The position numbers were made by a program, and so were the translations under genes. A stretch of DNA of 64,000 bases from an uncultured Lachnospiraceae bacterium (lineage in GTDB: Bacteria; Bacillota; Clostridia; Lachnospirales; Lachnospiraceae), in NCBI GenBank assembly GCA_910584585.1, contig CAJUBP010000020.1:881-64880 (forward strand). Direction: 5' to 3'. Of the stretch, positions 1 through 64,000 are shown piece after piece; within the stretch, counting starts at the first letter, position 1, and each line of letters starts with the position of its first letter. The notes under the pieces were generated by a model. That model was not told the origin of the DNA. It saw nothing but the letters and a program-made list of their open reading frames with translations, and ran no database searches.

Positions 1-524
1 GAATGCTGCGGGAATATGAACAGGATTATCATACGGGAATGGATCTTGCGTTCATCAGCCGGCAAGTGTTTGACTATACCGCGGGATATCCGTATCTTGT
101 ATCGCGGCTGTGTCAGATATTAGACGAACAGGTAGCCGGAACCCGGGAGTATCCGGACAGAACCTCAGCCTGGACAAAAGAGGGCTATCAGGAGGCGGTC
201 AAGAAGATCTTGTATGAATCGAATACGTTGTTTGACGATTTGTGGAAGAAGCTGGATGAATATCCCGAATTGTCTAAGATGCTCTACGCAGTTTTATTTA
301 TCGGAAAAAACATTGCGTATAGTCCGGATCAGCTGGAAATGAATATTGGAGTCCGTTTTGGAATCATAAAATGTGAAAATGGACAGGTTGCGGTTTCCAA
401 CAGAATTTTTGAGTCAAGGCTGTATAATTATTATCTGGCAAAAGATATGGTGGAAAGCAGCACTTACTCTGCGGCATTGCAAAGTAAGAATCAATTTATT
501 CATGGAAGTCATTTTGGGGGATAA
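1..524 (+). CDS. AAA-ATPase-like family protein. Partial (5' end off-window) and lacking the C-terminal nuclease-like domain of its neighbour. Possibly a decayed paralog.
   Basis: ORF 3..524 aligns by eye with residues ~235-405 of the 565..2181 product (YDYTAGYPYLVSRLC vs YDYTAGYPFLVSKLC; KNQFIHGSH vs KNQFVSAGH). It stops at FGG*, where the neighbour continues. Confidence 0.5.
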   Translation, partial: MLREYEQDYHTGMDLAFISRQVFDYTAGYPYLVSRLCQILDEQVAGTREYPDRTSAWTKEGYQEAVKKILYESNTLFDDLWKKLDEYPELSKMLYAVLFIGKNIAYSPDQLEMNIGVRFGIIKCENGQVAVSNRIFESRLYNYYLAKDMVESSTYSAALQSKNQFIHGSHFGG

Positions 525-564
525 AAAATTAATTGAGGCAGTTGTATAAAATGAAAGGAATGGG

Positions 565-2181
565 GTGATGATTGTGGGAAAAATTTTTAATATCACTGGA
601 GCCTGTCAGCCGGATCTGCACTATATGACAGACATCAGTCCCCGTCTGGCGGAAATGAGAAAGCTGATTGCCAGAGGAGAATATTTTACCTTGAACCGTG
701 CTCGCCAATATGGAAAAACCACAACGCTCCGGGCCTTGAAAGAATATTTAAAGGACGAGTATTATGTGGTCAGCATGGATTTTCAGATGCAGATGAGCCA
801 TGCGAAGTTCCGCAGTGAAAATACTTTCTCGGTAGCCTTCGCGAAGGCTTTTGCGCGCGTTTTGAGGAATTCTGCCGCGGAATTCACAGATGAGACAGAA
901 TACGCGATCCAGCGTTTGAGCGCGGCAGCGCGGGAGAACAGAGAAGAAATAGAACTGGTGGAATTATTTCAGTATATCAGCGATATCTGTAAAAGCGCTG
1001 ACAGGCCCATCGTTCTTATGATAGATGAAGCAGACAGCGCTTCCAATCATCGGGTATTTTTGGATTTTTTATCCCAGTTAAGAGGATATTATATTGACAG
1101 AGAGCAGTCTCCGACCTTTCAGTCAGTGATTTTGGCAGGGGTATATGATATCAGATATTTAAAAAGCAGGTTTCTCCACAAAGAACAGCATGGGAAAAAC
1201 AGTCCCTGGAATATTGCGGTGGAGTTTAAAGGAGATATGAGTTTTTCGGCGGCGGAGATTGCAGGTATGCTGGACGAATATGAGGAAGATCATAAGACAG
1301 GAATGAATGTTGCGGAAATTGCGGAATTGATTTATGACTATACTGCCGGTTATCCCTTTCTGGTATCAAAACTTTGCAGAATTATGGATGAAGAGGTATG
1401 CGGCAGTGAAGATTTTTCAGACAAACACATGGCTTGGACCTATGCCGGTTTTTTGAAAGCTCAGCGGATTTTATTGGAGGAAAAAAATCCGCTGTTTGAA
1501 TCTATGGTAAATAAACTGTATGATTTTCCAGAGCTGAAACATATGATTTATTCAATGCTGTTTACAGGAAAAGAGCATTCTTATAATGCATTGGATCAGG
1601 CTATCGGAATGGCCGAAATGTTCGGATTTATTAAAAATGAGAATGGAACAGCGTTGATTGCGAACAGGATGTTTGAAACGGTATTTTATAACTTCTTTTT
1701 AACATCTTCTGAAAATCAGAATACAGATATCTATAAAGCCGCCATTCAAGATAAAAATCAATTTGTTTCTGCCGGGCATTTGAATATGGAGTTGATTTTA
1801 GAGAAATTTGTAATGCATTTTGGGGATTTATATGGGGAATGTTCAGATAGATTTAAAGAGGAGGATGGAAGGAGATTTTTTCTCCTTTATTTGCGGCCCA
1901 TTATCAATGGAACTGGAAATTATTACGTGGAGTCCAGAACCAGGAATATGGAGCGGACGGATGTAATTGTGGATTACCGTGGAGAGCAGATGGTGGTTGA
2001 ATTGAAAATTTGGCGGGGAAATGCATACCATGAGAGAGGGGAGGATCAGCTTTTGGGGTATCTGGAACATTATCATCTGAAAAAGGGATATATGCTCAGC
2101 TTTAATTTTAATCAGAAGAAAAAGGTTGGGATGAAACGTATGAGGTTTGGAGATAAAGTGTTGATTGAGGCAGTAGTATAA
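565..2181 (+). CDS. AAA-ATPase-like protein with a C-terminal PD-(D/E)XK-type nuclease-like domain
   Basis: 538-aa ORF. Walker A-like RQYGKTTT, Walker B-like VLMIDEAD. C-terminal D..E.K pattern (TDVIVDY...VVELKIW) typical of the AAA-ATPase_like/PDDEXK_9 architecture. Confidence 0.65.
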   Translation: MMIVGKIFNITGACQPDLHYMTDISPRLAEMRKLIARGEYFTLNRARQYGKTTTLRALKEYLKDEYYVVSMDFQMQMSHAKFRSENTFSVAFAKAFARVLRNSAAEFTDETEYAIQRLSAAARENREEIELVELFQYISDICKSADRPIVLMIDEADSASNHRVFLDFLSQLRGYYIDREQSPTFQSVILAGVYDIRYLKSRFLHKEQHGKNSPWNIAVEFKGDMSFSAAEIAGMLDEYEEDHKTGMNVAEIAELIYDYTAGYPFLVSKLCRIMDEEVCGSEDFSDKHMAWTYAGFLKAQRILLEEKNPLFESMVNKLYDFPELKHMIYSMLFTGKEHSYNALDQAIGMAEMFGFIKNENGTALIANRMFETVFYNFFLTSSENQNTDIYKAAIQDKNQFVSAGHLNMELILEKFVMHFGDLYGECSDRFKEEDGRRFFLLYLRPIINGTGNYYVESRTRNMERTDVIVDYRGEQMVVELKIWRGNAYHERGEDQLLGYLEHYHLKKGYMLSFNFNQKKKVGMKRMRFGDKVLIEAVV

Positions 2182-2191
2182 GGGGTAAAAT

Positions 2192-2399
2192 TTCGATACA
2201 CAGGAAAGGCAGGATGGCCCTTTGGCTAAGCAAACGATTCGTGGGCGTTCCTAGTGAAGGCGAAATCCACTGCTTATGGAGACTTAGGAAGGAAGGCTTT
2301 CCTGACTTCCTTAGCCGAAGTTAGCAGTTAGTTTGCCGGAACGTTGCCCAGTTTGTGTGGCAAAGTTTATTCTGCCTTTCCGTCCGTATCCCAATATGA
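2192..2399. repeat. Copy 1 of a ~208-nt imperfect long-hairpin (MITE-like) repeat
   Basis: About 88% identical by eye to 20424..20632. Terminal inverted repeats ACACAGGAAAGGCAGGATGGC / (GCCATCCTGCCTTTCCGTCCGTG in copy 2). In this copy the 3' arm is partly degraded. Confidence 0.8.
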
Positions 2400-2415
2400 A
2401 ACGTTCATTGTAGTG

Positions 2416-2458
2416 CTAGCGGACTGCCCTTTGGCATACAAACTGGGCAATCCGCTAG
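2416..2458. repeat. Hairpin containing an inverted partial copy of the internal segment of the 208-nt repeat
   Basis: CTAGCGGACTGCCC...GGGCAATCCGCTAG stem. Its loop region CTTTGGCATACAAACTGGGCAA is the near reverse complement of GTTGCCCAGTTTGTGTGGCAAAG inside the repeat. Confidence 0.55.
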
Positions 2459-2477
2459 TTCTGTCCGCGTCCGGCAG

Positions 2478-2508
2478 ATAAAAGTCCGCGAAAGCCTAAG
2501 CTTTCGCC
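2478..2508 (-). terminator. Possible intrinsic terminator of the etfA-ending operon
   Basis: On the minus strand, GCGAAAGC-TTAG-GCTTTCGC followed by GGACTTTTAT. The stem overlaps the etfA stop codon and the U-tract is weak. Confidence 0.35.
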
Positions 2509-3500
2509 TTCTTAATAGCCTCCGTCAGCACAGGCAGCACCTCGAACAAGTCTCCCACAACGCCGTAATCCGCAACGCCGAAAATAGGCGCATCCGGATC
2601 TTTATTGATGGCGATAATGCGGTCAGAACTGCTCATGCCGGCCAGATGCTGGATGGCGCCGGAGATTCCGCAGGCAATGTAGAGTTTGGGGCCGACGGTT
2701 TTACCGGTCTGGCCAACCTGGTGCGCATGGGGAATCCAGCCGGAATCCACAGCAGCCCGGGAAGCGCCTACGGTGCCGCCTAAAGCTTCTGCCAGAGCGC
2801 GGATTGGCTCGAAGCCTTCAGGACCTTTCACGCCGCGGCCGCCGGATACAATAATCTGCGCCCCTTCCAGGTCTACAGATTCTGCGTCCAGCTCCCGGAT
2901 TAATTCCACTACCTGAGTGCGGATATCTTCTGCAGGAACAGAGATGTCTTCTTTGATTACCTCCGCCTTATTGTCAGAGGGTTCTGTCATCTTAAATACG
3001 CCGGGGCGTACGGTGCCCATCTGAGGACGGTGCTCCGGGCACATAATGGTTGCCATGAGATTTCCGCCGAAAGCGGGACGGGTCCATGCCACATTGCCGG
3101 TTTCCTCGTCAATGTCAAGGGCGGTGCAGTCTGCGGTCAGTCCGGTGTGAAGGCGGCAGGCGATTCTGGGGCCTAAGTCCCGGCCGTTGTTGGTTGCGCC
3201 GATTAACATGCTGGTGGGCCCGTATTTTTCTACTAATTTCGTGATAGCAATGGCGTACGCGTCGGTGGAGTATTCTTTGAATTCTTCTCCGTCCACTGCA
3301 ATGACAGCGTCAGCGCCGTAACGGGAAGCAGCTTCCACAGAAGCGTCCACGTTGTGGCCGATGACAACGGCTGTCAATTTGCCGCCCTGCTTTTTCGCCA
3401 TATCTTTGCCGGGATTTAAAAGCTCCAGGCCGACTTTTTTCGGCGATCCGTCTTCTTTTGTTTCAATAAATACCCAAAGGTCTTTGGTTTTGACTTCCAT
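2496..3500 (-). CDS. etfA: Electron transfer flavoprotein alpha subunit (clostridial Bcd-associated type)
   Basis: 334 aa. C-terminal FAD-binding signature [17 protein letters not shown] and [13 protein letters not shown]. Directly downstream of etfB. Confidence 0.9.
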
Positions 3501-3514
3501 GATCCGATTCCTCC

Positions 3515-4318
3515 TTATACTAAGCCGCCGTCATTCATCAGCGCAAACAGCTTCATAGCGCTCTCTGCGGGAGTCTCCTCCTGGATGACTACGCCGCCGC
3601 TTTTCCTTGGCGGTACGAAAGTTGCCTTTACTTTTGTGGGGGAGCCTTTTAAGCCGGCCTGTTCCAGATTGATTTCTGTCAGGTCTGCGGCGGTAATGTC
3701 AGGGATTTCTGCGCGGTTGGCAGCCATTTTCCGTTTCAGGGTGGGATATCTGGGATCCCAGGAAGGTTTGGTGTAGGTTACCAGGCAGGGCATGGAGGCG
3801 GTAATTACCTGAACGCCTTCTTCCACTTCTTTCTTCACAACGACTTTGCCTTCTTCCACAGAAGCTTCCAGTCCGTATGTAATCTGAGGAAGGCCCAAGT
3901 GCTCCGCAATTTCAGGGCCGACCTGCGCGGTATCGCCGTCGATGGCCTGTTTTCCGCAGAAAATCAGATCAAAATGGCCCTCTAAAGTCTCCACATGGCG
4001 GATGGCCTGGGAGAGGATATAGCTGGTTGCCAGCGTGTCAGAACCGCCGAAAGCCCGGTCAGTGAGAAGGTATGCTTTGTCAGCGGCGATGGCCAGGCAT
4101 TCTTTTAAGGCGTTTTTGGCCTGTGCCGGGCCCATGGAAAGCACGACGATTTTCGTATCAGGGTTCTTGTCTTTGATGCGAGCGGCGGCCTCTAAGGCAT
4201 ATCCGTCAAAAGGATTGACGATGGAGGGAACGCCTTCGCGGATCAGTGTGTTTTTTACCGGATCAATTTTGATTTCGGTGGTGTCCGGCACTTGTTTGAC
4301 GCATACAAGTATGTTCAT
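3515..4318 (-). CDS. etfB: Electron transfer flavoprotein beta subunit
   Basis: 267 aa. N-terminus MNILVCVKQVPDT, typical of EtfB. Paired with etfA. Confidence 0.9.
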   Translation of the reverse strand: MNILVCVKQVPDTTEIKIDPVKNTLIREGVPSIVNPFDGYALEAAARIKDKNPDTKIVVLSMGPAQAKNALKECLAIAADKAYLLTDRAFGGSDTLATSYILSQAIRHVETLEGHFDLIFCGKQAIDGDTAQVGPEIAEHLGLPQITYGLEASVEEGKVVVKKEVEEGVQVITASMPCLVTYTKPSWDPRYPTLKRKMAANRAEIPDITAADLTEINLEQAGLKGSPTKVKATFVPPRKSGGVVIQEETPAESAMKLFALMNDGGLV

Positions 4319-5880
4319 TCTGATTCCTCCTGGTTGAGAAGATTTTTTTTGATTTTCCCAGTTGCAGTCCGGGGAAACTCCGTGACAAAGGCAATCTGGG
4401 TAGGTACTTTAAATTTGGCAAGATGCTGTTCGCAGTAATTTGTAATGTCCTCTTTGCTTAAAGCTTCTCCCTCTTTTAACTGGATAAAAGCCTTGACTGC
4501 CTGGCCCCGGATGGAATCCGGCACGCCGATGACGGCGGCGTCGGCAATCAGTTTATGGGAGGTGAGGACGCATTCCACTTCGGTGCAGCTGATGTTTTCG
4601 CCGGAACGCTTGATGATATGGCCGCAGCGGCCCAGGAAAAAGAGCCAGCCTTCTTCGTCCAGATAGCCCCAGTCGCCGGAGTGAAGCCAGCCTTCTGGAT
4701 CCAGCAGCCGCCTGGTAGCTTCCTCGTCCTGGTAATAGCCCTTTACCAGAGTGCGGCCAGGCACGCCGTGGACGCAGATTTCCCCTTCGGTTCCCGGCGG
4801 AAGAGTGTTTCCATGTTCATCTACAATCTTTATTTCGTAGGAGAGGGCGGGACGGCCCACGGAAGGCCAGTGCTGATCGCCCCAGGGAGGCACACAGGTG
4901 ACGGCGGAAACTGTTTCCGTCATACCGTAGGAGTTTAAAAGCCTCACATGAAAACGCTCTTCGAAAGCTTCTTTTTCCTCATCGCTGAGTCCCATGGAAA
5001 AGTAAATCTGTTTCAGATTGTGTTCCTTTTCCCAGGGCTGAACCGGCTGCATCAGCATGGTGCGGTTCATTAAAGACATGGTGTCTGTAAAGTCCGCCTT
5101 GTGTTCGTAAACCTGGCGCCAGAACCGCCTTGCGCTGTAATGTTCTGACATAATCAAAGCGCTTCCGGTGCAAATCACGGGAGCCGCAGCCATTTCCTGA
5201 AAATCCATATGGTAACAGGGCATGGAGGTGAAAAAGCGGTCCCCGGTGCGCATGCAGATTTGCTCTGCATGGAGCAGCCCGCCGTAAACCACGTTGCAGT
5301 GGGTGTAGATCACCCCTTTGGGATGGCGGGTGGTGCCGGAAGTAAACAGGATGACGGCGGTATCTTCGGAGCATACCTCAACCTGTTTTTTTAAAGTGTC
5401 CGGCTGCTGCCTGCTGGCGGATTCTAAGGAGATCACCCTCGGATCTTCTGATTCACCGCCGGCTAACAGCAGGTTCTTGGGCCGGAACTGCTCATAGAGC
5501 TCCAGATAGATATCAATGGAGCAGGGTTCTGCGATCAGATGGGAGATCCTGCACTTGTTCAGGATGTAGCTGCATTCCCCAGCCTGGAAATGTTCATTGA
5601 TTGGAACGGAGACGGCGCCGATTTGGGCAATTGCCAGCCAGCAGGCCAGATATTCCGGCCGGTTGTGCAGGTGGAGTGCCACGAAATCGCCTTTTTGAAT
5701 TCCCAGGTCTGTAAGCAGGTTGGCGATCTGCTTCACGTAACGGTCAAATTCTATATAGGTAAAAGCGCTGATTTCATCCTGAACGGAAATATATTTCAAA
5801 AAAAGGTTCTGTCCGTAAAGTCTTACGGTTTCATCCCATTGGCTTTTTAACGTGCGGGTTCCTGCCATATCTGCTATCAT
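4315..5880 (-). CDS. caiC: AMP-dependent acyl-CoA ligase, CaiC-like (crotonobetaine/carnitine-CoA ligase family)
   Basis: 521 aa. AMP-binding motif ILFTSGTTRHPKG. Long blocks match recalled E. coli CaiC (YSARRFWRQV; LSDEEKEAFEERFHVRLLNSYGMTET; AKFKVP). 4-nt overlap with the etfB start. Confidence 0.75.
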   Translation of the reverse strand: MIADMAGTRTLKSQWDETVRLYGQNLFLKYISVQDEISAFTYIEFDRYVKQIANLLTDLGIQKGDFVALHLHNRPEYLACWLAIAQIGAVSVPINEHFQAGECSYILNKCRISHLIAEPCSIDIYLELYEQFRPKNLLLAGGESEDPRVISLESASRQQPDTLKKQVEVCSEDTAVILFTSGTTRHPKGVIYTHCNVVYGGLLHAEQICMRTGDRFFTSMPCYHMDFQEMAAAPVICTGSALIMSEHYSARRFWRQVYEHKADFTDTMSLMNRTMLMQPVQPWEKEHNLKQIYFSMGLSDEEKEAFEERFHVRLLNSYGMTETVSAVTCVPPWGDQHWPSVGRPALSYEIKIVDEHGNTLPPGTEGEICVHGVPGRTLVKGYYQDEEATRRLLDPEGWLHSGDWGYLDEEGWLFFLGRCGHIIKRSGENISCTEVECVLTSHKLIADAAVIGVPDSIRGQAVKAFIQLKEGEALSKEDITNYCEQHLAKFKVPTQIAFVTEFPRTATGKIKKNLLNQEESE

Positions 5881-5986
5881 AACAATGCTCCTTATGTATT
5901 CCCTGGATTAATGTTTTTCCTGCCAGAGCTTGCCGGAAAACGGCGTTGGCTGTCAGTACAAAGTATGGTTTGCAGCCATCTGGCTT

Positions 5987-6913
5987 TTAAGAAAGTTTCT
6001 CAATTAATGCCGGCACAATTTTGTACATATCCCCTACCAGCCCGAAGTCTGCGTTCTTGAAAATAGGCGCGGATTTGTCTTTGTTGATGGCGACGATGAC
6101 TTTGGATTTGTTGATGCCGCCGATGTGCTGCACCTGGCCGGATACGCCCAGCACAACAATCAGTTCCGGTTTTACCTGTACGCCGGTGATTCCCATATAG
6201 CATGCCTTGGGCATCCATTTATTATTCTCAGCAACCGGACGGGAGCATCCCACTTCAGCGTCCAGAACTTTTGCAAGGTTCCTGCACATTTCAAGGTCTT
6301 CTTCGGCAGCGAGGCCCCGGCCTACGTCCACAATGCGCTTTGCGGCAACCAGATTTACTGCGCCTTCCTTTTTCTCATTGCGGGAAATTCTGCGGATGGA
6401 AGCGGCCGGCTCCCCTGCAATCGGAAGGATTTCAGCGCTGCCGGAGGTTTCCGCGGGGGCTTCAAAAATACCGGAAGAGATGGTGATTACGCCATAGTCT
6501 CCGGTGAAGCTCTCTTTGCGCTGGGCGGTTCCGCCGTAAACTACTCTGCGGCAGCAAAGAACGTCGTTTTCTACCGATAATTCGTTTACGCTTCCCAAAA
6601 CAGCGGTATCTAAATAAACGGAAAGTTTTCCTGCCAGGCAGCGTCCCCGGATGCTGTTGTTGACCATAACGATTGCTTTGGGCTGTTCTTTTACCAGCTT
6701 CGCAATCGTTTCTGAGTAATCTTCCGGAGCTCCTTCTTCGGAAACCGGACAATATACGATTTTATCTGCGCCGCAGGATACATATTCTTTTGCGGCAGCT
6801 TCATCGCCGAATACGACGGCAGTTACGGAATCTGCCAGATTTTTTGCTCCTGCACAGAATTCAGGCAGGACAGCATAGTTGTCACTTACAATAAAAACAG
6901 ACTGAATTGCCAT
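5987..6913 (-). CDS. fixB: FixB-like electron transfer flavoprotein alpha subunit
   Basis: 308 aa. CSRPVAENNKWM, LGVSGQVQHIGG and AINKDKSAPIF closely match recalled E. coli FixB blocks. Confidence 0.8.
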   Translation of the reverse strand: MAIQSVFIVSDNYAVLPEFCAGAKNLADSVTAVVFGDEAAAKEYVSCGADKIVYCPVSEEGAPEDYSETIAKLVKEQPKAIVMVNNSIRGRCLAGKLSVYLDTAVLGSVNELSVENDVLCCRRVVYGGTAQRKESFTGDYGVITISSGIFEAPAETSGSAEILPIAGEPAASIRRISRNEKKEGAVNLVAAKRIVDVGRGLAAEEDLEMCRNLAKVLDAEVGCSRPVAENNKWMPKACYMGITGVQVKPELIVVLGVSGQVQHIGGINKSKVIVAINKDKSAPIFKNADFGLVGDMYKIVPALIEKLS

Positions 6914-6932
6914 AATGAATATCCTCCTCTAC

Positions 6933-7697
6933 TTAAAATCCTTCTTTTTTCAGGAATGAAACAAGTGCGTCTACGGCTTCTTCGTTGTCGCCTTCCACGA
7001 TTTCCTGACGGCGTTCCTGCTGCTGGGGCGCAAGCTGTTCTGCTGTGCTGGCAGAAGGCGTGATTTCCGCGTCAATGGTAAGTACGTTCACAGGTTTCTT
7101 GCCTGCTTTCATAATTTCACGCATGCTGGGAACGGCCGGCACGTTGATTTCAGAGGAAACGGAGAGTACGGCGGGAAGAGGAACTTCCAGCACTTCCACT
7201 TCTTCTTCCAGGGTACGTTCCACTTCCAGGCTGCTGTCGGAGGCGATTTTAATGCCGGTGACATTGTTGACAACGGGTACGCCTAAGAGAGTTCCCGCCT
7301 GAATACCCACTTCCTGAAGGTACAGGTCGCTGGAGCCTGCGCCGCAGAGCACCACATCATAGGAATCCATGGCTTTTACTGCGCCTGCAATGGCTTTTGC
7401 CGTCTGTAAGGAATCGGAGAAGTCGTGGCTGTCGTCCATTACGAGGTTCAATTCATCGGCGCCTCTGGATAAAATATCTTTACGGATTTTGGAATTTTCC
7501 AGATAAGCGCTGGAACCGATGGAGAGAGCAGTCATTGTTCCGCTGCTTTCTGCTGCCAGTTTCTTGCCGCTCTCTAATGCGTTTAAGTCATACTGGCTGA
7601 TTTTCAGTGACGCGTCTGCCATTGCAAGAGTCCGGTCTGGCAGAACTGTAATTTCTTCTTCGTTTGGAACGATTTTACAACATGCAATGATTTTCAT
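6933..7697 (-). CDS. fixA: FixA-like electron transfer flavoprotein beta subunit
   Basis: Start moved to ATG 7697 (MKIIACCKIVPNEEEI), preceded by GGAAAGGAAG. KISQYDLNA, LCGAGSSDLY and PLPAVLSV resemble recalled E. coli FixA. Confidence 0.8.
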   Translation of the reverse strand: MKIIACCKIVPNEEEITVLPDRTLAMADASLKISQYDLNALESGKKLAAESSGTMTALSIGSSAYLENSKIRKDILSRGADELNLVMDDSHDFSDSLQTAKAIAGAVKAMDSYDVVLCGAGSSDLYLQEVGIQAGTLLGVPVVNNVTGIKIASDSSLEVERTLEEEVEVLEVPLPAVLSVSSEINVPAVPSMREIMKAGKKPVNVLTIDAEITPSASTAEQLAPQQQERRQEIVEGDNEEAVDALVSFLKKEGF

Positions 7698-7780
7698 ATA
7701 CCTGTTCTTCCTTTCCTGTTTGATCTTTTTTTCTGTACATTTTCTGGAAACTTTCACGAAAAAGTACTTTTGATGTGTTT

Positions 7781-7809
7781 ATCATAATCAAAGGATTTGC
7801 TTTTGTCAA
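7781..7809 (-). promoter_or_regulatory. Candidate sigma-A promoter of the fixAB-caiC-etfBA operon
   Basis: On the minus strand: TTGACA, 17-nt spacer, TATGAT, about 85 nt upstream of the fixA start. Confidence 0.45.
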
Positions 7810-7949
7810 TGGCTGAATTTCAAAAATTCCAAATTTTTTTCAGACTGTCATGAAAAAAACGTCATTTTTCAAGGGCTATTATTAGTAGAAAAATTAACAT
7901 TGTGCAATATTAACAAAATTTCCACTGAAAAATTGTCTGATATTGTGAT

Positions 7950-7979
7950 TTGACTTAGGAAACAGGTACGTGTTATACT
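7950..7979 (+). promoter_or_regulatory. Candidate sigma-A promoter of the CoA-transferase...symporter operon
   Basis: TTGACT, 18-nt spacer ending in TGT (extended -10), TATACT, about 80 nt upstream of ATG 8060. Confidence 0.4.
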
Positions 7980-8059
7980 TCCTAGCAACAGGACAGTGTA
8001 AGTTATATTTTTTTTGACTGTCAATTTTCACGTAAAAGTAAAAGAAGGGAGACGAAACT

Positions 8060-9247
8060 ATGAAGCCACTTTGTTCACTGAAAGTACTGGATCTTACAGA
8101 CGGCAATCCCTATACCGGCAGCATGTTTGCGGATTACGGCGCTGATGTGCTTAAGATTGAGAATCCTCACGGCGGCGATTCCATCCGCCGGCGCGGAGCC
8201 AAAGACGGGGAAGAGGGAATCTATCAGGCCTTTTATAACAGGGGAAAGAAGAGCATGACTCTTGATATCTCAAAAAGCGCCGGAGGCGAAGTGCTCAAAC
8301 GCCTGGTTCCTCATTTTGACATGCTGGTGGTCAACAAGCCGGAAGATGAGATGAAGAAGCTGGGGCTGGGATACGAGGATTTGAAGGCAGTGAATTCCAA
8401 ATTGATCTACGGCGTGCTGACGCCTTACGGAGAATCGGGCCCTTGGAAAGATATGCCGGATTATGATTTGCTGATTAATTCCAGATCCGGACTGCAGGAA
8501 AAGACAGGTTTTCCGGAGCGTCCCACCAAGTTCGGATTTCCGCTGGCTTACATCTACAGCAGCTGGCATTTAAGCGCAGGCATGCTTGCGGCCTATCTGA
8601 AATCCCAGGAAACCGGGGAAGGAATGAAAGTGTCTGTCAGCGTATGGCATACCATGGTGTCTTTGGACGATACCTTTGTGGAAGGGCTGCTGGGGATGAA
8701 TACGCTGCCCAAGCGGATTGGAAACGGGTTCCCCACCACCAACCCCACAGATACGTTCCGGTGCAAGGACGGCTGGTTCTCCCTGAGTATCGGAAGCGAT
8801 GTACAGTGGATTAATTTTGCCAAATGCGCGGGAAATGACGTGTGGGCGGAAGATCCCCGTTACGCCCATGACCCGGCAAGGTCTATGGAGAATTATTTCG
8901 GTGATTTGGATCAGCAGCTGCGGGATTATTTCGCAACCATCACCATTGAAGAAGCGGATATGATCTGCCGGGAAGCAATGGTGCCGGGAGGCCCCTGCAA
9001 TACTTTTAAGGAACTGGCAGCAGACGCCCAGGTGGCGGACCGGAAGATGCTGGTTCACGTTCAGGACCCGAAAGTTGGAGATACCCTGCAGATTGGCCGG
9101 GCAGCCAAGTTTATCGGCGGATCCGAGGATGGGGACGACGCCATTGCCCCGGCTCCTGTATTAGGCGCAGACACAGAGAATTATCTGAAAGAGCTTGGAA
9201 TCACCGGAGAAAAAATGGAGCATATGCGTGCAGAGGGAATTATTTGA
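8060..9247 (+). CDS. Family III (CaiB/BaiF-type) CoA-transferase 1
   Basis: 395 aa. N-terminal LKVLDLT....G..FADYGADVLKIE is the typical family III fold signature. RBS AAGGGAG. Confidence 0.8.
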   Translation: MKPLCSLKVLDLTDGNPYTGSMFADYGADVLKIENPHGGDSIRRRGAKDGEEGIYQAFYNRGKKSMTLDISKSAGGEVLKRLVPHFDMLVVNKPEDEMKKLGLGYEDLKAVNSKLIYGVLTPYGESGPWKDMPDYDLLINSRSGLQEKTGFPERPTKFGFPLAYIYSSWHLSAGMLAAYLKSQETGEGMKVSVSVWHTMVSLDDTFVEGLLGMNTLPKRIGNGFPTTNPTDTFRCKDGWFSLSIGSDVQWINFAKCAGNDVWAEDPRYAHDPARSMENYFGDLDQQLRDYFATITIEEADMICREAMVPGGPCNTFKELAADAQVADRKMLVHVQDPKVGDTLQIGRAAKFIGGSEDGDDAIAPAPVLGADTENYLKELGITGEKMEHMRAEGII

Positions 9248-9266
9248 ATGGAAAGGAGATAGAAAA

Positions 9267-10472
9267 ATGGCCAAATGGGAATCAAAAGGCGTATTTAAAG
9301 GCATGAAAGTGCTGGACTTTACCATTGCCTTAGCAGGCGTGTATACGGCCTGGCAGTTTGCGGATTTGGGCGCGGAAGTCTGGAAAGTGGAGCGTTACAA
9401 TGCCGGCGACCAGGCCAGAACCTGGGACCCCTTTGTGAACGGGATGAGCACTTTGTACTGTGCGTATAACAAGAATAAACAGAGCATTGAACTGGATCTG
9501 TCCTCCCAGGAAGGAAAGGACGTGATATACCGGATGGTGAAGGAAGCGGATGTGGTTCTTGAGAATTTCAAGAGCGGCTCCATTGATCGTCTGGGACTTG
9601 GATATGATAAGCTGAAAGAAATCAATCCCAAGATTGTATTTATGTCCTTAAGCGGATTCGGGGCAAGCGGCCCTCTGATGAAATATCCCTGTTATGACGC
9701 TATTGCGGCGGCAAGGGGCGGATTTGCGGCCAGCAACGGAGAGCCGGAGGGCGCGCCCATGAAAGCGGGGAACGCCAACTGCGACACCCTCACCGGAATT
9801 TACGGCTTTAACGCCGTGCTGATGGCGTTGATTGAAGCCCGCAGAACTGGAAAAGGATGCAGAATTGACGTGGGCATGTCGGACGTTGTGATGGTATCCT
9901 GCGCAGAAACCTTAATGGATTACGGCAAATATGGAGAGGCCCAGTCCAGATTCGGCAACCACGACAGATTTACGGCTCCTTACGGCATCTTTGAAGCAAG
10001 GGACGGCTGGGTATCCATTATTGCGGATACCGAGGAACGGTGGAAGAGCATGCAGAAGGTATTGGGGCTTGCGGAAGATCCCAGGTTTGCGGACAACGCG
10101 GGCAGGATTGCCAATAAAGAAGCATTGATAGAGCAGATAGAAGCCGTGACTGTTACCATGTTCCGCAGAGAAATCGAAGAAAAGCTGCTGGCGGCAGATG
10201 TTCCTGCGTCAGAAATGCTTCCCTTTATCGAAGCTTATACTTCGGATCATGCCAACCAGACAGAGGCGACCTCCTTTGCGTGGCAGGATAAAATTGGAAC
10301 GATCAGGTTTTACAATAATCCTATCCGCTTTAATGACGAAGTTTGTCCCATTCACAGAGGTTCTCCTCTGCTTGGACAGGATACCAGAGATATTCTGGCG
10401 TCTGTGGGCTACACCGAAGCGGAGATTCAGAAGCTGATTGACGATGAAGTGGCAGGAGAGCATATGTTTTAA
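9267..10472 (+). CDS. Family III (CaiB/BaiF-type) CoA-transferase 2
   Basis: Start moved to ATG 9267 (MAKWESKGVFKGMKVLDFT) after RBS AAAGGAG. Contains FADLGAEVWKVE and YDAIAAARGG motifs. Confidence 0.8.
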   Translation: MAKWESKGVFKGMKVLDFTIALAGVYTAWQFADLGAEVWKVERYNAGDQARTWDPFVNGMSTLYCAYNKNKQSIELDLSSQEGKDVIYRMVKEADVVLENFKSGSIDRLGLGYDKLKEINPKIVFMSLSGFGASGPLMKYPCYDAIAAARGGFAASNGEPEGAPMKAGNANCDTLTGIYGFNAVLMALIEARRTGKGCRIDVGMSDVVMVSCAETLMDYGKYGEAQSRFGNHDRFTAPYGIFEARDGWVSIIADTEERWKSMQKVLGLAEDPRFADNAGRIANKEALIEQIEAVTVTMFRREIEEKLLAADVPASEMLPFIEAYTSDHANQTEATSFAWQDKIGTIRFYNNPIRFNDEVCPIHRGSPLLGQDTRDILASVGYTEAEIQKLIDDEVAGEHMF

Positions 10473-10626
10473 GACGCCTGGCATAAGGAACTGTAGAAAA
10501 TAAGTGACACATATTGACTTGTCTATTTCTCCGATTGCACAGGCCAAAAAGCCTCAGCGTAAGCAGGCAGAAATAGAATTCCCAATTCCGGCAGGTTCGG
10601 GATGGGACGCAATGAGGAGGGCGGTT

Positions 10627-11247
10627 ATGCAGACAGAACAGTTTGTATTGGGGATGTTTGAGACAAATTGCTATCTTGTGACGGGAAAGGAACCGGGAGC
10701 GTGCATTCTCATAGACCCGGCAGATGACGCAGGAAAACTGATTTCCTATATGGAGCAGAAGCGTCTTGTGCCAAAGGCCGTGCTTCTGACCCATGGCCAT
10801 TACGACCATTTTCTGGCAGTGCCGGGCCTGCAGAAACGCTGGCCCAGTCTTCCGGTGTACTGCCATCCGCTGGACTGCCCCAAGGAATTGGAAGAACACG
10901 ATATGGGGATGGTATTTCCAACGGTAACAGCTTTCGCGAATGTCAGAAGTCTGGAAGAAGGGCAGGAATTAAATCTGGCCGGACTGACATTTCATGTGCT
11001 CCACACGCCAGGCCATACCCCAGGATCGGTAACCTTTCAGGCAGAAAACATTCTCTTTACCGGAGACACTTTATTCTGCGGCAGCATCGGCCGGACTGAT
11101 TTTGCAGGCGGGAACATGAAGCAGATGAAAGAGTCCCTTAGACGTTTGGCAGCCATTCCAGGAGATTATCTGGTCTATCCAGGCCACGAAGGACTCACAA
11201 AACTGGATAAGGAGAGAAAGACAAATCCGTATCTGGCATATTTATAA
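10627..11247 (+). CDS. MBL-fold metallo-hydrolase (glyoxalase II-like, possible thioesterase)
   Basis: Start moved to ATG 10627 (MQTEQF) after GAGGAGG. Metal motif THGHYDH and downstream HTPGHTPG. Confidence 0.75.
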   Translation: MQTEQFVLGMFETNCYLVTGKEPGACILIDPADDAGKLISYMEQKRLVPKAVLLTHGHYDHFLAVPGLQKRWPSLPVYCHPLDCPKELEEHDMGMVFPTVTAFANVRSLEEGQELNLAGLTFHVLHTPGHTPGSVTFQAENILFTGDTLFCGSIGRTDFAGGNMKQMKESLRRLAAIPGDYLVYPGHEGLTKLDKERKTNPYLAYL

Positions 11248-11265
11248 ATTTCGATACACAGGAAA
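11246..11265. repeat. Solo 20-nt match to the 5' boundary of the 208-nt hairpin repeat
   Basis: AAATTTCGATACACAGGAAA is identical to 2188..2207, and its last 16 nt match 20424..20439. It lies just after the MBL stop codon. Confidence 0.5.
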
Positions 11266-11280
11266 TACAGGAGGTTAAAA

Positions 11281-12054
11281 ATGGAAAACAAAAAAGTATT
11301 AACAGAGTTAAAAGAAGGCGTACTGATTGTAACAATCAACCGCAACGAGCGCAGAAACGCCATTGACCCGGAAACTTCCGCTATGATGGAAGAAGTATTG
11401 AACAATGCGGAAAAAGATCCGGATGTAGGCTGCATTATCATCACCGGAGCAGGCGAGAAGAGCTTCTGCGCAGGGGAAGATTTAAGCGCTTATGATGAGA
11501 ACGGCGGATGCCAGACCATTATGGAGCACGGCTTTGCAGGAATTACCGAACGTGTCAGCGCAAAACCCATTATCTGCGCAGCAAACGGCACTGCAGTGGC
11601 AGGAGGATTGGAAATCGCGGTATCCTGTGACTTGATTGTAGCGGCAGACCATGCCCGGTTCGGACTTTCCGAGGTGAAGGTAGGGCTTTTGGCAACCAGC
11701 GGCGGCTTAATCCGTCTTCCCAAACTGATTCCCCAGAAAATCGCTGCTGAAATGTGCTTAACCGGCAAGCTAATCTCCGCGCAGCGGGCTTATGAGGTGG
11801 GATTGGTAAATTACGTAGTTCCCGCTGATCAGGTAATGGAAAAAGCCATGGAACTGGCTCAGACTATCGCCAAAAACGCGCCGATTTCCCTGCGTCTCAC
11901 CAAAGAGATATTCCACATTGCGCCTCAGGTATCCCAGGAAGACGCGCAGCGTTTCTGCAACCGCTGCTGGGATTATATTGAGAAAACAGAAGACGCTACC
12001 GAAGGCCCCAGAGCATTCTTAGAGAAACGTCAGCCCAACTGGCAGGGAAAATAA
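11281..12054 (+). CDS. caiD: Enoyl-CoA hydratase/isomerase family, CaiD-like (carnitinyl-CoA dehydratase-like)
   Basis: 257 aa. ITGAGEKSFCAG, GFAGITE, GGLIRLPK and the C-terminal TEDATEGPRAFLEKRQPNWQGK resemble recalled E. coli CaiD. Confidence 0.7.
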   Translation: MENKKVLTELKEGVLIVTINRNERRNAIDPETSAMMEEVLNNAEKDPDVGCIIITGAGEKSFCAGEDLSAYDENGGCQTIMEHGFAGITERVSAKPIICAANGTAVAGGLEIAVSCDLIVAADHARFGLSEVKVGLLATSGGLIRLPKLIPQKIAAEMCLTGKLISAQRAYEVGLVNYVVPADQVMEKAMELAQTIAKNAPISLRLTKEIFHIAPQVSQEDAQRFCNRCWDYIEKTEDATEGPRAFLEKRQPNWQGK

Positions 12055-12158
12055 TGTTACGTTCCGCCAGACCGGCTGGAAATCAGAGATAGAAGAGAGA
12101 TAAAAACAGACAAAAGCAACACGTTCAAGCAAATAATAAATGATAAGGAGGAATTTTT

Positions 12159-13295
12159 ATGGATTTCAGAATCACAGAGGAACAGGAATTGATGGTACAG
12201 GCAATTGAGGAAGCTTTGACACGGGAGAATTTGGAGAGTTATTTCCAGGACTGCGACAAGAATCATGAACACCCGGAGAAATTCTGGGATATTTTGAAAG
12301 AATTAGGCTGCTTTAGCATGTTCCTGCCGGAAGAAGCAGGCGGAGACGGAGAAGGGGCTGTCACCATGTTTTTGGTAATGGAAGCTCTGGGAAGATGCGG
12401 CGCTCCGGTATACCTGTTCTGGGATCATGTAAAAGCAGACGCCCTTTTGGAGAACGGAACTAAAGAGCAGATTGACAAATTTATGCCTCTGTTCTTTGAA
12501 GGACATCCGGCTTACTCCCAGGGATTTTCCGAGCCCACTGCAGGTACGGATTTATCCAGTGACACGATTTTGACCACATATACCAGGAAAAACGGCAAAG
12601 TGTACATCAACGGACATAAACACTTTATTTCCGGCGCCCAGGGAAGCGATTACTGCCTGACTTTGGCGAAAAACAGCGAGAATCCGGAGCAGCTTACCCT
12701 CTGGTTTGTGCCCACCAATGTGCCGGAATGCAAGAAAGAGCCAATGGAGACCATGGGCCTTCATATGGAAAATGTAAACGACATCTGGTTCGACAATGTG
12801 GAAATTGAAGAAAAAGATATGTTCAGCACCGAAGGAAACGGGCTGCTTGCTACATCCAAAGGCTTTGACTATGAGCGCCTCATTGACGCGTTCAACGCTT
12901 ACGGCCAGGCACTCTGCGCATTTGAGGACGCGTGCCGTTACGCTAACCAGAGAGTGGCGTTCGGAAAAGAAATCGGAAAACTGCAGTTGATCCAGAATCA
13001 CATTATGGAAATGGCTATGCGTATTTACTCCATGCGGGATATGCTTCTGCACTTTGCGTGGAACAAAGACAACAATATGTTAAAGCGCGAAGAGGCTTCC
13101 ATTGCAAAACAGTACTGCTCTGAGGCTGCAAATGAGGTTGTTGACCATGCAATGCAGGTAATGGCAGGAATCGGATTCTGCGGAAGCCGTGTCAGCCGTA
13201 TTTACCGTGACCTGAGAATCACGCGTATTTCCGGCGGCACCGGTGAAATTCAGACCGTTATCGCAAGCAAACAGATTCTTAGAAAATATAAGTAA
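12159..13295 (+). CDS. caiA: Acyl-CoA dehydrogenase family flavoenzyme, CaiA-like
   Basis: 378 aa. NLESYFQDCD, YTRKNGKVYINGHKHFIS, CAFEDACRYANQRVAFGKEIGKLQLIQ and RISGGTGEIQ parallel recalled E. coli CaiA. Confidence 0.75.
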   Translation: MDFRITEEQELMVQAIEEALTRENLESYFQDCDKNHEHPEKFWDILKELGCFSMFLPEEAGGDGEGAVTMFLVMEALGRCGAPVYLFWDHVKADALLENGTKEQIDKFMPLFFEGHPAYSQGFSEPTAGTDLSSDTILTTYTRKNGKVYINGHKHFISGAQGSDYCLTLAKNSENPEQLTLWFVPTNVPECKKEPMETMGLHMENVNDIWFDNVEIEEKDMFSTEGNGLLATSKGFDYERLIDAFNAYGQALCAFEDACRYANQRVAFGKEIGKLQLIQNHIMEMAMRIYSMRDMLLHFAWNKDNNMLKREEASIAKQYCSEAANEVVDHAMQVMAGIGFCGSRVSRIYRDLRITRISGGTGEIQTVIASKQILRKYK

Positions 13296-13390
13296 AAAGA
13301 AACCGGATATGATACAGGCAGGGCAGAAAAGAATTCTCCAATTTTCTGCCTGTGCCTGCAAAGAACTGAAACGAAAGGATGGAAGCTATT

Positions 13391-14533
13391 ATGGAATTTA
13401 AATTAAATGATGAGCAGGAGTTGCTGCGGGACACAATCCGCGAATTTACAGAAAATGAAATTGCGCCCATTGCGGCAGAGCTGGATGAGCAGGAACGTTT
13501 TCCGGAAGAATTGATCCCCATGCTGGCAGATATCGGCGTAATGGGAATTCCGATTCCCGAGGAATACGGCGGAGTTGGAATGGGCAACTTAGATTATGTA
13601 CTGGCAGTGGAAGAGATTTCGAAAGCCTGCGCCAGCACCGGCGTTACTGTTTCCGCCCATACTTCCCTGTGCTGCTGGCCGATTCTGGCATTCGGAACTG
13701 AAGAGCAGAAACAGAAATATCTGCCGGATCTGGCAACGGGACAGAAATTGGGCGCGTTCGGCCTGACAGAGCCCAACGCCGGCACAGACGCGGCAATGCA
13801 GGCTTCCACAGCTGAGGATAAGGGAGATCACTACCTGCTCAACGGAAGCAAAATCTTCATTACCAACGGTTCTTACGCTGATGTTTATGTAGTTTTCGCA
13901 ATGACAGATAAGAGCGCAGGCAATAAAGGAATCAGCGCGTTTATTCTGGAGAAAGGCATGGAAGGATTCACATTTGGAAGCAAAGAGCGCAAAATGGGTA
14001 TCCGCGGCTCCGCTACCTATGAACTGGTATTTGACAATGTGAAGGTGCCGAAAGAAAATCTGCTGGGAGAAGTGGGAAAAGGATTTAAGATTGCAATGGC
14101 AACCTTAGACGGCGGAAGAATCGGAATTGCCGCTCAGGCTCTCGGAATTGCCCAGGGCGCCCTGGACGCTGCGTCAGCCTATGTGAAAGAGCGTATTCAG
14201 TTCGGCCGTCCCATCTCCGCGTTCCAGAATACACAGTTCACCCTTGCGGATATGAGAACTCGGGTGGAGGCAGCCCGTCTCCTGGTTTACCGTGCGGCTG
14301 CCAAGAAAGATGAAGGCGGAAAATATTCCGCAGAGGCTGCTATGGCAAAGCTGTTTGCTTCCGAAACGGCAAGAGACGTTACCTGCAAGGCAGTTCAGCT
14401 CTTCGGCGGATACGGCTATACCAGGGAATATCCGGTAGAGCGTATGATGCGCGACGCTAAGATTACAGAGATTTATGAAGGCACCAGCGAGGTGCAGAGA
14501 ATGGTAATCGCTGCGGATATGGGAATCAGATAA
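13391..14533 (+). CDS. bcd: Butyryl-CoA dehydrogenase-like acyl-CoA dehydrogenase
   Basis: Start taken at [12 protein letters not shown] (the track ORF starts 12 nt earlier). Canonical ACAD motifs include [10 protein letters not shown] with the catalytic Glu. Very similar to clostridial Bcd. Confidence 0.8.
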
Positions 14534-14553
14534 ACAACCGAAGGAGGAAAGCT

Positions 14554-14661
14554 ATGGGTGAAATTATTTTTTCTATCTGTATTGGGGGCTTTCTGGTAGT
14601 GTCAGGAATTGCCATGAACCTGATTCTTAAGAATGAAGAAAAGAAAAATAATATTAATTAA
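14554..14661 (+). CDS. 35-aa single-pass membrane peptide, candidate small accessory subunit of the downstream symporter (not in the ORF track)
   Basis: ATG 14554 lies 6 nt after a strong AAGGAGGA. Product is MGEIIFSICIGGFLVVSGIAMNLILKNEEKKNNIN, a hydrophobic helix plus a basic tail. It sits directly upstream of the SSS transporter. Confidence 0.6.
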   Translation: MGEIIFSICIGGFLVVSGIAMNLILKNEEKKNNIN

Positions 14662-14753
14662 CGTGGCTTCCTGAAACTTATCGCTGTCAGGCGCAGATGA
14701 TTGTCAGTCGTCTGTGCCCGGCGGCAGGAAGGACCCCAAGCGGAGGTGAGGAT

Positions 14754-16367
14754 GTGAACATATTTTTAATTGGAGTAATTGTCAGCATTATCGTATATCT
14801 GGTGGTGGGGCTGTATGCCGGCCGGCAGGTGAAGGATGTGAATGATTACTATGTCAGCGGCCGGAATGCGCCGACGCTTCTGATATCGGGAACGCTGTTT
14901 GCTTCCATGCTGTCAGTCAATGGGTTTATGGGTGATCAGGGCTGGTGTTATACTGGAAATATTACGTCTCTGGTATTTTTAAATTCTCTCTGTGCCTGCG
15001 GATATGTCTTCGGCCCTCTGGTATTTGGACGGTATTTGAGACGATCGGAGTGCACCACCATGCCGGAATATTTCGGCACCCGCTACAAAGACCCGAAAAT
15101 CCGCCGCGTGGCTGCCGTTATTACGATTGTGTCGCTGACAGCTTATCTGTTGGCGTGTATTACAGGGGTAGGCATCTTAATGCAGGAGCTGACCGGTTTT
15201 TCCTATGAGGTCTGCCTGCTGCTGGCCTGGGGATGCTTTACTGCGTTTACCTTTTATTCCGGGTCAAAAGGAGTGGTTCTCACTGATACCATTATGTTTC
15301 TGGTATTTCTGTTTGCGGCAATTCTCTCAGGTCCTGTGATTTTCAGAGCCCAGGGAGGGCTTTCGGAGCTTCTTGCAAATCTGATGAATAATCCGGCGCT
15401 GCCGGAAGGTCTTTTGGATTTTCATGGAAATATTGCTGGAACCGGAGCCCAGGATGTATTTGGGGCAATGATGTATGCCATTACCATGGGGATTATCTGG
15501 TTTATTACCGTGGCAGTGTCTCCCTGGCAGGCGGGCCGGAACCTGATGGCCAAAAGCGAGCATGTGACCTTCCGTTCTGGAGTGGTTGCCGCCATCTGCA
15601 CTGTGATTTTTCTGATGTACTTAAACCTGCAGTCTGTGGCTGTGCTGAACTTAAACGGAGCATTGGAAGATCCCCAGAGAGTTCTGATCTGGGCGTCCTT
15701 TGAGGTGCTTCCCAAATTGCTGGGAACGCTGCTGCTGGCAGGGATTATGGCGGCTGGATTATCCAGCGCTTCCACCTTTTTATCCGTCATCGGATTCTCC
15801 GTGACTTCTGACATTATTAAGAAAGATTTTAAAGATGAGGCGGCGCAGCTTCGGTTCAGCCGTATCGTAATGCTTGTAGTTGGGGTGCTTGCATTGGTAC
15901 TGGCTTATATGGGACTGGGCGGAATCCGGGTGATTTCATGGTTTGCCTCCACAATTATTGCTGCAAGCTGGGTGGTTCCCGGGGTAGGAAGCATTTTGAG
16001 CAAAAAGCTTTCTGCCACAGGCGCGCGGTATTCCATGATTGCTGGATTTTTGGGATTTATGGTTACCAAATGTCTGGCGGGCTTTGGGATACAGCCCTTT
16101 GCGTCACTGTTTGTGAATTTCCTGGATCCATTTTTTATCGGTCTGTATCTCAGTCTGATATTTGCGGTAATCGGAAGCAAGCTTCATCCGGTGGGAAAGG
16201 AAGAGGCGGAGTACCGCAAAGAGCTCTTAGTGCTGCCGGAATCGGAAAAGTCGGCGGCAGAGTACAAGCGTGACCGGATGTATGGATATTTACTGATAGC
16301 AGTGGGAATCGGGACTACTTGTTTCCTGCTGTTTGGATGGGCGCTGCCCTATAACGGTTTGCTGTAA
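14754..16367 (+). CDS. Sodium:solute symporter (SSS) family transporter
   Basis: Start moved to GTG 14754 (VNIFLIGVIVSI) after GGAGGTGAG. About 13 predicted hydrophobic segments with an SSF-like pattern. Confidence 0.75.
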   Translation: MNIFLIGVIVSIIVYLVVGLYAGRQVKDVNDYYVSGRNAPTLLISGTLFASMLSVNGFMGDQGWCYTGNITSLVFLNSLCACGYVFGPLVFGRYLRRSECTTMPEYFGTRYKDPKIRRVAAVITIVSLTAYLLACITGVGILMQELTGFSYEVCLLLAWGCFTAFTFYSGSKGVVLTDTIMFLVFLFAAILSGPVIFRAQGGLSELLANLMNNPALPEGLLDFHGNIAGTGAQDVFGAMMYAITMGIIWFITVAVSPWQAGRNLMAKSEHVTFRSGVVAAICTVIFLMYLNLQSVAVLNLNGALEDPQRVLIWASFEVLPKLLGTLLLAGIMAAGLSSASTFLSVIGFSVTSDIIKKDFKDEAAQLRFSRIVMLVVGVLALVLAYMGLGGIRVISWFASTIIAASWVVPGVGSILSKKLSATGARYSMIAGFLGFMVTKCLAGFGIQPFASLFVNFLDPFFIGLYLSLIFAVIGSKLHPVGKEEAEYRKELLVLPESEKSAAEYKRDRMYGYLLIAVGIGTTCFLLFGWALPYNGLL

Positions 16368-16377
16368 AGTGTGATAT

Positions 16378-16424
16378 GTTTCCTGCTGTTTGGATGGGCA
16401 TTGCCCGATAATGGGATACTGTGA
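16378..16424 (+). repeat. Duplicated copy of the last 16 codons plus stop of the symporter gene
   Basis: TGTTTCCTGCTGTTTGGATGGGC... at 16320..16367 recurs at 16377..16424, offset by 57 nt and in frame. The duplicate TGA overlaps the next gene's start region. Confidence 0.8.
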
Positions 16425-17284
16425 TGAAAAAAGAGTTGGGTTCATTGAAGAGCTGGGGCTTCCTGATGGGAGGCAATCTGCTGTACGCGCTGGCTTTGGC
16501 GCTGTTTCTGACTGGAAATAATATTGCGGCGGGAGGCCTTGCGGGAATTGCAGTGGTGCTCTGCAGTTTCCTGCCGCTGGGAGTGGGAATGCTGACTTTG
16601 GTTATGAATATTCCCATTCTGGCCAGCGCGGTTGTAATTAAAGGATGGCGGTATACCATAGGCACCATTGTCGCGGCGTTTTTGTATTCATTTACGGTGG
16701 AGATTCTTGACCGGATGATGCCGACGCTGACGGATGAACCGCTGGTGGCAGCTATTTTCGGCGGGGTGCTCTACGGAATCGGCATGACGCTGCTTACCGT
16801 CGGTAATGTGTCGGTGGGAGGCACGGATCTTTTGTGCCGTCTGCTGAATGAAAAGATACCGTCTTTAAGCGTTGCCAGACTGAGCCTGTTTATCGACGGG
16901 GGCATTGTGGTTCTGGCGATGCTGGTATTTGGAAATGTGGAAGTGGGGCTGTATGCCATTGTGACAATTTTTGTTTGTTCCACGGTGGCTGACCGGGTGC
17001 TTCTGGGCATTGGACGGGGAAGCATCTGCCTTGTGGTCAGCGGGAAAGACGCGAAAGAAATTGCGTATCCTCTGATGGAGAAGCTGGGGCGGGCAGTGAC
17101 CCGCTGGGACAGCAATGGCATGTATACCGGTGAAGAAAGAAATGTTTTGATGGTGGCGGTGCGTCCCCGGGAAGTGTTTCAGGTGAAAACGCTTTTGAAG
17201 GAATTAGACCCCAGCGCTTTTGTGGTGGTGGTTCCGGCGAACGAGCTTATCGGAGGGCATTTCAGCGGAAGTAAAATAACTTGA
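16421..17284 (+). CDS. YitT-family membrane protein (DUF2179 C-terminal domain)
   Basis: 287 aa. Multi-pass N-terminus and a C-terminal soluble domain with RAVTRWDSNGMYTGEE, typical of YitT. Confidence 0.7.
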   Translation: MMKKELGSLKSWGFLMGGNLLYALALALFLTGNNIAAGGLAGIAVVLCSFLPLGVGMLTLVMNIPILASAVVIKGWRYTIGTIVAAFLYSFTVEILDRMMPTLTDEPLVAAIFGGVLYGIGMTLLTVGNVSVGGTDLLCRLLNEKIPSLSVARLSLFIDGGIVVLAMLVFGNVEVGLYAIVTIFVCSTVADRVLLGIGRGSICLVVSGKDAKEIAYPLMEKLGRAVTRWDSNGMYTGEERNVLMVAVRPREVFQVKTLLKELDPSAFVVVVPANELIGGHFSGSKIT

Positions 17285-17355
17285 TTGGGAGCGGTTTTGG
17301 GGCCCGGGAAACGGGAGATTCGGAACGCTGCCGAGATAAAACTAGGAGGAAGACT

Positions 17356-18636
17356 ATGGCTAAGACAAAAAACAGTGCAAAAATTATTACGCTTATTCTG
17401 ATGATGCTGTCTTTGAACACCATCTATGTGCTGCCTTATCTGATGTACACTTATTATACGCCTCTGCAGGAAGCAATGCGTCTGGTAGGGCAGGACGCGG
17501 CTTACGGAAAACTGCTGAATGTGTATGGAATCGCGAATGTGATTTTATATCTGCCCGGCGGGTGGATTGCGGATAAATTTGACGCGAAGAAACTTTTGAT
17601 TATCTCTATGATCGGCACAGGCGCTTTGGGACTGTGGGAAGCAACCTGGCCAAGCTATACCATGCTGATGGTGATTCATGTGGCGTGGGCGTTTACCACA
17701 GTGCTTACCTACTGGTCCGCATCCATCAAATGTATCAACCTGATTGCAGGTTCTGATGAGCAGGGCAGTATGTTCGGAACCCTGGAGGCAGGGCGCGGGA
17801 TTGTAGGAATTGTCCTGACATCTTTCTTCGTGGCTATTTTTACAAAGTTTTCCGCAGACAGCGCAAAGGCTATGAGTTATGTGGTGGCTTCCTGCAGTAT
17901 CGTTATGATTCTGGTTGGCGTTGCAATGATTTTCCTGATGCCGAAGACCAGCAGCGACGGTTCCACCAATGAAGGGCTTGTGGACAGTATCAAGGCTATG
18001 CTGTTTGCCTTCAAGCTGCCCATTACATATCTTCTGGCAGGGATGATCTGCGGTGCCTGCGTGGCACAGGCGGGAATTTCTTATCTTGCGCCTTATCTGG
18101 CCAATGTCTGCGGCATGGATCAGAACATGACGGTTATTTTCGCAAATTACAACCGGACAGTCTGCACATTAATCGGCGCCGGCGTTTCCGCGATTGCGGC
18201 AAAGAAAATGGGACGTTCCAGCAAGTTTATGATTTACGCGGGAATCGGTTCTATCGTAAGTTATCTTGCATTGATCCTGGTTCCGGGTTCTGCGGCAACG
18301 ATGTATCCGATTATGATCATTATGATCTTTTCTACCTTATGTTATCCGGTGTTCCGTGCCCTGTATTATGCGGTAATTGATGAGATCGGAACATCCAAGA
18401 ACCAGGTGGGCAGCGTTATCGGTATCGCTTCCCTGATCGGATTTTTGCCGGACACGTTCTATACTTCTGTGTGCGGCGCCCAGATTGAAGCGGATCCGGT
18501 GGGCGGATATCGTTTTGTGTTTATTACCTGTATGGCTGCTATGGCCCTTGGACTGGTGTGCGCAGTGATCAGCGACCGTCTGGTGCTGAAATACAGAAAG
18601 ACGCCGGAATACCAGGCAACCTTGAAGGAGGGTTAA
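17356..18636 (+). CDS. MFS transporter
   Basis: Start moved to ATG 17356 (MAKTKNSAKI) after AGGAGGA. About 12 hydrophobic segments. Confidence 0.7.
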   Translation: MAKTKNSAKIITLILMMLSLNTIYVLPYLMYTYYTPLQEAMRLVGQDAAYGKLLNVYGIANVILYLPGGWIADKFDAKKLLIISMIGTGALGLWEATWPSYTMLMVIHVAWAFTTVLTYWSASIKCINLIAGSDEQGSMFGTLEAGRGIVGIVLTSFFVAIFTKFSADSAKAMSYVVASCSIVMILVGVAMIFLMPKTSSDGSTNEGLVDSIKAMLFAFKLPITYLLAGMICGACVAQAGISYLAPYLANVCGMDQNMTVIFANYNRTVCTLIGAGVSAIAAKKMGRSSKFMIYAGIGSIVSYLALILVPGSAATMYPIMIIMIFSTLCYPVFRALYYAVIDEIGTSKNQVGSVIGIASLIGFLPDTFYTSVCGAQIEADPVGGYRFVFITCMAAMALGLVCAVISDRLVLKYRKTPEYQATLKEG

Positions 18637-18637
18637 T

Positions 18638-19654
18638 ATGTACGAATTTAAAATGCCGGAATGCCAAGTGAATATGGAAATCAATAAGCCGGATCCCTAT
18701 CCCCTGCTGTCGGAAGGAATGAAACGGGTCATTGACTATCAGGCGGAACATTCCAAAGATGCTTTTGACACCAACTGCAGTTGGACGGAGCTTCGGGAAA
18801 AATATATTGAAGAGCGTAAATTCTGGAACGAAGGCGGGCCGGAGCCTTTCAAAGTTGTCAATACGGAAGTGGAAGGCCCCATCGGGCCGGTTCCGGTGCG
18901 GGTGTACTACCCGGATGAGAAGCCGGACAGAAACGCGCTGGTGTTTATCCATGGAGGCGGATTTACAGTTGGAAGTAACGACACCCACGACCGGATGATG
19001 CGTTGCATTATGGAATCCGGCGATTGTGTGGTGATTGGCGTGGACTATCATCTGGCGCCGGAAGCCAAATTCCCCATTCCGCTGTATGAATCTGCGGCAG
19101 TGATCCGTCATTTCCATGAAAATGCCCGGCAGTACAACATTTCTCCGGATAAAATGGCAATTGCCGGTGATTCCGGCGGCGCCAATCTTGCCCTGGCGGC
19201 CAACCTGTATCTGAGAGACGCCTTCGGCGGCAACGATTATATCAGTGCGCTTCTGCTCTATTATGGAAGCTACGGCATGTTTGACGGATATTCCTGGAGA
19301 CTGAACGGAACGGCTTTGGACGGTATGACTAAGGCGGATATGCTGGCCTATGTCAGCTATTATCTGGAAGAGGGGATGGCGGATATGGAAAATCCCTATT
19401 TCTCCACCCTGAACAATGACCTGACCCACGGGGTTCCCGCAACTTATCTCTGCTGCGGGGAATTAGATCCTCTGCTGGGCGATTCTCAGGCCCTCCATGC
19501 CATCTTAAAGAGCCGGGGAGTACATACAAAGCTGGAGACTGTGCCCGGCGTACTCCATGCGTTTATGCATTACGGCCGTATGATGGAAGAGGCGGTTCAC
19601 TGCCTGAAAGAAAGCGGAGAATTCTACGTATCGGTGCGTAAAGGAGAAAATTAA
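18638..19654 (+). CDS. Alpha/beta-hydrolase esterase, hormone-sensitive-lipase/Aes-like
   Basis: HGGGF oxyanion motif, GDSGGAN nucleophile elbow, and a late His in GVLHAF. Its start lies 1 nt after the MFS stop. Confidence 0.75.
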   Translation: MYEFKMPECQVNMEINKPDPYPLLSEGMKRVIDYQAEHSKDAFDTNCSWTELREKYIEERKFWNEGGPEPFKVVNTEVEGPIGPVPVRVYYPDEKPDRNALVFIHGGGFTVGSNDTHDRMMRCIMESGDCVVIGVDYHLAPEAKFPIPLYESAAVIRHFHENARQYNISPDKMAIAGDSGGANLALAANLYLRDAFGGNDYISALLLYYGSYGMFDGYSWRLNGTALDGMTKADMLAYVSYYLEEGMADMENPYFSTLNNDLTHGVPATYLCCGELDPLLGDSQALHAILKSRGVHTKLETVPGVLHAFMHYGRMMEEAVHCLKESGEFYVSVRKGEN

Positions 19655-19697
19655 AAATAGCGTTGAATGATATTCCGACTGTACAGGAGGAATAAAT

Positions 19698-19761
19698 AAA
19701 AAAGCGTCGCTGTACCACCCGGCTGTTTCCTGGCCAAGGTTGGGTGCAGCGACGCTTTTTT
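19698..19761. terminator. Long GC hairpin flanked by A- and T-runs. Either a bidirectional terminator or the IS200 left-end palindrome.
   Basis: AAAAAAGCGTCGCTG...CAGCGACGCTTTTTT. Confidence 0.6.
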
Positions 19762-19764
19762 ATT

Positions 19765-20415
19765 GTCTGTATAATGAGGTTAAAACCCTCGCTTTCAGGC
19801 GAAACTTTTAGGTCAACCCCGTATCTTCAAGTTTAGAATAAGGTAAAAACACAAATACTAAACTTGAGGTGAAGAATATGGATTATTACAGAAAAACGTC
19901 ACATTGTACGTATGACATCAAGTATCATTTAGTATGGATTACGAAATATAGGAAACCTGTAATTACAGGACAAATAGCAGTTCGGACAAGGGAATTGATA
20001 AGACTCGCCTGCCAGAGTAATGAAGTGGAGATTCTGGCAGGGCATGTAGGCGCCGACCATATCCATATGTTGTTGTCTGTCCCACCATACTTGTCGGCGA
20101 GTAAATTAGTTCAGTATATCAAAGGGAACACTTCCAGAAAATTGCAGATGGAGTATAAAGAATTGAATAAACAATTCTGGGGGCAGCATTTGTGGGCAAG
20201 GGGATATTTTGTGGCAAGCAGTGGGAATGTAACGGATGAAGTCATCAAAGAGTACATCCAGAATCAGGACTTACAGGAGAACAGCAAATCAGACAATTTC
20301 GAAATAGGATAAGAGAAGAATGGGAAGAGATAGCCTAGAAAATGTGCAACTTTAGGCTGCTTCAGCAACAAGATAAACCTACCGGCTTTAGCCGGTAGGT
20401 TCAATTATCTAAGGA
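19765..20415 (+). mobile_element. IS200/IS605-family (IS200-type, tnpA only) insertion sequence. Boundaries are approximate.
   Basis: Y1 HUH transposase gene. An upstream hairpin CTTCAAGTTTAG...CTAAACTTGAGG sequesters the SD. A downstream hairpin AACCTACCGGCTTTAGCCGGTAGGTT (20376..20401) is typical of subterminal IS200 structures. Confidence 0.7.
19878..20312 (+). CDS. tnpA: IS200/IS605 family transposase TnpA (Y1 HUH)
   Basis: HUH motif HIHMLLS, catalytic Tyr region ARGYFVASSG, about 144 aa. Start taken at ATG 19878 after GAGGTG. Confidence 0.9.
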   Translation: MDYYRKTSHCTYDIKYHLVWITKYRKPVITGQIAVRTRELIRLACQSNEVEILAGHVGADHIHMLLSVPPYLSASKLVQYIKGNTSRKLQMEYKELNKQFWGQHLWARGYFVASSGNVTDEVIKEYIQNQDLQENSKSDNFEIG

Positions 20416-20423
20416 ACTTATAC

Positions 20424-20632
20424 TTCGATACACAGGAAAGGCAGGATGGCACTTTGCCTAAGCAAACGATTCATGGGCGTCTTTAGTAAAAGCGAAATCC
20501 ACTGCTTACGAAGACTTAGGAAGGAAGGCTTTCCTGACTTTCTTAGTCTACGTTAGCAGTTAGTTCGCCGGAACGTTGCCCAGTTTGTGTGGCAAAGGGC
20601 CATCCTGCCTTTCCGTCCGTGCCCCAATATGA
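20424..20632. repeat. Copy 2 of the ~208-nt long-hairpin (MITE-like) repeat, better preserved
   Basis: GGCAGGATGGCACTTTGCC pairs with GGCAAAGGGCCATCCTGCC. The arms are complementary over ~100 nt with small bulges. It starts about 20 nt after the IS200 right-end hairpin. Confidence 0.8.
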
Positions 20633-20648
20633 TGCTTTGTTATATACG

Positions 20649-21692
20649 CTACAATTCCACATAAGTAGGCGGATCCGGATCCAGAACCACCCGCAGGTTC
20701 ACATCTTCCCCCCGCAGCTGGCTCAGCAGAAGCCTGGCGCTTTCCCTCCCGCCCCGGATGAAGCCCGGACGGCTGGTAAGCACCCGAATATTAGGAATTA
20801 CAGGAATATCCGCGTCTGAGAGCAGGGCAATTTTGAACCTTTTGTCATTTCTCTGGTAAAGGGCGATACAGAGATGCTTGACCATGACGCCCCAGCTGCA
20901 TACCACGGCGTCGCCTTCTTCAAAGGAAGTCAGGTGAGGCATCACGTTCTGCACCAGAGATTGCCGGCACACATCATCAATGAGCGGATAACGGTCATTG
21001 GGAGAGGCATTATCCGGAATACACGGCATTTTACAGACTTCGATCAGAGTTCTGGGATACAGTTCCCTGGCTTTTTCCAGGCCGGTGACGCGGTAAGCCT
21101 CCTGAAAAGTAGGCACGTCCGGCTGCCAGTACAGAATTCTTTTGGCGCCTTCCCCGAACAGGCGGCACGCCACCTCGAAAGCTCCCTTTTCATAGTCGAA
21201 GCTGACGCTGGCCAGGCTTTCTTCGTCGGGGCAGCAGTCACAGGCCACAAAGGGAAGGTTGTATGATTCAATATTCTTGCAGCAGGCTGGGGAGAGGCCG
21301 TCAGAGGAAATATAGATAATGCCGTCTGCCCGCCGCTGCAGTACGCTGTCAAGGTAATAAGGGTTCTTCATATTGTCCCTGGTCTGAAATCCGGTGAGCA
21401 GAAGGCCGTATCCTTCCGTTCCCAGTTCTTCCCGGATTCCCTGAAGAATTCCGCTGAACCGGGTGTGGGTAATGGATTTCTCAAGGGCCACGGTAATGCA
21501 GTGTGTACTGTCGCTGCGCAGGGAACGGGCGTTCTCGTTTGGGATGTAATTCAGGTTCCTTGCGGTTTCGATGACTTTCCTTCTGGTCTTATCTGAAATT
21601 TTCTGGTTGGGGTTCTTATTCAATACATAAGAAACGGTGGTGTGCGAGACGCCTGCCGCCGCAGCGATGTCTTTAATGGTTGTTCTTTGCAT
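20649..21692 (-). CDS. LacI-family transcriptional regulator
   Basis: N-terminal HTH TIKDIAAAAGVSHTTVSYVLN plus a periplasmic-binding-protein-like core. Confidence 0.85.
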   Translation of the reverse strand: MQRTTIKDIAAAAGVSHTTVSYVLNKNPNQKISDKTRRKVIETARNLNYIPNENARSLRSDSTHCITVALEKSITHTRFSGILQGIREELGTEGYGLLLTGFQTRDNMKNPYYLDSVLQRRADGIIYISSDGLSPACCKNIESYNLPFVACDCCPDEESLASVSFDYEKGAFEVACRLFGEGAKRILYWQPDVPTFQEAYRVTGLEKARELYPRTLIEVCKMPCIPDNASPNDRYPLIDDVCRQSLVQNVMPHLTSFEEGDAVVCSWGVMVKHLCIALYQRNDKRFKIALLSDADIPVIPNIRVLTSRPGFIRGGRESARLLLSQLRGEDVNLRVVLDPDPPTYVEL

Positions 21693-21919
21693 GATATGTT
21701 TGTTTCCTTTGTTGCCTTTTCAATAAATTTTTCTTTGATCATATCATCTTTTTTCCATGCTTTCAAGTAAATTTTTGCATAAATCAAAAGAAAGGATATG
21801 GCATTTTCAATTGACAAAAGCAGGGAAATAAAATACAATTTTTTATAGGATTGCGCTGCGGATTTTTAATTTTTTATCCGTGTTTAAAATATAGGAAAAA
21901 ATCACAAGGAGGAAGAAAA

Positions 21920-23305
21920 ATGGTATACAAATGCAGTGTCTGCGGTTATATTTTTGATGAGAAGGTACAGGGCAGATCTTTTTCGGAGTTAAAGGAGTGT
22001 CCCCTTTGCAAACAGCCGGCGGAGAAATTTGAATTGATATACCAGGAAGAGCCTGAGAGGAAGGAACCCGCGAAAGAGACGGATTTGAGTTATCCCAAAG
22101 ACACGAGAAGGACAGACAATAGTTACCGCTATATGAAAGAGATTCACGAGATGGCAGTGACCGGGAAATCGGCAATTGAGGCCATGGGAACCTTAAAGAA
22201 GATGCCGGACTGGGATGATATCTTAGTGCTGGGGGCTCAGTTAAATCCGCCGCCCTTAGAAGAGCATGCGGAGGTGTCTCTTAAGACCGTGATTGGAAAA
22301 CACGCAAAGAAGCCTATGGTATTGGAAATGCCGGTCTATATTTCCCATATGTCTTTCGGCGCTCTGTCCAGAGAAAGCAAAATCGCCCTCTCGAAAGGAA
22401 GCGCCATGGCAAAGACCGCGATGTGCAGCGGAGAAGGAGGAATTCTCCCGGAGGAAAAGGCGGCTGCTTATAAATACATATTCGAATATGTGCCGAACCA
22501 GTACAGTGTCACAGATGAAAATCTGAAATCATCCGACGCCATCGAAATTAAAATCGGCCAGGGAACCAAGCCCGGCATGGGAGGGCATCTGCCCGGAAGC
22601 AAGGTGACGCCGGAAATTGCGGCGATCCGTGAGAAGCCTCTGGGGGAAGATGTGATAAGTCCCTCGAAATTCCCGGGAATTGACACAAAGGAAGATTTAA
22701 AAAATCTGGTGACAGAGCTCCGCGCCCGCAGCGAAGGGCGCCCCATCGGAATTAAAATTGCCGCGGGACGGATTGAGAAGGATCTGGAATACTGTGTGTT
22801 TGCGGAGCCTGATTTTATTACGATAGATGGAAGAGGAGGGGCTACAGGAGCGTCTCCGGCCATTATCCGGGATTCTGCCAGCGTGCCTACGGTTTTTGCC
22901 CTTTCCCGGGCAAGGAAATACTTAGATTCGGTCCATGCGGAGATTGCTCTGGTGATTACCGGAGGTCTTAGAGTTTCTTCCGATTTTGCGAAAGCGATTG
23001 CCATGGGAGCGGACGCAGTGGCGGTGGCTTCCGCGGCGATGGTGGCGGCGGCGTGCCAGCAGTACCGGATCTGCGGAACTGGCATGTGTCCGGTGGGGAT
23101 GGCGACCCAGGACCCGGAATTGAGAAAACGGTTTCAGGAGGACGCTTCTGCCCAAAGAGTGGCAAATTATCTGAACTGTTCGGCAGAGGAACTGCGGACC
23201 TTTGCCCGGATTACCGGACATGAGGATATCCATGAATTAACGGTGGAAGATTTGTGCACGATCAGCAGAGAAATTTCGGAGAATACAGATATTCCTCATG
23301 CGTAA
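21920..23305 (+). CDS. Rubredoxin-like zinc-ribbon fused to a glutamate-synthase-related FMN oxidoreductase (GltS FMN domain family)
   Basis: Start moved to ATG 21920 (MVYKCSVCGYIF...CPLC) after AAGGAGGA. The core has GEGG, KIGQGTKPGMGGHLPG and DGRGGATGASP motifs of the GltB domain-2 family. Confidence 0.75.
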   Translation: MVYKCSVCGYIFDEKVQGRSFSELKECPLCKQPAEKFELIYQEEPERKEPAKETDLSYPKDTRRTDNSYRYMKEIHEMAVTGKSAIEAMGTLKKMPDWDDILVLGAQLNPPPLEEHAEVSLKTVIGKHAKKPMVLEMPVYISHMSFGALSRESKIALSKGSAMAKTAMCSGEGGILPEEKAAAYKYIFEYVPNQYSVTDENLKSSDAIEIKIGQGTKPGMGGHLPGSKVTPEIAAIREKPLGEDVISPSKFPGIDTKEDLKNLVTELRARSEGRPIGIKIAAGRIEKDLEYCVFAEPDFITIDGRGGATGASPAIIRDSASVPTVFALSRARKYLDSVHAEIALVITGGLRVSSDFAKAIAMGADAVAVASAAMVAAACQQYRICGTGMCPVGMATQDPELRKRFQEDASAQRVANYLNCSAEELRTFARITGHEDIHELTVEDLCTISREISENTDIPHA

Positions 23306-23329
23306 ATAAGGATAACGAGGAGAAACAGT

Positions 23330-26300
23330 ATGTATCATTGTCATGTACAATTTTATTTCCTGGGCCGGGCATGCAGCGTATTTGATAAGATAAAAGAAAT
23401 GCCGCCGCTGGAGCATTTTACCCATGAATATGCAGAGAGCGAGAGCCTGGAAGAGCCGCTGGCGGTGAAAGCGGATGTGATTCTGGCAGATTTGGGGACG
23501 TTGGAGGCAGAAACGATCCGGCTGCTGATTTCGGTGAAACGATCCGAGGCCCAGTTAATTCTGCTGGCCGAAAAGGGGCAGGCGGATCGCCTGAAGGGGG
23601 AACTGGCGGCGGTGAAAGATATCTGGATTTGCCCCATGTCGGAGGAAGAAACAAAATTCCGTTTTCTCAGATGGCAGCAGTCCTATCAAAGAGACAAAGA
23701 TTTCTGGCAGACCAGCCATTATTTTGAAACTGTCATCAATGGCGTGCCGAACCTTATCTGGTTTAAGGATAAAAACGGAATTCATGAGAAAGTGAATGAC
23801 AGCTTCTGCAAAGCCGTGAATAAGAGCAGACAGCAGGTGGAAGGCCGCGGACATGCTTACATCTGGGATGTGGAGCATGACGATCCCGCCTGCATTGAAT
23901 CAGAAGCGGAGGTTATGCGAAAGAAGCAGACCTGCGTTTCAGAAGAAGTGATTCAGACGGGAGCAGGTGCCCGGATTCTGACCACTTATAAATCCCCTCT
24001 CTATAATGTGGACGGCAGCGTGATGGGAACGGTGGGAGTAGCTATTGACATCACCCAGGAGCGGGCCTATGAGCGGGAGATTATTCAGAAAAATGAAACT
24101 TTGGAAAAAATCTTTACCACCATAGACTGCGGCGTGATACGCCATTCCATAGACGGCACGCAGGTTTTCAGCATTAATCGGGCGGCTCTTGAGATTCTGG
24201 GATATCAGTCGGAGGAAGCGTTTCTGGCGGATGGATTTGACATGGTTGCCGGATCTGTTCTGGAAGAAGACAAAGCGAAGCTCCGCAATTGCATCCGTTC
24301 TCTGGAAAAAGTGGGAGACAGCGTCAGCACAGAGTACCGGGTGCGGCATGAGGACGGGAAAATGCTGCACGTAATGGGGACAGTCAAGCTGTTAGAAGAG
24401 AAAGGGGAGAGGTTTTATCAGCGGTTCCTGTTAGACTGTACGGCTCAGAAACTGGAAGAAAAAGAAAATGAAAAGCGCCATACAGAATTGATTCAGGCAT
24501 TGGGCATTGATTACAGTATCGTCTGCTTTCTGGATCTGGATACGGAGACTGTGATCCTTTTGCGCAATAACGGAGAAGAGGGCAGCGCGTTTGTGCCCGG
24601 CGCGGACGGAACGATTTCGTTCCGGGAGGGTATGGAACGTTACATACAGGAGTCTGTGTATGAAGAAGACAGAGAGGCGCTTCGGCAGTTCGCGGCAAGT
24701 GAGAGCCTGAAAAAAGAGATGGCGGACAGGATTGTGAGCCATAGGAATTACCGGGCATTAAAAGAAGGCGCCATCCGTTATTTTCAACTGAAGGTGGTCC
24801 GTATCGGAGAGTGGAGCGGGCAGCGGGGTCTGGTGCTTGGGTTCCGCAGCGTGGATGAAGAAACCCGCAGAGAAATGGAGAAGAAGAGCCTGCTGGAAGA
24901 CGCGCTGACGCAGGCCAACCGGGCGAATAAGGCCAAGAGCACGTTTCTGTCCAATATGTCACATGATATCCGCACGCCTATGAACGCGATTGTGGGCTTT
25001 ACAACCCTTGCCCTTGCCCATTTGGGCGACGGGGAGCAGGTGGAGGAATATCTGAAAAAGATCAAGACTTCCGGGAATCATCTGCTGAGCCTGATTAATG
25101 ATGTGCTGGACATGAGCCGGATTGAGAGCGGCAAGATGCATCTGGATGAAAATCCCTGCAGCCTGCCGGACATTCTTCACGGGCTGAGAAATATTCTGCT
25201 GGCTGATATTCACGCAAAACAGTTGGAATTGTATATTGACGCTGTGGACGTGCTGGACGAAGAAGTTTACTGCGACAAACTGCGGTTGAATCAGGTGCTT
25301 TTGAATCTTTTGAGCAACGCGGTCAAATACACCGGATCAGGCGGCGTTGTCAGCATGCGGGTGACAGAGAAGCCCGGAGCGCCCCAGGGATACGCCAATT
25401 ATGAGTTCAATATCAAGGATACGGGAATCGGCATGAGCCGGGAATTTGTATCCCATATTTTTGAACCCTTTGAGCGGGAGCAGTGCAGCACCACCAGCGG
25501 AATTCAGGGCACCGGCCTTGGAATGGCCATTACCAAGAATATCGTGGATATGATGAACGGATCCATTGAGGTGAAGAGTGAGCAGGGCACAGGTACGGAA
25601 GTAATTCTCTGCTTTACGTTCCGTCTCCATGAGGACGGGAAGGAACCTGAGGATATTCCGGAATTGAAAAACTGCAGAGCCCTTGTGGTAGATGATGATT
25701 TTAACACCTGCGACAGCGTAACCTATATGCTGAGCCAGATTGGAATGCGGGCGGAGTGGACGCTGTCAGGCAAAGAAGCGCTGCTGCGCACCCATCAGGC
25801 GGTGACGCGGGATGATATGTACACCGTCTATATGATTGACTGGATGCTGCCGGACATGAACGGCATTGAGGTTACCAGAAGAATCCGCAAGGAAATGGGA
25901 GAACATGTGCCGATTATTCTTCTGACGGCTTATGACTGGCTGGAAATTGAGGATGAGGCCAAAGAAGCGGGAATTACGGCGTTTTGCAGCAAGCCGCTGT
26001 TTCTGTCTGAACTGCGGAATTGTCTGCATTCCATTGTGGATACGGAGGAAAACGGCGGGCAGCAGGGAAGGGATGGGACGGACAAACGTTATACCGGACG
26101 CATTCTGTTAGCAGAAGACAATGAGCTGAATCAGGAAATCGCCCAGGTAATTCTGGGAGACGCGGGATTTACCATAGATGTTGCCGGAAACGGACAGATT
26201 GCGGTAGATATGCTCAAATGCTCGGAACCCGGCTATTACCAGGCGGTACTGATGGATGTCCGCATGCCGGTGATGAACGGATATGAAGCCACCAGGGCGA

Positions 26301-26470
26301 TCCGTCAGCTGGAGAATCAGGAACTGGCAAAAATCCCCATTTTGGCCATGACGGCCAATGCGTTTGAAGAAGATAAGAGAGAGGCCTTGCAGGCCGGAAT
26401 GAACGGGCACCTGGCGAAACCTATAGATGTGGAAGCCTTGTTCCAGGCGTTGGAGCAGGTGATGTTGTAA
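23330..26470 (+). CDS. Hybrid sensor histidine kinase/response regulator with PAS domains and two C-terminal receiver domains
   Basis: 1046 aa. H-box FLSNMSHDIRTPMN, N/G boxes LLSNAVKYT and GTGLGMAI, then two REC domains (VVDDD..., LLAEDNELN...DVRMPVMNG). Confidence 0.85.
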   Translation: MYHCHVQFYFLGRACSVFDKIKEMPPLEHFTHEYAESESLEEPLAVKADVILADLGTLEAETIRLLISVKRSEAQLILLAEKGQADRLKGELAAVKDIWICPMSEEETKFRFLRWQQSYQRDKDFWQTSHYFETVINGVPNLIWFKDKNGIHEKVNDSFCKAVNKSRQQVEGRGHAYIWDVEHDDPACIESEAEVMRKKQTCVSEEVIQTGAGARILTTYKSPLYNVDGSVMGTVGVAIDITQERAYEREIIQKNETLEKIFTTIDCGVIRHSIDGTQVFSINRAALEILGYQSEEAFLADGFDMVAGSVLEEDKAKLRNCIRSLEKVGDSVSTEYRVRHEDGKMLHVMGTVKLLEEKGERFYQRFLLDCTAQKLEEKENEKRHTELIQALGIDYSIVCFLDLDTETVILLRNNGEEGSAFVPGADGTISFREGMERYIQESVYEEDREALRQFAASESLKKEMADRIVSHRNYRALKEGAIRYFQLKVVRIGEWSGQRGLVLGFRSVDEETRREMEKKSLLEDALTQANRANKAKSTFLSNMSHDIRTPMNAIVGFTTLALAHLGDGEQVEEYLKKIKTSGNHLLSLINDVLDMSRIESGKMHLDENPCSLPDILHGLRNILLADIHAKQLELYIDAVDVLDEEVYCDKLRLNQVLLNLLSNAVKYTGSGGVVSMRVTEKPGAPQGYANYEFNIKDTGIGMSREFVSHIFEPFEREQCSTTSGIQGTGLGMAITKNIVDMMNGSIEVKSEQGTGTEVILCFTFRLHEDGKEPEDIPELKNCRALVVDDDFNTCDSVTYMLSQIGMRAEWTLSGKEALLRTHQAVTRDDMYTVYMIDWMLPDMNGIEVTRRIRKEMGEHVPIILLTAYDWLEIEDEAKEAGITAFCSKPLFLSELRNCLHSIVDTEENGGQQGRDGTDKRYTGRILLAEDNELNQEIAQVILGDAGFTIDVAGNGQIAVDMLKCSEPGYYQAVLMDVRMPVMNGYEATRAIRQLENQELAKIPILAMTANAFEEDKREALQAGMNGHLAKPIDVEALFQALEQVML

Positions 26471-26593
26471 ACTGCTGGGGTATTTTGCTTACAATCAGGA
26501 TAAACGTACAGCCTTTATTCCAAATGAAGAAATCCGAAGCGAACTGGAGGAGGCTTTGGAGGAATCAAAGTGGAATGAATTTTCAAACACGCG

Positions 26594-27853
26594 CTAAGAA
26601 AGGGGCAGCCGCACCGTAAAGGCGCTGCCCCCTTCTTTGGTATCGGAGACAGAAATACCGCCTCCGTGGGCATGGCAGATTTCCCTGGCGATGGAAAGCC
26701 CCAGGCCGAAATGTTCTTTGCTGCTTCTGGAGGCGTTCACCTGATAGAAACGGTCAAAAATCTTATCTTTTTCGGCGTCCGGAATGCCTGTTCCGGTATC
26801 CGCCACCTGGATGCAGCATTGGCTGCGGGAGCAAAACAGGCGCAGAGAAACTTGTCCTCCTGCAGGCGTATAGGACAGGGCGTTGTCCAGAAGGATAATG
26901 ATAAGCTGGCGGATGCGCTGGGGGTCGCCTGAACAGCAGCAGTCCTCTTCTTTGGAAAGAGTCAGGGCAATCTGCCTGTTTCTGGCTGTTTCTTTATAGT
27001 TTTGATAGATTTCGTCCAGTAAATCGCCGGGCCGGACAGACTGAAACGGATCCTTCCGGGAGGGCTGTCCGGCTTTCGTTAGGGACAATAGATCCTGAAT
27101 CAGCCGTTCCATCCGGGACATTTCATTGTCCATCAGGGTAAAGATCCGTTCTGACTTTTCGGAATCCGGTTTGTTTTTCAGCACAGATAAACCTGTCTTA
27201 AAGACAGACAGGGGAGAGCGGAGTTCATGGGAGGCCACCGCAATAAAATGCTTTTGATTTTCCTCATTTTCAATGACAGGCTTTAAGACATGGGCGGTAA
27301 ATGCCTGGGAAAATCCGTACAGGATCAGCAAAGAAACCAGCCAGAGGGCGAAAAACCGCAGACGCAGCAGGTTTCGGGCAGAGTAAAAATGTTCCAGGCT
27401 GTAGAAGTAGAAGGAATGGATCTCTGTTTCTTTTTCTGAAAAGGTTTCTTCTGCCGCAAGAAACTTCTGTCCGTTGACAGTAAACTGCAGATAAGTTTGT
27501 CCGTTTTTGCCTTGAACGGGCCGCTTTTTGCTGCCTTTCTTAAAACTTTGGATAAGAGCCAGTTCCTTGCCAGACAGTGTGACGGAAGAAAGAGCGGAAG
27601 GGACCTGATTTACTTCCAGATAGAGAAGGCCGTCCGGTTCGCGGGCAGTCCTTCGGTACCATGTAAGGCTAATGGATTCCGCAGTTTTTAAATGATAAGA
27701 AATCGTATTGACTTTCAGGAGAAAAAGAGCTTCTTCCTGCCCGTACATATTTTTTTCCGAGATATTCAGGCAGCAGCAAAGAACTGCCAGTACGATCACT
27801 GCAGTGGAAAAGCAGCATAAGAGGGAGAGTTTGAACCGAAGTTTCCGATACAT
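26594..27853 (-). CDS. Sensor histidine kinase, partner of the OmpR-type regulator
   Basis: H-box FIAVASHELRSPLS and an HATPase region DTGTGIP...GLGLSIA. Start taken at MYRKLRFKL (ATG 27853). An upstream in-frame start at 27946 would add the NDENIT repeat. Confidence 0.75.
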   Translation of the reverse strand: MYRKLRFKLSLLCCFSTAVIVLAVLCCCLNISEKNMYGQEEALFLLKVNTISYHLKTAESISLTWYRRTAREPDGLLYLEVNQVPSALSSVTLSGKELALIQSFKKGSKKRPVQGKNGQTYLQFTVNGQKFLAAEETFSEKETEIHSFYFYSLEHFYSARNLLRLRFFALWLVSLLILYGFSQAFTAHVLKPVIENEENQKHFIAVASHELRSPLSVFKTGLSVLKNKPDSEKSERIFTLMDNEMSRMERLIQDLLSLTKAGQPSRKDPFQSVRPGDLLDEIYQNYKETARNRQIALTLSKEEDCCCSGDPQRIRQLIIILLDNALSYTPAGGQVSLRLFCSRSQCCIQVADTGTGIPDAEKDKIFDRFYQVNASRSSKEHFGLGLSIAREICHAHGGGISVSDTKEGGSAFTVRLPLS

Positions 27854-27875
27854 AAATGGAATCCTTTCTATTGCT

Positions 27876-27929
27876 ATGTTTTCATCGTTTGTTATGTTTT
27901 CATCGTTTGTTATGTTTTCATCGTTTGGT
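27876..27929. repeat. Three tandem 18-bp repeats between the response-regulator and kinase genes
   Basis: ATGTTTTCATCGTTTGTT x3, with the last copy ending GGT. It reads NDENIT x3 in the kinase frame on the minus strand. Confidence 0.85.
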
Positions 27930-27962
27930 CCGCAGACTGCTATCATCTGCAGGAATGATTTT

Positions 27963-28637
27963 TCAAAGGTGTTCCAGGCAGTAGCCTTTTCGGTAAATGG
28001 TTTGAATCCCCACATTAGCATGCAGTTTTCTAAGTTTTTTCCTCAAAAAATAGATATAATTGTCCAGGTTTCCGTCTTCAATTTCCGCGTCCGGCCCCCA
28101 GACATTTCCAATGATCTGCTGCCTTGTGAGAACCTGGTTGGGATTTCTGAGCAAATAAGCCAGAAGTTCTCCCTCTCTTTGGGACAGAAAGAGCGTATCA
28201 TCCCGGTGGATCAGCTTCCATTCTTTTTCTGAAAAACGGATATCTCCGAATTCCAGCATGGGGGAAATTCCCCGCTCAAAAGTCCGGCGGGCCACGCTGC
28301 GGATACGGGCAGACAGTTCTCCGATATCAAAGGGCTTCACCAGATAGTCGTCTGCCCCGAGATCCAGGCCTGCGATTTTTTCCAGGGGCTCACCCAGGGC
28401 TGTAATGAATATCACAGGCATTGTGATATTGTTTTTCCGAATGCGCTGGAGGATTTTTTCACCGGGCATGCCCGGCAGCATCCGATCCAGCAAAATCATA
28501 TCGTGCATGTTCTGCAAAGCCAGAATCAGGCCTTCCTGTCCGTCATGGCAGATATCCACTGTGAAATTCTCTGCCTCCAGGCCATAGGTGAGAAGCTCTG
28601 TTAAGCTGGCGTCGTCTTCGATAATTAAGATTCTCAT
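27963..28637 (-). CDS. OmpR/PhoB-family response regulator
   Basis: REC domain (MRILIIEDD, LLDRMLPGM) plus a winged-helix C-terminus (IQTIYRKGY). Confidence 0.9.
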   Translation of the reverse strand: MRILIIEDDASLTELLTYGLEAENFTVDICHDGQEGLILALQNMHDMILLDRMLPGMPGEKILQRIRKNNITMPVIFITALGEPLEKIAGLDLGADDYLVKPFDIGELSARIRSVARRTFERGISPMLEFGDIRFSEKEWKLIHRDDTLFLSQREGELLAYLLRNPNQVLTRQQIIGNVWGPDAEIEDGNLDNYIYFLRKKLRKLHANVGIQTIYRKGYCLEHL

Positions 28638-28811
28638 GGGGTCCTCCGAAAGTGATGGTTTCTGAATATGATAATAACATAAAACTTCTCTAAAGATCCT
28701 CTAAATTTCGGTGCAGCTAGATTTTTCCATTTTGGTTGTCATAGCAGGAAATTAGCGATATAATAAAAATAAGATACCGTATGTATTAATTTGAGAAAGG
28801 ATGCAGAATAT

Positions 28812-29261
28812 ATGCCCAAAAGGATACCGGATTATGATAATGTGTTTAAGACGATGAAAAGTAAACATAAAAGGCTGTTTATTTCTGTGATTAATGATGT
28901 ATTTGAGAAAAATTACGCCATGGATACTAAGATAGAAATTCTGCCGTCAGAAGGGTATTTGACCGAAAATGAGACCATAGATGGGAGCAAAGATATCAAA
29001 GAGCAGATTTCTGATTTTGTAATTAAGATTGAAAATGAGGAAAGGCTGGTAAATATTATGGGCGGAACAGTAATTGAGACAGAATCTGAAAAATTAATTC
29101 GAAAAGGAATAGCAGAAGGAAAAGCAGAAGAGATTATTGAGATGGGTCAGGAGTTTGGATTGGATGAAACGGCTATTTTGAAAAAACTGCAGGAAAAGAT
29201 AGGGGTGTCTTTAGAAACAGCCACCGCTTATTTAGAGCAATATGGGAAACAATTTATATAG
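28812..29261 (+). CDS. Short Rpn/PD-(D/E)XK-transposase-like protein that appears to lack the nuclease core
   Basis: The N-terminus (DNVFKTMKSKHKRLFISVINDVFEKNY) and the C-terminal helical tail (RKGIAEGKAEEII...LETATAYLEQ) resemble the ends of clostridial Rpn-like proteins such as 51233..52213. The E.Q/K core segment is absent. Confidence 0.4.
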   Translation: MPKRIPDYDNVFKTMKSKHKRLFISVINDVFEKNYAMDTKIEILPSEGYLTENETIDGSKDIKEQISDFVIKIENEERLVNIMGGTVIETESEKLIRKGIAEGKAEEIIEMGQEFGLDETAILKKLQEKIGVSLETATAYLEQYGKQFI

Positions 29262-29544
29262 GCGCCTCTGGAATGCGAAAGGATAAAGGAAATGCCGGAA
29301 AATGGAGAATTTTCCACAATGGATATTGAAGTTCTTTTGAGAAAGCAATATCTGTTGCGGGTGAATTTCATTTTTCGGTATTTTTTAGTTCCTTAATGTT
29401 TCACTGCTGTGGTGGGTCGTAAGTATGAAGTTCTTCTTGAGATGAAAGCAAATAGATTCACAAAAATATTTAGAGAATTGCTAGAGTACTTTTCCCATAT
29501 GCCTGTGTTATGATTACGCAAAATCAGACAGGAGGCAAAAACCC

Positions 29545-31893
29545 ATGAAGAAAAAAACAGCATATGCCTTGACGGTTCTGCTGTTGGCAATGCTGCCGCT
29601 GTTTTGCGCAGCATGCGCCCGGAAAAAGGACCCAGGGCGAAATTTAGAAAATCAAAAACAACAGGAAGGGGAAGCGTCTTCCCAGGCCGGGCAGGAGATT
29701 GCAAAAGGCAGATACCGGGAAGAGGCGGTTTCTCTTCCGGTGGTTTTGGAGACGATCTTTGATGTGTCCAGAGAGGGGAAAACGGTGCGGCTGCTGGGTG
29801 AAAATGAGCCGGGCAGCTTCTGCTGCTGTGAAAGTAAAGATTCCGGCGCGAACTGGCAGAAAACAGATTTTCCCATGGACTGGCTGCCAGAGCGTTACCG
29901 TGTGGTTTCGGCATGTTTTGCGCCGGAGGGAGATGTGATTGTCTCTGCCGGAAAAATGTCGGAGGATGTTACGGATATGCAGCATGCCGTGGGAGCTTAC
30001 GTTTACTTTAGAATCAGCGGTATTGGGAAGGAGTTCAGGGCTGAAAGCCTGTCTCTGGCGCTGCCTGAACCGGAGGGAGATTATTCGGACACGGGATATG
30101 GCTTGTCAGAGCTTTGCGCGTCCAAAGAAGGAAAAATCTTCGGGCTTCTGAAAGTAAAACAGCCGGGGGAAAGGTTAGACGGGGAAGGGACAATGATGTC
30201 CTCCCAGGCGTGCTGTTTTTCGCCGGAAGGGGGAGAAGCCCTGTGGCGCCGGGAAGTCAGAGCGGGAACGATTGCTCTGTCCGGAGGAAGAGTCTATCTG
30301 GGAGGATTTGACGGAGGCGTCCGGGCATTGGACGCGGAATCAGGAAAAGAGCTGGAGGATATCGAGATTCCTCTGGAGGTTCGTCTGGAACAGGCCGATT
30401 TCAAGGATGGGCAGGACAGGATATTTTACTGTGACAAAACAGGGATTTACGGGACAGATTTCGGGCTGGGATTCCGGGAACTTCTGGTGGACGGAAAACG
30501 GAGTCAATTCGGCAGTGAGATCGATTACGCAGTTCAGGAACTTTACTGTGTCAGCGAACATGTATTTTTGGTGTTTGTGGAAAATACAGCGCTGAAAAAG
30601 GAACTGTTTCGGTATGAATATGACGGCAGTCTGGATACGGAGCCGGAACAGGAATTGTACGTTTATTCTTTAAAAAGCAATGATACGGCAAAAAAACTGA
30701 TTTCGGATTTTCAGTCCAGCCATCCTCAGGTATCGGTCAATTATCAGGTGGGGATGGAAGAGGGAACCGGCAAAACGGAATCTGACGCCATCAATCTTTT
30801 AAATACGGAAATTATGGCGGGAAAGGGGCCGGATGTCCTGATTCTGAATAATCTTCCCTGGGAGTCTTACGCCGAACAGGGAATCTTAGAAGAGTTTACT
30901 GAAGAACTGGCTCAGGAGATGGAACAGGGAGAGTTCTTTGAGAATCTGTTTTTGCCCTTTCAGAAAGAGGGAAAACAGTATGCCGCGCCGGTTTCTTTTC
31001 AGATCCCGATGCTGGTGGGAGACGGCAAAGTTCCCAAGGCAGAGTCCCTGGAAGAATTGTCCGAAGCCATTCAGGATACCGAAGGGACGCCGCCGCTGTA
31101 TCGGCCCGCAAAAAGTCTTTTGCGGTATCTGGCAAGTATCTACTGGCAGAGGATTGAGCAGGAAGGGGTGATCTCCAAAGAAGAATTGAAGCGTCTGCTG
31201 GAAGAGACGGAAAAAATCAACAGAGCCATACAGGAAAAGGGGGAGAAGACTATGCTTGAATTTATTTCGGATGAAGCGGAGAATCCTTCCGCAGATGTCT
31301 TTGCCGGGGATATAGGAATGAGCAGTATCCAGGATATCAAATATGGAAATACGGCCATGGCGCTGGGGTATTTGGGCTATTTTCCTGATTTTGTAGATAT
31401 GCACAATATGGAATTGGCCGGCCATGCCATATCCGGGCCTGTGTTCCGGTCTCTTTTGGCGGGAATCAACAGCAGATCGGAGCGTTTGGATACAGCGAAG
31501 GAATTCCTGAAGTTTGCCTTAAGCGAAGAGGAACAGGGGATATTTGCCGGAAAAAATTTTCTGATTCAGGAATTTCCAGTGAACCGCAAGGCTTACGCAA
31601 AGATGATCCAGAAGCCTTCTTCTGAAGAAATCGAAGAACTGTATGGGAACCGGTATGAGATGTTAGAGCGGATGTTTCAGGTAAGCTTCACCTGGCCGGA
31701 CAAGGAAGAGTTTGACAGGCTGGAAGAAACGATTGAGGCGCTGTCAGTGCCGGCCATGGAGGATTCTGTGGTGATAAGAACGGTGACGGAACATGGCATG
31801 AAGTATCTGTCCGGTGAAAAAGAGCTGGACGGGGCGGTGAATGAAATGGCGCGGGTTCTGGAACTGTATTTTGCGGAAAAAGGAAAGCAGTGA
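29545..31893 (+). CDS. Large (782 aa) secreted, probable lipoprotein solute-binding protein with an extra N-terminal ~370-aa domain
   Basis: Signal peptide with Cys (LPLFCAACA). The C-terminal half resembles family 1 extracellular solute-binding proteins (GKGPDVLILNNLPWE). It is followed by two permeases. Confidence 0.6.
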   Translation: MKKKTAYALTVLLLAMLPLFCAACARKKDPGRNLENQKQQEGEASSQAGQEIAKGRYREEAVSLPVVLETIFDVSREGKTVRLLGENEPGSFCCCESKDSGANWQKTDFPMDWLPERYRVVSACFAPEGDVIVSAGKMSEDVTDMQHAVGAYVYFRISGIGKEFRAESLSLALPEPEGDYSDTGYGLSELCASKEGKIFGLLKVKQPGERLDGEGTMMSSQACCFSPEGGEALWRREVRAGTIALSGGRVYLGGFDGGVRALDAESGKELEDIEIPLEVRLEQADFKDGQDRIFYCDKTGIYGTDFGLGFRELLVDGKRSQFGSEIDYAVQELYCVSEHVFLVFVENTALKKELFRYEYDGSLDTEPEQELYVYSLKSNDTAKKLISDFQSSHPQVSVNYQVGMEEGTGKTESDAINLLNTEIMAGKGPDVLILNNLPWESYAEQGILEEFTEELAQEMEQGEFFENLFLPFQKEGKQYAAPVSFQIPMLVGDGKVPKAESLEELSEAIQDTEGTPPLYRPAKSLLRYLASIYWQRIEQEGVISKEELKRLLEETEKINRAIQEKGEKTMLEFISDEAENPSADVFAGDIGMSSIQDIKYGNTAMALGYLGYFPDFVDMHNMELAGHAISGPVFRSLLAGINSRSERLDTAKEFLKFALSEEEQGIFAGKNFLIQEFPVNRKAYAKMIQKPSSEEIEELYGNRYEMLERMFQVSFTWPDKEEFDRLEETIEALSVPAMEDSVVIRTVTEHGMKYLSGEKELDGAVNEMARVLELYFAEKGKQ

Positions 31894-31933
31894 CGGGCGT
31901 CTTTGCATAGTTTCAAATATAAGGAGACAAGAT

Positions 31934-32929
31934 TTGAAGAATGGAAATGACAGGCGCAAGCCTGCCGGATGGCCGAAGCATTTGCGGTTTTTGTCAAAAG
32001 GGGCCGGGGCTGCCGGCAGACCCTCTGGCTCATGGGTATATCTTCTTTTTCTGGGGCCAAGCCTGCTGGGAGTCTCAGTTTTTACACTGATTCCCTTTCT
32101 CGATGTCATCCGCCGCTCCTTTGTGGATGTATCCAAAGAGAGATTTTGCGGGTTTAAAAATTATCAGGCGGTGTGTTCTAATCAGGCCTTTCGCCTGGCC
32201 CTGGGGAATACCGGGAAATTTCTGGCAGTATGCGTGCCGCTGCTGCTGGCTCTGTCACTGCTGCTGGCAAATCTGGCGTATTTCGGAGGAAGAAAAGCAA
32301 AATTGTATGAGCCCAGGCATTTGCCGGACAAACCCAAGCTATTTCGGAAAGGGAGAGCGTTGGGAGCCCGGGCATATCAGAAAGTAAGCCTTTTGCCCAT
32401 GGCAATTCCGGCGGCCTGCCTGGCCTTTGTCTGGAAAATGATATTTCACAGATACGGCTTGCTGAACAGCTGGCTGGGCACATCGGCGGACTGGCTGAAT
32501 TCGCCCCGGGCATTTGGAGTGCTGACAGCTAGTTTTCTGTGGAAAAATACGGGGTATTACGCGGCGCTTTGGCTGACCGGTCTTGGACAGATTCCAAACA
32601 GCCTCTACGAAGCGGCGTCGCTGGACGGAGCGGGGCCATTGGCGAGATTTTGGTACGTGACTTTGCCGGGGCTAAAGCCGATGGCTGCGGCAGCTTTTAT
32701 TCTGGCGCTGACAGGAGCCTTGAAATCTTACCGGGAGGCATGGCTGCTGGCAGGGGAATATCCGGACGCAAGCATTTATATGATCCAGCATCTGTTTCAC
32801 AACTGGTTTCGGGATATGTCCCTGGAGAAAATGGCGGCAGGCGCAGTGATTCTGGTGTGTATTTTTACTGCGCTGGCATATCCGTTTCGGAAGAAAGGCG
32901 GTGGAAATCCTGATACTTGGCAATTTTAG
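31934..32929 (+). CDS. ABC transporter permease (MalF/CUT1-type)
   Basis: Start taken at TTG 31934 after AAGGAG. EAA-loop region EAASLDGAGPLARFWYVTLPGLKP. Confidence 0.75.
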   Translation: MKNGNDRRKPAGWPKHLRFLSKGAGAAGRPSGSWVYLLFLGPSLLGVSVFTLIPFLDVIRRSFVDVSKERFCGFKNYQAVCSNQAFRLALGNTGKFLAVCVPLLLALSLLLANLAYFGGRKAKLYEPRHLPDKPKLFRKGRALGARAYQKVSLLPMAIPAACLAFVWKMIFHRYGLLNSWLGTSADWLNSPRAFGVLTASFLWKNTGYYAALWLTGLGQIPNSLYEAASLDGAGPLARFWYVTLPGLKPMAAAAFILALTGALKSYREAWLLAGEYPDASIYMIQHLFHNWFRDMSLEKMAAGAVILVCIFTALAYPFRKKGGGNPDTWQF

Positions 32930-32984
32930 AAAGAAAGCCGAAGCCGGGAAACTTCTGATTCAGGGGCGGCGGGCGGCAGACTGC

Positions 32985-33824
32985 ATGATTAAAATAATCG
33001 GAGTGGTTCTGTTATTTTTGGCGGCGGCACTCTCCTGCCTTCCAGTGTTTTTTCTGGCGGTGATGGCCTTTACCGGGGAACAGGAGCTTTCGGCGAATCT
33101 GCAGGGGGGTCTGACGGGGCAGGGGAGGACTGTATTTGCGCTGTTTCCCATGTTCCCCACACTCCGGGGAGTGGTGGAGCTATTGCTTGATACGCCGGAA
33201 TTCTATGTGGTGTTCTGGAATTCGGTAAAAATCACAGCCGCAATTCTGGCAGGGCAGCTTGCGGCGGCAGCGCCGGCGGCCTGGGCCTTTTCCAGGTGGC
33301 GCGGAAAAATCAGCAGCCTGCTGTTTTATATTTATACGGTATTAATGCTGCTGCCCTTTCAGGTTACAATGCTGCCAAGTTATCTCGTCATTGACCGGCT
33401 GGGAATTATGGATACCCATGAGGCCGTGATATTTCCGGCAGTTTTTGCGACGTTTCCGGTGTTTTTGATGTACCGCAGTTTTCTCGCAGTACCGGAGGAA
33501 GTCTACGAGGCCTTTTCCCTGGACGGTGGGAATCAGTTTCAGGCATTTTACCATATCGGCGTACCGCTTGCGATGCCTGGAATAAAATCAGCGGCGCTTC
33601 TTAGTATGATAGAATGCTGGAATATGGTGGAACAGCCTTTGATTTTTTTGAAAACGCCGTCTCTCTGGCCTTTTTCCATCTATCTTCCAGAAATCGGAGA
33701 TGAGAATCTTCCCTATATTTTTGCGTTTTCGCTGACGGCTCTGATTCCCATGGCACTCGTGGCTGCTCAGAGCGGGGAAGAGATCAGCAGAGGGATTGGA
33801 AGGATGGCGGCAGTAAAGGAGTGA
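32985..33824 (+). CDS. ABC transporter permease (MalG/CUT1-type)
   Basis: Start taken at ATG 32985 (MIKIIGVVLL). EAA-loop EAFSLDGGNQFQAFYHIGVPLAMPG. Confidence 0.75.
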   Translation: MIKIIGVVLLFLAAALSCLPVFFLAVMAFTGEQELSANLQGGLTGQGRTVFALFPMFPTLRGVVELLLDTPEFYVVFWNSVKITAAILAGQLAAAAPAAWAFSRWRGKISSLLFYIYTVLMLLPFQVTMLPSYLVIDRLGIMDTHEAVIFPAVFATFPVFLMYRSFLAVPEEVYEAFSLDGGNQFQAFYHIGVPLAMPGIKSAALLSMIECWNMVEQPLIFLKTPSLWPFSIYLPEIGDENLPYIFAFSLTALIPMALVAAQSGEEISRGIGRMAAVKE

Positions 33825-33833
33825 AATATTCTG

Positions 33834-35360
33834 ATGGAGGGAAAATATAAGAATGTTCGAGCCTTATCATTATTTCTGGCAGGAATGGCTCTTATGACGA
33901 TGGCGTCCCGGGCGGCGGATCATTTCTTCATTCCACGGGTGTCGGTGGTTTTCCCGGAAGAGAGAAAACTGGAATATCACGCGGAAATTCCGGGACAGGT
34001 AGAGGCAGAGAAGGAACAGGCCGTCTATTGCAGGGAAAATCTTCGGGCGGCTTATGTTCCGGTCCGGGAGGGGGATTTGGTGCAAAAAGGGGATCTGCTG
34101 TTCGCGGTGGATTTGGACAGCCTGAACCTGCAGATACAGGAGTTGGAAGAGGAGATCAGGAAACTGAACCTGCAGATAGAAGATCAGAAACTGGCGTATG
34201 AGCAGCAGGAAGAACAGCAGAACCGGGAATATCAGAGGGCCAAAGAGGATTATCATGCCGCCGTGACAAGGACCCAGAGCCAGGTGAATCAGGCAAAGTT
34301 GGAATTGGAGCAGGCCAAGGAAGCCCTCCTTGCCCATGAGAACGCAAAACCGGAGGAAAGCGGGCAGAGAAAAGAAAGGGAAAAGACATCTGACCAGACA
34401 GAAGAGAATCCTGCGGAGACAGAAAAATATCAGACGGCACAGAAAGAGCAGCCGGAAAAATGGAATCAGCGGTGGGAAGAAGAGCTTTGGGCAGAATGGA
34501 ATCAGAAGCAGGAAGAGTCCTCGGAAGAATGGAATCAACAGCAGGAAGATCCTTTGGAGACATGGAACCAGAAACAGGAGGAACTTTCCCGGCAGTATCA
34601 GGAGAAAAAGAAAGCATATGAAGAGTTTTCAGCCGCTGGGGAGGAAGCGGTTCGGACAGCCGAAAGGCAGCTGGAAGACGCAGGAGAAAAGAAAGTTCAG
34701 GATCATTCCATCGATTTGCTGAAAATAGAAAAACAGAAACTGGAAGATTCCCTGGAGAATTACAGAGAGCTGAGCCGGGAAGAAGGAAAAATTTACGCTG
34801 AGACAGATGGACAGGTGAAGACTTTAACTATTTCTGCAGGAAGCGTTACCGGAAGTGAGCCGATCATGATTCTGGAAGATTTCAGCCAGCCTTTCCGGTT
34901 TGAAGGAAATGTGGAAGAGGCGGCGGATCTGTGTATAACGGAAGGAATGGAAGGCGTTCTGACGATGGATAAGGGCAGAACAGAAATAAAAGGAGTGCGG
35001 ATCTCATCCGCAGTGACAGAAGAAGGGAACTGCCGCGTGACTGCGCTTTTGGATTCTGTTTGGCCAGACGGAAGCAAAGACGCTTTCTTAAGCGTCGCAA
35101 AGGAAAGCCAGTGGTATGAGACAACGGTTCCGCTGTCTGCGCTGCATCAGGGGGAAAAGGAAAATTATGTCATCCGGATACAGGAGAAAGAAACGATTCT
35201 TGGCATAGGATATGCCGCGGAGTATGTGCCGGTAACGGTTTTGGAAAAAAATGCGGAGTACGCAGCTGTGGAAGGGGGACTTTCCAAAGAAGACAGAATC
35301 GCTGCCGATTCTGACAGAAGCATAAGGGAGGGGGAAAGGATACGGATTGTGAAAGAATAG
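33834..35360 (+). CDS. HlyD/membrane-fusion-like protein with a long coiled coil
   Basis: N-terminal TM segment, a biotinyl-lipoyl-like VREGDLVQKGDLLFAVD, a ~250-aa E/Q/K-rich coiled coil, and a beta-rich C-terminus. Confidence 0.55.
   Translation: MEGKYKNVRALSLFLAGMALMTMASRAADHFFIPRVSVVFPEERKLEYHAEIPGQVEAEKEQAVYCRENLRAAYVPVREGDLVQKGDLLFAVDLDSLNLQIQELEEEIRKLNLQIEDQKLAYEQQEEQQNREYQRAKEDYHAAVTRTQSQVNQAKLELEQAKEALLAHENAKPEESGQRKEREKTSDQTEENPAETEKYQTAQKEQPEKWNQRWEEELWAEWNQKQEESSEEWNQQQEDPLETWNQKQEELSRQYQEKKKAYEEFSAAGEEAVRTAERQLEDAGEKKVQDHSIDLLKIEKQKLEDSLENYRELSREEGKIYAETDGQVKTLTISAGSVTGSEPIMILEDFSQPFRFEGNVEEAADLCITEGMEGVLTMDKGRTEIKGVRISSAVTEEGNCRVTALLDSVWPDGSKDAFLSVAKESQWYETTVPLSALHQGEKENYVIRIQEKETILGIGYAAEYVPVTVLEKNAEYAAVEGGLSKEDRIAADSDRSIREGERIRIVKE
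34461..34590 (+). repeat. Four spaced WNQ(K/Q/R)-type repeats within the coiled coil
   Basis: TGGAATCAG/TGGAATCAA/TGGAACCAG at 34461, 34497, 34530 and 34563, with a 33-36 nt period. Confidence 0.7.
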
Positions 35361-35371
35361 ATCAGGGAAAA

Positions 35372-36094
35372 ATGTGGGGAAAAATGATAAGGATTCTGGC
35401 GGGAATGTTCCTTGTATGCAGCCTTACCAGTTTTTTTCGGTATTTTAAGCAGTTAAAAATGATGCCGGAAAATTTCGCCTTTCTTTATCAGGAGCCGATT
35501 TCAGCGGAAGCGATAGAAGAAGAGTGCCGCAGGCAGCGGGTATTGTGTAAGATTCCGGAGACGGGCAGAGAAATGGAAGAGCCGGGAATGAAACAGGAAA
35601 AATTCCAGGCAGTGCTGGTTTACGGCATGGAAGCTCTGGATGCTCAGAGGGTGGAAACTATCTTTTCTGACAGCGATGAAAAAATTGACGTAAACCTGCT
35701 GAAATGGCTGTCCGCGTCTGCAGCCTGCGCCTGTTTTCTGGGGCTGCTGCTGTCGGTGTTCTGCTGTTATGAGAAGCAGGGCTGCGCAAAATGGGTGTAT
35801 GGAGTAACAGTTCTGGTTTGGGTATTCTGCATAAAATGCTGTATTCTTGAAGGACTGCCGGAATTTCCGGTGTGGTCACTGCCTGGAAGCTGGTCGGATT
35901 TTGAAGGATGGGGAGAATTTGCAAAAGAGACGGGAGAGCAAATTTCCTGTATGATTCGTTTCTGGGATGATACAGCGGTTTTAAAATATTGGGAATGTGT
36001 CTTGAAAGGCGGGGGATGCCTGCTGGCGTCGTTGGCAGTGCTGAGGGCGGAATTGAGGAAAATAATGGAAGAAAATTTTCAGCGATACACTTGA
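35372..36094 (+). CDS. Hypothetical Cys-rich membrane protein
   Basis: 240-aa ORF in the operon, with several hydrophobic segments. No recognisable family. Confidence 0.45.
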   Translation: MWGKMIRILAGMFLVCSLTSFFRYFKQLKMMPENFAFLYQEPISAEAIEEECRRQRVLCKIPETGREMEEPGMKQEKFQAVLVYGMEALDAQRVETIFSDSDEKIDVNLLKWLSASAACACFLGLLLSVFCCYEKQGCAKWVYGVTVLVWVFCIKCCILEGLPEFPVWSLPGSWSDFEGWGEFAKETGEQISCMIRFWDDTAVLKYWECVLKGGGCLLASLAVLRAELRKIMEENFQRYT

Positions 36095-36226
36095 AAAAGA
36101 CCGCCCGCTATGTTACATTGGGAAAAAGAATAAATTCCCATAAGGGGCGAAGCGGATAGTGGAATGAAGAACCATCTTGACACAGAGTATCAGGATGGTT
36201 TTTGTATCCGTATAAGGAGAAAGTGA

Positions 36227-38389
36227 ATGAGAAAAGGAATCAGAAGAAAGATATGTTTGTTAGCGGCGGCAGCAGTAGTTACAGCGGGGCTGTGGGTTCC
36301 GGTGCCTGTTCTGGGCGCAGATGCAGGCATAACGGTTACGACCCGTGAAGAGTTTATGGAAGCTTTGAAACAGCCGGGCAGCCATATTATGGTACAGGGG
36401 CTTATTACCATTGGAAAAGAAACCGATACGGATCAGCGGATGCTCCCGGTAAAGATTCCGGCCGGAACAACTATCGAAGGAACTGCCGGAAGCAATTTAA
36501 ACTGCAGGTCGCCGGTTCAATTGGAAGGGGACAATGTTGTTTTCAGGAATATAAAATTGACCTTTGAATCCTCGAACGCTCTGGGCAGTGTTCCACATCG
36601 GGAAATTTTTCTGGCGGGCCACAGTCTGACGATGGATAATGTGCGGACATATCTGGAAGGGGGAGCCGATGCAATCGGTGGATTCGGCGGGACGGAAAAA
36701 GAACTGCTGCCGATAGTATATGCAGGGGGATATACCGGAACAGTGAACGGGGAGAATGCTTCTTTCACCCTGCAGAATTCCAATGAAGAGACCATGTTTC
36801 AGGGAATTTTTATGGGGCACGGGGCAGGCAGTGACAGAAAATCTCCCTATAAGGGGAACGCGCAGGTGAAATTAGACGGGAAAGCAATCGTTCGTGAGCC
36901 GATTGACTCCAGTGAGAACAGCTGGGCTTCTGTTGAAGTGATCGGCGGCCAGTACGGCACAAAAGCAATCAAATACCATGGAAATGAGAATACAACGCTG
37001 ACGCTGCGCCAGGGCATCATGGAAGAGGCGTCTGTGGAAGATATAGGGAATCTTGTGATAGAGAATGGCAGCTGTCTGGGCACAACAACAGGAACTTTGC
37101 AAAATGTCATATTGAAAAATGGCGGCTGCCTGGATCTCACCAAAGCGCCGAATCCGGTGATTGCCGGTAATTTTACAGGCGTTAGCGATTCGTTGGAGAA
37201 TCAGGGGCTTCTGGTTCTCAATCAAAATCTGAGCGAGGCATTGCGGATTCAGGGAACAGTTACCGGAATTACAAAGTTTCAGACGTATCATCGCCTGTTT
37301 CCGGGCACATTGCTTCCGGGCAGACAATACATTATAGCCGATCCGGCCAAGGCAGCGCGGGGAAATTTTGTTCTGCCAGAAAAGAATCTTGAAAACGGCT
37401 ATCGTCTGAATTACCGGGAAGGAGCCTGGATTCCTTGTTGGGAGGAAGATTATGAAGAACCGTCGGAAGAGGAAAAACCGCCAGTGACGCCGCCAGAGGA
37501 AGAGAAGCCGGAAATAACGCCGCCAGTGATGCCGCCAGAGGAAGAGAAGCCGGAAATAACGCCGCCAGTGACACCGCCAGAGGAAGAGAAGCCGGAAATA
37601 ACACCGCCGGTGACGCCGCCAGGGGAAGAGAAACCGGAAATAACGCCGCCGGCAGTGCCGCCAGAGGAAGAGAAACCGGAAGAAACACCGCCGGCACTGC
37701 CGCCAGAAGAAGAGACACTGCCGGGAAATGGGAAACCGTCAGTAACGCCGGCGGCTCATGTTCACAGATACATTCCGGTATTTGAGAAGGCCACTACGGA
37801 AAAAGACGGCGCCAGAATGAAACGGTGCAGCTGCGGCAAAATCTCAGAGCAGCAAAGCATTTACCGAATTCAGGATGTGAAACTGTTAACGGAGCGGATG
37901 GTTTACAGCGGAAGGAGCCGGAAACCGGAACTGAAAGTCATTGACAGGACAGGCAAAGTGATAGACAGAAGCCAGTATCAGGTTTCTTATCAGAATAATG
38001 TCAATGTAGGACAGGGAAAGGCAATCATTCGTTTCAGGGACAATTACAGCGGCAGCCTGGAAAAGAAATTTTTCATTGAACCGGAGCGGACCAGTTTGAC
38101 GGGGCTGAAGGCCAGATCCAAAGGATTCACAGTTAGATGGAAGAAACAGGCTGCTCAGACAGCAGGGTATGAGATTCAGTACTCCGCCAGCAGCCGCTTT
38201 TCAAAAAAGACAACCCGGACAATTACTGTGAAGAACAGGAAAACCACCTCGAAGACGATAGCAAAGCAAAAGCCGGGAAAGAAATATTATGTTAGAATCC
38301 GCGCTTATCAGCCAGTGAAAATCGAGGGAAGAACAGTCAGGATGTACTCAAAATGGTCGAAAGTGAAATCTGTGAAAACGAAAAAATAA
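36227..38389 (+). CDS. Secreted repeat protein: N-terminal beta-helix-like region, Pro/Glu-rich tandem-repeat linker, C-terminal Fn3/Ig-like modules
   Basis: Signal peptide MRKGIRRKICLLAAAAVVTAGLWVPVPVLGA, (PPEEEKPEITPPVT)n, and a basic C-terminus. RBS AAGGAG. Confidence 0.7.
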   Translation: MRKGIRRKICLLAAAAVVTAGLWVPVPVLGADAGITVTTREEFMEALKQPGSHIMVQGLITIGKETDTDQRMLPVKIPAGTTIEGTAGSNLNCRSPVQLEGDNVVFRNIKLTFESSNALGSVPHREIFLAGHSLTMDNVRTYLEGGADAIGGFGGTEKELLPIVYAGGYTGTVNGENASFTLQNSNEETMFQGIFMGHGAGSDRKSPYKGNAQVKLDGKAIVREPIDSSENSWASVEVIGGQYGTKAIKYHGNENTTLTLRQGIMEEASVEDIGNLVIENGSCLGTTTGTLQNVILKNGGCLDLTKAPNPVIAGNFTGVSDSLENQGLLVLNQNLSEALRIQGTVTGITKFQTYHRLFPGTLLPGRQYIIADPAKAARGNFVLPEKNLENGYRLNYREGAWIPCWEEDYEEPSEEEKPPVTPPEEEKPEITPPVMPPEEEKPEITPPVTPPEEEKPEITPPVTPPGEEKPEITPPAVPPEEEKPEETPPALPPEEETLPGNGKPSVTPAAHVHRYIPVFEKATTEKDGARMKRCSCGKISEQQSIYRIQDVKLLTERMVYSGRSRKPELKVIDRTGKVIDRSQYQVSYQNNVNVGQGKAIIRFRDNYSGSLEKKFFIEPERTSLTGLKARSKGFTVRWKKQAAQTAGYEIQYSASSRFSKKTTRTITVKNRKTTSKTIAKQKPGKKYYVRIRAYQPVKIEGRTVRMYSKWSKVKSVKTKK
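37478..37715 (+). repeat. About 5.5 tandem 42-bp repeats encoding PPVTPPEEEKPEIT
   Basis: Direct reading of CCGCCAGTGACGCCGCCAGAGGAAGAGAAGCCGGAAATAACG and its variants. Confidence 0.9.
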
Positions 38390-38423
38390 AATGATTTCCG
38401 TAATTCGCTGTGGAGCAGGATAA

Positions 38424-38455
38424 CTGCGCGTCCCGCCAAAGGGCAGGGTGCGCAG
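38424..38455. terminator. Bidirectional hairpin between convergent genes, nested inside a 15-bp outer inverted repeat (38407..38421 / 38477..38491)
   Basis: CTGCGCGTCCCGCC-AAA-GGGCAGGGTGCGCAG. Outer arms are GCTGTGGAGCAGGAT / ATCCTGCTCCACAGC. Confidence 0.5.
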
Positions 38456-38463
38456 AAGAACAG

Positions 38464-38838
38464 TTATAGTTCAAAATCCTGCTCCACAGCTTTTTTAATA
38501 GCCGCAAAACTTTCGCGGCTGATAACATGTTCCATGCGGCAGGCGTCTTCCGCCGCAATCTTTTCATCTACGCCTAAACTAATCAGCCAGCCGGATAGAA
38601 ATTTATGGCGCTCATAAATCATCTCCGCAATTTCACGTCCGGATTCAGTCAGTGTAATATATCCTGCGTTTGAGACAGTGATGTGGCCTTTTTCCCGCAG
38701 ATTCTTCATGGCCACGCTGACGCTTGGTTTTTTAAAGCCCAGTTCTACAGATATGTCGATGGAGCGGACCACGGGCAATTTCTTACTTAATATCAATATG
38801 GTTTCTAAATAATTCTCGGCAGATTCGTTGTTTTTCAC
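38464..38838 (-). CDS. DtxR/MntR-family metal-dependent transcriptional repressor
   Basis: ENYLETILIL...SVSVAMKNLREKGHI, a winged helix plus a metal-binding/dimerisation helix. Start taken at GTG 38838 after GAGGTG (the track ORF starts at 38868 without an RBS). Confidence 0.8.
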   Translation of the reverse strand: MKNNESAENYLETILILSKKLPVVRSIDISVELGFKKPSVSVAMKNLREKGHITVSNAGYITLTESGREIAEMIYERHKFLSGWLISLGVDEKIAAEDACRMEHVISRESFAAIKKAVEQDFEL

Positions 38839-38983
38839 AGCGCTCACCTCTTCCTTTCGCTTTGGCATAAAAAGCAGTAAAAACTGTTTGGCAAATACAT
38901 GCGCTTCTGAATATAAGTATACTGAAAGAACGGGAAAATAGCAAATATTTTTCTCATCCAGTTAAAAAAATCCCAAAAAGTTA

Positions 38984-39016
38984 TTGACAACATACAGTAG
39001 TAAGCGTATACTAACT
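38984..39016 (+). promoter_or_regulatory. feo promoter (TTGACA-17-TATACT) overlapped by an 18-bp dyad operator
   Basis: -35 at 38984..38989 and -10 at 39007..39012. Operator AGTAAGCGTATACTAACT at 38999..39016. Confidence 0.6.
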
Positions 39017-39075
39017 AATGAAAAGTGAATGAGAACCATTATCATTAACGAGATTTCAGAAAAGAAAGGATGATT

Positions 39076-39288
39076 ATGATGCCGTTGACCATGGCGAGAA
39101 CAGGAGAAGTCAATGTGATTAAAAAAGTTGGCGGAAAGGGAGAGACCAGGAGATTTTTGGAGAATCTGGGGTTTGTAACCGGAGGGCAGGTCACTGTGGT
39201 GTCCGAGATCAGTGGCAGCATGATTGTAAATGTGAAAGAGTCAAGAGTTGCCATCAATCGGGATATGGCCAGTAAAATTATGATTTAG
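39076..39288 (+). CDS. feoA: FeoA-family protein
   Basis: About 70-aa SH3-like FeoA pattern (G..V.V..I.G......RL..LG...G). Several adjacent ATGs make the start uncertain (39070-39079). Confidence 0.85.
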   Translation: MMPLTMARTGEVNVIKKVGGKGETRRFLENLGFVTGGQVTVVSEISGSMIVNVKESRVAINRDMASKIMI

Positions 39289-39300
39289 GGAGGAAAGGGC

Positions 39301-39522
39301 ATGAAAACATTAAAGCAGATTCCCTGCGGGGAAACGGTAAAGGTAGCGAAGCTGCACGGGGAGGGGCCGGTGAAGCGGAGGATTATGGATATGGGCATCA
39401 CAAAGGGCATTGATGTATTTGTGCGGAAGGTAGCGCCGCTTGGGGATCCGGTGGAAGTAACGGTGCGGGGCTATGAATTGTCTCTGCGGAAAGCAGACGC
39501 GGAAATGATAGAGGTACTGTAA
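39301..39522 (+). CDS. feoA: FeoA-family protein (second copy)
   Basis: 73-aa FeoA-like sequence (GETVKVAKLHGEGPVKRRIMDMGITKG). Confidence 0.85.
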   Translation: MKTLKQIPCGETVKVAKLHGEGPVKRRIMDMGITKGIDVFVRKVAPLGDPVEVTVRGYELSLRKADAEMIEVL

Positions 39523-39535
39523 TTTTTTGCGCATA

Positions 39536-39553
39536 GGTTAGCTTTTACTAATT
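39536..39553. promoter_or_regulatory. Second copy of the dyad operator, between feoA2 and feoB
   Basis: GGTTAGCTTTTACTAATT. Confidence 0.45.
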
Positions 39554-39600
39554 AAAGTGAGTAACAAGAAACTTGCCAAAAGGCGGATAGGAGTTGTGAA

Positions 39601-41787
39601 ATGTCAGTAAAAATTGCGTTAGCAGGTAATCCCAACTGCGGAAAAACAACATTGTTCAACGGATTAACCGGTTCCAACCAGTTTGTGGGAAACTGGCCCG
39701 GAGTTACGGTTGAGAAAAAAGAAGGGAAGTTAAAGGGTCATAAAGATGTTGTCATTACAGATTTGCCGGGAATTTATTCCCTGTCACCCTACACACTGGA
39801 GGAAGTGGTGGCCAGAAATTATCTGATAGAGGAACGGCCCAATGTGATTTTGAATATTGTGGACGGAACGAATCTGGAGCGGAATCTGTACCTTTCCACA
39901 CAGCTGATGGAACTTGGGATTCCGGTAGTTATGGCTGTCAATATGATGGATGTAGTTGCCAAGAGCGGAACGAAGATACATATCCGGGAACTTGGGAAGA
40001 AGCTGGGCTGCCCGGTGACAGAGATTTCCGCCCTGAAAGGGGACGGCGTGATGGAAGCGGCGGAGAAGGCCCTGGAGCTTGCCAAAGGAAAAGAGACAAT
40101 CAAAGCCGTACATGAATTTTCGCCGGAAACAGAAGGAGCGTTAACTGCAATTGAAGAGAGGCTGGGAAAAGAGATTCCCCAGGAGCAGAGAAGATTTTTC
40201 GCGGTAAAGCTGTTGGAGCGGGATGAGAAAATCGCTGAGCGGATGAAGCATGTGCCGGATGTGACAGCTGAGATAGAAGCGCTGGAAAAAGAAATGGATG
40301 ACGACGCGGAGAGCATCATCACCAATGAGAGATATGTTTACATTTCGTCTATTATCAAAGACTGCTGCTCAAAAGGAAAAAATGAAAAAGTTACAGTTTC
40401 CGATAAAATTGATCGGATTGTAACCAACCGCATTCTGGCCCTTCCGATTTTCGCGGCAGTGATGGCCCTTGTGTATTATGTGTCTGTGACGACGGTGGGA
40501 TCCTGGGCTACTGACTGGGTCAACGACGGGGTCTTTGGAGAGGGATGGAATCTGTTTGGCATAGAAAGCATCCATGTGCCTGCCATACCGGAACTGTTTA
40601 CAAGCGGACTGGAAGCCATTGGATGCGCGTCCTGGCTGCAGGGATTGGTGGTAGACGGCATTGTCGCCGGCGTTGGGGCAGTGTTGGGATTCGTTCCGCA
40701 GATGCTGGTGCTGTTTTTGTTCCTGGCATTTCTGGAAGCTTGCGGATATATGGCGAGAGTGGCCTTTATCATGGATCGTATTTTCCGTAAATTCGGCCTT
40801 TCCGGAAAATCTTTTATCCCGATGCTGATCGGAACGGGCTGCGGCGTGCCGGGGATTATGGCAAGCCGTACCATTGAAAATGACAGAGACCGGAAAATGA
40901 CGATTATGACTACCACTTTCATTCCCTGCGGGGCGAAGCTGCCGATTATCGCGTTGATTGCGGGGGCATTTTTCGGAAACGCCTGGTGGGTTTCCTTCAG
41001 CGCGTTTTTTGTAGGAATTGCGGCAGTGATCTGCTCCGGAATTATTTTAAAGAAAACAAGGATGTTCGCAGGGGAACCGGCGCCCTTTGTTATGGAGCTG
41101 CCGGCATACCACATGCCTACGGTTGGAAATGTTTTGCGGAGTATGTGGGAGCGCGGCTGGTCCTTTATCAAAAAGGCGGGAACGATTATCCTGTTATCCA
41201 CGATCTTTGTATGGTTTACCACTTATTTCGGCTGGGTGGACGGACAATTCCGGATGCTGGATCAGATGGAGCTTGACAACAGTATTATGGCTGCCATCGG
41301 AAACGCGTTTGCGTGGCTGTTTGTTCCTCTTGGCTGGGGAGACTGGAAATCAGCAGTTGCAGCGATTACAGGGCTGGTTGCCAAAGAAAATGTAGTGGGA
41401 ACTTTCGGCATTATTTTTGGATACGCCGAGGTGGCAGAGGACGGAACAGAGATCTGGGGGCTGCTGGCTTCTTCCATGACGGCGGTAGCGGCATATTCCT
41501 TTATGGTATTTAACCTGCTGTGCGCGCCTTGCTTTGCGGCAATGGGAGCCATCAAGCGTGAAATGAACAATATCAAATGGTTCTGGTTTGCCATCGGGTA
41601 TCAGTGTCTTCTGGCTTATGTGGCGGCGCTTTGTATTTACCAGATCGGAACCTGGATCACTCTTGGAACTTTTGGGCTTGGAACAGTGGCGGCGCTGGTT
41701 CTGGCGGCAGGATTTCTCTATCTGCTGTTTCGCCCATACCGGGAAGGAAGCAGCCTGAAAATGAAGGGGTTAGCAGGGGCAAGATAA
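39601..41787 (+). CDS. feoB: Ferrous iron transporter FeoB
   Basis: 728 aa. N-terminal G-domain GNPNCGKTTLFN, DLPG and NMMD, followed by a polytopic membrane domain. Confidence 0.95.
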   Translation: MSVKIALAGNPNCGKTTLFNGLTGSNQFVGNWPGVTVEKKEGKLKGHKDVVITDLPGIYSLSPYTLEEVVARNYLIEERPNVILNIVDGTNLERNLYLSTQLMELGIPVVMAVNMMDVVAKSGTKIHIRELGKKLGCPVTEISALKGDGVMEAAEKALELAKGKETIKAVHEFSPETEGALTAIEERLGKEIPQEQRRFFAVKLLERDEKIAERMKHVPDVTAEIEALEKEMDDDAESIITNERYVYISSIIKDCCSKGKNEKVTVSDKIDRIVTNRILALPIFAAVMALVYYVSVTTVGSWATDWVNDGVFGEGWNLFGIESIHVPAIPELFTSGLEAIGCASWLQGLVVDGIVAGVGAVLGFVPQMLVLFLFLAFLEACGYMARVAFIMDRIFRKFGLSGKSFIPMLIGTGCGVPGIMASRTIENDRDRKMTIMTTTFIPCGAKLPIIALIAGAFFGNAWWVSFSAFFVGIAAVICSGIILKKTRMFAGEPAPFVMELPAYHMPTVGNVLRSMWERGWSFIKKAGTIILLSTIFVWFTTYFGWVDGQFRMLDQMELDNSIMAAIGNAFAWLFVPLGWGDWKSAVAAITGLVAKENVVGTFGIIFGYAEVAEDGTEIWGLLASSMTAVAAYSFMVFNLLCAPCFAAMGAIKREMNNIKWFWFAIGYQCLLAYVAALCIYQIGTWITLGTFGLGTVAALVLAAGFLYLLFRPYREGSSLKMKGLAGAR

Positions 41788-41849
41788 GAAAAATGGAAGA
41801 TTAGATATGCGCGAAGGAACTATTCACAAGTTATTTTTGAACAGTCCTT

Positions 41850-42140
41850 TAGAGCGTGTCTTAAAATTGCTTTCTGACAGGTGTATTCTCCACTTAGTGG
41901 GACACCGAAGGCGCCCTGTGGGGATTTGTGCCAAATGAAGGGCGCATGCCCTCGCTTTGCTGGGGCAGACCCTAGCGGGCTATGTAACCTGAATTCATGC
42001 AGATTGAACTACTAATGTTCAATCTGATAGCGCAAATATCGCGCTAAGTGGGGGATGCTTGGCACTAAGGGGGTATCAGGTGCGAAGCCTGGTGGATTCC
42101 TTAGTGCAGATGGCGGGAATGAAGTTTAAGACACGCTCTA
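41850..42140 (+). ncRNA. Candidate ~290-nt structured RNA or element closed by a perfect 16-bp terminal stem. Class unknown and strand uncertain.
   Basis: TAGAGCGTGTCTTAAA (41850..41865) pairs with TTTAAGACACGCTCTA (42125..42140). Internal perfect hairpins are GCACTAAGG...CCTTAGTGC and AGATTGAAC...GTTCAATCT. There is also long-range pairing CCACTTAG/CTAAGTGG. Confidence 0.4.
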
Positions 42141-42412
42141 GTTCAGCCGGCATTTACAATGGGGTTGTCGGGAAATGGCAAATTGCTACAATATATAGAT
42201 ATGAATCCTGGAACTTCAAACTATATATTGTAGAAAAGATCATTTCTTGGCAGCCTCATTTTCTGAATCAATATGAAATTGATTTCACTATTTTGCACAA
42301 AAATAAAAAGCGGATATTATGAAAAATGTCAATATACAAAACAATAAATCTGGTTTATTATAATATTATAATTGAAAACGATTTCATATAAAAGCAGGAA
42401 AGGAAGATTCAG

Positions 42413-43258
42413 ATGGAGAAAAAAGTGATTTTTCTGGACATTGACGGCACGCTGACAGAGCCGGGCAGCAATGAACCGCCCAAATCAGCACTTTTGGCCA
42501 TTCGTCAGGCCAGGGAAGCGGGACATTTTGTTTTCCTGTGTACCGGCAGGAATTACGGAATGCTAAAGCCGCTTTTGAACTATGAATTTGACGGGTTTGT
42601 GGCATGCTCCGGAGGCTATATCGAATGCGGGGGGAAGGTGATTTATGACTGCCCCATGACCGAGAAACAGCAGGAATCCGCCATGGGCGTTTTGCGGGAA
42701 AACGGTATTTTTCGGACAGCGGAATGCAGGGATGGCTCCTATACGGATGAAGGGTTTAAGGAATTCCTGCGGGAACATGCCGACGAAGCGGGAAACAGCG
42801 AGCTGCTCCGATGGCGGGAACAGGTGGAGAAATCCCTGAATATCCGCCCCATGAAGGAATATGGAGGTCAGCCGGTATATAAGATTGTGATGATGAGCCC
42901 CTCTATGGAGCGGCTTTCAGAGCCCAGGAAGATACTGGAGCCTGAGTTCGCGTTCTGCATTCAGGAAGAAAATGCTCAGGGATTTGTCAACGGCGAAGTG
43001 GTTAACCGGAAGTTTGATAAGGGAAGAGGCATGGAGCAGGTCTGCCGGTATCTTCAGATTCCCATCGGCCGTTCCGTGGCGGTGGGAGACAGTATGAATG
43101 ACAGAGAAATGCTGGAAACGGCTGGGCTTGGCATTTGCATGGAAAACGGAAGCGACGAGATGAAACGGCTGGCGGATGATGTCTGTCCCCCGGTGGGAAA
43201 AGACGGACTGTGGGAGGCGTTCCGAAAGCACGGTTTGCTCGAAAAAGATGGAGTTTGA
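42413..43258 (+). CDS. Cof-type HAD-IIB family hydrolase (sugar-phosphatase-like)
   Basis: Motif I FLDIDGTL. C-terminal GDSMNDREMLE. Confidence 0.8.
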   Translation: MEKKVIFLDIDGTLTEPGSNEPPKSALLAIRQAREAGHFVFLCTGRNYGMLKPLLNYEFDGFVACSGGYIECGGKVIYDCPMTEKQQESAMGVLRENGIFRTAECRDGSYTDEGFKEFLREHADEAGNSELLRWREQVEKSLNIRPMKEYGGQPVYKIVMMSPSMERLSEPRKILEPEFAFCIQEENAQGFVNGEVVNRKFDKGRGMEQVCRYLQIPIGRSVAVGDSMNDREMLETAGLGICMENGSDEMKRLADDVCPPVGKDGLWEAFRKHGLLEKDGV

Positions 43259-43288
43259 ATTTTGGCCTCATACTCAAATTCCTCCAGG

Positions 43289-43325
43289 TTCCGAAAGCGC
43301 GGTTTGCTGGGATAGGATGGAGTGC
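43289..43325 (+). repeat. Diverged duplicate of the last codons of the HAD gene
   Basis: TTCCGAAAGC(A/G)CGGTTTGCT...GATGGAGT occurs at 43220 and again at 43289, offset by 69 nt and in frame. Confidence 0.7.
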
Positions 43326-43367
43326 TGCGTTTTATAATATCGATTTCAGAAAAGGAAGGGAAAAGAC

Positions 43368-45359
43368 ATGGCTGTGGATTATGGGAAATGCGCAAGAGAG
43401 ATCTATGAAACGCTGGGCGGCAAAAGCAATCTGGTAAGCGCCGCCCACTGTGCCACCAGGCTTCGTCTGGTCACGGTGGATAACAGCAAAATAGACATGA
43501 AAAAATTGGAAAATATTGACGGAGTCAAAGGCGTGTTCAGCAACAACGGACAGCTTCAGTTGATTATCGGCACGGGAACCGTCAATAAAGTATATGAGGA
43601 ATTTTTAAAGGTCAGCGGAATGACAGCGGCGACAAAAGAAGAAGTAAAAGCTGCCGCCGCCGCGAAGCAGCCTTTGTTTAAGCGGATGATCAAAGCCCTG
43701 GGAGATGTGTTTGTCCCGATTCTCCCTGCGATTGTGGCCTCAGGATTAATGATGGGCCTGGTGGAAGCGCTGGGAAAAGCAATACCGGCTTTTGCAGGCA
43801 GCGACTGGTACGGGATTTTGGACTTGCTGGCTAATACGGCATTTACGTTTCTGCCGATTCTGATTGCCATCTCGTCTTCCCGGGTATTCGGGGGAAATGT
43901 TTTTCTGGGAGCTGTGGTGGGCATGGTTATGATCCATCCCAGTTTAATCAATGCATGGTCGGTGGGTTCCATGGACGCGGCAGAAATTCCCGTTTGGAAT
44001 CTCTTTGGATTTACCATCCGCCAGGTGGGATATCAGGGGCATGTCATTCCCGTTGTCATCGCGGTTTGGCTGATGTGTAAGATTGAACAATGGTTACATA
44101 AACATGTGCCGGAGATGATTGATTTATTTGTGACTCCGCTCTGTACGGTGCTGGTGACGTCATTTATTACCCTTGGGGTGATCGGACCGGTATTTTCCAT
44201 GGCAGAGAATTATGTGCTGGATTTCGCGGGGTGGATGATTACCTTTGGGCACGGCATAGGCGCTATGATTATGGGGGCCTTGTATCCCTTTACGGTAGTC
44301 TGCGGCATCCACCATATGTACAATGTAATTGAAGCGGGCATGCTTGCGGCAGAAGGCGGAGTGAATATCTGGATGCCCATTGCCTCTGCGGCGAATTTTG
44401 CCCAGGGGGCTGCGTGCCTGGCAGTGGGATTGAAGGCAAGAAGCATGAAAACAAAATCCGTGGCGATTCCCTCTTCCCTGTCAGCGGCTCTGGGCATCAC
44501 GGAACCGGCGATTTTCGGCGTAAATCTTCGGTTTTTAAAACCGCTGATCTGCGGTTCCATCGGCGGGGCGGCAGGAGCTTTGCTGGGTTCTCTGTTCCAG
44601 ATCGGGGCCACCTCTTACGGGGTGACGGGGCTTCCGGGATTCTTGATTACGTTGGATCACACGGTTCCCTACGTGATTGTGCTGGCAGTGTCTTTCGGAA
44701 TCTCTTTTGCGCTGACCTGGGTTACCTGGAAAGAAGACGCGGCAGAGACTGAGACGGGAAACGCGAAACAGGGACAGCAGGACGCGGAAAGCCCGCAAGA
44801 GCTGACAGGACAGAAGGGCGCAAAAAGCCAGGAAACGCCAGGGCAAAAAGGCGCAAAAAGCCAGGAGACTCCAGAGCAAACAGGCACAGAAACCCAGGCG
44901 GTTACATTAGAGACGGCGCTCTTTGCGCCGGTAAAAGGCAATGTGATTTCCAGAGAAGAAATTCCGGACGCCACCTTTGCCTCTGGGGTTTTAGGAGACG
45001 GCGTGGGAATTGAGCCGGAGACAGCGGAGGTTGTGGCGCCTTTTGACGGAGTGATCGCGTCGGTGACAGATACCTTTCACGCGGTGGGAATTACGGGCCC
45101 AGCCGGTATGGAGCTGCTGATTCATGTGGGAATTGACACTGTAAATATGAACGGCGACGGCTTCCAGGTATTTGTATCGGAAGGAGAACAAGTGAAGGCC
45201 GGCCAGAAGCTGATTGTTTTTGATATTGACAAAATCAAGGCGGCCGGATACAGCCCCACAACGGCGGTGCTTTTGACCAACAGTGAAGATTATCCGAACT
45301 TTAAGATTTTAAAGACAGGGAAAACGGAACAGATGGAAAAGCTGTTTACAGTAGAATAG
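43368..45359 (+). CDS. PTS EIIBCA component, glucose/sucrose/beta-glucoside superfamily
   Basis: EIIB motif CATRLRL, a polytopic EIIC, a repeat linker, and an EIIA-Glc domain (GDGVGIEP...HVGIDTV). Confidence 0.85.
   Translation: MAVDYGKCAREIYETLGGKSNLVSAAHCATRLRLVTVDNSKIDMKKLENIDGVKGVFSNNGQLQLIIGTGTVNKVYEEFLKVSGMTAATKEEVKAAAAAKQPLFKRMIKALGDVFVPILPAIVASGLMMGLVEALGKAIPAFAGSDWYGILDLLANTAFTFLPILIAISSSRVFGGNVFLGAVVGMVMIHPSLINAWSVGSMDAAEIPVWNLFGFTIRQVGYQGHVIPVVIAVWLMCKIEQWLHKHVPEMIDLFVTPLCTVLVTSFITLGVIGPVFSMAENYVLDFAGWMITFGHGIGAMIMGALYPFTVVCGIHHMYNVIEAGMLAAEGGVNIWMPIASAANFAQGAACLAVGLKARSMKTKSVAIPSSLSAALGITEPAIFGVNLRFLKPLICGSIGGAAGALLGSLFQIGATSYGVTGLPGFLITLDHTVPYVIVLAVSFGISFALTWVTWKEDAAETETGNAKQGQQDAESPQELTGQKGAKSQETPGQKGAKSQETPEQTGTETQAVTLETALFAPVKGNVISREEIPDATFASGVLGDGVGIEPETAEVVAPFDGVIASVTDTFHAVGITGPAGMELLIHVGIDTVNMNGDGFQVFVSEGEQVKAGQKLIVFDIDKIKAAGYSPTTAVLLTNSEDYPNFKILKTGKTEQMEKLFTVE
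44808..44873 (+). repeat. Two tandem 33-bp repeats encoding the GQKGAKSQETP linker between EIIC and EIIA
   Basis: GGACAGAAGGGCGCAAAAAGCCAGGAAACGCCA / GGGCAAAAAGGCGCAAAAAGCCAGGAGACTCCA. Confidence 0.8.
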
Positions 45360-45514
45360 TTTGGCAGTCATGATCAGAAACGGCTGTTTTTGAGATTGCC
45401 GGCGCGTCTGGAAAGAGGAAAGATTTCGTGTTATAATGGATTGTGCAGAAATCAGGGGAAGTTATTTCGTCCCGGATGCTGCCGTACTAAGGGAAAAGCA
45501 AGGAGCAGTCAGAG

Positions 45515-46483
45515 ATGAATATAGCAGAAATCGCGAAATTGGCAGGAGTGTCCAGCGCAGCCGTTTCCAGGTATTTTAACAATGGATATATTTCAGAAGA
45601 GAAACGGGAGGCGATCCGAAAAGTTGTGGAAGAAACCGGATACCGGCCCTCCCTGCAGGCCCAGACGCTGCGGACAAAGAAAACCAGAATGGTGGGCGTG
45701 ATTGTGCCCAAGATTGCTTCCGCTTCCATTGGAAGGATTGTGGAAGGGATTTTGTCGGTGCTGAATGAAACCGGATACCAGACCCTCTTGGCAGTGACCC
45801 AGAATGATCCGAAGAAAGAACTGGAGTACTTGTCGGCTTTTAATGATAAGCAGGTGGACGGGGTAATTCTGGCGGCAACGATATTCAGTCCGGAGCATAA
45901 ACGGCTGCTGAAAGAGTTCCCTGTTCCAGTTGTGATTGTGGGGCAGCAGCTTGGCGGGCATTACTGCGTGTTCCATGATGATTATCACGCGGCCTATGAT
46001 CTGACCAGATTGATTTTGGAAAAAGGAAGAAAGAAACTTGGCTATATCGGAGCTGTTCAGAAGGACAAGGCGGTAGGGGCAGAGAGGTACCGGGGCTTTC
46101 GGGACGCGGTGGAGGAAGCGGGGCTTGAGAGCCTTGCGGAAAATTTTGTCATCGCTTCCTTTACGGTTGCTTCCGGATACGAAAAGGCAGGAGAATTGCT
46201 GAAAAAGAGCGGAAAGCTGGATGGAATTTTGTGTGCCACTGATACAATGGCCGCAGGCGCCATGCAGTATTTGCGGGAACATCAGATTCGGGTTCCGGAG
46301 GAGATTCTTGTGGCGGGACACGGGGATTCTGAAATGGCAAGGATTACGGATCCGCCGCTGCTGACCGTGCATTATTCCTATGAAAAAAGCGGGGAACTGG
46401 CGGCCCGGATGCTGCTGGATGTGCTGGCAGACAGGGAGACGGCGGTGAAGGAGATGAAACTGGGGTATTATATTGTGGAGTAA
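45515..46483 (+). CDS. LacI-family transcriptional regulator
   Basis: HTH MNIAEIAKLAGVSSAAVSRYFN plus a sugar-binding core. Confidence 0.85.
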   Translation: MNIAEIAKLAGVSSAAVSRYFNNGYISEEKREAIRKVVEETGYRPSLQAQTLRTKKTRMVGVIVPKIASASIGRIVEGILSVLNETGYQTLLAVTQNDPKKELEYLSAFNDKQVDGVILAATIFSPEHKRLLKEFPVPVVIVGQQLGGHYCVFHDDYHAAYDLTRLILEKGRKKLGYIGAVQKDKAVGAERYRGFRDAVEEAGLESLAENFVIASFTVASGYEKAGELLKKSGKLDGILCATDTMAAGAMQYLREHQIRVPEEILVAGHGDSEMARITDPPLLTVHYSYEKSGELAARMLLDVLADRETAVKEMKLGYYIVE

Positions 46484-46567
46484 TCAGAGAATGGAACGCT
46501 ACGGTTCACGGATCGGGGTCCGCTTATCGTAATGCGTTCAGAAATTGAAAAATAATGCGAAAACTGC

Positions 46568-46620
46568 TTGAAAAATTTTCCTGTTTCGTATATACTATCT
46601 ATAGTTAGCAAATACTAACT
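46568..46620 (+). promoter_or_regulatory. Promoter (TTGAAA-17-TATACT) followed by the best copy of the 18-bp dyad operator
   Basis: -35 at 46568..46573 and -10 at 46591..46596. Operator AGTTAGCAAATACTAACT at 46603..46620. Confidence 0.55.
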
Positions 46621-46665
46621 TGAGAAAGTCTATTCTAATTAAAAAACGGAGTAGGAGGAAAGAAA

Positions 46666-46947
46666 ATGAGCATCGTAATTATCGGAGGCCACGATCGGAT
46701 GGCCTGTCAGTATAAAGAAATATGTAAAAAATATCAATGCAAAGCGAAGGTTTTTACCCAGATGTCCGGCAATCTGGAAGAAAAAATCGGCAGTCCCGAT
46801 CTGGTAGTGCTGTTTACCAATACGGTGTCTCATAAGATGGTCCGCTGTGCCGTAGCAAAGGCCCAGAAGGTACAGGCGGACATTGTACGGTGCCATACCA
46901 GCAGCGGCAGCGCGCTGACAGAGATTCTGGCAGAAAAGTGCTGTTAA
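46666..46947 (+). CDS. DUF2325-like small protein
   Basis: 93 aa. IVIIGGHDRM....Y..I....G......DLVVLFTN.VSH resembles the DUF2325 family as recalled. Confidence 0.55.
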   Translation: MSIVIIGGHDRMACQYKEICKKYQCKAKVFTQMSGNLEEKIGSPDLVVLFTNTVSHKMVRCAVAKAQKVQADIVRCHTSSGSALTEILAEKCC

Positions 46948-47045
46948 GAGAATGCGAAAAAAATCTGTATTTTGGCAGTGTATATTTTTCGTTTATATGG
47001 TAATATATAGAAGTAATATCATTTTTTTGGAAAGGAGGCGGAAAA

Positions 47046-47204
47046 ATGGACAAGTATGTTTGCGAACCCTGCGGATATGTATATGATCCGGAAGTCGGCG
47101 ATCCGGATAACGGAATCGCTCCCGGAACCGCGTTTGAGGATTTGCCGGAGGATTGGGTATGTCCCCTGTGCGGAATGGGAAAAGAAGTATTTGCGAAAGA
47201 ATAA
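47046..47204 (+). CDS. Rubredoxin (52 aa, not in the ORF track)
   Basis: [52 protein letters not shown]. Two CxxCG knuckles. RBS GGAGG. Confidence 0.9.
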
Positions 47205-47216
47205 TTTAGTGTGATA

Positions 47217-47264
47217 AAAACGCCCTGGAAACAGCATGTGCATGTTATTTCCAGGGCGTTTTTA
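47217..47264 (+). terminator. Intrinsic terminator
   Basis: AAAACGCCCTGGAAA...TTTCCAGGGCGTTTTT. Confidence 0.8.
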
Positions 47265-47343
47265 ATTGGTTGAAACATTGTCAAATTTATTCCGTGTGAA
47301 TTGTAACATGTCGCGTTGGCCTGTTATTTTATTTGGAAAATTC

Positions 47344-47372
47344 TTGCAATTTTTCGGGGGGGGGGGTATAAT
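47344..47372 (+). promoter_or_regulatory. Promoter with an 11-G homopolymer in the -35/-10 spacer (17-bp spacer)
   Basis: TTGCAA-TTTTTC-G11-TATAAT. Confidence 0.65.
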
Positions 47373-47447
47373 AAAAAGAGAAGTGCAGCCAAAAACGATT
47401 GCCAACAGACAGCGGCAGAGCTGATCTGAACACACAGGAGGGAATTT

Positions 47448-50400
47448 ATGAGGAGAAAGTATTTATCATTGATTCTGGCGGCAGTGATATCACTGGGCCA
47501 GATTGCGGGGACTGGACAGTTGGTCCAGGCGTCGGAAGTTTCTGGAGAAATTGGGCAGGAGGTTCTGGAAGGGACGCAGCCGGAAACAGGAGAAGAAACC
47601 GGGCAGCAGCAGCCGACAGAGACAATGGGAGAAATGGGACAGGAATCGGGGAATTTGTCGGGAGAAGGAGCAGAACAACAGCCTGGAGGAACATTGCCGC
47701 CGTCAGGTACAGAGCAGGGAAATTATACACCAAATTTTTATGTGTCAGATGAATTCAGATGGCTGCCTGGTGAAGAAATAACGATTTACAAAGTGGGAAG
47801 CGGCAATTGGAATGGGGAAAATGGCACAACCATACCAATGGAAATTGCAGAAGTCGTAAGCGCGGATTCTGAGGTTGTCTCTGTAGAAAACAATGAAGAA
47901 TTGGGCGGATGGATTCTGAGAGCGAAAGGATTTGGCGAAACGACAGTTACTGTTACAGGCAAAGCTTTACAGGATGTGTCAGGGGATAATGCGTCAGAAG
48001 CGCCGGAAAAACAAATTCGTGTGATTGTCAGCGACAAAACATATGGTTTGGTGGTGGAGGGAATGACTCAGAACGCGCTGCCGGGAGCAGAAGTCAATTT
48101 GACAGCAAAAGTTACTGGCAGGGATATGAACTGGCAGGAAGCGGATGTCTCAGACGCAGTTGTTGTCTGGACGGCTAAATCAGATGTTGAGGGAATTTTG
48201 GAACAATCTGAAAGAGGAAACAATTTTCAGATTCATATACCCGATATACCAGAGGGCAGGGATTCCTATTGGATTACAGTGACTGCGGAAGTAAAGAGAG
48301 GAGAAGAGACGGTTTCTTATCTCTGGCTTTCCACAATTTTTGTAAACAATTTATACTATAAGATGGAGATAGAAGCGCCGACAGAAATAGGAGAAATGTG
48401 GCCGGGAGAAACCAGAACTATAACTCCCGTGTTATACCGCTATGAGACAGGAAAAGAGCCGGAAGCGGAGCTAATGGCTATGTTTCAATTCGCTTATAGT
48501 GAGGAAAATATTGAGATACAAAAAGATGGAGTGCGTGTAGAGCCAGATGTGCCTCAGAGTAAAGGTGATTTTACCATAAAAAGGCTGAAGAACCGTATAG
48601 ATCCTATTCAGATATTCGCATATTTGGATGGGAATCAGCAAGGAGGCGAAGTTTTACAATTCCAATGGAAAGATTATAATGATATTTCAATAGAAGGCGG
48701 GTATTATGTGAATTTGTTTGTCGATGATGATAATCCTGAAGAGAGTGATACAGAGAAAGAATTTACTCTGGATACGTCAAAACTTGGCGGAGATTATGAA
48801 ATTGAATGGAAACTAGAAAATGATGAAGTATCTGTAGATCCGGGCATATATAAGATAAGCGGGGAAAAGGGAGAGAGTATCACAATTGACGCGAAAGCCT
48901 TGAGGGATGATTTGAAAAGGAAGCTTGGAGAAGATGATATATTTGAAGGCGGCTATTCTTGTCAACTTATTGTGGTTGTAAAAGCAGAAGGAACAGAACA
49001 GGCGATGAGAAGCTTGTCAATTGCTATTACAAAACCTGACAGTTGGATTAGTGAAAGAGAATATCTGACATTAAAAGGCACAGCGCTTACATATAAAGAT
49101 GGAAAAATCGCATGTTTTGTACAAAATAAGGATCATCCTACTGCTACGGAGCTTATGCTAGAACTGAAAGAAGTGAAAATCCTGGAAGAGACTCCGGAAG
49201 TTAAGAATACAAAAGTATTTACGGTAAAGAAGAATGGGGAAGATATTCTTCTGGTTGCTGAAAATTATGGAGAGGCTACCATAGAGTACAGGGTTGCTTA
49301 TGGCGGAAGAGAAAAGGTATTTACCATTGATAAAGCTGTTGTAAAAGACAAATATGAATTCAGCGCATTCAGCAGCACAGGCACCACCCATCTTCTGCCG
49401 GGCGCGGAATTGAAAATGGAAACAGAAGTCTGGCATGGATTTTATAATGAAAATGCTGGGAAAAAAGAATGGGAGAAACTGGATCCCGGAAAATATACGA
49501 TTAAGTATACCGGCTATGATAAAAATCTTATTTCAGTAGAAGCGGACGGAACGGTGAAAGCAATTGGTGAAAATGGATATTCAGGTCTGGGTGTTTTCTG
49601 TACAATTCCAATAGAGGGAGAGGAAGATGATGAGTATGTGGATGAAGTTGAAATTCAGGTAAGTGACAGCTATGCACAGGCATTTGCGGAAGAAATTTTT
49701 GCAGCTCCGGGAGAAACCGTTGATTATTTGACGTTAAGCTGGAAAAGTTTCGATTTGGAACATAAAAACGGCATGGAGGTGGAAGGCAACTTTGCCTATC
49801 AATTTTTAGAGAAAAAGAAAAAAGGGGTTAGTTTTAATGAAGCAAAAACTGCTTTTACAGTAAATGATGATGCAATAGAAGGAAGTAAGATACGAATTAG
49901 GATGCGTGCGGAAAAAGAAAATTCGTATGGACAAAAGAATTACGCGCTTGGTACAGTCACCGTGAATATCATCGGCAGCAATCCCTGCAGCCACAATTTC
50001 ATCCAGAAATCCTTAAAACCGGCCACCTGTACGGAGCCAGGAATCAGGACGTTGGAATGTAGTATATGCCATGCTGCCACAAAGACAGAAACCATTCCGG
50101 CAGCCGGCCACAAAGCAGGAGGTTTTACAACCGTAAAAGAGGCCACCTGTACAGAAGCGGGCTCACAACAACAGAAATGTACCGTATGCGGTAAGGTAAT
50201 GCACACAAAAGATCTCTCCAAAACAGGACATTCCTTTGGAAACTGGGAAGAAACAGCGAAACCCACCGCTCTTAAGCAGGGCACAGAAACCAGAACCTGC
50301 AAGACCTGTAAGGCGGCAGAAACCAGGGAAACCGATAAGCTGAAAGCGACGATCAAACTGAATGTGAAGAAAATTCCCTTACAGGTAAAGAAATCCACCA

Positions 50401-50852
50401 CAGCCGTGAAGGTTGTTTCCATGACAGAAGGCGACGGAATTAAGTCCTGGAAGAGCAGTAATCTAAAGGTAGCCACTGTAACTTCCAAAGGAAAAATAAC
50501 AGGCAAGAAGGCGGGCAGCGCAAAAATCACCGTAACATTAAAGAGCGGAATTTCAGCCTCAGTGACAGTAAAAGTGCAGAAAAAGGCCGTGACTACAACG
50601 AAATTATCAGTGACTGGAAACTCTGTAAAGAAGAATAAACTTACCTTGAAGAAAGGAAAAAGCGTGACATTGATTGCGGTAAAAACGCCGGTCACAAGCC
50701 CGGAAAAAATCACCTATCAGTCTTCTAATAAAAAGGTAGCCGCAGTAACCAGCAAAGGAAAAGTCACCGGGAAAAAGCCGGGGAAAGCAAAAATTACCGT
50801 AAAATCCGGCAAGAAGAAAGTGACAATCAGCGTAACCGTGAAGAAGAAATAG
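47448..50852 (+). CDS. Large secreted surface protein with Cys-rich CTE.G...C..C modules and C-terminal Big_2-like Ig domains
   Basis: 1134 aa. Signal peptide MRRKYLSLILAAVISLGQIAGTGQLVQA. Repeats of VKV.S....I.SWKSSN.KVA.VTSKGKITGKKAG.AKITV. Lys-rich C-terminus with no LPXTG. Confidence 0.8.
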   Translation: MRRKYLSLILAAVISLGQIAGTGQLVQASEVSGEIGQEVLEGTQPETGEETGQQQPTETMGEMGQESGNLSGEGAEQQPGGTLPPSGTEQGNYTPNFYVSDEFRWLPGEEITIYKVGSGNWNGENGTTIPMEIAEVVSADSEVVSVENNEELGGWILRAKGFGETTVTVTGKALQDVSGDNASEAPEKQIRVIVSDKTYGLVVEGMTQNALPGAEVNLTAKVTGRDMNWQEADVSDAVVVWTAKSDVEGILEQSERGNNFQIHIPDIPEGRDSYWITVTAEVKRGEETVSYLWLSTIFVNNLYYKMEIEAPTEIGEMWPGETRTITPVLYRYETGKEPEAELMAMFQFAYSEENIEIQKDGVRVEPDVPQSKGDFTIKRLKNRIDPIQIFAYLDGNQQGGEVLQFQWKDYNDISIEGGYYVNLFVDDDNPEESDTEKEFTLDTSKLGGDYEIEWKLENDEVSVDPGIYKISGEKGESITIDAKALRDDLKRKLGEDDIFEGGYSCQLIVVVKAEGTEQAMRSLSIAITKPDSWISEREYLTLKGTALTYKDGKIACFVQNKDHPTATELMLELKEVKILEETPEVKNTKVFTVKKNGEDILLVAENYGEATIEYRVAYGGREKVFTIDKAVVKDKYEFSAFSSTGTTHLLPGAELKMETEVWHGFYNENAGKKEWEKLDPGKYTIKYTGYDKNLISVEADGTVKAIGENGYSGLGVFCTIPIEGEEDDEYVDEVEIQVSDSYAQAFAEEIFAAPGETVDYLTLSWKSFDLEHKNGMEVEGNFAYQFLEKKKKGVSFNEAKTAFTVNDDAIEGSKIRIRMRAEKENSYGQKNYALGTVTVNIIGSNPCSHNFIQKSLKPATCTEPGIRTLECSICHAATKTETIPAAGHKAGGFTTVKEATCTEAGSQQQKCTVCGKVMHTKDLSKTGHSFGNWEETAKPTALKQGTETRTCKTCKAAETRETDKLKATIKLNVKKIPLQVKKSTTAVKVVSMTEGDGIKSWKSSNLKVATVTSKGKITGKKAGSAKITVTLKSGISASVTVKVQKKAVTTTKLSVTGNSVKKNKLTLKKGKSVTLIAVKTPVTSPEKITYQSSNKKVAAVTSKGKVTGKKPGKAKITVKSGKKKVTISVTVKKK

Positions 50853-50863
50853 TTATTTTTAGA

Positions 50864-50922
50864 AAAGAAGCAAATCCCCAGACTATACTACTGCTGTGCG
50901 GTCTGGGGATTCTTCTTTTTTG
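50864..50922 (+). terminator. Intrinsic terminator, paralogous to 55066..55118
   Basis: GAAGCAAATCCCCAGAC...GTCTGGGGATTCTTCTTTTTT. Confidence 0.75.
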
Positions 50923-51232
50923 TTGTAACTATAGCGGCAAAGCGCCCACAAGAGAGTTCCTTCTGTCTTTCGATACATAGGAAATGAACTGCCGTGCGAA
51001 ACGCCTGTTATCATGGAGCAGGCACATGACAAGTCTGTGCAAAAGGAATCCCTGAGGAAAAAGATGAATGCATTCATGGAGCAGGCGGTAAGGAAAAAGG
51101 CCGGGGAAAGAAAACAGGGGAAATTGAGGAAACAGTGTAAAAATAAAAAATGCCAATTGATTATAGAGGAATTTCAAGGTATAATACCGTTAAATATGAT
51201 ATTGCCCGCAAATAAGCGAAAGGAGGGCGGTT

Positions 51233-52213
51233 ATGGACACGGAGATAAAAAGAGCAATCAACGCGGCAGATATGGACGCACAGTATGATGAAAAGGCAAA
51301 GCGTCTGCTGGGGAATAAAATCATTCTTGCGCATATTTTGGCAAAGACAGTGGAGGAGTTCCGAGGAATGGATCCGGAGGATGTTGCGCCATATATTGAA
51401 GGAGAACCATTCATCAGCGCAGCGCCGGTTGAGCCGGGACAGACCAATGCGTTAAAAGGAAAAACCGGTCAGCGGATTGTGGGGCTGAACACGGAAAATT
51501 CGGAAATCAATGAAGGGCTTGTAAGGTTTGACATTGTCTTTTATGTACGGGTGAAAGACGGAGTTTCACAGATTATCGTGAACCTGGAGGCGCAGAAGAA
51601 CATTCCTTCAGGGTACCATATACGGAATAGGGCGGTGTTTTATGTGAGCAGGCTGATTTCATCCCAGAAAGAGAGGGATTTTGTAAAAACAAATTATGAC
51701 GACATAAAACCTGTATACAGCATCTGGATTTGTATGAACATGGAAGAAAACAGCATGGACTATGTGCATTTGACAAATGACAGTGTGCTGGGCTTTGGCC
51801 AGTGGGAAGGAGGGCTTGATCTGCTGAACATTGTGCTGATAGGAATAGCCAGTGAACTTCCGGAGCATAATGGCGAATATGAGCTGCACCGTCTGCTGAG
51901 CGCCCTGCTTTCCATAGAATTATCCACAGATGAAAAACTGGGGATTATGGAAAGAGAGTATAATATCCCGATAAATGATAAAATGAGAGAGGATGTGAAC
52001 GCTATGTGTAATTTGAGCCAGGGAATCAGGGAGAAAGGAAGAGCCGAGGGAAGAGCCGAGGGAAGAGCCGAGGGCAGAACAGAAAATGAAAAAAAAGTTA
52101 TTATAAATATGTACACGAATCATTTTACGTTAGAACAGATTGCGCTTGCTACAGGCAGGGGCATAGAGGATATCAAGGCTGTCATTGAGAAAAAAGAGCC
52201 TGAATTGGCATAA
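51233..52213 (+). CDS. Rpn/YhgA-like PD-(D/E)XK nuclease family putative transposase
   Basis: 326 aa. D...E.K core (RFDIVFY...VNLEAQKN) and a C-terminal EGRA repeats/helical tail typical of this family in Clostridia. Confidence 0.65.
   Translation: MDTEIKRAINAADMDAQYDEKAKRLLGNKIILAHILAKTVEEFRGMDPEDVAPYIEGEPFISAAPVEPGQTNALKGKTGQRIVGLNTENSEINEGLVRFDIVFYVRVKDGVSQIIVNLEAQKNIPSGYHIRNRAVFYVSRLISSQKERDFVKTNYDDIKPVYSIWICMNMEENSMDYVHLTNDSVLGFGQWEGGLDLLNIVLIGIASELPEHNGEYELHRLLSALLSIELSTDEKLGIMEREYNIPINDKMREDVNAMCNLSQGIREKGRAEGRAEGRAEGRTENEKKVIINMYTNHFTLEQIALATGRGIEDIKAVIEKKEPELA
52037..52072 (+). repeat. Three perfect 12-bp tandem repeats (GGAAGAGCCGAG) encoding (GRAE)3
   Basis: Direct reading. Confidence 0.9.
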
Positions 52214-52236
52214 TTTAAAAATTTTAATAGAAAAGA

Positions 52237-52275
52237 AACAGGCAGGGGAAACGAATACTCTGCCTGTTATTTTTT
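52237..52275 (+). terminator. Intrinsic terminator
   Basis: AACAGGCAG...CTGCCTGTTATTTTTT. Confidence 0.8.
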
Positions 52276-52356
52276 GAAATTATTTTGAACAGTTCCTTAG
52301 TTTTGCCGCAATTTTTCGATATCCAGAGTTTTTAAGCTGCCATTTTTTAAAAATCC

Positions 52357-52382
52357 TTGAAATTTTTCGGGGGGGGTATAAT
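52357..52382 (+). promoter_or_regulatory. Paralogous promoter with an 8-G homopolymer (14-bp spacer, predicted inactive)
   Basis: TTGAAA-TTTTTC-G8-TATAAT. Confidence 0.6.
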
Positions 52383-52408
52383 GAAAGAGAGAAGTGTAAC
52401 ATGAAACT

Positions 52409-55051
52409 ATGGCAGGCATTGTGCAGTTCGTTTCTTTTGTGGAGGAAGGGACTGTTATAACAGAGGACGGCATTGAGAAGAAGGTAAGCAAAGACGGCTC
52501 TGTTACGCTGGAAGAAACAGAAAACGGATGGCTGCTGCGGGCGAACCGCGTTTACGGAAGCACGGAACTTTCCGTAACAGGCATGGCAGCAGGAGAGACT
52601 CCTGCATCACCGGATGAAGCTGTCCGAAAGGAAACAACGAAAGTCACAGTAAATGTCACAGATAAAACATATCATCTTGACGTTGGTTCTGAGACAGGAA
52701 TCAATCAGCTGCACCCAGGAGAAAGCATTGATTTGCGGGCGGAGTTTTATTTGGAATGCTGGAATGAAGAAGAACAGTACCATTATCAGGAAGAAGTCCA
52801 AAATGCAGAAATTATCTGGCGGGCGGAATCTGATCGAGAAGGCGTTGACCAATCAGAGAAAACAGGGAACAGTTATCATCTGGAAGCGCCGGACAGTGAG
52901 GAAGATTATGAAATCCATGTGAATGTCACAGCCAAAGCAGATGGGAAAGCAGCGGCGTCTTTGGGATATGACCTGTACGCGTCAGGGGAATTTTATGTGC
53001 TGGAACCCGGCAATCTGGAAGAAGCGTCAGAACTGTGGGCCGGGCAGACAACAGAAGCCGCGCCTCAGGTATATTTACATAAAAAAGGCGAGGGAGAAAA
53101 AGAAGTAAATAATGTCTCCTACAGGTTTGACTATAACCAGGAGAATTTTGAGATTCAAAAAGAAAATAACCCAGTAGGAAATGGAGAGCAGCAAACCGGC
53201 GGAACCTTTCAAATTAAAAAGCGGAATAATTTTGATGACAGGGTGCGGATCGAGGCGTTTCTGGATGGAGAGGAAGAGCCTTGCTGCGACAGGGAATGGT
53301 GGTTTCAGAGACAGGATTATGATGGGGAGCTTTCCCTGGAAGGCGGCAGAGAAGAATATTACAGCTGGATTTATGTAGATCAGGATGAAAGTGAAAATGA
53401 TGAAGAAGAAGCCAGAACCTTTGCCTTAAATATGGGGAAGATTCAGGGCAGTTATGATATTATATGGGAAATTGGTTTCGGCAACAGCGATGAGGAAGGC
53501 AATTTTGAGAAAACTGCTTCTGAAAATGTCTATACCACCTCAGAAGATAAGAAACAAATTACGATCAAGGGGAAAGAATTAAAGGAAGAGATAAGAGCCG
53601 GGCTGAATATGGCAGAAGATGACGGCAGTGATGTGGGATTCAATCTTCGCGCAATTGTCTGCGCAGGAGAAGGAGAAGAGCAGGCTCGCAGAGATATGTG
53701 GATTGAAATCCGCAGGCCTCGCTATGAATTGGACTATGCGGATGAGGCTATGCTGTCCGTGGATCGTGGAATTGTAAAGGCGAAGGAGCAGCTTGGCGAT
53801 ACGGGATTCCATATAGTGGTTTCCGTACCTCAGACAGGAGGAGATCCTTATGAACGTTGGGAATGGATTCCTGTTTTTATCGCGGAACGCTATTATCAGG
53901 TATCTGCCCAGGATATGACGGCGGCGCCCGGAGAGAAGATAGACGCCGTTCACTGGCGGTGGAACCGGTTTGATTTGGATCACAGAGACGGGCTCCTGGA
54001 GCCTGGAACAGGGACTTATCGGGTAGAAGAGACAGAATGGATTCAGGTGAATCCGGCAGGAACGGGATTTACCATAGACGCCAACGCGCCTGACGGAGAA
54101 AAAATAGAAGTTTGGCTGACAGCGGAAAAGCAAGAAGCGCAGGGAGAGCAGATCAGCGAAACCGGAAGCTTTATCTTGACCATATGTAATCATAATTTTG
54201 TCCAGAAATCCTTAACAGCGGCCACCTGCACAGAAGCGGGAACCAGGGTGTTAGAGTGCGATAAATGCCATACTGCCACGAAGACGGAAACTCTCCCGGC
54301 AGCCGGCCATAAACCGGGAAGTTTTACAACTATAAAAGCAGCCACCTGTACAGAAGCAGGCTCCCAGCAGCAGAAATGCACTGTATGCGGCAAGGTGATG
54401 AACACAAAAGATCTTCCCAAAACCGGACATTCTTTCGGGGACTGGAAAGAGACAGAAAAGCCCACCGCCCTTAAGCAGGGAACAGAAACCAGAACCTGCA
54501 AAACCTGCAATGCGGCGGAAACCAGGAAAACTGAGAAACTGAAAGCGACCATTAAACTGAATGTAAAGAAAATCCCCCTGCAGGTAAAGAAATCAACCAC
54601 AGCCGTGAAAGTTGTTTCCATGACAGAAGGAGACGATATCGCCTCCTGGAAGAGCAGCAATCCGAAGGTGGCAGCAGTAACTTCCAAGGGAAAAATAACA
54701 GGAAAGAAAGCAGGAACTGCCAAGATTACCGTAACCTTAAAGAGCGGTATTTCCGCTTCTGTGACTGTGAAAGTGCAGAAGAAGGCAGTGACTACAACGA
54801 AATTGTCTGTCACGGGGAAAGCTTTAAAGAAGAACAAGCTTACTTTGAAAAAGGGAAAGAGCGTAACGCTGACTGCCGTACGGACCCCTGTCACCAGCAC
54901 GGAGAAAATTACTTATAAATCTTCCAATAAAAAGATAGCCGCAGTAACCAGCAAAGGAAAAGTCACCGGGAAAAAGCCGGGGAAAGCAAAGATCACCGTG
55001 AAATCCGGCAAGAAGAAAGTGGCAATCAGCGTAACCGTAAAGAAGAAATAG
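52409..55051 (+). CDS. Paralog of the 47448 surface protein lacking the signal peptide and ~120 N-terminal residues. Possibly a pseudogene or silent copy.
   Basis: 880 aa. The last ~300 aa are ~90% identical by eye to the 47448 product. The N-terminus MAGIVQFVSFVEEG has no signal sequence. Confidence 0.65.
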   Translation: MAGIVQFVSFVEEGTVITEDGIEKKVSKDGSVTLEETENGWLLRANRVYGSTELSVTGMAAGETPASPDEAVRKETTKVTVNVTDKTYHLDVGSETGINQLHPGESIDLRAEFYLECWNEEEQYHYQEEVQNAEIIWRAESDREGVDQSEKTGNSYHLEAPDSEEDYEIHVNVTAKADGKAAASLGYDLYASGEFYVLEPGNLEEASELWAGQTTEAAPQVYLHKKGEGEKEVNNVSYRFDYNQENFEIQKENNPVGNGEQQTGGTFQIKKRNNFDDRVRIEAFLDGEEEPCCDREWWFQRQDYDGELSLEGGREEYYSWIYVDQDESENDEEEARTFALNMGKIQGSYDIIWEIGFGNSDEEGNFEKTASENVYTTSEDKKQITIKGKELKEEIRAGLNMAEDDGSDVGFNLRAIVCAGEGEEQARRDMWIEIRRPRYELDYADEAMLSVDRGIVKAKEQLGDTGFHIVVSVPQTGGDPYERWEWIPVFIAERYYQVSAQDMTAAPGEKIDAVHWRWNRFDLDHRDGLLEPGTGTYRVEETEWIQVNPAGTGFTIDANAPDGEKIEVWLTAEKQEAQGEQISETGSFILTICNHNFVQKSLTAATCTEAGTRVLECDKCHTATKTETLPAAGHKPGSFTTIKAATCTEAGSQQQKCTVCGKVMNTKDLPKTGHSFGDWKETEKPTALKQGTETRTCKTCNAAETRKTEKLKATIKLNVKKIPLQVKKSTTAVKVVSMTEGDDIASWKSSNPKVAAVTSKGKITGKKAGTAKITVTLKSGISASVTVKVQKKAVTTTKLSVTGKALKKNKLTLKKGKSVTLTAVRTPVTSTEKITYKSSNKKIAAVTSKGKVTGKKPGKAKITVKSGKKKVAISVTVKKK

Positions 55052-55065
55052 CTATTTTTTAGAAA

Positions 55066-55118
55066 AGAAGCAAATCCCCGGACCGTACTGCTGTACAGTT
55101 TGGGGATTCTTCTTTTTT
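55066..55118 (+). terminator. Intrinsic terminator, paralogous to 50864..50922
   Basis: GAAGCAAATCCCC...TGGGGATTCTTCTTTTTT. Confidence 0.7.
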
Positions 55119-55234
55119 GAGGCTTCCTCGTCTCTGGCATTAAGAAATATAAAAAAACTGGATATACTAAATTTTTTCCCCAAGGGTTATGATAGCAAAA
55201 TGAAATAATATGTCTAATAGAAAGAAGGAAGCTT

Positions 55235-56365
55235 ATGTACAAGATTATGACGCCTGGTCCGACCCAGGTCAGAGAGAATATCCGCCTTGCAAGAGCCCAA
55301 GAATGCACCAATCCGGATCTGGATGAATCATTTGTGGAGTTTTACAGGGAGACCTGCCGGCAGATCAGCCGGCTGCTTCACACAGAAAACGAAACCCTGA
55401 TTCTGGGCGGAGAGGGAATTCTGGGATTAGAAGCCGCCTGCGCCTCCCTGACAGAGCCGGGAGATCGGGTGCTGGTGTTAGATAATGGAATCTATGGAAA
55501 AGGGTTTGCGGATTTTGTCTCCATGTACGGCGGAGAACCTGTGATGTATACCGTGGATGACAAAAACCCCATCGATCCCCGGGCATTGGAGGAATTTCTG
55601 AAAGAAAACCACGACTATAAATACGCTACCCTGGTGCACTGCGATACGCCCAGCGGCATGCTCAATGACATCCACAGCCTTTGCCCCATTCTGGGAAAGT
55701 ATGGAATTCTCACAGTTGTGGATTCCGTTTCCGCCATGTTCGGAGAAGAATTGGACGTGGATCGGGCCGGCATTGACCTGCTGTGCGGCGGTTCCCAGAA
55801 AGCAGTTTCCGCGCCTCCGGGACTGACTTTTGTGACTGTCAGCGAAAAAGCGAAGAAAGCCATGGCAGAGCGGAAAACGCCCATTGCTTCCTTTTATGCC
55901 AACCTGAAAATGTTTGAGGGCTATTATGAGGCAAAATGGTTCCCGTATACCATGCCCATCAGCGATATTTACGGGCTGCGGCAGGCATTTGACAATATTG
56001 AACAGGATAAGGAAATGCTGGCGCGACACGCAAAGATCGGAAACGCCTGCCGGCAGGCGTTGACGGAGGCTGGGATTAAGCTTCATTTGGAACAGGGATT
56101 TTCCAATACGGTAACTGTTTTTGATGTGCCCAAGGAAACCACAGCCCAAGAAATTCTGAATATGATGCGGGAAGAGCATAACATTATGCTGGCAGGTTCC
56201 TTTGACAGCCTGGCCGGCCAGGTGATCCGCATCGGCCACATGGGGAGCAATGCCAATATGGCGGATATGACAGAGACCATGGAAGCCCTGGAACAGACCT
56301 TAAAGAAACTGGGCGTGCCTCTGAAATGCCCGTTAAAGGACAGATTTTGTGAATTGGCGGATTGA
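55235..56365 (+). CDS. Class V aminotransferase (serine-pyruvate / alanine-glyoxylate aminotransferase family)
   Basis: 376 aa. N-terminal MTPGPT and GGSQKA (PLP-Lys region). Confidence 0.75.
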   Translation: MYKIMTPGPTQVRENIRLARAQECTNPDLDESFVEFYRETCRQISRLLHTENETLILGGEGILGLEAACASLTEPGDRVLVLDNGIYGKGFADFVSMYGGEPVMYTVDDKNPIDPRALEEFLKENHDYKYATLVHCDTPSGMLNDIHSLCPILGKYGILTVVDSVSAMFGEELDVDRAGIDLLCGGSQKAVSAPPGLTFVTVSEKAKKAMAERKTPIASFYANLKMFEGYYEAKWFPYTMPISDIYGLRQAFDNIEQDKEMLARHAKIGNACRQALTEAGIKLHLEQGFSNTVTVFDVPKETTAQEILNMMREEHNIMLAGSFDSLAGQVIRIGHMGSNANMADMTETMEALEQTLKKLGVPLKCPLKDRFCELAD

Positions 56366-56390
56366 CAGAAAGCAGATATTGTGAGATAGT
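56362..56390 (+). promoter_or_regulatory. Candidate nadA promoter
   Basis: TTGACA, 17-nt spacer ending TGA, then GATAGT. It would give a ~150-nt leader. Confidence 0.35.
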
Positions 56391-56410
56391 AAGCAAGAGA
56401 GAAAGCCCGG

Positions 56411-56511
56411 CTGCGCGTCGGTTGCGGAATCCGAAACGGTGCGGAGAATCTTAGAGCACAGGAAGGGAAACCTGACTGTGCGTCGGTTGCGGAATCCGGA
56501 TTAGCGCAGAG
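56411..56511 (+). promoter_or_regulatory. Two tandem hairpin domains in the nadA leader (candidate cis-regulatory RNA)
   Basis: A 19-nt identical core GCGTCGGTTGCGGAATCCG occurs at 56415 and 56479. The flanking 6-bp stems CTGCGC/GTGCGG and CTGTGC/GCGCAG differ at three pairs but stay paired. Confidence 0.45.
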
Positions 56512-56547
56512 GGCAGGAAAACTCAGGAAAAGAAAGCAGGAGCGGAT

Positions 56548-57453
56548 ATGTCAATCTTAGATACGATTAATCAACTGAAAAAAGAGCGTGACGCAGTGAT
56601 TTTGGCTCACTATTATGTCAATGATGAAGTGCAGGCAATTGCGGATTATGTGGGGGATTCTTTTTACCTCAGCAAGGTTGCGGCAACGGTGGAGGCAAAG
56701 ACTATTTTATTTTGCGGCGTCTCCTTTATGGGAGAGAGCGCCAAGATTCTCAATCCTGAGAAGACAGTGATCATGCCTGACATGGCGGCGGACTGTCCCA
56801 TGGCCCATATGGCGGATATCGGGAAAATCAAACAGGTGCGGGAAGAATATAAAGATGTGGCTGTGGTTTGTTATATCAACTCCACGGCGGAATTAAAGAC
56901 TTATTCCGATGTGTGCGTTACCTCGTCCAATGCCCTTAAAATAGTAAAAGCATTGCCCAATCAGCATATTTTCTTTATTCCGGATGAACATCTGGGGCGG
57001 TATGTGGCGTCCCAGGCGCCGGACAAGCATTTTATATTCAATGACGGTTTCTGCCATGTACATAAAGAAATTACCCCGGAAAGCGTTGCCAGAACCAAAA
57101 AGGCGCACCCCGGCGCAGAAGTGCTGGCGCATCCGGAATGCACCATGGAAGTGACTGCTCAGGCAGATTATGTGGGAAGCACCTCCGGGATTATTGATTA
57201 CGCAACAAAAAGCAGCGCGGAGGAATTTATTATCTGTACGGAGTTGGGCGTACTCTATGAACTGAAATCAAAGAATCCGGGCAAGAAGTTTTATCCTGCC
57301 GGAGATGCCCAGTGCTGCCCGGATATGAAGCTCATCACACTGGAAAAGGTGGCAGACGCATTGAAGCAGATGACAAATACCGTTGAAATGGAAGAAGAAA
57401 TGAGGCTTCGGGCCAACAAACCTCTGGAACGGATGCTGGAATTGGGCTCATGA
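56548..57453 (+). CDS. nadA: Quinolinate synthase
   Basis: 301 aa. ILAHYY, FCGVSFMGE and INSTAELK motifs typical of NadA. Confidence 0.9.
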   Translation: MSILDTINQLKKERDAVILAHYYVNDEVQAIADYVGDSFYLSKVAATVEAKTILFCGVSFMGESAKILNPEKTVIMPDMAADCPMAHMADIGKIKQVREEYKDVAVVCYINSTAELKTYSDVCVTSSNALKIVKALPNQHIFFIPDEHLGRYVASQAPDKHFIFNDGFCHVHKEITPESVARTKKAHPGAEVLAHPECTMEVTAQADYVGSTSGIIDYATKSSAEEFIICTELGVLYELKSKNPGKKFYPAGDAQCCPDMKLITLEKVADALKQMTNTVEMEEEMRLRANKPLERMLELGS

Positions 57454-57454
57454 T

Positions 57455-58165
57455 TTATTTGGAAGGCTTTTCTCCCATTCTGCCGTGGAGATAGCGGGCA
57501 AAATACACAAAAGGCGTATCCGCCAGGCTGGTGACCAGGAAAATTACATAGCTGGACAGAGCAATGGACAGAAGCGTTGCGGTATTGTGGGTGCCCAGGA
57601 ATGCGCCGAAGGTAAATAAAACCGTATTCAGAAGCTGGGATATCATGGTGGAACCGTTGTTTCTCAGCCACAGGAATTTTTTCCGGTCGCCGAATTTTTT
57701 CTCAGTGAACGCCCACCACTTATGATAGGCCCAGACGTCAAACAGCTGAACAATCACATAAACTGCAATGCCCACAAGCATAAGCCTGGGAGTGTTGGAG
57801 AATACGGTGCAGATGGCAGGGGAGGCAAAGTCATTTTCATTGGGGCGGTACAGCATCCAGGACTGGCTGATGACAACGAAAATGACAGAGGTCGCGATGC
57901 CCAGATAAACGGCCTTTTGCGCAGATTTTTTCCCGTAAAGCTCACTTAAAATGTCGGTGATCAGAAACGTGGAGGCAAACAGGATATTGCCCAATGTCAT
58001 TTCCATTCCGAAGGCGGTAACCACAATCAGAACCTCGATATTGGCTGCAATTGTGGCGACTATGGTCCACAAATAAAGGCCCTGTTCCTGAAAGAGATAG
58101 AACAAAACCAGGACTGCGGAAAAGGTAACAATTAAAGATACAAGCAATAAAATTTCATTCTGCAT
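57455..58165 (-). CDS. yhhQ: Queuosine-precursor transporter, YhhQ/DUF165 (VUT) family
   Basis: Polytopic protein with FASTFLITDILSELYG and WLRNNGSTMISQLLNT motifs. Start taken at ATG 58165, 9 nt after GGAGGCG. Confidence 0.75.
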   Translation of the reverse strand: MQNEILLLVSLIVTFSAVLVLFYLFQEQGLYLWTIVATIAANIEVLIVVTAFGMEMTLGNILFASTFLITDILSELYGKKSAQKAVYLGIATSVIFVVISQSWMLYRPNENDFASPAICTVFSNTPRLMLVGIAVYVIVQLFDVWAYHKWWAFTEKKFGDRKKFLWLRNNGSTMISQLLNTVLFTFGAFLGTHNTATLLSIALSSYVIFLVTSLADTPFVYFARYLHGRMGEKPSK

Positions 58166-58889
58166 GAGTGACAACGCCTCCTACGCCGAAAGCAGTATTT
58201 TCCATTAAAATATCTACCCGGCAGTTTTCAATATATTTTGGATATAGTTTCTGGGAAAAAATGCGGATCACCTCTGGATCCGGCTTGACGGGCTTGCCGT
58301 TTTCCTGCATAATATTGACGCAGACCCGCTCAAAATATTTAAGGCCGGTTTGGATATCAGAATCCATGCTCTCGGCCGTCTGTCCTGGAATGCCCTGCAG
58401 GAGACAGACCTCATCAAAATATTCGGCAATTTCTTCCGGAGAATCCGCCGTAATTCCCTTATCCAGATAGCTTTCCCGAAACAGAGAATCAAAAGTTTCC
58501 ACGCCGGTTTTTATTTTTAATTCAATTCCATGGGCGGCAAACTGTTTCCGGAAATCAGCAATTTCAGCTCTGTGCCGCCAGTGGCACTCAAAATGAACCT
58601 GCCCGATCTTCTGCTTGGAGCAGACTTGTTGGATCAGAGCCACAGTCTGTTTGTCCAGATCTACAAAACTGCCGGAATTAATCACCTCCAGCCTGCCGTG
58701 GATTCCGGTGACCTTTTCCAGCTGCTTCCGGTTTAAGGCAAAGTTTTCTGCCTCGTCTTTGGCAGAATCCAGGTGGTAATCGCAGAACCGGCACCGCCGC
58801 CAGGCGCAGCCCCGTCCCCGGAGCATTACAATTTCCCGGGGATTTTTTTCATCAATCACCGCATAGCGGTTAGGATTAAAATCTTTCAT
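58155..58889 (-). CDS. Radical SAM-like protein, possibly a queuine-lyase-type salvage enzyme (context only)
   Basis: Cys cluster GCAWRRCRFCDY near the N-terminus. Sits in an operon with yhhQ behind a preQ1 riboswitch. Confidence 0.5.
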   Translation of the reverse strand: MKDFNPNRYAVIDEKNPREIVMLRGRGCAWRRCRFCDYHLDSAKDEAENFALNRKQLEKVTGIHGRLEVINSGSFVDLDKQTVALIQQVCSKQKIGQVHFECHWRHRAEIADFRKQFAAHGIELKIKTGVETFDSLFRESYLDKGITADSPEEIAEYFDEVCLLQGIPGQTAESMDSDIQTGLKYFERVCVNIMQENGKPVKPDPEVIRIFSQKLYPKYIENCRVDILMENTAFGVGGVVTHAE

Positions 58890-58929
58890 AGTCAGCTCCT
58901 TTCTGAAAGTGTGTCAGGGAATATTTTTC

Positions 58930-58957
58930 ATAAAAAATGAGCACGCAGAACGTGCCC
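58930..58957 (-). terminator. Intrinsic terminator acting as the preQ1 riboswitch expression platform
   Basis: On the minus strand: GGGCACGTTCTGCGTGCTC followed by ATTTTTTAT, about 40 nt upstream of the radical SAM start. Confidence 0.65.
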
Positions 58958-59017
58958 AAAGAAAAGAACGGGATATTCCTGCTAAGATACGCGCAGAATA
59001 GTTCCGTTCCGACAATT

Positions 59018-59058
59018 CCCTAGTTTTGTTTAGAGACAGGATGGTCACGAACTGTCTT
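59018..59058 (-). promoter_or_regulatory. preQ1-I riboswitch aptamer
   Basis: Minus strand AGACAGUUCGUGACCAUCCUGUCUCUAAACAAAACUAGGG, compared with the recalled B. subtilis queC aptamer AGAGGUUCUAGCUACACCCUCUAUAAAAAACUAAGG. It has a 5-6 bp P1, a C before the 3' strand, and an A-rich tail ending ACUAGG. Confidence 0.7.
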
Positions 59059-59168
59059 ATGTAATTGATTCAGGCACAAAGGGAAGCATCAGCTTATGCA
59101 GCCAAACGCACAGCCCTCTGAGCAACAACGGTATTCTAGCATATCAAATTCCCAATTGCAAGAAAAAC

Positions 59169-59196
59169 TTGTGAAAATTTCATAAAGTGGTATAAT
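59169..59196 (+). promoter_or_regulatory. Candidate cbi operon promoter
   Basis: TTGTGA, 16-nt spacer ending TGG (extended -10), then TATAAT. Confidence 0.5.
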
Positions 59197-59210
59197 CATT
59201 ACCATGAGGA

Positions 59211-59423
59211 GGGACCCAGCCCAAATCAATACAGAATCCACAAAGTAGAAAGCTGGGAGGAGCCCTGATGGTTTACCCGTAGGGACCCAGCCCAAACCAA
59301 TACAGAATCCACAAAGTAGAAAGCTGGGAGGAGCCCTGATGGTTTACCCGTAGGGACCCAGCCCAAACCAATACAGAATCCACAAAGTAGAAAGCTGGGA
59401 GGAGCCCTGATGGTTTACTCGGA
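59211..59423 (+). repeat. Three tandem 71-nt repeats forming the cbiD leader
   Basis: Units at 59211, 59282 and 59353. Unit 1 differs from unit 2 by 1 nt. Unit 3 diverges only in its last ~8 nt, where it provides the cbiD RBS. Confidence 0.95.
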
Positions 59424-59435
59424 GGAACAAAATCA

Positions 59436-60656
59436 TTGACAGAATTAAACAATCCATCCCCCGGAGTTTCCCCATGGAAAACCGGTCTGGAGAATTACAG
59501 CAAAACCATAGACAATAAGAAGATGAGATTCGGCTACACCACCGGAAGCTGTGCCGCCGCAGCAGCGAAGGCAGCCGCTTACATGCTGCTGACCGGCCAG
59601 GAGACAGGCTGTGTCAATCTCATCACGCCGAAAGGAATTCAGCTGCATCTGGAAATCCATGATATCAGACAGGAACCGGAGGCTGTATCCTGCGCGGTTG
59701 AGAAGGACGCCGGCGATGATCCGGACATCACAAACGGAACCTGGATCTACGCCAGAGTCTCCAGGCAGAAAGAAAAGGGCATCCAAATAACCGGAGGCAC
59801 AGGCATCGGCATTGTCACAAAGCCCGGCCTGGAACAGCCGCCGGGCAGCTATGCCATCAACTCAGTGCCAAGGCAGATGATTGCAGAAGAACTGCGGCAG
59901 CTTTGCGCGCAGCAGGAGTATGCCGGAGGACTGAAGGTGGAATTATCCGTCCCCAGGGGGGAAGAACTGGCAGTACATACCTTCAATCCCAGGCTGGGCA
60001 TCGAAGGAGGAATTTCCATTTTAGGCACCACCGGGATTGTGGAGCCTATGAGCGAAGCTGCCCTTGTGTCCAGTATTCGTCTGGAGTTAAACCAGCAGAT
60101 CCAAAGCGGCAGAAAGAGCCTTCTGGTGACGCCGGGCAATTACGGACAGGATTTTTTGAAACAGAATCTGCCGGTTTCTCTGGAGAGGGCGGTCAAATGC
60201 AGTAATTTCATAGGGGAAACCATTGATATGGCCGCGGAACTTGGCGCGGAACGTATCCTGTTTGTCTCCCATATCGGGAAATTTATCAAAGTAGCGGGAG
60301 GAATTTTTCAGACCCATTCCCGGAACGCAGATGCCAGAATGGAGATTTTAACGGCAAACGCAGTACTGGCAGGGGCCGGGCAGCCGCTGCTTACAGAGCT
60401 GATGCAGGCGCTGACCACGGAAGAGGCCCTGCGTTTGTTGGAAGAAACAGGATATCTGGGAAAGACCATGGAACAGGTGACGCAACGCTTAGCTTACCAT
60501 CTGAACCGGAGAAGCTATGGAAAAATAGACTGCGGCGCCATTGTATTTTCCAGCGAATACGGGAAAAGAAATCACGGCAGCGGTGAGCTGGGGCGGACAG
60601 AAAACGCGGAAGTGATTCTGGAAAAAATTTTGACGCAGGATGGAGTACTAGGATGA
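59436..60656 (+). CDS. cbiD: Cobalt-precorrin-5B (C1)-methyltransferase
   Basis: 406 aa. GYTTGSCAAAAAKAA motif. TTG start after GGAGGA, with an alternative ATG at 59523. Confidence 0.85.
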   Translation: MTELNNPSPGVSPWKTGLENYSKTIDNKKMRFGYTTGSCAAAAAKAAAYMLLTGQETGCVNLITPKGIQLHLEIHDIRQEPEAVSCAVEKDAGDDPDITNGTWIYARVSRQKEKGIQITGGTGIGIVTKPGLEQPPGSYAINSVPRQMIAEELRQLCAQQEYAGGLKVELSVPRGEELAVHTFNPRLGIEGGISILGTTGIVEPMSEAALVSSIRLELNQQIQSGRKSLLVTPGNYGQDFLKQNLPVSLERAVKCSNFIGETIDMAAELGAERILFVSHIGKFIKVAGGIFQTHSRNADARMEILTANAVLAGAGQPLLTELMQALTTEEALRLLEETGYLGKTMEQVTQRLAYHLNRRSYGKIDCGAIVFSSEYGKRNHGSGELGRTENAEVILEKILTQDGVLG

Positions 60657-60734
60657 AAAGATAGAGTTTTGAAAAAAGGCTATTGCAAAAAGCAAAACAG
60701 AAAATACAGCAGGAAAAGGAGAAACAGAAGATTT

Positions 60735-61427
60735 ATGGCAGGAAAATTATTTGGGATCGGGGTTGGCCCCGGCGATCCGGAACTTTTAACAGGAAAGGCC
60801 CTCAAATGCGTCAGAGCTTGCGATGTGCTTGCGGTGCCGGGAACCCGGAAAGAAGAGACGGCAGCTTATAAGATTGTAGTTCAGGCGGCGCCGGAGATTG
60901 TGGAGAAGGCATTTCTGGAATTGGAAATGCCTATGACAAAAGACAAAGAAAAACTGGCCGAGAGCCACCGAAAAGCATTCGGCAGGATTCGGGAGGCCCT
61001 GGATCAGGGGAAGCAGATCGGATTTCTCACACTGGGCGATCCCTGCATTTATTCCACCTATATTTACATGCACAAGCTGGCAGTGGAAGCAGGCTATGAG
61101 ACGGAAATTATCAATGGAATTCCTTCCTTCTGCGCCGTTTCCGCAAAACTGAATCAGGGGCTTGTGGAGCAGTCCCAGATGCTCCATATCCTGCCCTCCA
61201 CCTATGGAGTGGAAGCGGGAATGGATTTGCCGGGCACGAAAGTCTTAATGAAGCCCGGAAAAAAATTGAAGTCTATTAAGGAGAAATTAGCAGAATATCC
61301 GGACAGCCAGGCGTCAATGATAGAACGGTGCGGAATGGAAGAAGAGCGTATTTATCGTACTGCCGGGGAAATCCCGGAGCAGACAGGTTATTACTCTCTG
61401 TTAATTGTAAAGGAGCAGGAAAGATGA
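60735..61427 (+). CDS. cbiL: Cobalt-precorrin-2 C20-methyltransferase
   Basis: Start taken at MAGKLFGIGVGPGDPELLT. Tetrapyrrole methylase fold. Confidence 0.8.
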   Translation: MAGKLFGIGVGPGDPELLTGKALKCVRACDVLAVPGTRKEETAAYKIVVQAAPEIVEKAFLELEMPMTKDKEKLAESHRKAFGRIREALDQGKQIGFLTLGDPCIYSTYIYMHKLAVEAGYETEIINGIPSFCAVSAKLNQGLVEQSQMLHILPSTYGVEAGMDLPGTKVLMKPGKKLKSIKEKLAEYPDSQASMIERCGMEEERIYRTAGEIPEQTGYYSLLIVKEQER

Positions 61428-62179
61428 TTTATTTTGTAGGAGCAGGAAGCGGAGCAGTGGATTTGATTACCGTCCGGGGGCAGCGTCTGCTGCAGCAGGC
61501 GGATGTGATTATTTACGCAGGTTCTTTGGTGAATCCCATGTTGTTAGAGGAAAAGAAGCCGGACTGCGAAGTGTTTAACAGCGCGAAAATGACGCTGGAG
61601 GAAGTCATTCAGGTGATGAAGGATGCGGAACAGCAGGGGAAAATGACCGTGCGTCTGCACACCGGCGATCCCAGCATTTACGGAGCTGTGCGGGAGCAGA
61701 TGGACTGCCTGGATCAGGAGGAAATTTTTTATGAGAGCTGTCCGGGAGTCAGTTCTTTTTGCGGAGCGGCGGCGGCTTTGAATCTGGAATATACGCTGCC
61801 GGATGTTTCCCAGAGCGTGATTATTACCAGAATGGCAGGAAGGACTCCTGTGCCGGAAAAAGAGGAAATTGCGGAATTTGCGGCCCATCAGGCCACAATG
61901 GTAGTTTTCTTAAGCGCAGGAATGTTAGAAGAACTGGCCAGCCGGCTTTTGGCCGGCGGATACCAGGAAAGCACGCCTGCAGCCCTTGTGTATAAGGCGA
62001 CCTGGCCCGATGAAAAAACCTGCGTTTGTACGGTGGGAACTCTGGCGGAAACAGGAAAGAGCCAGAATATTTCCAAGACAGCCCTTGTGATTGTGGGGGA
62101 CGCAGTGACCCATAATCACTATCGGAGGAGCGATTTGTATCATCCTGATTTTGAGACGGAATTCCGTAAGCCATCCTAA
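61424..62179 (+). CDS. cbiF: Cobalt-precorrin-4 C11-methyltransferase
   Basis: Start taken at MIYFVGAGSGAVDLITVRG (ATGA overlap with the cbiL stop). LHTGDPSIYGA motif. Confidence 0.85.
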   Translation: MIYFVGAGSGAVDLITVRGQRLLQQADVIIYAGSLVNPMLLEEKKPDCEVFNSAKMTLEEVIQVMKDAEQQGKMTVRLHTGDPSIYGAVREQMDCLDQEEIFYESCPGVSSFCGAAAALNLEYTLPDVSQSVIITRMAGRTPVPEKEEIAEFAAHQATMVVFLSAGMLEELASRLLAGGYQESTPAALVYKATWPDEKTCVCTVGTLAETGKSQNISKTALVIVGDAVTHNHYRRSDLYHPDFETEFRKPS

Positions 62180-62199
62180 GGAAAGGGGTGGTAAGAATC

Positions 62200-63276
62200 A
62201 TGGAATCTGCACAGGCTTCCATTGTCTGGTTTACGGAAAATGGAGAGAAGCTGGCGTACAGAGTCAGGGAAAAATTAGAAGGCCGAATTCAGGTTCAGAT
62301 GGGGCGAAGTCCCGGACAGTCCTTAAAGGAATGGTGCCGGGAAGGATTTGAGTCCAGACAGCTTCTGATTTTTGTGGGGGCGGTGGGGATTGCAGTCCGT
62401 TCCATAGCCCCTTATCTGCAGGATAAATTCACCGATCCTGCGGTTCTGGTTCTGGATGAACAGGGCCGGTATGTGATTCCGGTTTTGTCCGGACATGTGG
62501 GCGGCGGAAACCGGTGGGCCGCGTATCTGGCTGAAGAACTTTCGGCGGTTGGAGTGATTACCACCGCGACGGATTTAAACGGGAAGTTTGCGGTGGATGT
62601 GTTTGCCGCCGAACGGAATCTGCTGCTTACAGATCGGAGAATGGCGAAGCAGATTTCAGCGGAGATTCTGGCCGGATCGCAGGTGGGAATTTACTGTGAG
62701 AAAAAAGTGGAAGGAAGCCTTCCGAAAGAACTGGTTTTGGAAACAGAAAACCTGGATCATAACCGGGCAGTAAGAAGCCGGATCTATATTGGAATTCATT
62801 ATGAGAAAGATAGAATAAATACGCTGCATCTGCACCCCAAAGCAGTGGTTATAGGCATAGGCTGCAAGAAGGGCAAGACCGGGGAAGAAATAGAAGCGTT
62901 TGTGCAGAAAATACTGCAAAAACAGCGGATTGCCATGGAAAGCATATCCTGCCTGGCGTCCATTGATCTCAAAAAAGACGAAAAGGGCATTCTGGAATTT
63001 GCCGGAAAATATCAAATACCTTTTGTGACTTTTTCCAAAGAACAATTGGGGCAGGCGCCGGGAGAATTTAAGGAATCGGATTTTGTAAAAGAGGTAACGG
63101 GCATTGGAAATGTGTGTGAACGTTCCGCTGTTTTAGCGGCATTGGAAATGCCCCGGGAATTGCCCTTTACACAGGAAAGAAAAGGAACAGCCGGCAGGCT
63201 GATCTTAGAGAAAACTGCAGAATGCGGAATCACTCTGGCATTGGCTGAGAAAGAATGGAGCATTGAATTCGGGTGA
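62200..63276 (+). CDS. cbiG: Cobalt-precorrin-5A hydrolase
   Basis: CbiG-like N-, mid- and C-domains (IGIGCKKG...IASIDLKKDE). Confidence 0.8.
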   Translation: MESAQASIVWFTENGEKLAYRVREKLEGRIQVQMGRSPGQSLKEWCREGFESRQLLIFVGAVGIAVRSIAPYLQDKFTDPAVLVLDEQGRYVIPVLSGHVGGGNRWAAYLAEELSAVGVITTATDLNGKFAVDVFAAERNLLLTDRRMAKQISAEILAGSQVGIYCEKKVEGSLPKELVLETENLDHNRAVRSRIYIGIHYEKDRINTLHLHPKAVVIGIGCKKGKTGEEIEAFVQKILQKQRIAMESISCLASIDLKKDEKGILEFAGKYQIPFVTFSKEQLGQAPGEFKESDFVKEVTGIGNVCERSAVLAALEMPRELPFTQERKGTAGRLILEKTAECGITLALAEKEWSIEFG

Positions 63277-63297
63277 ATTATATAGAGGAAGAATGGA

Positions 63298-64000
63298 GTG
63301 TTGAAATTGAGTAAATTATATGTGGTGGGCATTGGGCCGGGAAGTTATGAGGAAATGACGCTGCGGGCGATCCGCACGCTGGAACGGTGCCAGGTTATTG
63401 TGGGATATACTGTGTATGTGGATCTGGTGAAAGAGCATTTTCCAGATAAGGAATTTCTTACCACTCCCATGCGCCAGGAGGTGGAGCGGTGCCGCCTTGC
63501 CTTTGAGCAGGCAGCAGGGGGAAAAGAAACCGGGATGATTTGCAGCGGAGACGCCGGAGTCTACGGCATGAGCGGCGTGATTTTGGAAATCGGCGCGGAA
63601 TATCCCCAGGTGTCTGTGGAGATTGTTCCCGGAGTTACGGCTGCGTTAAGCGGCGGGGCGCTGCTTGGGGCTCCGCTGATGCATGATTTTGCGGTCATCA
63701 GCCTCAGTGATTTGATGACGCCCTGGGAGTTGATTGCCAAGCGGCTGGAAGCGGCGGCCAGCGCGGATTTTTCCGTCTGCATCTATAATCCCTCCAGCAA
63801 AAAGCGGGGAGATTATCTCAAGAAAGCCTGTGAGATTCTCAGGAAATATAAGAGCGGGGATACGGTCTGCGGAGTGGCGTTCAATATCGGGCGCCAAGGG
63901 GAAGGCAGGACGTTCTATACTCTGGATGAGCTTGCGCAGGTGCGGACGGATATGTTTTCCACTGTGTTTGTAGGCAATTCTGCCACGAAACTTGTAAATG
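63298..64000 (+). CDS. cbiH: Cobalt-precorrin-3B C17-methyltransferase, partial (3' end off-window, not in the ORF track)
   Basis: Open frame from GTG 63298: LYVVGIGPGSYEEMTLRA...CSGDAGVYGM...VPGVTAA, the tetrapyrrole methylase signature. Confidence 0.8.
   Translation, partial: MLKLSKLYVVGIGPGSYEEMTLRAIRTLERCQVIVGYTVYVDLVKEHFPDKEFLTTPMRQEVERCRLAFEQAAGGKETGMICSGDAGVYGMSGVILEIGAEYPQVSVEIVPGVTAALSGGALLGAPLMHDFAVISLSDLMTPWELIAKRLEAAASADFSVCIYNPSSKKRGDYLKKACEILRKYKSGDTVCGVAFNIGRQGEGRTFYTLDELAQVRTDMFSTVFVGNSATKLVN

Follow-up and report, generated by a model that had tools for sequence, protein, structure and literature searches.

A conserved gene cluster of anaerobic Firmicutes related to carnitine and γ-butyrobetaine enzymes: a possible CoA-dependent reductive electron-sink pathway

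A locus on contig CAJUBP010000020.1 of an uncultured Lachnospiraceae bacterium brings relatives of the Escherichia coli Cai and Fix proteins together with a Bcd/EtfBA module, raising the question of whether it carries out reduction of carnitine to γ-butyrobetaine, elimination of TMA (trimethylamine) or some other reaction. We analysed the window (the whole stretch of 64,000 nucleotides) and related loci. The reading that we favour, tentatively and at somewhat less than an even chance, is that the locus is a catabolic unit of some 17 genes, spread horizontally among strictly anaerobic Firmicutes, whose products would reduce a carnitine-type β-hydroxy acid in a CoA-dependent manner, as an electron sink.

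Gene content and conservation of the cluster

All twelve genes listed in an earlier note on this DNA were found in place using the ORF list, Pfam and NCBIfam, as two divergent operons leaving the region 7698–8059. The span given there (2496–16367) holds the listed genes, but the functional unit is larger and reaches ~21.7 kb, the added members (YitT, MFS, Aes-like esterase and LacI regulator) co-travelling in 18–26 related loci. The features, with the basis of each assignment, are as follows.

2496–3500, minus: EtfA, large subunit of a bifurcating-type electron transfer flavoprotein (Pfam ETF and ETF_alpha)
3515–4318, minus: EtfB, small subunit of the bifurcating-type flavoprotein, partner of EtfA (Pfam ETF)
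4315–5880, minus: CaiC-family AMP-forming acyl-CoA ligase, putative priming enzyme (NF005947, CaiC identity)
5987–6913, minus: FixB/YdiR-type ETF large subunit (identity)
6933–7697, minus: FixA/YdiQ-type ETF small subunit (NF002888, identity)
7698–8059, no strand: divergent promoter region with a repeated 23-nt box (promoter-like sites, box)
8060–9247, plus: family III CoA-transferase CT1, BbuB-like (Pfam CoA_transf_3)
9267–10472, plus: family III CoA-transferase CT2, BbuC-like (BbuC match)
10627–11247, plus: MBL-fold, glyoxalase-II (GloB/YcbL)-type hydrolase (Pfam Lactamase_B)
11281–12054, plus: crotonase-fold hydratase/dehydratase, CaiD-like (Pfam ECH_1)
12159–13295, plus: ACAD-1, third-clade flavoenzyme of the CaiA/YdiO family (identity, tree)
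13379–14533, plus: Bcd, genuine butyryl-CoA dehydrogenase type (C. difficile Bcd match)
14554–14661, plus: 35-aa single-helix peptide, 5′ of the symporter (ORF)
14697–16367, plus: sodium:solute symporter (SSS) family carrier (Pfam SSF)
16421–17284, plus: YitT/DUF2179 membrane protein (Pfam; 18 loci)
17281–18636, plus: MFS transporter (Pfam MFS_1; 24 loci)
18638–19654, plus: Aes-type (hormone-sensitive-lipase family) esterase, cytosolic (NF007547)
20649–21692, minus: LacI-family regulator conserved with the cluster (Pfam LacI and Peripla_BP_1)

The same gene set occurred in ~40 species from several families of Firmicutes, all strict anaerobes of guts and digesters, including Lacrimispora saccharolytica (WM1), Petralouisia muris and Clostridium brassicae. 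Gene order was reshuffled between species while the set was retained: EtfBA lay after the ligase, between ACAD-1 and Bcd or within a Bcd–CT–CT–ECH–EtfBA operon, and was non-adjacent in about one-third of the related loci. That the set is both conserved and reshuffled in ~40 species suggests that it works as one unit, and argues for one function. ACAD-1 was the most conserved protein (72–99% identity over 41 loci), and Bcd was present in 39 of the 41 loci, the two exceptions being cut by contig ends. Some relatives carried a MaoC dehydratase 42–43% identical with that of Firmicute cai clusters. A cystalysin/PatB-type C–S lyase was found in-operon in 13 related loci, and was absent from the window and about two-thirds of the loci; it shared an operon with Bcd–CT–CT–ECH in L002–L004 and L040, lay 3′ of the esterase in L025 and its relatives, and was followed by an M20 amidohydrolase in five loci. 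A literature search found no published description of the cluster.

Promoter-like sites faced both ways in the intergenic region (7809–7781 on the minus strand and 7950–7979 on the plus strand), and the 23-nt box stood ahead of each operon (7744–7766 and 8018–8040, 83% alike); no Rfam match was found in 7698–8059. The ATG start of the FixA-like gene agrees with the 254-aa gene called in relatives, and a counterpart of the small peptide (35–39 aa) was called at the same position in L005–L008 and L116. The ORF of the MBL-fold hydrolase opens at 10504 with a probable start at 10627, and the gene, present in 24 loci, was called as 206 aa in relatives. It scored 106 bits against TIGR03413 (GloB), below the cut-off, with TTHA1623, YcbL and hydroxyacylglutathione hydrolases as the best structures, and is probably a thioesterase. 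The SSS carrier (29 loci) matched the PanF, PutP and VC_2705 models weakly; the MFS transporter was retained even in the most distant loci (45–46% identity), and distant loci also carried an ArAE fragment as carrier. The esterase scored 412 bits against the acetyl esterase model NF007547 (cut-off 389) with no signal peptide seen in its sequence, and an Abhydrolase_3 esterase occurred in 26 loci. The LacI-family regulator, found in 24 loci at 52–95% identity, is separated from the esterase in the window by an IS200 insertion.

Relationship to known acyl-CoA systems

Identities to the E. coli proteins were 43% for CaiA, 41% for CaiC, 42% for CaiD, 46% for FixA and 38% for FixB, with E-values of 1e-63 to 1e-145, a similarity far greater than chance would give. 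Of the three E. coli blocks cited in the earlier note, CAFEDA.RYANQRV.FG was indeed present in CaiA and CSRPVAEN.KWM in FixB, but the CaiC block, in the form given there, matched only the window protein; SSDLY.Q.VG is common to the FixA-like protein and E. coli FixA. The divergent layout is also that of E. coli caiTABCDE/fixABCX and its Sporomusa and Desulfitobacterium versions, as is the logic, in which a ligase primes, a transferase cycles, and dehydration and reduction follow. The ligase scored 633.8 bits against NF005947 (crotonobetaine/carnitine-CoA ligase; cut-off 651), compared with 378 bits for the next family, and was 49% identical with CaiC of the Sporomusa and Desulfitobacterium cai clusters and 30% with FadK, which places it by sequence within the CaiC range, as a specifically CaiC-like enzyme and not a fatty-acid ligase. 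The crotonase retained both catalytic Glu positions of CaiD, and reached only 210 bits against the CaiD equivalog model (cut-off 500).

ACAD-1 retained the catalytic Glu of the CaiA/YdiO family at the same position. It was about equally close to YdiO (44%) and CaiA, with 48% identity to Firmicute CaiA and 28% to BbuA, whereas true CaiA proteins of E. coli and Firmicutes are 72–80% identical across phyla. Alignment and phylogeny against the cai and bbu systems, proposed earlier as a check, placed ACAD-1 beside CaiA and YdiO in a clade of its own (100% bootstrap) branching outside both, ruling it out as a CaiA orthologue, and placed the transferases nearest to BbuB/BbuC. Homology and domain searches found no CaiB, CaiT/BCCT, CaiE, FixC or FixX in the cluster, in agreement with the gaps already listed for caiT, caiE, fixC and fixX; the regulator is LacI-type and not CaiF, and Bcd/EtfBA, the MBL hydrolase, SSS, MFS, YitT and the esterase are extras. 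Reading the locus as a cai operon thus did not hold.

The FixA-like protein scored 249.9 bits against the FixA subfamily model NF002888 (cut-off 219), and was 46% identical with YdiQ as well as FixA and 50% with Sporomusa FixA. Its FixB-like partner showed 41% identity to YdiR and 40% to Firmicute FixB, and was equidistant from bifurcating and canonical solved ETFs (106–119 bits). Both scored slightly higher on the NCBIfam YdiQ/YdiR models than on those of FixA/FixB. These two proteins and ACAD-1 are the likeness to E. coli ydiF-ydiO-ydiQRST-fadK, from which the cluster differs in its CaiC-like ligase, its family III transferases (YdiF is of another type) and the absence of YdiS and YdiT.

The two transferases, previously described as CaiB/BaiF-type, do belong to family III, but identities of 24% (CT1) and 28% (CT2) rule out a specifically CaiB-like assignment. 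They paired one-to-one with BbuB and BbuC of the Emergencia timonensis bbu (gbu) cluster, beating any solved family III transferase or CaiB: CT1 with BbuB at 36% identity and 276 bits (BbuC 171, CaiB 64, best solved structure 158 bits), and CT2 with BbuC at 38% and 303 bits (BbuB 150, CaiB 125, best solved structure 214 bits). A BbuC-type representative, P0302, was among the nearest non-self relatives of CT2 in 1.84 billion representatives. Both pairs are adjacent, in the same order and with equal partner identity (~29–31%), and BbuB/BbuC are γ-butyrobetaine-specific by experiment and active only together (PMC8364193). An in-cluster ACAD-family enzyme and thioester hydrolase, and crotonyl-CoA metabolism downstream, are further likenesses. 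However, neither flavoenzyme is a BbuA orthologue (ACAD-1 28%, Bcd 33%; the BbuA family limit set by the bbu authors is 70% identity; Rajakovich et al. 2021, PMC8364193), which rules out a bbu cluster and leaves TMA elimination, as suggested earlier, without homology support; BbuA itself is CaiA-like at the family level only (27% identity). The cluster is also without BbuD ferredoxin and the BbuE BCCT carrier, the thioesterase fold differs, and the ETF, ligase, hydratase and Bcd found here are absent from bbu.

The Bcd/EtfBA module recognized earlier was confirmed as genuine, with EtfBA of the bifurcating type. Bcd matched C. difficile Bcd (5ol2_C) at 557 bits and ~70% identity, the best solved relatives of EtfA were all bifurcating ETFs (CarE 344, A. 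fermentans 336 and C. difficile 321 bits, compared with 189 bits or less for canonical ETFs), and EtfB has DGDTAQVG at residue 127, which we take to be the FAD-binding signature of bifurcating EtfB. Unlike the 5OL2 system, the complex is embedded in a cai/bbu-like cluster with no thiolase, 3-hydroxybutyryl-CoA dehydrogenase (Hbd) or Crt beside Bcd. In the Acetobacterium woodii caffeate system CarABCDE, similarly, a ligase primes, a CoA-transferase cycles, and an ACAD reductase works with a bifurcating ETF as an electron sink, but Bcd scored only 375 bits with CarC, EtfA here has no ferredoxin domain, and the hydratase and second ACAD/ETF couple are additional. Taken together, seven protein types had their closest characterized relatives in carnitine/γ-butyrobetaine systems, and the cluster, as supposed earlier, descends from these enzyme families.

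A proposed pathway and its alternatives

In the scheme that we infer, from substrate and direction to hetero-oligomer, electron donor and end product, a small β-hydroxy carboxylic acid would be handled as its CoA thioester and serve as an electron sink. It would enter through the SSS and MFS carriers, and the cytosolic esterase may first release it from an ester, e.g. O-acylcarnitine; that 26 loci carry an esterase is in keeping with O-acylated forms of a hydroxy acid. The ligase would form the first CoA ester with ATP, and CT1 and CT2, probably as a BbuB/BbuC-like hetero-oligomer, would then recycle the CoA of the product onto incoming substrate at no further cost in ATP. The crotonase would remove water to give an enoyl-CoA, which ACAD-1 would reduce, drawing electrons from a FixAB-type flavoprotein of its own, and Bcd with bifurcating EtfBA would reduce a plain C4 enoyl-CoA. 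The MBL-fold hydrolase would release CoA when needed, and the LacI-family protein would act at the intergenic region between the two operons to control both. Every enzyme class required was present and intact. The ancestry of the seven proteins agrees best with L-carnitine/crotonobetaine, or a compound closely similar in structure, as the substrate. Since relatives of cai enzymes are combined with a γ-butyrobetaine CoA-transferase pair and a true Bcd, the cluster may represent a route, so far undescribed, by which carnitine-type compounds are handled.

Several findings count against a carnitine-type substrate. A betaine carrier is present in E. coli cai, Sporomusa cai and E. timonensis bbu, but neither a BCCT nor any other known carrier of betaines was found in the window or any related locus, although one bbu variant also has none nearby. 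ACAD-1 lies outside CaiA+YdiO, the regulator is not CaiF, a carnitine-to-γ-butyrobetaine pathway leaves the always-present Bcd without a task, and the C–S lyase and M20 amidohydrolase have no obvious carnitine role. Among the hosts and sources are ones poor in carnitine: rabbit, roe deer, anaerobic digesters and a Clostridium that takes its name from Brassica.

It is nearly as likely, though again at less than an even chance, that cai- and bbu-like enzymes were recruited and retuned for the same chemistry (activation, dehydration or elimination, reduction) on an uncharged or sulfur-bearing short acid, such as 3-hydroxybutyrate (free or esterified), 3-hydroxypropionate/acrylate, 3,4-dihydroxybutyrate or the 3-mercapto acids that cysteine S-conjugates release, giving butyrate or propionate. 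Genuine Bcd and bifurcating EtfBA are core parts of the cluster, which favours this reading, and the C–S lyase and M20 genes, the LacI-type regulator, the equal distance of ACAD-1 from YdiO and CaiA, and the herbivore, digester and plant-associated hosts would all fit, as would the SSS, MFS and ArAE carriers, which are types usual for carboxylates. However, the ligase is specifically CaiC-like, the nearest relatives of CT1/CT2 are γ-butyrobetaine-specific, the need for two ACAD/ETF couples is left unexplained, and most loci are without the C–S lyase.

A plain Firmicute counterpart of cai/fix, converting L-carnitine/crotonobetaine into excreted γ-butyrobetaine with Bcd/EtfBA as a co-regulated redox module alongside, is unlikely. 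CaiC-, CaiD-, CaiA/YdiO- and FixAB-like parts are all there, and the transferase pair could perform a CaiB-type exchange, but ACAD-1 is no CaiA orthologue, FixCX are missing, no antiporter like CaiT was found although substrate/product exchange is central in E. coli, and Bcd is in every sufficiently long locus and stays with the other genes when their order is rearranged. Finally, a chance neighbourhood of housekeeping butyrate-synthesis genes and an unrelated acyl-CoA operon is very improbable: the sequences of Bcd and EtfBA are unremarkable and EtfBA is not always adjacent, but the other genes expected of a butyrate-synthesis operon are missing, L. saccharolytica bears the cluster and to our knowledge makes no butyrate from sugars, and Bcd adjoins ACAD-1 or shares the CT1–CT2–ECH operon in 39 of the 41 loci, across several bacterial families.

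Gene content and control region of the cluster

ORF listing together with profile searches of the window recovered every gene that the earlier note had named, in two divergent operons (the 35-aa peptide comes from the ORF listing).

2496-3500, minus: EtfA
3515-4318, minus: EtfB
4315-5880, minus: AMP-forming ligase
5987-6913, minus: FixB/YdiR-type ETF large subunit
6933-7697, minus: FixA/YdiQ-type ETF small subunit
8060-9247, plus: CT1, family III CoA-transferase
9267-10472, plus: CT2, family III CoA-transferase
10627 (probable start)-11247, plus: MBL-fold hydrolase
11281-12054, plus: crotonase
12159-13295, plus: ACAD-1, CaiA-like acyl-CoA dehydrogenase (ACAD)
13379-14533, plus: Bcd-like ACAD
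14554-14661, plus: 35-aa one-helix peptide
14697-16367, plus: SSS carrier

The gap at 7698-8059 has promoter-like sites facing both ways and contains a 23-nt box twice, at 7744-7766 (CTGGAAACTTTCACGAAAAAGTA) and 8018-8040 (CTGTCAATTTTCACGTAAAAGTA), one ahead of each operon; the LacI-family regulator that is conserved with the cluster may use it as its operator. No RNA clue to the ligand, riboswitch or other, was found in this gap, and it matched no Rfam family. An IS200/IS605-family transposase gene lies at 19869-20312 with a strong hairpin alongside (20374-20403), and the element separates the esterase gene from the LacI-regulator gene. The nearest relatives of the window have about 89% DNA identity to it, and loci L005-L011 (~89% identical) are without the insertion at this place.

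As the earlier note had said, CaiT, CaiE, FixC and FixX are missing from the window cluster; with FixC and FixX absent, there is no full FixABCX electron supply. A BCCT (CaiT-type antiporter) was found neither in the window cluster nor in any of roughly 45 related loci.

Relationship to the cai/fix and bbu systems

With the cai/fix region of E. coli K-12 as the reference, the cluster proteins were 43% identical to CaiA, 41% to CaiC, 42% to CaiD, 46% to FixA and 38% to FixB. Of the three sequence blocks that the earlier note gave as common to both sets, those of CaiA and FixB do occur in the E. coli proteins, but the CaiC block matched the window protein only. The nearest outgroup of ACAD-1 (about 48-50%) was formed by genuine cai clusters of Sporomusa and Desulfitobacterium, in which the gene order is (BCCT)-CaiA-CaiB-FixABCX-CaiC-MaoC dehydratase. 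Firmicute and E. coli CaiA are 72-80% identical, showing that true CaiA is very conserved, and ACAD-1 was 48% identical to Firmicute CaiA and scored 427 bits on the CaiA model NF002885 against a cut-off of 540. The E. coli YdiO was 44% identical to ACAD-1 and 48% to CaiA. A neighbour-joining tree (27 sequences, 376 columns, 100 bootstraps) gave three clades with 100% support each and placed ACAD-1 outside CaiA and YdiO, which were sisters in 79% of the replicates, with ACAD-1 joined to CaiA in 20%. The catalytic Glu position is common to the ACAD-1, CaiA and YdiO clades, and the MCAD-type position is missing in all three. The clade-specific residues (6 shared by ACAD-1 and CaiA, 7 by ACAD-1 and YdiO, 13 by CaiA and YdiO) are uninformative on charge recognition. 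ACAD-1 is not a CaiA orthologue, by its identities to CaiA and by its separate clade in the tree, and a true cai operon was ruled out by identities and the ACAD tree against E. coli and the two Firmicute cai clusters. A ydiFO/ydiQRST/fadK-type cluster was likewise rejected, with ACAD-1 outside the YdiO clade, the ligase 30% identical to FadK, and no YdiS, YdiT or YdiF.

The ligase scored 633.8 bits on the CaiC model NF005947 (cut-off 651; next family 378) and was 49% identical to Firmicute CaiC, to which E. coli CaiC is itself 48-53% identical. Judged by these values, it appears to lie inside the CaiC range, unlike ACAD-1 with respect to CaiA. The crotonase conserves both catalytic Glu residues, and on the CaiD model NF002936 it reached 210 bits against a cut-off of 500, with other crotonase models scoring higher. 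In Firmicute cai clusters a MaoC-type dehydratase replaces CaiD (L047 17630-18493; L048 17508-18356), and a MaoC 42-43% identical to this type adjoins the crotonase in three related loci (L116 11234-12076, L022 and L016). FixA was above its subfamily cut-off (250 versus 219 bits) and FixB below that for FixB (241 versus 549 bits); both were equally near to Fix and Ydi proteins, and the FixB-like protein was equidistant from bifurcating and canonical ETFs. For the second ETF pair, the best solved relatives of EtfA were all bifurcating ETFs, canonical ones scoring clearly lower, and EtfB contains the DGDTAQVG motif. The second ACAD shares about 70% identity with C. difficile Bcd. The cluster therefore contains a Bcd orthologue with an ETF of the bifurcating group, putatively an electron-bifurcating complex.

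In the Emergencia timonensis gamma-butyrobetaine cluster (Rajakovich et al. 2021, PMC8364193), bbuA encodes an ACAD-like TMA-lyase, bbuB/C encode class III transferases that are active only together and specific for gamma-butyrobetaine, and bbuD, bbuE and bbuF encode a ferredoxin, a BCCT and a thioesterase respectively. We took BbuA from the supplement of that paper and the whole bbu cluster from a 100% identical metagenome contig (L080). The two tandem family III transferases of the earlier note are present, but neither is a CaiB orthologue (CT1 and CT2 24% and 28% identical to CaiB; 103 and 168 bits on NF002914 versus 413). Instead, they paired reciprocally with the bbu transferases, CT1 with BbuB (36%, 276 bits) and CT2 with BbuC (38%, 303 bits), as against 150-171 bits for the cross pairs, 64 (CT1) and 125 bits (CT2) for CaiB, and 158 (CT1) and 214 bits (CT2) for the best solved family III transferase. 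Partner identity is 29% for CT1-CT2 and 31% for BbuB-BbuC. Both sets are adjacent pairs of class III transferases, and BbuB/C are the closest relatives known for CT1/CT2, but the identities fall well below the 69-77% found among true bbu clusters. An ordinary homologue search with CT2 stayed within its own clade; a search of 1.84 billion representatives led beyond it. The closest non-self hits of CT2 there (P0241-P0389) are mostly fusions of two family III domains, ~800 aa long, and both CT1/CT2 and BbuB/BbuC look like a split form of this architecture. A few hits have a single domain, among them a fragment (P0302) 77% identical to BbuC and 43% to CT2. The BbuB/C pairing and this fragment suggest that, of all parts of the cluster, the transferase pair has the most specific tie to a betaine system.

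Identity to BbuA was 28% for ACAD-1 and 33% for Bcd (27% for CaiA), far below the over 70% that its authors require for membership (PMC8364193), which rules out a BbuA orthologue in the window cluster. The bbu-type TMA elimination raised in the earlier note is therefore left without support from homology. No window protein had a BLAST match to BbuD, BbuE or BbuF, and the MBL-fold hydrolase is unrelated to the BbuF thioesterase. Other metagenomes contained BbuA-like genes (40-60% identity), but among unrelated neighbours, and these offered no lead. A bbu variant (L068 3827-7783 and 13011-14639; BbuA 79% identical) has no BCCT nearby; EamA and SSS carriers are encoded upstream of it, and bbuF is followed by a GroEL-family gene. 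In the bbu study, soluble BbuA was obtained with the help of the native GroEL-ES, which was needed for it (PMC8364193).

A caffeate (Car)-type system was rejected as well, and, less directly, an aryl-lactate (Fld)- or bile-acid (Bai)-type one: in a comparison that covered proteins of solved structure, CarC and the other ACADs and transferases scored below Bcd and BbuB/C. By homology, the cluster is best described as a mosaic that combines cai-, bbu- and Bcd-type parts and has its own ACAD subfamily.

Conservation and spread of the unit

The unit extends beyond the span given in the earlier note, since MFS, YitT, esterase and LacI genes recur with it in related loci. ACAD-1, the signature protein, occurs in 38 species-representative genomes, and the assembly collection lists it in 998 blocks; protein look-ups supplied extra contigs. 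The carriers, about forty species of Lachnospiraceae, Oscillospiraceae and Clostridiaceae, came from the gut of mouse, human, cat, rabbit and roe deer and also from digesters. Isolates among them are Petralouisia muris, Lachnospiraceae bacterium 3-1, Eubacterium sp. 14-2, Clostridium brassicae and Clostridiaceae bacterium strain 9, with Lacrimispora saccharolytica reached through the CT2 search; MAGs are labelled Roseburia, Hungatella, Butyricicoccus, Pygmaiobacter, Faecalibacterium, Oscillospiraceae and Saccharofermentanales.

Number of loci with each gene (tblastn table and all-against-all ORF clustering of 45 related loci)
ACAD-1: 41
Bcd: 39 (remaining ones cut by contig ends)
Crotonase: 32
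Ligase: 31
FixA: 30
CT1: 30
CT2: 29
SSS: 29
FixB: 28
Esterase: 26
MFS: 24
MBL: 24
LacI: 24
EtfBA: 22
YitT: 18

The gene order differs between lineages: EtfBA lies between ACAD-1 and Bcd in L024, and the transferases follow the SSS gene in L043. The most distant loci (L002-L004, L040) have their genes divided over two blocks, [esterase-ligase-FixB-FixA] facing [ACAD-1-MFS], and [C-S lyase-Bcd-CT1-CT2-ECH-EtfB-EtfA]. Content that is kept under a changing order, in several families and with identities of 60-99%, points to a unit selected for a single function and spread laterally.

Across the 45 related loci the only recurrent accessory genes were a PatB lyase, an M20 amidohydrolase, a second MFS, the MaoC dehydratase and an ArAE fragment. 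The PatB-family C-S lyase (406 bits on TIGR04350, cut-off 340; best structure cystalysin) occurs within the operon in 13 loci and three different arrangements and is accompanied by the amidohydrolase in five of the 13; the window has neither gene in its operons.

C-S lyase, with M20 in five loci: L025 18938-20104; L030 17676-18698; also L002-L004, L018, L023, L027-L031, L040, L042

Possible function and substrate

We consider it likely that the unit activates a small beta-hydroxy acid as its CoA ester, dehydrates it and reduces the enoyl-CoA with two flavoenzyme/ETF couples. It would then serve fermentation as an electron sink, on the same plan as the cai and Car systems. As to the substrate, the ancestry of the ligase, transferases, ACAD-1, FixAB and crotonase, and the occasional MaoC, lead us tentatively to favour a carnitine-type compound, at somewhat less than even probability.

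A short acid that is uncharged or contains sulfur comes close behind in probability. The fit to carnitine is the poorer for the lack of a betaine carrier, the C-S lyase and M20 genes, the LacI-type regulator and the herbivore and digester hosts. The carriers in related loci are SSS, one or two MFS and YitT, with an ArAE fragment in distant loci, and no betaine carrier was present in any of them; carrier type is a weak argument against carnitine, because the bbu variant also has EamA and SSS carriers and no nearby BCCT. A sigma-54 activator in L036, 38-42% identical to those beside Firmicute cai, was discarded as a clue, being too unspecific. In E. coli the MFS gene yaaU adjoins fixX (L001 12308-13639), and counterparts 59-60% identical lie beside the Sporomusa and Desulfitobacterium cai/fix genes (L048 18778-20097; L047 20523-21137); from this position, yaaU may be part of the carnitine system.

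It is unlikely, although conceivable, that L-carnitine is taken all the way to trimethylamine and butyrate anaerobically within one organism, without BbuA. The CaiD-like crotonase would dehydrate carnitinyl-CoA to crotonobetainyl-CoA, from which ACAD-1, reduced by the FixAB-type flavoprotein, would reductively expel trimethylamine from the allylic C4 to give crotonyl-CoA, a chemically conceivable elimination; the always-adjacent Bcd/EtfBA would then form butyryl-CoA, from which the BbuBC-like transferase would take its CoA. Under no other reading is every core gene put to use; if carnitine were simply converted to gamma-butyrobetaine, Bcd, which is invariably present, would lack a task.

We found no published description of this cluster in the literature. 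Anaerobic conversion of dietary carnitine into gamma-butyrobetaine is credited to the cai operon of low-abundance Enterobacteria, and that of gamma-butyrobetaine into trimethylamine to rare bbu carriers; bbu and cai are reported never to occur in one genome, and anaerobic formation of TMA from carnitine is held to need two species (PMC8364193). The trimethylamine and butyrate route, if true, would overturn this two-species view. If the substrate is of the carnitine type, a large unnoticed group of obligate anaerobes would join the TMAO precursor pathway and the choice of genes for metagenomic risk studies would change. Another substrate would show a retuning of cai and bbu enzymes and warn against carnitine-enzyme annotations for these proteins, several of which databases already label CaiB-like or L-carnitine dehydratase. 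Because culturable carriers exist, the question of the substrate is directly testable.

On either side of the cluster, a gene in a 41% GC stretch just upstream (565-2181) encodes a protein of 538 aa that combines an AAA-ATPase region with a PD-(D/E)XK nuclease domain at the C-terminus; the gene is not conserved with the cluster. The segment 21851-26470 encodes a protein that joins a rubredoxin-like zinc ribbon to a glutamate-synthase domain and, after it, a hybrid histidine kinase of 1046 aa; this pair is syntenic in the closest relatives only and thus probably lies outside the cluster.

Follow-up and report, generated by a model that had tools for sequence, protein, structure and literature searches.

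A run of guanines between the -35 and -10 hexamers of a gene for a predicted secreted Ig-domain protein, in an uncultured Lachnospiraceae bacterium, probably works as a slipped-strand switch of the porA type, in which the length of the promoter spacer would set expression in the manner of a phase switch or a rheostat. The DNA analysed is a stretch of 64,000 nucleotides (the window: positions 881 to 64,880 of the forward strand of contig CAJUBP010000020.1, assembly GCA_910584585.1), and coordinates refer to it unless another contig is named. As in porA-type switches, an uninterrupted homopolymer of at least 8 nt lies between recognisable hexamers, its length is polymorphic among near-identical genomes, and spacers of 16-18 bp can be attained as well as lengths outside that range.

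The promoter (P1) and its setting consist of the following elements:

47046-47204: rubredoxin gene upstream of P1, 52 aa, Pfam Rubredoxin
47215-47264, + strand: rubredoxin terminator hairpin, 24-nt arms with 92% complementarity, followed by a T run
47344-47349, + strand: -35 hexamer TTGCAA, agreeing with TTGACA at 4/6 positions; TTGMAA is invariant across four species
47350-47355, + strand: fixed part of the spacer, TTTTTC, the same in every orthologous and paralogous copy
47356-47366, + strand: hypervariable poly-G tract, G11 in the window; its length ranges over G8-G11 among the organism's other assemblies
47367-47372, + strand: -10 hexamer TATAAT, recognised by sequence, consensus scan and cross-species alignment
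47373-47447, + strand: leader of 75 nt, including the Shine-Dalgarno sequence AGGAGGG (47436-47442); the ATG follows at 47448
47448-50852, + strand: P1 gene, 1134 aa, with signal peptide and C-terminal Big_2 domains

Together, TTTTTC and G11 form a spacer of 17 bp, and the site at 47344 was also called by the consensus scan (10/12, spacer 17). Transcription would start near 47379, given the usual distance of ~7 nt to the -10 hexamer. From the rubredoxin terminator to the P1 gene, within an intergenic region of 243 nt, the same scan gave no second + strand promoter candidate. The terminator ends 80 nt upstream of the promoter and, since it insulates the latter from read-through, it is most unlikely that the tract is transcribed from upstream. 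The genes further upstream are a PTS/LacI unit, a DUF2325 gene and then the rubredoxin gene. In one assembly (ERR3199581, L076) the LacI-family gene is called as two ORFs (168 and 124 aa), with a G>T change at window position 46019 that is the sole substitution in 13.6 kb.

The P1 product begins with the signal peptide MRRKYLSLILAAVISLGQIAGTGQLVQA, followed by SE, and continues with a low-complexity Glu/Gln/Gly region, ~750 aa without family match, three Cys-rich repeats and a lysine-rich C-terminal Big_2 region; the N-terminal 850 aa are uncharacterised. In the PDB, the only proteins matched by sequence are intimin and a phage short tail fiber, in both cases through Ig-like domains, and no LPXTG, SLH or other wall anchor was recognised in the protein. 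Full-length homologs are few, all of them within Lachnospiraceae MAGs. The sequence supports a secreted Ig-domain protein. The preliminary description had spoken of a giant surface protein, secreted, Ig-like and adhesin-type, of 1134 aa; the length, the signal peptide and the Big_2 domains stand, while "giant" and "adhesin" go further than their basis, namely a signal peptide and Big_2/intimin-like Ig domains.

A second promoter of the same design (P2) is found downstream, in front of a truncated paralog:

51233-52213, + strand: gene of 326 aa between the paralogs P1 and P2, weakly Rpn/PDDEXK_2 nuclease-like
52357-52362, + strand: P2 -35 hexamer TTGAAA
52363-52368, + strand: TTTTTC
52369-52376, + strand: G8 tract
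52377-52382, + strand: P2 -10 hexamer TATAAT
52409-55051, + strand: P2 ORF, 880 codons, 5'-truncated paralog of P1

The two promoters can be aligned from ~10 nt 5' of the -35 to ~25 nt 3' of the -10 hexamer, and are thus paralogous. The P2 spacer measures 14 bp here, and its tract ranges over G8-G10 in other assemblies. Identity between the P2 protein and P1 is 64% in the C-terminal 467 aa and 32% in the remainder, and the alignment begins only at P1 residue 124. Its ATG lies 27 nt past the -10 hexamer and has neither a Shine-Dalgarno sequence before it nor a signal peptide after it: the P2 promoter and ~26 nt of leader (52383-52408) are fused to the equivalent of P1 codon 124. The nucleotides round this ATG align with the leader of a related species' ortholog, and therefore a deletion took the ribosome-binding site and start codon along with the signal peptide and N-terminal region. 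Because these were lost, P2 is probably not a working second copy.

The 880 codons of P2 are intact in every assembly and its promoter tract still varies. The gene is perhaps decaying into a pseudogene, or else a silent donor; together with the Rpn-like nuclease gene, this exportless copy might also donate sequence for recombination with P1. In one contig (L002, 5801-5806, equivalent to window 52377-52382) the P2 -10 hexamer TATAAT has become TATAAA, the sole substitution with respect to the window in 7.2 kb; the same contig carries the longest P2 tract, G10. On either side of the Rpn-like gene stands one arm of a 15-nt inverted repeat (51144-51158 and 52203-52217). A related species (L035) has a single gene copy in the same synteny (rubredoxin ... 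aminotransferase, NadA) without the Rpn-like insertion, and the Rpn-like gene may have had a part in the P1/P2 duplication.

The tract lengths were compared among assemblies of the same organism, which were found by exact look-up of the P1, P2 and rubredoxin proteins in public assemblies (NCBI, ENA and Logan). This gave 11 assemblies besides the window, all of them short-read metagenome assemblies, some of whose MAGs and ENA assemblies may come from the same runs and so be non-independent. The lengths are as follows, with the proviso that an Illumina consensus at 10 or more G's is possibly off by one:

Window: P1 G11, P2 G8
GCA_948660475.1: P1 G9, P2 G9
ERR3199694: P1 G9, P2 G10
ERR3199674: P1 G8, P2 G8
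GCA_948734935.1: P1 G10, P2 G8
ERR3199581: P1 G11, P2 G9
ERR3199597: P1 G10, P2 G10
ERR3199547: P1 G9 (P1 only)
GCA_948723175.1: P1 G9 (P1 only)
SRR17182826: P1 G10 (P1 only)
ERR3199634: P1 G8 (P1 only)
GCA_948474185.1: P2 G8 (P2 only)

Counting the window, the 11 P1 tracts comprise two G8, four G9, three G10 and two G11, and the eight P2 tracts four G8, two G9 and two G10. P1 spacers of 14, 15, 16 and 17 bp are thus seen, and P2 reaches 16 bp with G10 only. The seven assemblies that contain both tracts, window included, present seven distinct combinations of lengths, the two tracts varying independently.

Outside the tracts these assemblies are near-identical, with 0-4 substitutions over 6.5-21.6 kb and the tracts as sole indels. 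In blastn comparisons with the window, one contig (L073) has no substitution in 21.6 kb and differs in the two tracts only; another (L074) differs in the tracts alone over 17 kb, and a third (L075) in the P1 tract alone over 14 kb. ERR3199581 shows one substitution and the P2 tract in 13.6 kb, and a last contig (L077) four substitutions in 12.4 kb, with equal tract. Several internal controls are available in the shared 21.6 kb: no change of length is seen in the A8 at 52089, which lies 280 nt from the P2 tract, in any of four A7/T7 runs or in either of two G6 runs. Moreover, the upstream regions of two unrelated genes with ordinary promoters were identical in 15 assemblies. Since at least 6 tract changes at two sites are to be set against about six substitutions in ~15 kb, the mutation rate of a tract would be ~10^4 times the per-site substitution rate, as a rough lower bound drawn from these alignments.

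The tract is flanked by unique sequence on both sides in at least 11 other assemblies, and its existence as an assembly artefact is excluded by these unique flanks, seen in at least 12 assemblies when all are counted. The arrangement first described, TTGCAA-TTTTTC-G11-TATAAT with a 17-bp spacer at 47344-47372 and a paralogous TTGAAA-TTTTTC-G8-TATAAT with a 14-bp spacer at 52357, is confirmed by the sequence and by the alignment of the promoters, as is a tract conserved in position and differing in length, now G8-G11 at P1 and G8-G10 at P2 across assemblies. The candidate slipped-strand switch also gains support, the comparison revealing the tract as the most variable site of the locus rather than an invariant one. 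The spacer called "optimal" is indeed 17 bp with G11, but this is one state among several and the commonest, G9, gives 15 bp.

Two further observations concern the distribution of the locus. In a strain represented by a Logan contig (SRR28114020, L067, 1417-1552; flanks 98.4% identical), the rubredoxin terminator runs straight into sequence resembling the Cys-rich C-terminal third of the gene; this remnant is 83-86% identical to both P1 and P2, and the contig has neither the promoter nor the N-terminal two thirds. A scan of JGI metagenomes returned no copy of the P1/P2 locus, only other poly-G promoters.

Among runs of G or C in the 64-kb window, only the P1 and P2 tracts exceed 6 nt, the remaining runs of 6 being three G6 and one C6. 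Runs of at least 6 thus number 6, against ~26 expected from base frequencies; this is far below expectation and therefore the genome avoids such runs. For runs of at least 11, 0.04-0.08 are expected in the window. A G8 by itself is not rare under this naive model (1.9-3.3 expected), and the non-random part is that both long G runs occupy the same promoter frame, with the reservation that the P1 and P2 promoters, because paralogous, are not independent events.

The promoter core is also conserved in other species. The sequence AAAAnCCTTGMAATTTTTC-G9-TATAATG is invariant in three other Lachnospiraceae species (L035, whose protein is 64% identical to P1, and L032 and L008, genomes of the mouse catalogue MGBC), with flanks that have diverged beyond easy alignment. 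In at least 20 sequences from four species the G tract is uninterrupted, and such an uninterrupted run inside a conserved promoter core, maintained across species, argues for selection on the tract itself. Runs of G before T have been reported as hotspots of T-to-G change (PMC12344412). The first T of each -10 hexamer stands directly 3' of the G run (47366-47367 at P1, 52376-52377 at P2), that is, in a GnT context. GATAAT in place of the -10 hexamer was found in none of the at least 20 sequences, which is consistent with selection keeping the -10.

The L032 ortholog is frameshifted at an A8 run in the coding region (7400-7407), and the L008 ortholog at ~5845, where one nucleotide is missing from an N-terminal repeat. 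Pseudogene formation, misassembly or a further slippage site, this one coding, could each account for the shifts.

The tract might instead be a mutational hotspot without regulatory role, its length drifting neutrally and the gene being controlled elsewhere or hardly expressed. Such drift would agree with a P2 tract as variable as that of P1 in front of a gene without ribosome-binding site and signal peptide, with the predicted OFF length G9 being the commonest, and with the easy decay of the gene family, as in the L032 and L008 frameshifts and the L067 deletion. Indeed, because the equally variable P2 promoter drives an apparently crippled gene, tract variability alone is no proof of a useful switch. 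Under neutral drift, however, substitutions should break the G run, which is intact throughout the four species inside a conserved -35/TTTTTC/-10 block, and the tract lies exactly in a promoter spacer, within an intergenic region that offers no other promoter. Pure drift is therefore regarded as unlikely.

In the proposed porA-type switch, the G run would be a slippage-prone homopolymer on which the spacer length of a sigma-A (sigma-70-type) promoter depends. Replication slippage would add or drop single G's and so alter the distance and the rotational phasing of TTGCAA with respect to TATAAT. Spacers of sigma-70 promoters work best at 17 +/- 1 bp. With G11 the predicted spacer would be the 17-bp optimum, G10 and G12 (16 and 18 bp) would give reduced expression, and G9 and G8 (15 and 14 bp) would leave the promoter weak or off. 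A clonal population would then consist of cells making differing amounts of the secreted 1134-aa Ig-domain protein, from which selection by host antibody, phage or niche could enrich either state. We infer the use of this promoter, the setting of expression by the spacer, fast and reversible switching within a population, and the selective agent.

The lengths observed cover the predicted ON, intermediate and OFF states. A G at -14 provides a partial match to the extended -10 motif, and therefore "off" may be "low" and the device possibly a rheostat. The commonest length, G9 (4/11 at P1 and all three other species), corresponds to a 15-bp spacer, predicted to be weak or OFF; either a low or OFF state is the usual one in the gut, or the 17-bp rule is not exact here. 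A -35 hexamer with only four of the six consensus bases also speaks against the model.

Similar promoters were sought elsewhere with the pattern AATTTTTC-G(6 or more)-N(0-10)-TATAAT, in one genome per species; the resulting set is pattern-ascertained and not a survey. The scan returned 30 loci, ~20 of them pure-G, in Clostridia, with a TTGACA-like hexamer upstream, where calculation gives less than 1 pure-G match with at least 7 G's by chance. The distance from -35 to -10 at the scanned sites varies from 12 to 20 bp, with ~9/29 within 16-18 bp, a scatter to be expected of promoters sampled in different phases. The first genes downstream mostly encode signal peptides and include CHAP + ricin-lectin proteins (two), an fn3 protein, a Listeria-Bacteroides-repeat/Cu_amine_oxidN1 protein and a lipoprotein. 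In the isolate genome of Blautia sp. MSJ-19 (L016), two tandem paralogous secreted CHAP + ricin-lectin genes (1091 and 1207 aa) are involved:

L016, 3929-3951 and 7421-7443, + strand: promoters, each TTGACG-AA-AATTTTTC-G9-TATAAT, with a 19-bp spacer
L016, 242-3862 and 4082-7354, - strand: CHAP + ricin-lectin genes

The exact CHAP + ricin protein of this strain occurs in one contig only, and its abundant homologs (P0165 and P0090; 15 loci) have ordinary, homopolymer-free promoters and serve as a negative control only. In Sellimonas catena, the tract is G9 in a complete genome (L034, - strand, 1944-1968) versus G10 in a metagenome contig (L050, - strand, 573-598), the two differing by 3 mismatches and this single G indel in 2.2 kb; the downstream protein of 106 aa has neither family match nor signal peptide. 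Furthermore, viral contigs contain five TTGACA-N-G(8 or more)-TATAAT sites, all without TTTTTC, of which two are upstream of a prepilin-like gene:

IMG/VR L069, 9885-9915, and L072, 13061-13091: TTGACA-N9-G10-TATAAT, 19-bp spacer, upstream of a gene starting MKKHKHYQGFTIIEV

The start MKKHKHYQGFTIIEV looks like the N-terminus of a type IV prepilin or pseudopilin.

These sites bear on another explanation, in which TTTTTC-Gn is a protein-binding or structural element (one that spaces an activator site from the -10, as in Bordetella fim, or a rigid G·C tract for a regulator) and the tract merely tunes control by a factor. TTTTTC and the upstream AAAA are conserved as well as the hexamers are, and AATTTTTC-Gn-TATAAT appears in unrelated Clostridia promoters at 12-20 bp, which is awkward for a simple 17-bp rule. 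Nevertheless, nearly all such sites possess a recognisable TTGNNN -35 hexamer, the poly-G promoters of viral contigs do without TTTTTC, and no regulator gene is linked to the locus, the LacI gene being part of the upstream PTS operon. Control through a dedicated factor is thus considered quite improbable.

It could also be argued that the true tract is constant and only seems to vary because such a homopolymer is hard to sequence and assemble correctly. The indel error of Illumina sequencing grows with homopolymer length, the data are all short-read metagenome assemblies, and one contig (L036) begins 2 nt before the tract. Against this, the lengths span 3-4 nt (G8-G11), more than +/-1, P1 and P2 change independently of each other, with seven combinations seen, and the A8 run 280 nt away and the A7/T7/G6 runs are invariant in the same assemblies; the unrelated Sellimonas locus likewise differs between a complete isolate genome (G9) and a metagenome (G10). 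Given this range, the independence of the tracts and the stability of the control homopolymers, an artefact of length is very unlikely.

Other candidates were rejected. An inverton lacks its parts, since no inverted repeats flank the P1 or P2 promoter (the nearby ones are two terminator hairpins only) and no recombinase was found among the scanned neighbour genes. A riboswitch or leader RNA was discarded as the Rfam search of the P1 leader matched no family, the one hit being a chance-level SurA on the opposite strand (16.7 bits versus a gathering score of 100). A sporulation sigma-F -10 (GGnRAnAnTW), judged by eye, fails by a mismatch at the R position and the lack of GYATA at -35.

The porA-type switch can be compared with several known systems. 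In Neisseria meningitidis, van der Ende reportedly found in 1995 that porA is expressed highly with G11, at a medium level with G10 and not at all with G9. In this species, expression is modulated by SSRs located at promoters or close to them, and porA is phase variable (PMC5910500). P1 resembles porA (and also opc and fetA) in having the homopolymer in the -35/-10 spacer, there before a surface-protein gene and here before a putative one, in an optimum at G11 = 17 bp with graded loss when shorter, which is here a prediction, and in near-identical isolates that differ in tract length. Unlike P1, porA encodes an outer-membrane porin of a Gram-negative pathogen whose switching and expression have been measured, whereas the present gene belongs to an uncultured gut commensal of Gram-positive type. 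In Bordetella pertussis fim, a poly-C tract spaces the BvgA activator site from the -10 hexamer. There too a homopolymer lies upstream of the -10, and that of fim controls a surface structure; P1, in contrast to fim, has a -35 hexamer and no known activator.

Among Gram-positive commensals the closest analogue is PPA1880 of Cutibacterium (Propionibacterium) acnes, a secreted-protein gene with a G stretch in its putative promoter spacer: three strains have 11, 13 and 15 G, and secretion is confined to the one with G11 (PMC3224659). It differs from P1 in coming from skin Actinobacteria; its evidence is also correlative, and its authors could not exclude a coding tract (PMC3224659). Another Firmicute, Streptococcus pyogenes M28, has an intergenic tract of 9-11 T between Spy1336 and R28 (Spy1337) that is polymorphic in natural populations and determines which of three transcript levels is reached (PMC7098570). 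Here too a polymorphic homopolymer is found upstream of the gene, R28 being a surface adhesin; unlike the P1 tract, it changes how far apart two direct repeats lie, in a divergent regulatory region with a regulator gene in it, and is not a -35/-10 spacer. Finally, the invertons of gut bacteria, including C. difficile, would have the same role as the one proposed here, the stochastic ON/OFF control of surface and colonisation genes, but need flanking inverted repeats and a recombinase, neither of which was found at P1 or P2. A 2025 review of phase variation discusses Clostridioides for invertible elements only (PMC11868660).

No report was found in the literature on homopolymer or slipped-strand promoter switching in Lachnospiraceae, Clostridia or gut Firmicutes, which agrees with the initial view that the mechanism is not an established one for surface proteins of the Lachnospiraceae type. 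The mechanism is classical in pathogens and the host group is new for it; a specialist would not be surprised by the former, and the comparative evidence is unusually clean. In the literature found, phase variation of gut bacteria consists of DNA inversions (Bacteroides, C. difficile); for the dominant Firmicutes among the commensals, most of them uncultured, the searches gave nothing on repeat-based switching. It is quite possible, if still doubtful, that poly-G tracts in sigma-A promoter spacers constitute a widespread and undescribed class of contingency loci in gut Clostridia and phages, mostly before secreted or surface proteins, and a Firmicute counterpart of the Bacteroides invertons. 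The proposed members belong to Lachnospiraceae, Oscillospiraceae, Ruminococcus, Blautia, Sellimonas, Acetatifactor and their phages.

Such tracts are sites at which the consensus sequences of MAGs may legitimately disagree. Existing metagenomes already give the tract length, which could be set against metatranscriptomes, IgA coating or phage exposure. If the broader pattern is true, a simple motif scan would expose a hidden strain-level phenotypic heterogeneity in Lachnospiraceae and Oscillospiraceae.

Follow-up and report, generated by a model that had tools for sequence, protein, structure and literature searches.

Operons for cobalamin biosynthesis (cbi/cob) usually carry a cobalamin riboswitch (RF00174) in their leaders. 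The BOX elements of Streptococcus pneumoniae and the REP/BIME, ERIC and STAR families are short (40-80 nt), multicopy, intergenic sequences that form hairpins; BOX elements are modular, with variable tandem internal modules (as in the repetition of boxB) and frequent mosaics, and members of the BOX/REP families lie in leaders or between cistrons, from which they can influence the expression of nearby genes. In Bacillus, STAB-SD sequences and the protection of mRNA by ribosomes against RNase J1 are established. Type III antitoxin RNAs (ToxI, CptI, TenpI) are made of tandem 34-48-nt repeats and are frequent in Clostridia, the CsrB/RsmZ sponges are structured RNAs with reiterated GGA units, and twister and hammerhead ribozymes occur in many gene contexts, sometimes in tandem.

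The leader studied here precedes cbiD in a 64,000-nt stretch of DNA from an uncultured Lachnospiraceae bacterium (contig CAJUBP010000020.1; hereafter the window), and contains a tandem array of a short hairpin repeat. This repeat shares with the BOX/REP families its size, its multicopy intergenic occurrence, its modularity with mosaics and its location, but shows no sequence similarity to BOX, REP, ERIC or STAR, from which it also differs by covarying helices, an invariant purine-rich core and a large excess of G-U over A-C combinations. Further differences from the BOX/REP families are its GGAGG and AUG start-site features and its fixed distance to -10 boxes; neither a mobilising enzyme in the flanks examined nor, by eye, terminal repeats or duplicated targets accompany it. 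A GGAGG near the predicted 5' end, accompanied by a 5' hairpin and distinct from the start site of the main gene, recalls the cry3A STAB-SD and the aprE and hbs leaders. However, STAB-SD is a single short sequence and not a structured 45-50-nt repeat, is neither multicopy nor tandem, and has an effect shown experimentally, whereas the likeness seen here is one of sequence geometry. With RF00174 the repeat shares only its placement ahead of a cbi operon, being much smaller, repeated, devoid of a covariance-model match or B12 box, and found beside unrelated genes. Head-to-tail arrays of 2-6 near-identical units of ~40 nt following a promoter are also seen in type III toxin-antitoxin loci; there, a terminator and a ToxN/CptN/TenpN gene come next, whereas here the next gene is cbiD or, elsewhere, another housekeeping gene, and units are scattered through the genome. 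A type III system was rejected for this locus, where the array runs directly into the Shine-Dalgarno (SD) sequence and UUG codon of cbiD and no toxin gene lies downstream. As in CsrB/RsmZ, structured GGA units are reiterated and some arrays are apparently stand-alone and terminator-ended, but GGA occupies apical loops in those sponges and an internal loop here, and most copies of the repeat are cis-linked to genes.

Organization of the cbiD leader

A promoter scan identified a sigma-70-type promoter of the cbi operon at 59169..59196 (+ strand, as all features below), with a -35 box TTGTGA, a 16-nt spacer and an extended -10 box TGgTATAAT (TG at 59188-89, hexamer at 59191-96). The same promoter is kept in the relatives L003 and L006. 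From its spacing only, a transcription start is predicted around 59203-59204, which would correspond to the first bases of the element. Between this promoter and the UUG start of cbiD, TRF detected a tandem array at 59210..59425 (period 71, 3.0 copies, 97% matches, no indels, score 411); the 48-nt core pattern occurs three times in the window, compared with 0.00 occurrences expected from shuffles, and was found nowhere else in the 64 kb outside the array. Downstream lie the cbiD SD sequence GGAGGA (59421..59426; 9 nt upstream of the UUG), also kept in relatives without the repeat, and cbiD itself (59436..60656; cobalt-precorrin-5B C1-methyltransferase; Pfam CbiD, E = 8e-101), the first gene of a cbi cluster that continues with two tetrapyrrole methylases (Pfam TP_methylase twice) and cbiG (CbiG_N/mid/C). 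The initial annotation, which had described three near-identical 71-nt repeats upstream of cbiD, was accurate in all the sequence features that it listed, including the CCCAGC/GCUGGG stem of each unit (59215-20/59252-57, 59286-91/59323-28 and 59357-62/59394-99) and the succession of hairpin, SD and AUG.

Unit 1 (59201..59272) is the only complete family member within the array. Its outer helix P1 pairs ACCAU (59201-05) with AUGGU (59268-72); after a G, AGG (59207-09) pairs with CCU (59264-66); next come an internal loop in which AGGGA (59210-14) faces AGGAGC (59258-63), the first of the stems listed above as inner helix P2, and an apical insert of 31 nt (59221-51). The same helices were obtained by RNAfold of 59197-59290, and R1, a covariance model derived from 30 units at other loci with the window left out, scored 40 bits over 59204-59269 (E = 3e-10). 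Units 2 (59273..59343) and 3 (59344..59414) are derived copies that match R1, and hence the GGAGG-core hairpin family, by their core alone (59281-59334 and 59352-59405, respectively, each with 17.8 bits and E = 0.006). The second and third stems represent P2 in these units. Their 5' arm has been shortened to ACCCGUAGGGA, so that CAUGAGGA is missing; the 3' arm GGGAGGAGCCCUGAUGGU is intact in unit 2 (59326-43) and also present in unit 3 (59397-59414), whose downstream end diverges into the ribosome-binding site of cbiD. The 31-nt apical insert, located at 59292-59322 in unit 2, is homologous to the insert of an element at an unrelated locus of Petralouisia muris.

Absence of a cobalamin riboswitch in the leader

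Covariance models confirmed the earlier statement that the cbiD leader lacks a cobalamin riboswitch. Indeed, no Rfam family reached its gathering score anywhere in the window, no match was obtained at E <= 10 on the + strand between 59000 and 59600, and RF00174 was not detected in the cbiD loci of six relatives. The only real match of the Rfam scans was a sub-threshold preQ1 riboswitch on the other strand. Comparison of the window copy and canonical copies of the repeat with Rfam 15 yielded only chance-level matches to archaeal C/D-box sRNAs (sR33, 18 bits, E = 0.13), caused by AUGAGGA...CUGAUG. A K-turn or C/D-box reading based on the weak sR33 and sR5 matches was discarded, since the G-A positions misfit a standard k-turn with a 3-nt bulge and the supposed bulge, CAU, is paired by covariation. 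A hammerhead was also rejected: CUGAUGA occurs only where P1 supplies the A (variants include CUGAUGC, CUGAUU and CUUAUG), the GAAA is not conserved, and no Rfam model of a hammerhead or other ribozyme matched. Keyword searches of the literature returned no description of such an element and its core strings had no match in the searchable literature, which, together with the lack of an Rfam match, supports the initial view that the element is undescribed.

The initial annotation had interpreted the array as a translational control device on the cbi operon, present instead of a cobalamin riboswitch, with pseudoknot potential and mini-ORFs whose Pro-stop context could stall ribosomes. In the corresponding model, the device would be tied to the cbi genes and sense cobalamin, cobalt or a biosynthetic intermediate in place of a B12 riboswitch. 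The riboswitch-free leader is in agreement with this interpretation, as are the SD-AUG mini-ORFs within the units and the overlap of the last stop codon with the cbiD start. Nevertheless, the cbiD leaders of relatives are riboswitch-free whether they contain the repeat or not, which means that it takes the place of nothing: a short leader devoid of a riboswitch is simply what drives cbiD throughout this clade. The same site contains three 71-nt units in the window, six 42-nt units in L006 and a single decayed remnant in L003, and the loss or decay of the element in close relatives has left the operon layout unaffected. The array is dispensable, given that in relatives an identical promoter and SD serve cbiD with no unit present. 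The outcome for this operon is deflationary: nothing points to new B12 or cobalt sensing.

A repeat family dispersed among unrelated genes

The supposed specificity for cbi genes was contradicted by searches in relatives and metagenomes, which located copies of the repeat beside many unrelated genes. In a genome scan, the unit occurred at three unlinked sites of MGBC000170 (a count from exact-pattern search only) and in three other Lachnospiraceae, and a metagenome scan extended this to at least 120 loci; the repeat is common in Lachnospiraceae of the human and mouse gut. Among the matches listed, 62 distinct units occupy ~30 distinct intergenic sites next to genes as unrelated as ptsH, pyrB, gltD, rfbC, leuS, rpoD and an ECF sigma factor gene, among others, and the downstream products comprise HPr, OTCase/pyrB, GltD-like, RfbC, ECF sigma, RelA_SpoT, DAO, LD-carboxypeptidase, DUF1653 and 2-5 RNA ligase. 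The array is almost certainly a member of a generic multicopy repeat family. The initial annotation had itself named a generic multicopy element as the finding that would count against a cbi-specific device; by that measure the device is largely refuted, and we now give it next to no credence. The suggestion that copy number varies was, on the other hand, borne out both by the cbiD site and by another locus, which carries one, two or three units in different samples.

REP/BIME- and BOX-type repeats are short, imperfect palindromes with many intergenic copies in each genome, often in clusters. The present repeat, which is multicopy, intergenic and clustered, might represent selfish or neutral DNA of REP/BOX/MITE type, with a hairpin that serves only its own propagation or persistence, in which case the cbiD-leader array would be a neutral VNTR and its SD, AUG and uORF features incidental. 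Several observations are compatible with this possibility, including mosaics with a second repeat module (GCAGACGCC...GCGUCUGC), the abundance of truncated and half units (L035-type, L090), polymorphic copy number, a subfamily common to unlinked loci in different species, copies antisense to their neighbours, and the inconsequential loss or decay in close relatives described above. However, neither terminal inverted repeats nor target-site duplications were seen by eye around the units, no copies were found in PLSDB plasmids, INPHARED phages or IMG/VR, and the element is kept at the orthologous ptsH site of two species despite the divergence of their HPr proteins. A MITE-type element was specifically rejected because the sequence of the outer helix varies by site and inspection by eye revealed no duplicated flank. 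In view also of the structural and positional evidence given below, we consider selfish or neutral DNA possible but rather unlikely.

Regarding orientation, 14 site keys are co-directional with the downstream gene and 4 lie behind a divergent promoter, compared with ~5 distinct antisense sites. The latter (~5 of ~28 sites, between ilvC and leuS, between dnaG and rpoD and at an ABC transporter) are antisense to both neighbours, so that a function confined to 5'-UTRs leaves part of the family unaccounted for. Stand-alone arrays are located between the ilvC terminator and leuS and end at a terminator hairpin. No T-box leader was found opposite the leuS-adjacent arrays.

Covariation supports a hairpin with an invariant core

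The family is a hairpin of 45-50 nt with ~25 invariant nucleotides, in which a variable P1 is followed by an invariant core (AGG:CCU, the loop AGGGA/AGGAGY and CCC:GGG), a variable P2 and a variable apex that accepts from 3 to ~45 nt; the GGAGG core is present on both arms. Cells of P1 and P2 are paired in 98.6% of cases, against 30-47% with slid partners, compensatory changes affect 6 of 14 pairs, and the covariation score of 0.397 compares with 0.125 in shuffles, none of 500 shuffles reaching the observed value. G-U combinations greatly exceed A-C combinations (37 vs 5), indicating a structure specific to one strand. The six core pairs (AGG:CCU and CCC:GGG) are invariant except for one G-U and lie outside the covariation evidence. 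Neither the leader nor single units gave folding energies different from those of shuffles (z = -0.2 to -1.2); with this thermodynamic signal absent, the case for the structure rests on covariation only. Compensatory changes in the helices combined with an invariant core denote selection on a folded single strand, and not recent copying, in opposition to the idea of selfish DNA.

The pseudoknot proposed in the initial annotation fared less well. The complementarity between AAACCA and UGGUUU exists, but a pseudoknot beyond chance was not supported, since a 6-nt match arises in 56-57% of shuffled loops. Furthermore, the UGGU segment is the 3' strand of the covariation-supported P1, so that the two pairings compete, and in the homologous apex of L021 the equivalent pairing of loop and tail is, by eye, only partial (four A-U pairs and a C-C mismatch). 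These data weigh further against a cbi-specific device.

Four GGA triplets per unit, placed in the purine-rich core between two variable helices, would suit a platform for a trans-acting factor that binds GGA or GGAGG, such as CsrA or another global regulator, with the stand-alone arrays serving as sponges of the CsrB/RsmZ kind. Arrays of 2 to 6 units, the termination of the ilvC-leuS arrays at a terminator hairpin and the diversity of the putative targets, which fits a global regulon, also favour this proposal. However, neither flagellin nor any other known CsrA target is among the downstream genes, and two long helices flank the internal loop that holds the GGA of the unit, whereas known CsrA sites present GGA in a hairpin loop. 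A platform of this type seems improbable to us.

Two covarying helices around ~25 invariant nucleotides and an apex tolerant of insertions are also features of small aptamers and ribozymes, which could point to a new class of RNA that senses a ligand, as a riboswitch responding to a global signal, or to a small self-cleaving ribozyme. The many gene contexts and occasional tandem copies resemble the distributions of twister and hammerhead, and the SD inside the conserved core could allow a ligand to gate translation. Nevertheless, the downstream genes have no common theme, riboswitches do not typically come as near-identical tandem copies or decayed half-units, and the element is not a hammerhead and matches no Rfam ribozyme or riboswitch model at E <= 10, making such an RNA quite improbable.

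Position relative to promoters and translation features

The 60 nt upstream of 28 sites contain 20 strong -10-like hexamers, half of which (10 of 20) end no more than 2 nt from column 1 of the model; 6 of these 10 carry an upstream TG. Such tight positioning is not what selfish DNA would lead one to expect. GGAGG starts 4-6 nt after the predicted transcription start; together with the 10 sites whose -10 box ends <=2 nt from the element, this is a geometry that fits STAB-SD. The TTGNCA at the 5' end of the element was considered as a -35 box and rejected, there being no -10 box 17 nt downstream.

P1 is intact and covarying at the promoter-adjacent sites as well. If the first transcribed base lies 6-8 nt past the -10 box, the RNA lacks the distal part of the 5' strand of P1, which speaks against a module acting in RNA. 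Conservation of this part even upstream of the predicted start raises the possibility that the hairpin works as single-stranded DNA, as the target of an HUH/RAYT-type enzyme or as a replication structure. The favoured apex, C-GNA-G (GAA, GCA, GGA and GUA triloops), which is the classic hyperstable DNA mini-hairpin, and the copies antisense to local transcription could be accommodated in the same way. However, no transposase or RAYT gene was found in the flanks examined, a function in DNA would not readily account for the positioning at -10 boxes or the SD-AUG geometry, and the copies are preferentially oriented in the sense of the gene that follows (14 + 4 vs ~5). A role as single-stranded DNA is, in our opinion, very improbable.

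Two of the three short reading frames in the array are identical, AUG GUU UAC CCG UAG (MVYP-stop; 59268..59282 and 59339..59353), with GGGAGGAG and then 5 nt preceding the AUG; in the first, GGAGG stands 7 nt before the AUG. The third (59410..59439) encodes MVYSEEQNH-stop, and the reported 2-nt overlap of its UGA (59437-39) with the cbiD UUG (59436-38) is real and recurs in L006, where the uORF reads MIPDSLLEEQYH-stop and can be extended in the same frame to as many as 82 codons. The Pro-stop mini-ORF highlighted in the initial annotation is thus present, but it is private to this array and not conserved in the family: in L006 the frame of the unit start codon continues through all six units, and at canonical tandem junctions it reads MVYHEEGP..., without MVYP-stop in either case, another observation contrary to a cbi-specific device.

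What the family alignment does display, read directly, is GGAGG followed by 7 nt and AUG, so that the 3' arm forms a complete start site in most copies. The start frame of the last unit reaches the start of the downstream gene at 8 of 13 sites, compared with 5 of 26 for the other two frames (Fisher p = 0.012; p = 0.031 without L006; n = 13 sites only). At the other 5 sites the uORF stops 40-86 nt short of the gene, and the arm has no AUG in the subfamily with a CCUAAGG/CCUUAGG outer helix (L101, L123). Coupling of the uORF to the downstream gene was consequently rejected as a universal feature of the family, across which it would represent a statistical tendency.

A putative portable leader module

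The explanation that we favour, with moderate confidence, is that the cbiD leader contains a generic hairpin repeat, locally amplified to three copies, that would act as an RNA leader module; in this view the element is neither cbi-specific nor a sensor of cobalamin or cobalt. An ancestor of the clade would have gained one copy of the repeat in the cbiD leader, directly 3' of the -10 box, which later expanded in some lineages (3 x 71 and 6 x 42 nt) and decayed in others. Changes in copy number may occur by unequal recombination or slippage, and would tune the effects of the module, which may act in RNA, as a portable element at the 5' end of transcripts. The accompanying mechanism is more tentative: the GGAGG and SD-AUG sites may bind 30S subunits and, as STAB-SD does, guard the leader against decay that depends on the 5' end, the units may start short uORFs, and the overlap of the last uORF UGA with the weak cbiD UUG might allow terminating ribosomes to pass to cbiD.

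In a bolder formulation, which we regard as unlikely, the family would be a new functional class of structured RNA, abundant in gut Lachnospiraceae, whose core is a binding or catalytic site and whose copy number provides an evolvable gain control. The core could then bind the 30S subunit, a global regulator of the RNA-binding type or a small ligand, or carry out self-cleavage. The class would operate in cis where it begins numerous mRNAs at their extreme 5' end, and also in trans, in the form of independent RNAs composed of several units.

The by-product of the analysis of this leader is a repeat family that appears to be undescribed, has strong covariation support and is located exactly where transcription is predicted to start; its members contain sequences for ribosome binding, and their number differs from strain to strain. 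Should the stability or translation of mRNAs depend on it, the repeat would constitute a portable expression module for many housekeeping genes in a major gut lineage. The repeat is also a practical nuisance, since it breaks short-read assemblies and yields spurious ORF calls such as the 82-aa 'gene' in L006; short-read contigs end inside the array, and both contigs with identical CbiD break inside the last unit.

A repeat family beside unrelated genes

Upstream of cbiD, a generic repeat, structured and strand-specific, has been amplified in tandem; it has no link to cobalamin. A 20-base pattern common to both variants of the unit, scanned against 185,579 species genomes, was found in seven DNA stretches: three unlinked sites in MGBC000170, the cbiD site among them, one site each in Petralouisia muris, a Eubacterium MAG and an uncultured Lachnospiraceae genome, and a chance match in a Wenzhouxiangellaceae coding region. 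These matches define a canonical unit consisting of NNCAUGAGGAGGGACCC, a stem-loop and GGGAGGAGYCCUGAUGNN. In metagenomes, the pattern ATGAGGAGGGACCC N{9,39} GGGAGGAG was found at at least 120 loci, mostly from human and mouse gut; the matches listed comprise 62 distinct units at about 30 distinct sites, all of them intergenic. No copies were found in the plasmid, phage and IMG/VR collections searched.

Among the matches listed, the downstream genes, assigned with Pfam, are mutually unrelated. Their products are HPr (two orthologous sites), aspartate carbamoyltransferase, GltD-like and RfbC proteins, an ECF sigma factor, a RelA/SpoT small synthetase, a DAO oxidoreductase, an LD-carboxypeptidase, a DUF1653 protein and a 2'-5' RNA ligase-like protein. 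The initial annotation had read the leader as a cbi-specific control device; that reading was not borne out, and the alternative that it had itself named, a generic multicopy intergenic element, is what these neighbourhoods reveal. Its view that the element is undescribed holds: no Rfam model matched the canonical copies, and the core strings were not found in the literature searched. Interspersed structured repeats of intergenic regions form a broad class, of which this family is apparently a new member, one with covariation support that is unusually good and with a link to predicted transcription starts.

A covarying hairpin that folds on one strand

Alignment of 30 distinct units yielded two helices: an outer helix P1 (five variable pairs plus AGG:CCU) and an inner helix P2 (CCC:GGG plus three to five variable pairs), separated by an invariant internal loop of AGGGA opposite AGGAGY and closed by an apex as small as a GNA triloop or as large as an insert of about 45 nt. 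Paired cells amounted to 98.6%, compared with 30-47% when partners were slid; changes on both sides were found in 6 of the 14 pairs, and the covariation score of 0.397 (0.125 in shuffles) was reached in none of 500 shuffles. The six core pairs are assumed and unproven, being invariant except for one G-U. The chosen register is backed by a subfamily whose lower helix, CCUAAGG/CCUUAGG, is continuous. Over 73 distinct units, G-U outnumbered A-C by 37 to 5, indicating that only one strand folds, as RNA or as single-stranded DNA.

A covariance model built from 30 units of loci other than the window matched window unit 1 with 40 bits (E = 3e-10). In units 2 and 3, a 5' arm cut down from ACCAUGAGGAGGGA to ACCCGUAGGGA left only the core to be matched (17.8 bits, E = 0.006). 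An element at an unrelated locus in P. muris has an apical insert homologous to the 31-nt insert of the window array, so this insert marks a subfamily and is not a local invention. The H-type pseudoknot proposed initially was rejected, since its UGGUUU is the 3' strand of P1 and a 6-nt match between loop and tail occurs in 56% of shuffled loops. A by-hand fit of the purine-rich core to a k-turn-like geometry failed, an exclusion that is not rigorous. The AUGAGGA ... CUGAUG arms of the motif, as at metagenome locus L070 (2922-2990), weakly match archaeal C/D-box sRNA models at chance level (sR33, 18 bits, E = 0.13).

The cbiD leader in the window and in relatives

In the cbiD leader, TRF detected a single array (59210-59425, + strand; period 71, 3.0 copies, 97% matches, score 411), whose 48-nt core pattern has three occurrences where zero would be expected, and none in the rest of the 64-kb window. 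On the same strand, the promoter scan placed an extended -10 promoter (TTGTGA, 16-nt spacer, TGgTATAAT) ending at 59196, and the array runs up to the SD and UUG of cbiD; two corrin methylase genes and cbiG come next. The sequence contains two MVYP-stop mini-ORFs (59268-82 and 59339-53, +) and a third ORF, MVYSEEQNH-stop (59410-39, +), whose UGA overlaps the cbiD UUG at 59436-38. Repeat, promoter, mini-ORFs and overlap all agree with the initial annotation, as does the lack of a cobalamin riboswitch in the leader: the Rfam scan returned zero families at threshold in the whole window and zero matches on the leader + strand even with E <= 10. Leader folding energy alone was uninformative (z -0.2 to -1.2).

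Homologues of CbiD assign the window to the Lachnospiraceae. The closely related locus L006 (MGBC000170; CbiD 82% identical) shares the promoter and the AUCAUUGACAG start context, and its leader carries six 42-nt units (GGGACCCAGCCCUGCAGGGAGGAGUCCUGAUGAUUUCCCGGA). As 42 is a multiple of three, a single frame is open across all six, called as an 82-aa gene and stopping at the same UGA overlapping the UUG. The annotated 82-aa protein (L006 2756-3004; MISRRDPALQGGVL repeated), an in-frame reading of these units, is probably a spurious public-database entry. Relatives L003-L005 (CbiD 83% identical) keep the promoter and a decayed remnant of the repeat, ACCAUAAGGAGGGCCCAAGC...CUGCUGUUACACUGGAGGAAUAAAAUCAUUG; more distant ones (L012-L019) have short, unrelated cbiD leaders. 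Copy number is thus variable, as had been proposed (3 x 71 nt in the window, 6 x 42 nt in L006, a remnant in L003-L005), and one site elsewhere holds 1, 2 or 3 units across samples. Many short-read contigs start within the last unit, as is typical where assembly fails to resolve a repeat.

Neither the 64-kb window nor the 1.5-3 kb around cbiD in six related loci (L003-L019) yielded a cobalamin riboswitch. Its absence is therefore a clade property independent of the repeat, and the cbiD operon of this clade seems to be expressed with no riboswitch in its leader.

Transcription and translation context

The 60 nt upstream of 28 sites contained 20 strong -10-like hexamers, 10 of which end at most 2 nt from model column 1 (six of these with an upstream TG), predicting a transcription start on CAUGAGG, in the window as elsewhere. 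About six further sites start 1-5 nt past the stop codon of a co-directional upstream gene. Most copies share the orientation of the downstream gene and lie 30-190 nt ahead of its start, and the 3' arm is by sequence a textbook start site (GGAGG, 7 nt, AUG), with GUG or AUU as start codon in a few copies and none in one subfamily.

The frame set by the start codon of the last unit ran into the downstream start, or stopped no more than 10 nt short of it, at 8 of 13 sites, versus 5 of 26 for the other two frames (Fisher p = 0.012; p = 0.031 without L006, orthologous to the window), a bias that is suggestive in this small sample. The termination-reinitiation coupling proposed earlier is supported to that extent and in no other part. 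The MVYP-stop ORF is present and private to the window array: it is the 5' arm shortening that creates CCG-UAG, while canonical tandem junctions read MVYHEEGP... and the L006 frame reads through with no Pro-stop.

These features would be consistent with an element acting in RNA as a portable ribosome-binding leader module, possibly a protector analogous to the STAB-SD of Bacillus, whose SD-AUG uORF may feed the downstream start and whose copy number would be set by unequal recombination. Three observations fit a leader module poorly: P1 is kept even where its distal 5' strand falls upstream of the predicted transcription start, an antisense orientation to the neighbouring genes is found in a minority of copies, and relatives do without the element. 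Together they keep four alternatives alive, namely neutral or selfish DNA, a protein-binding or sponge RNA, a new aptamer or ribozyme, and a single-stranded DNA hairpin.

Mosaic arrays and neighbouring features

About five sites are antisense to both neighbours (ilvC terminator/leuS, dnaG/rpoD, upstream of an ABC transporter, and others), and some look like stand-alone arrays ending at a terminator. At L035 (about 2870-3110), which belongs to a human-gut species of high abundance, full units, 5' half-units (CAUGAGGAGGGACAUUGC) and 3'-arm units make up a highly polymorphic array located between the ilvC terminator and leuS. The array is antisense to both genes, finishes at the terminator hairpin and may represent an RNA of its own. 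Over 40 metagenome contigs carry this locus (L031, L036, L046 and L141 among them), and no T-box for leuS was detected there.

The motif is often accompanied by half-units and a second repeat module. This second hairpin, GCAGACGCC ... inner hairpin ... GCAUGCGUCUGC, lies directly 3' of the motif at several unrelated loci (pyrB, pyrE, ECF sigma factor and others; L027 3770-3830, L037 about 106-155 on the - strand, L079 9719-9775, and downstream of the motif in L080 and L124), suggesting mosaic repeat clusters like those of BOX or BIME elements. On metagenome contig L033, about 1 kb separates a motif copy from a TwoAYGGAY RNA (RF01731, 65 bits; 4329-4498), a further orphan RNA of the GGA-loop type in gut Clostridia.

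The window holds other tandem repeats at 37478-37715 (42 nt x 5.7), 34453-34579 and 44772-44898 (two 33-nt arrays) and 27871-27927 (18 nt x 3.2); their sequence suggests that the longer ones encode protein repeats. Divergently from the cbiD promoter region, a preQ1-I riboswitch candidate (59060..59014, - strand; 28.9 bits against a gathering score of 39, E = 8e-4) is followed 3' by a terminator-like hairpin of the intrinsic type (58958..58938, -). Both precede a 244-aa ORF that matched nothing in Pfam (58889..58155) and a Vut_1 gene (58174..57455; YhhQ-type queuosine-precursor transporter). The candidate aptamer sequence is conserved in L003, L006, L017 and L019.
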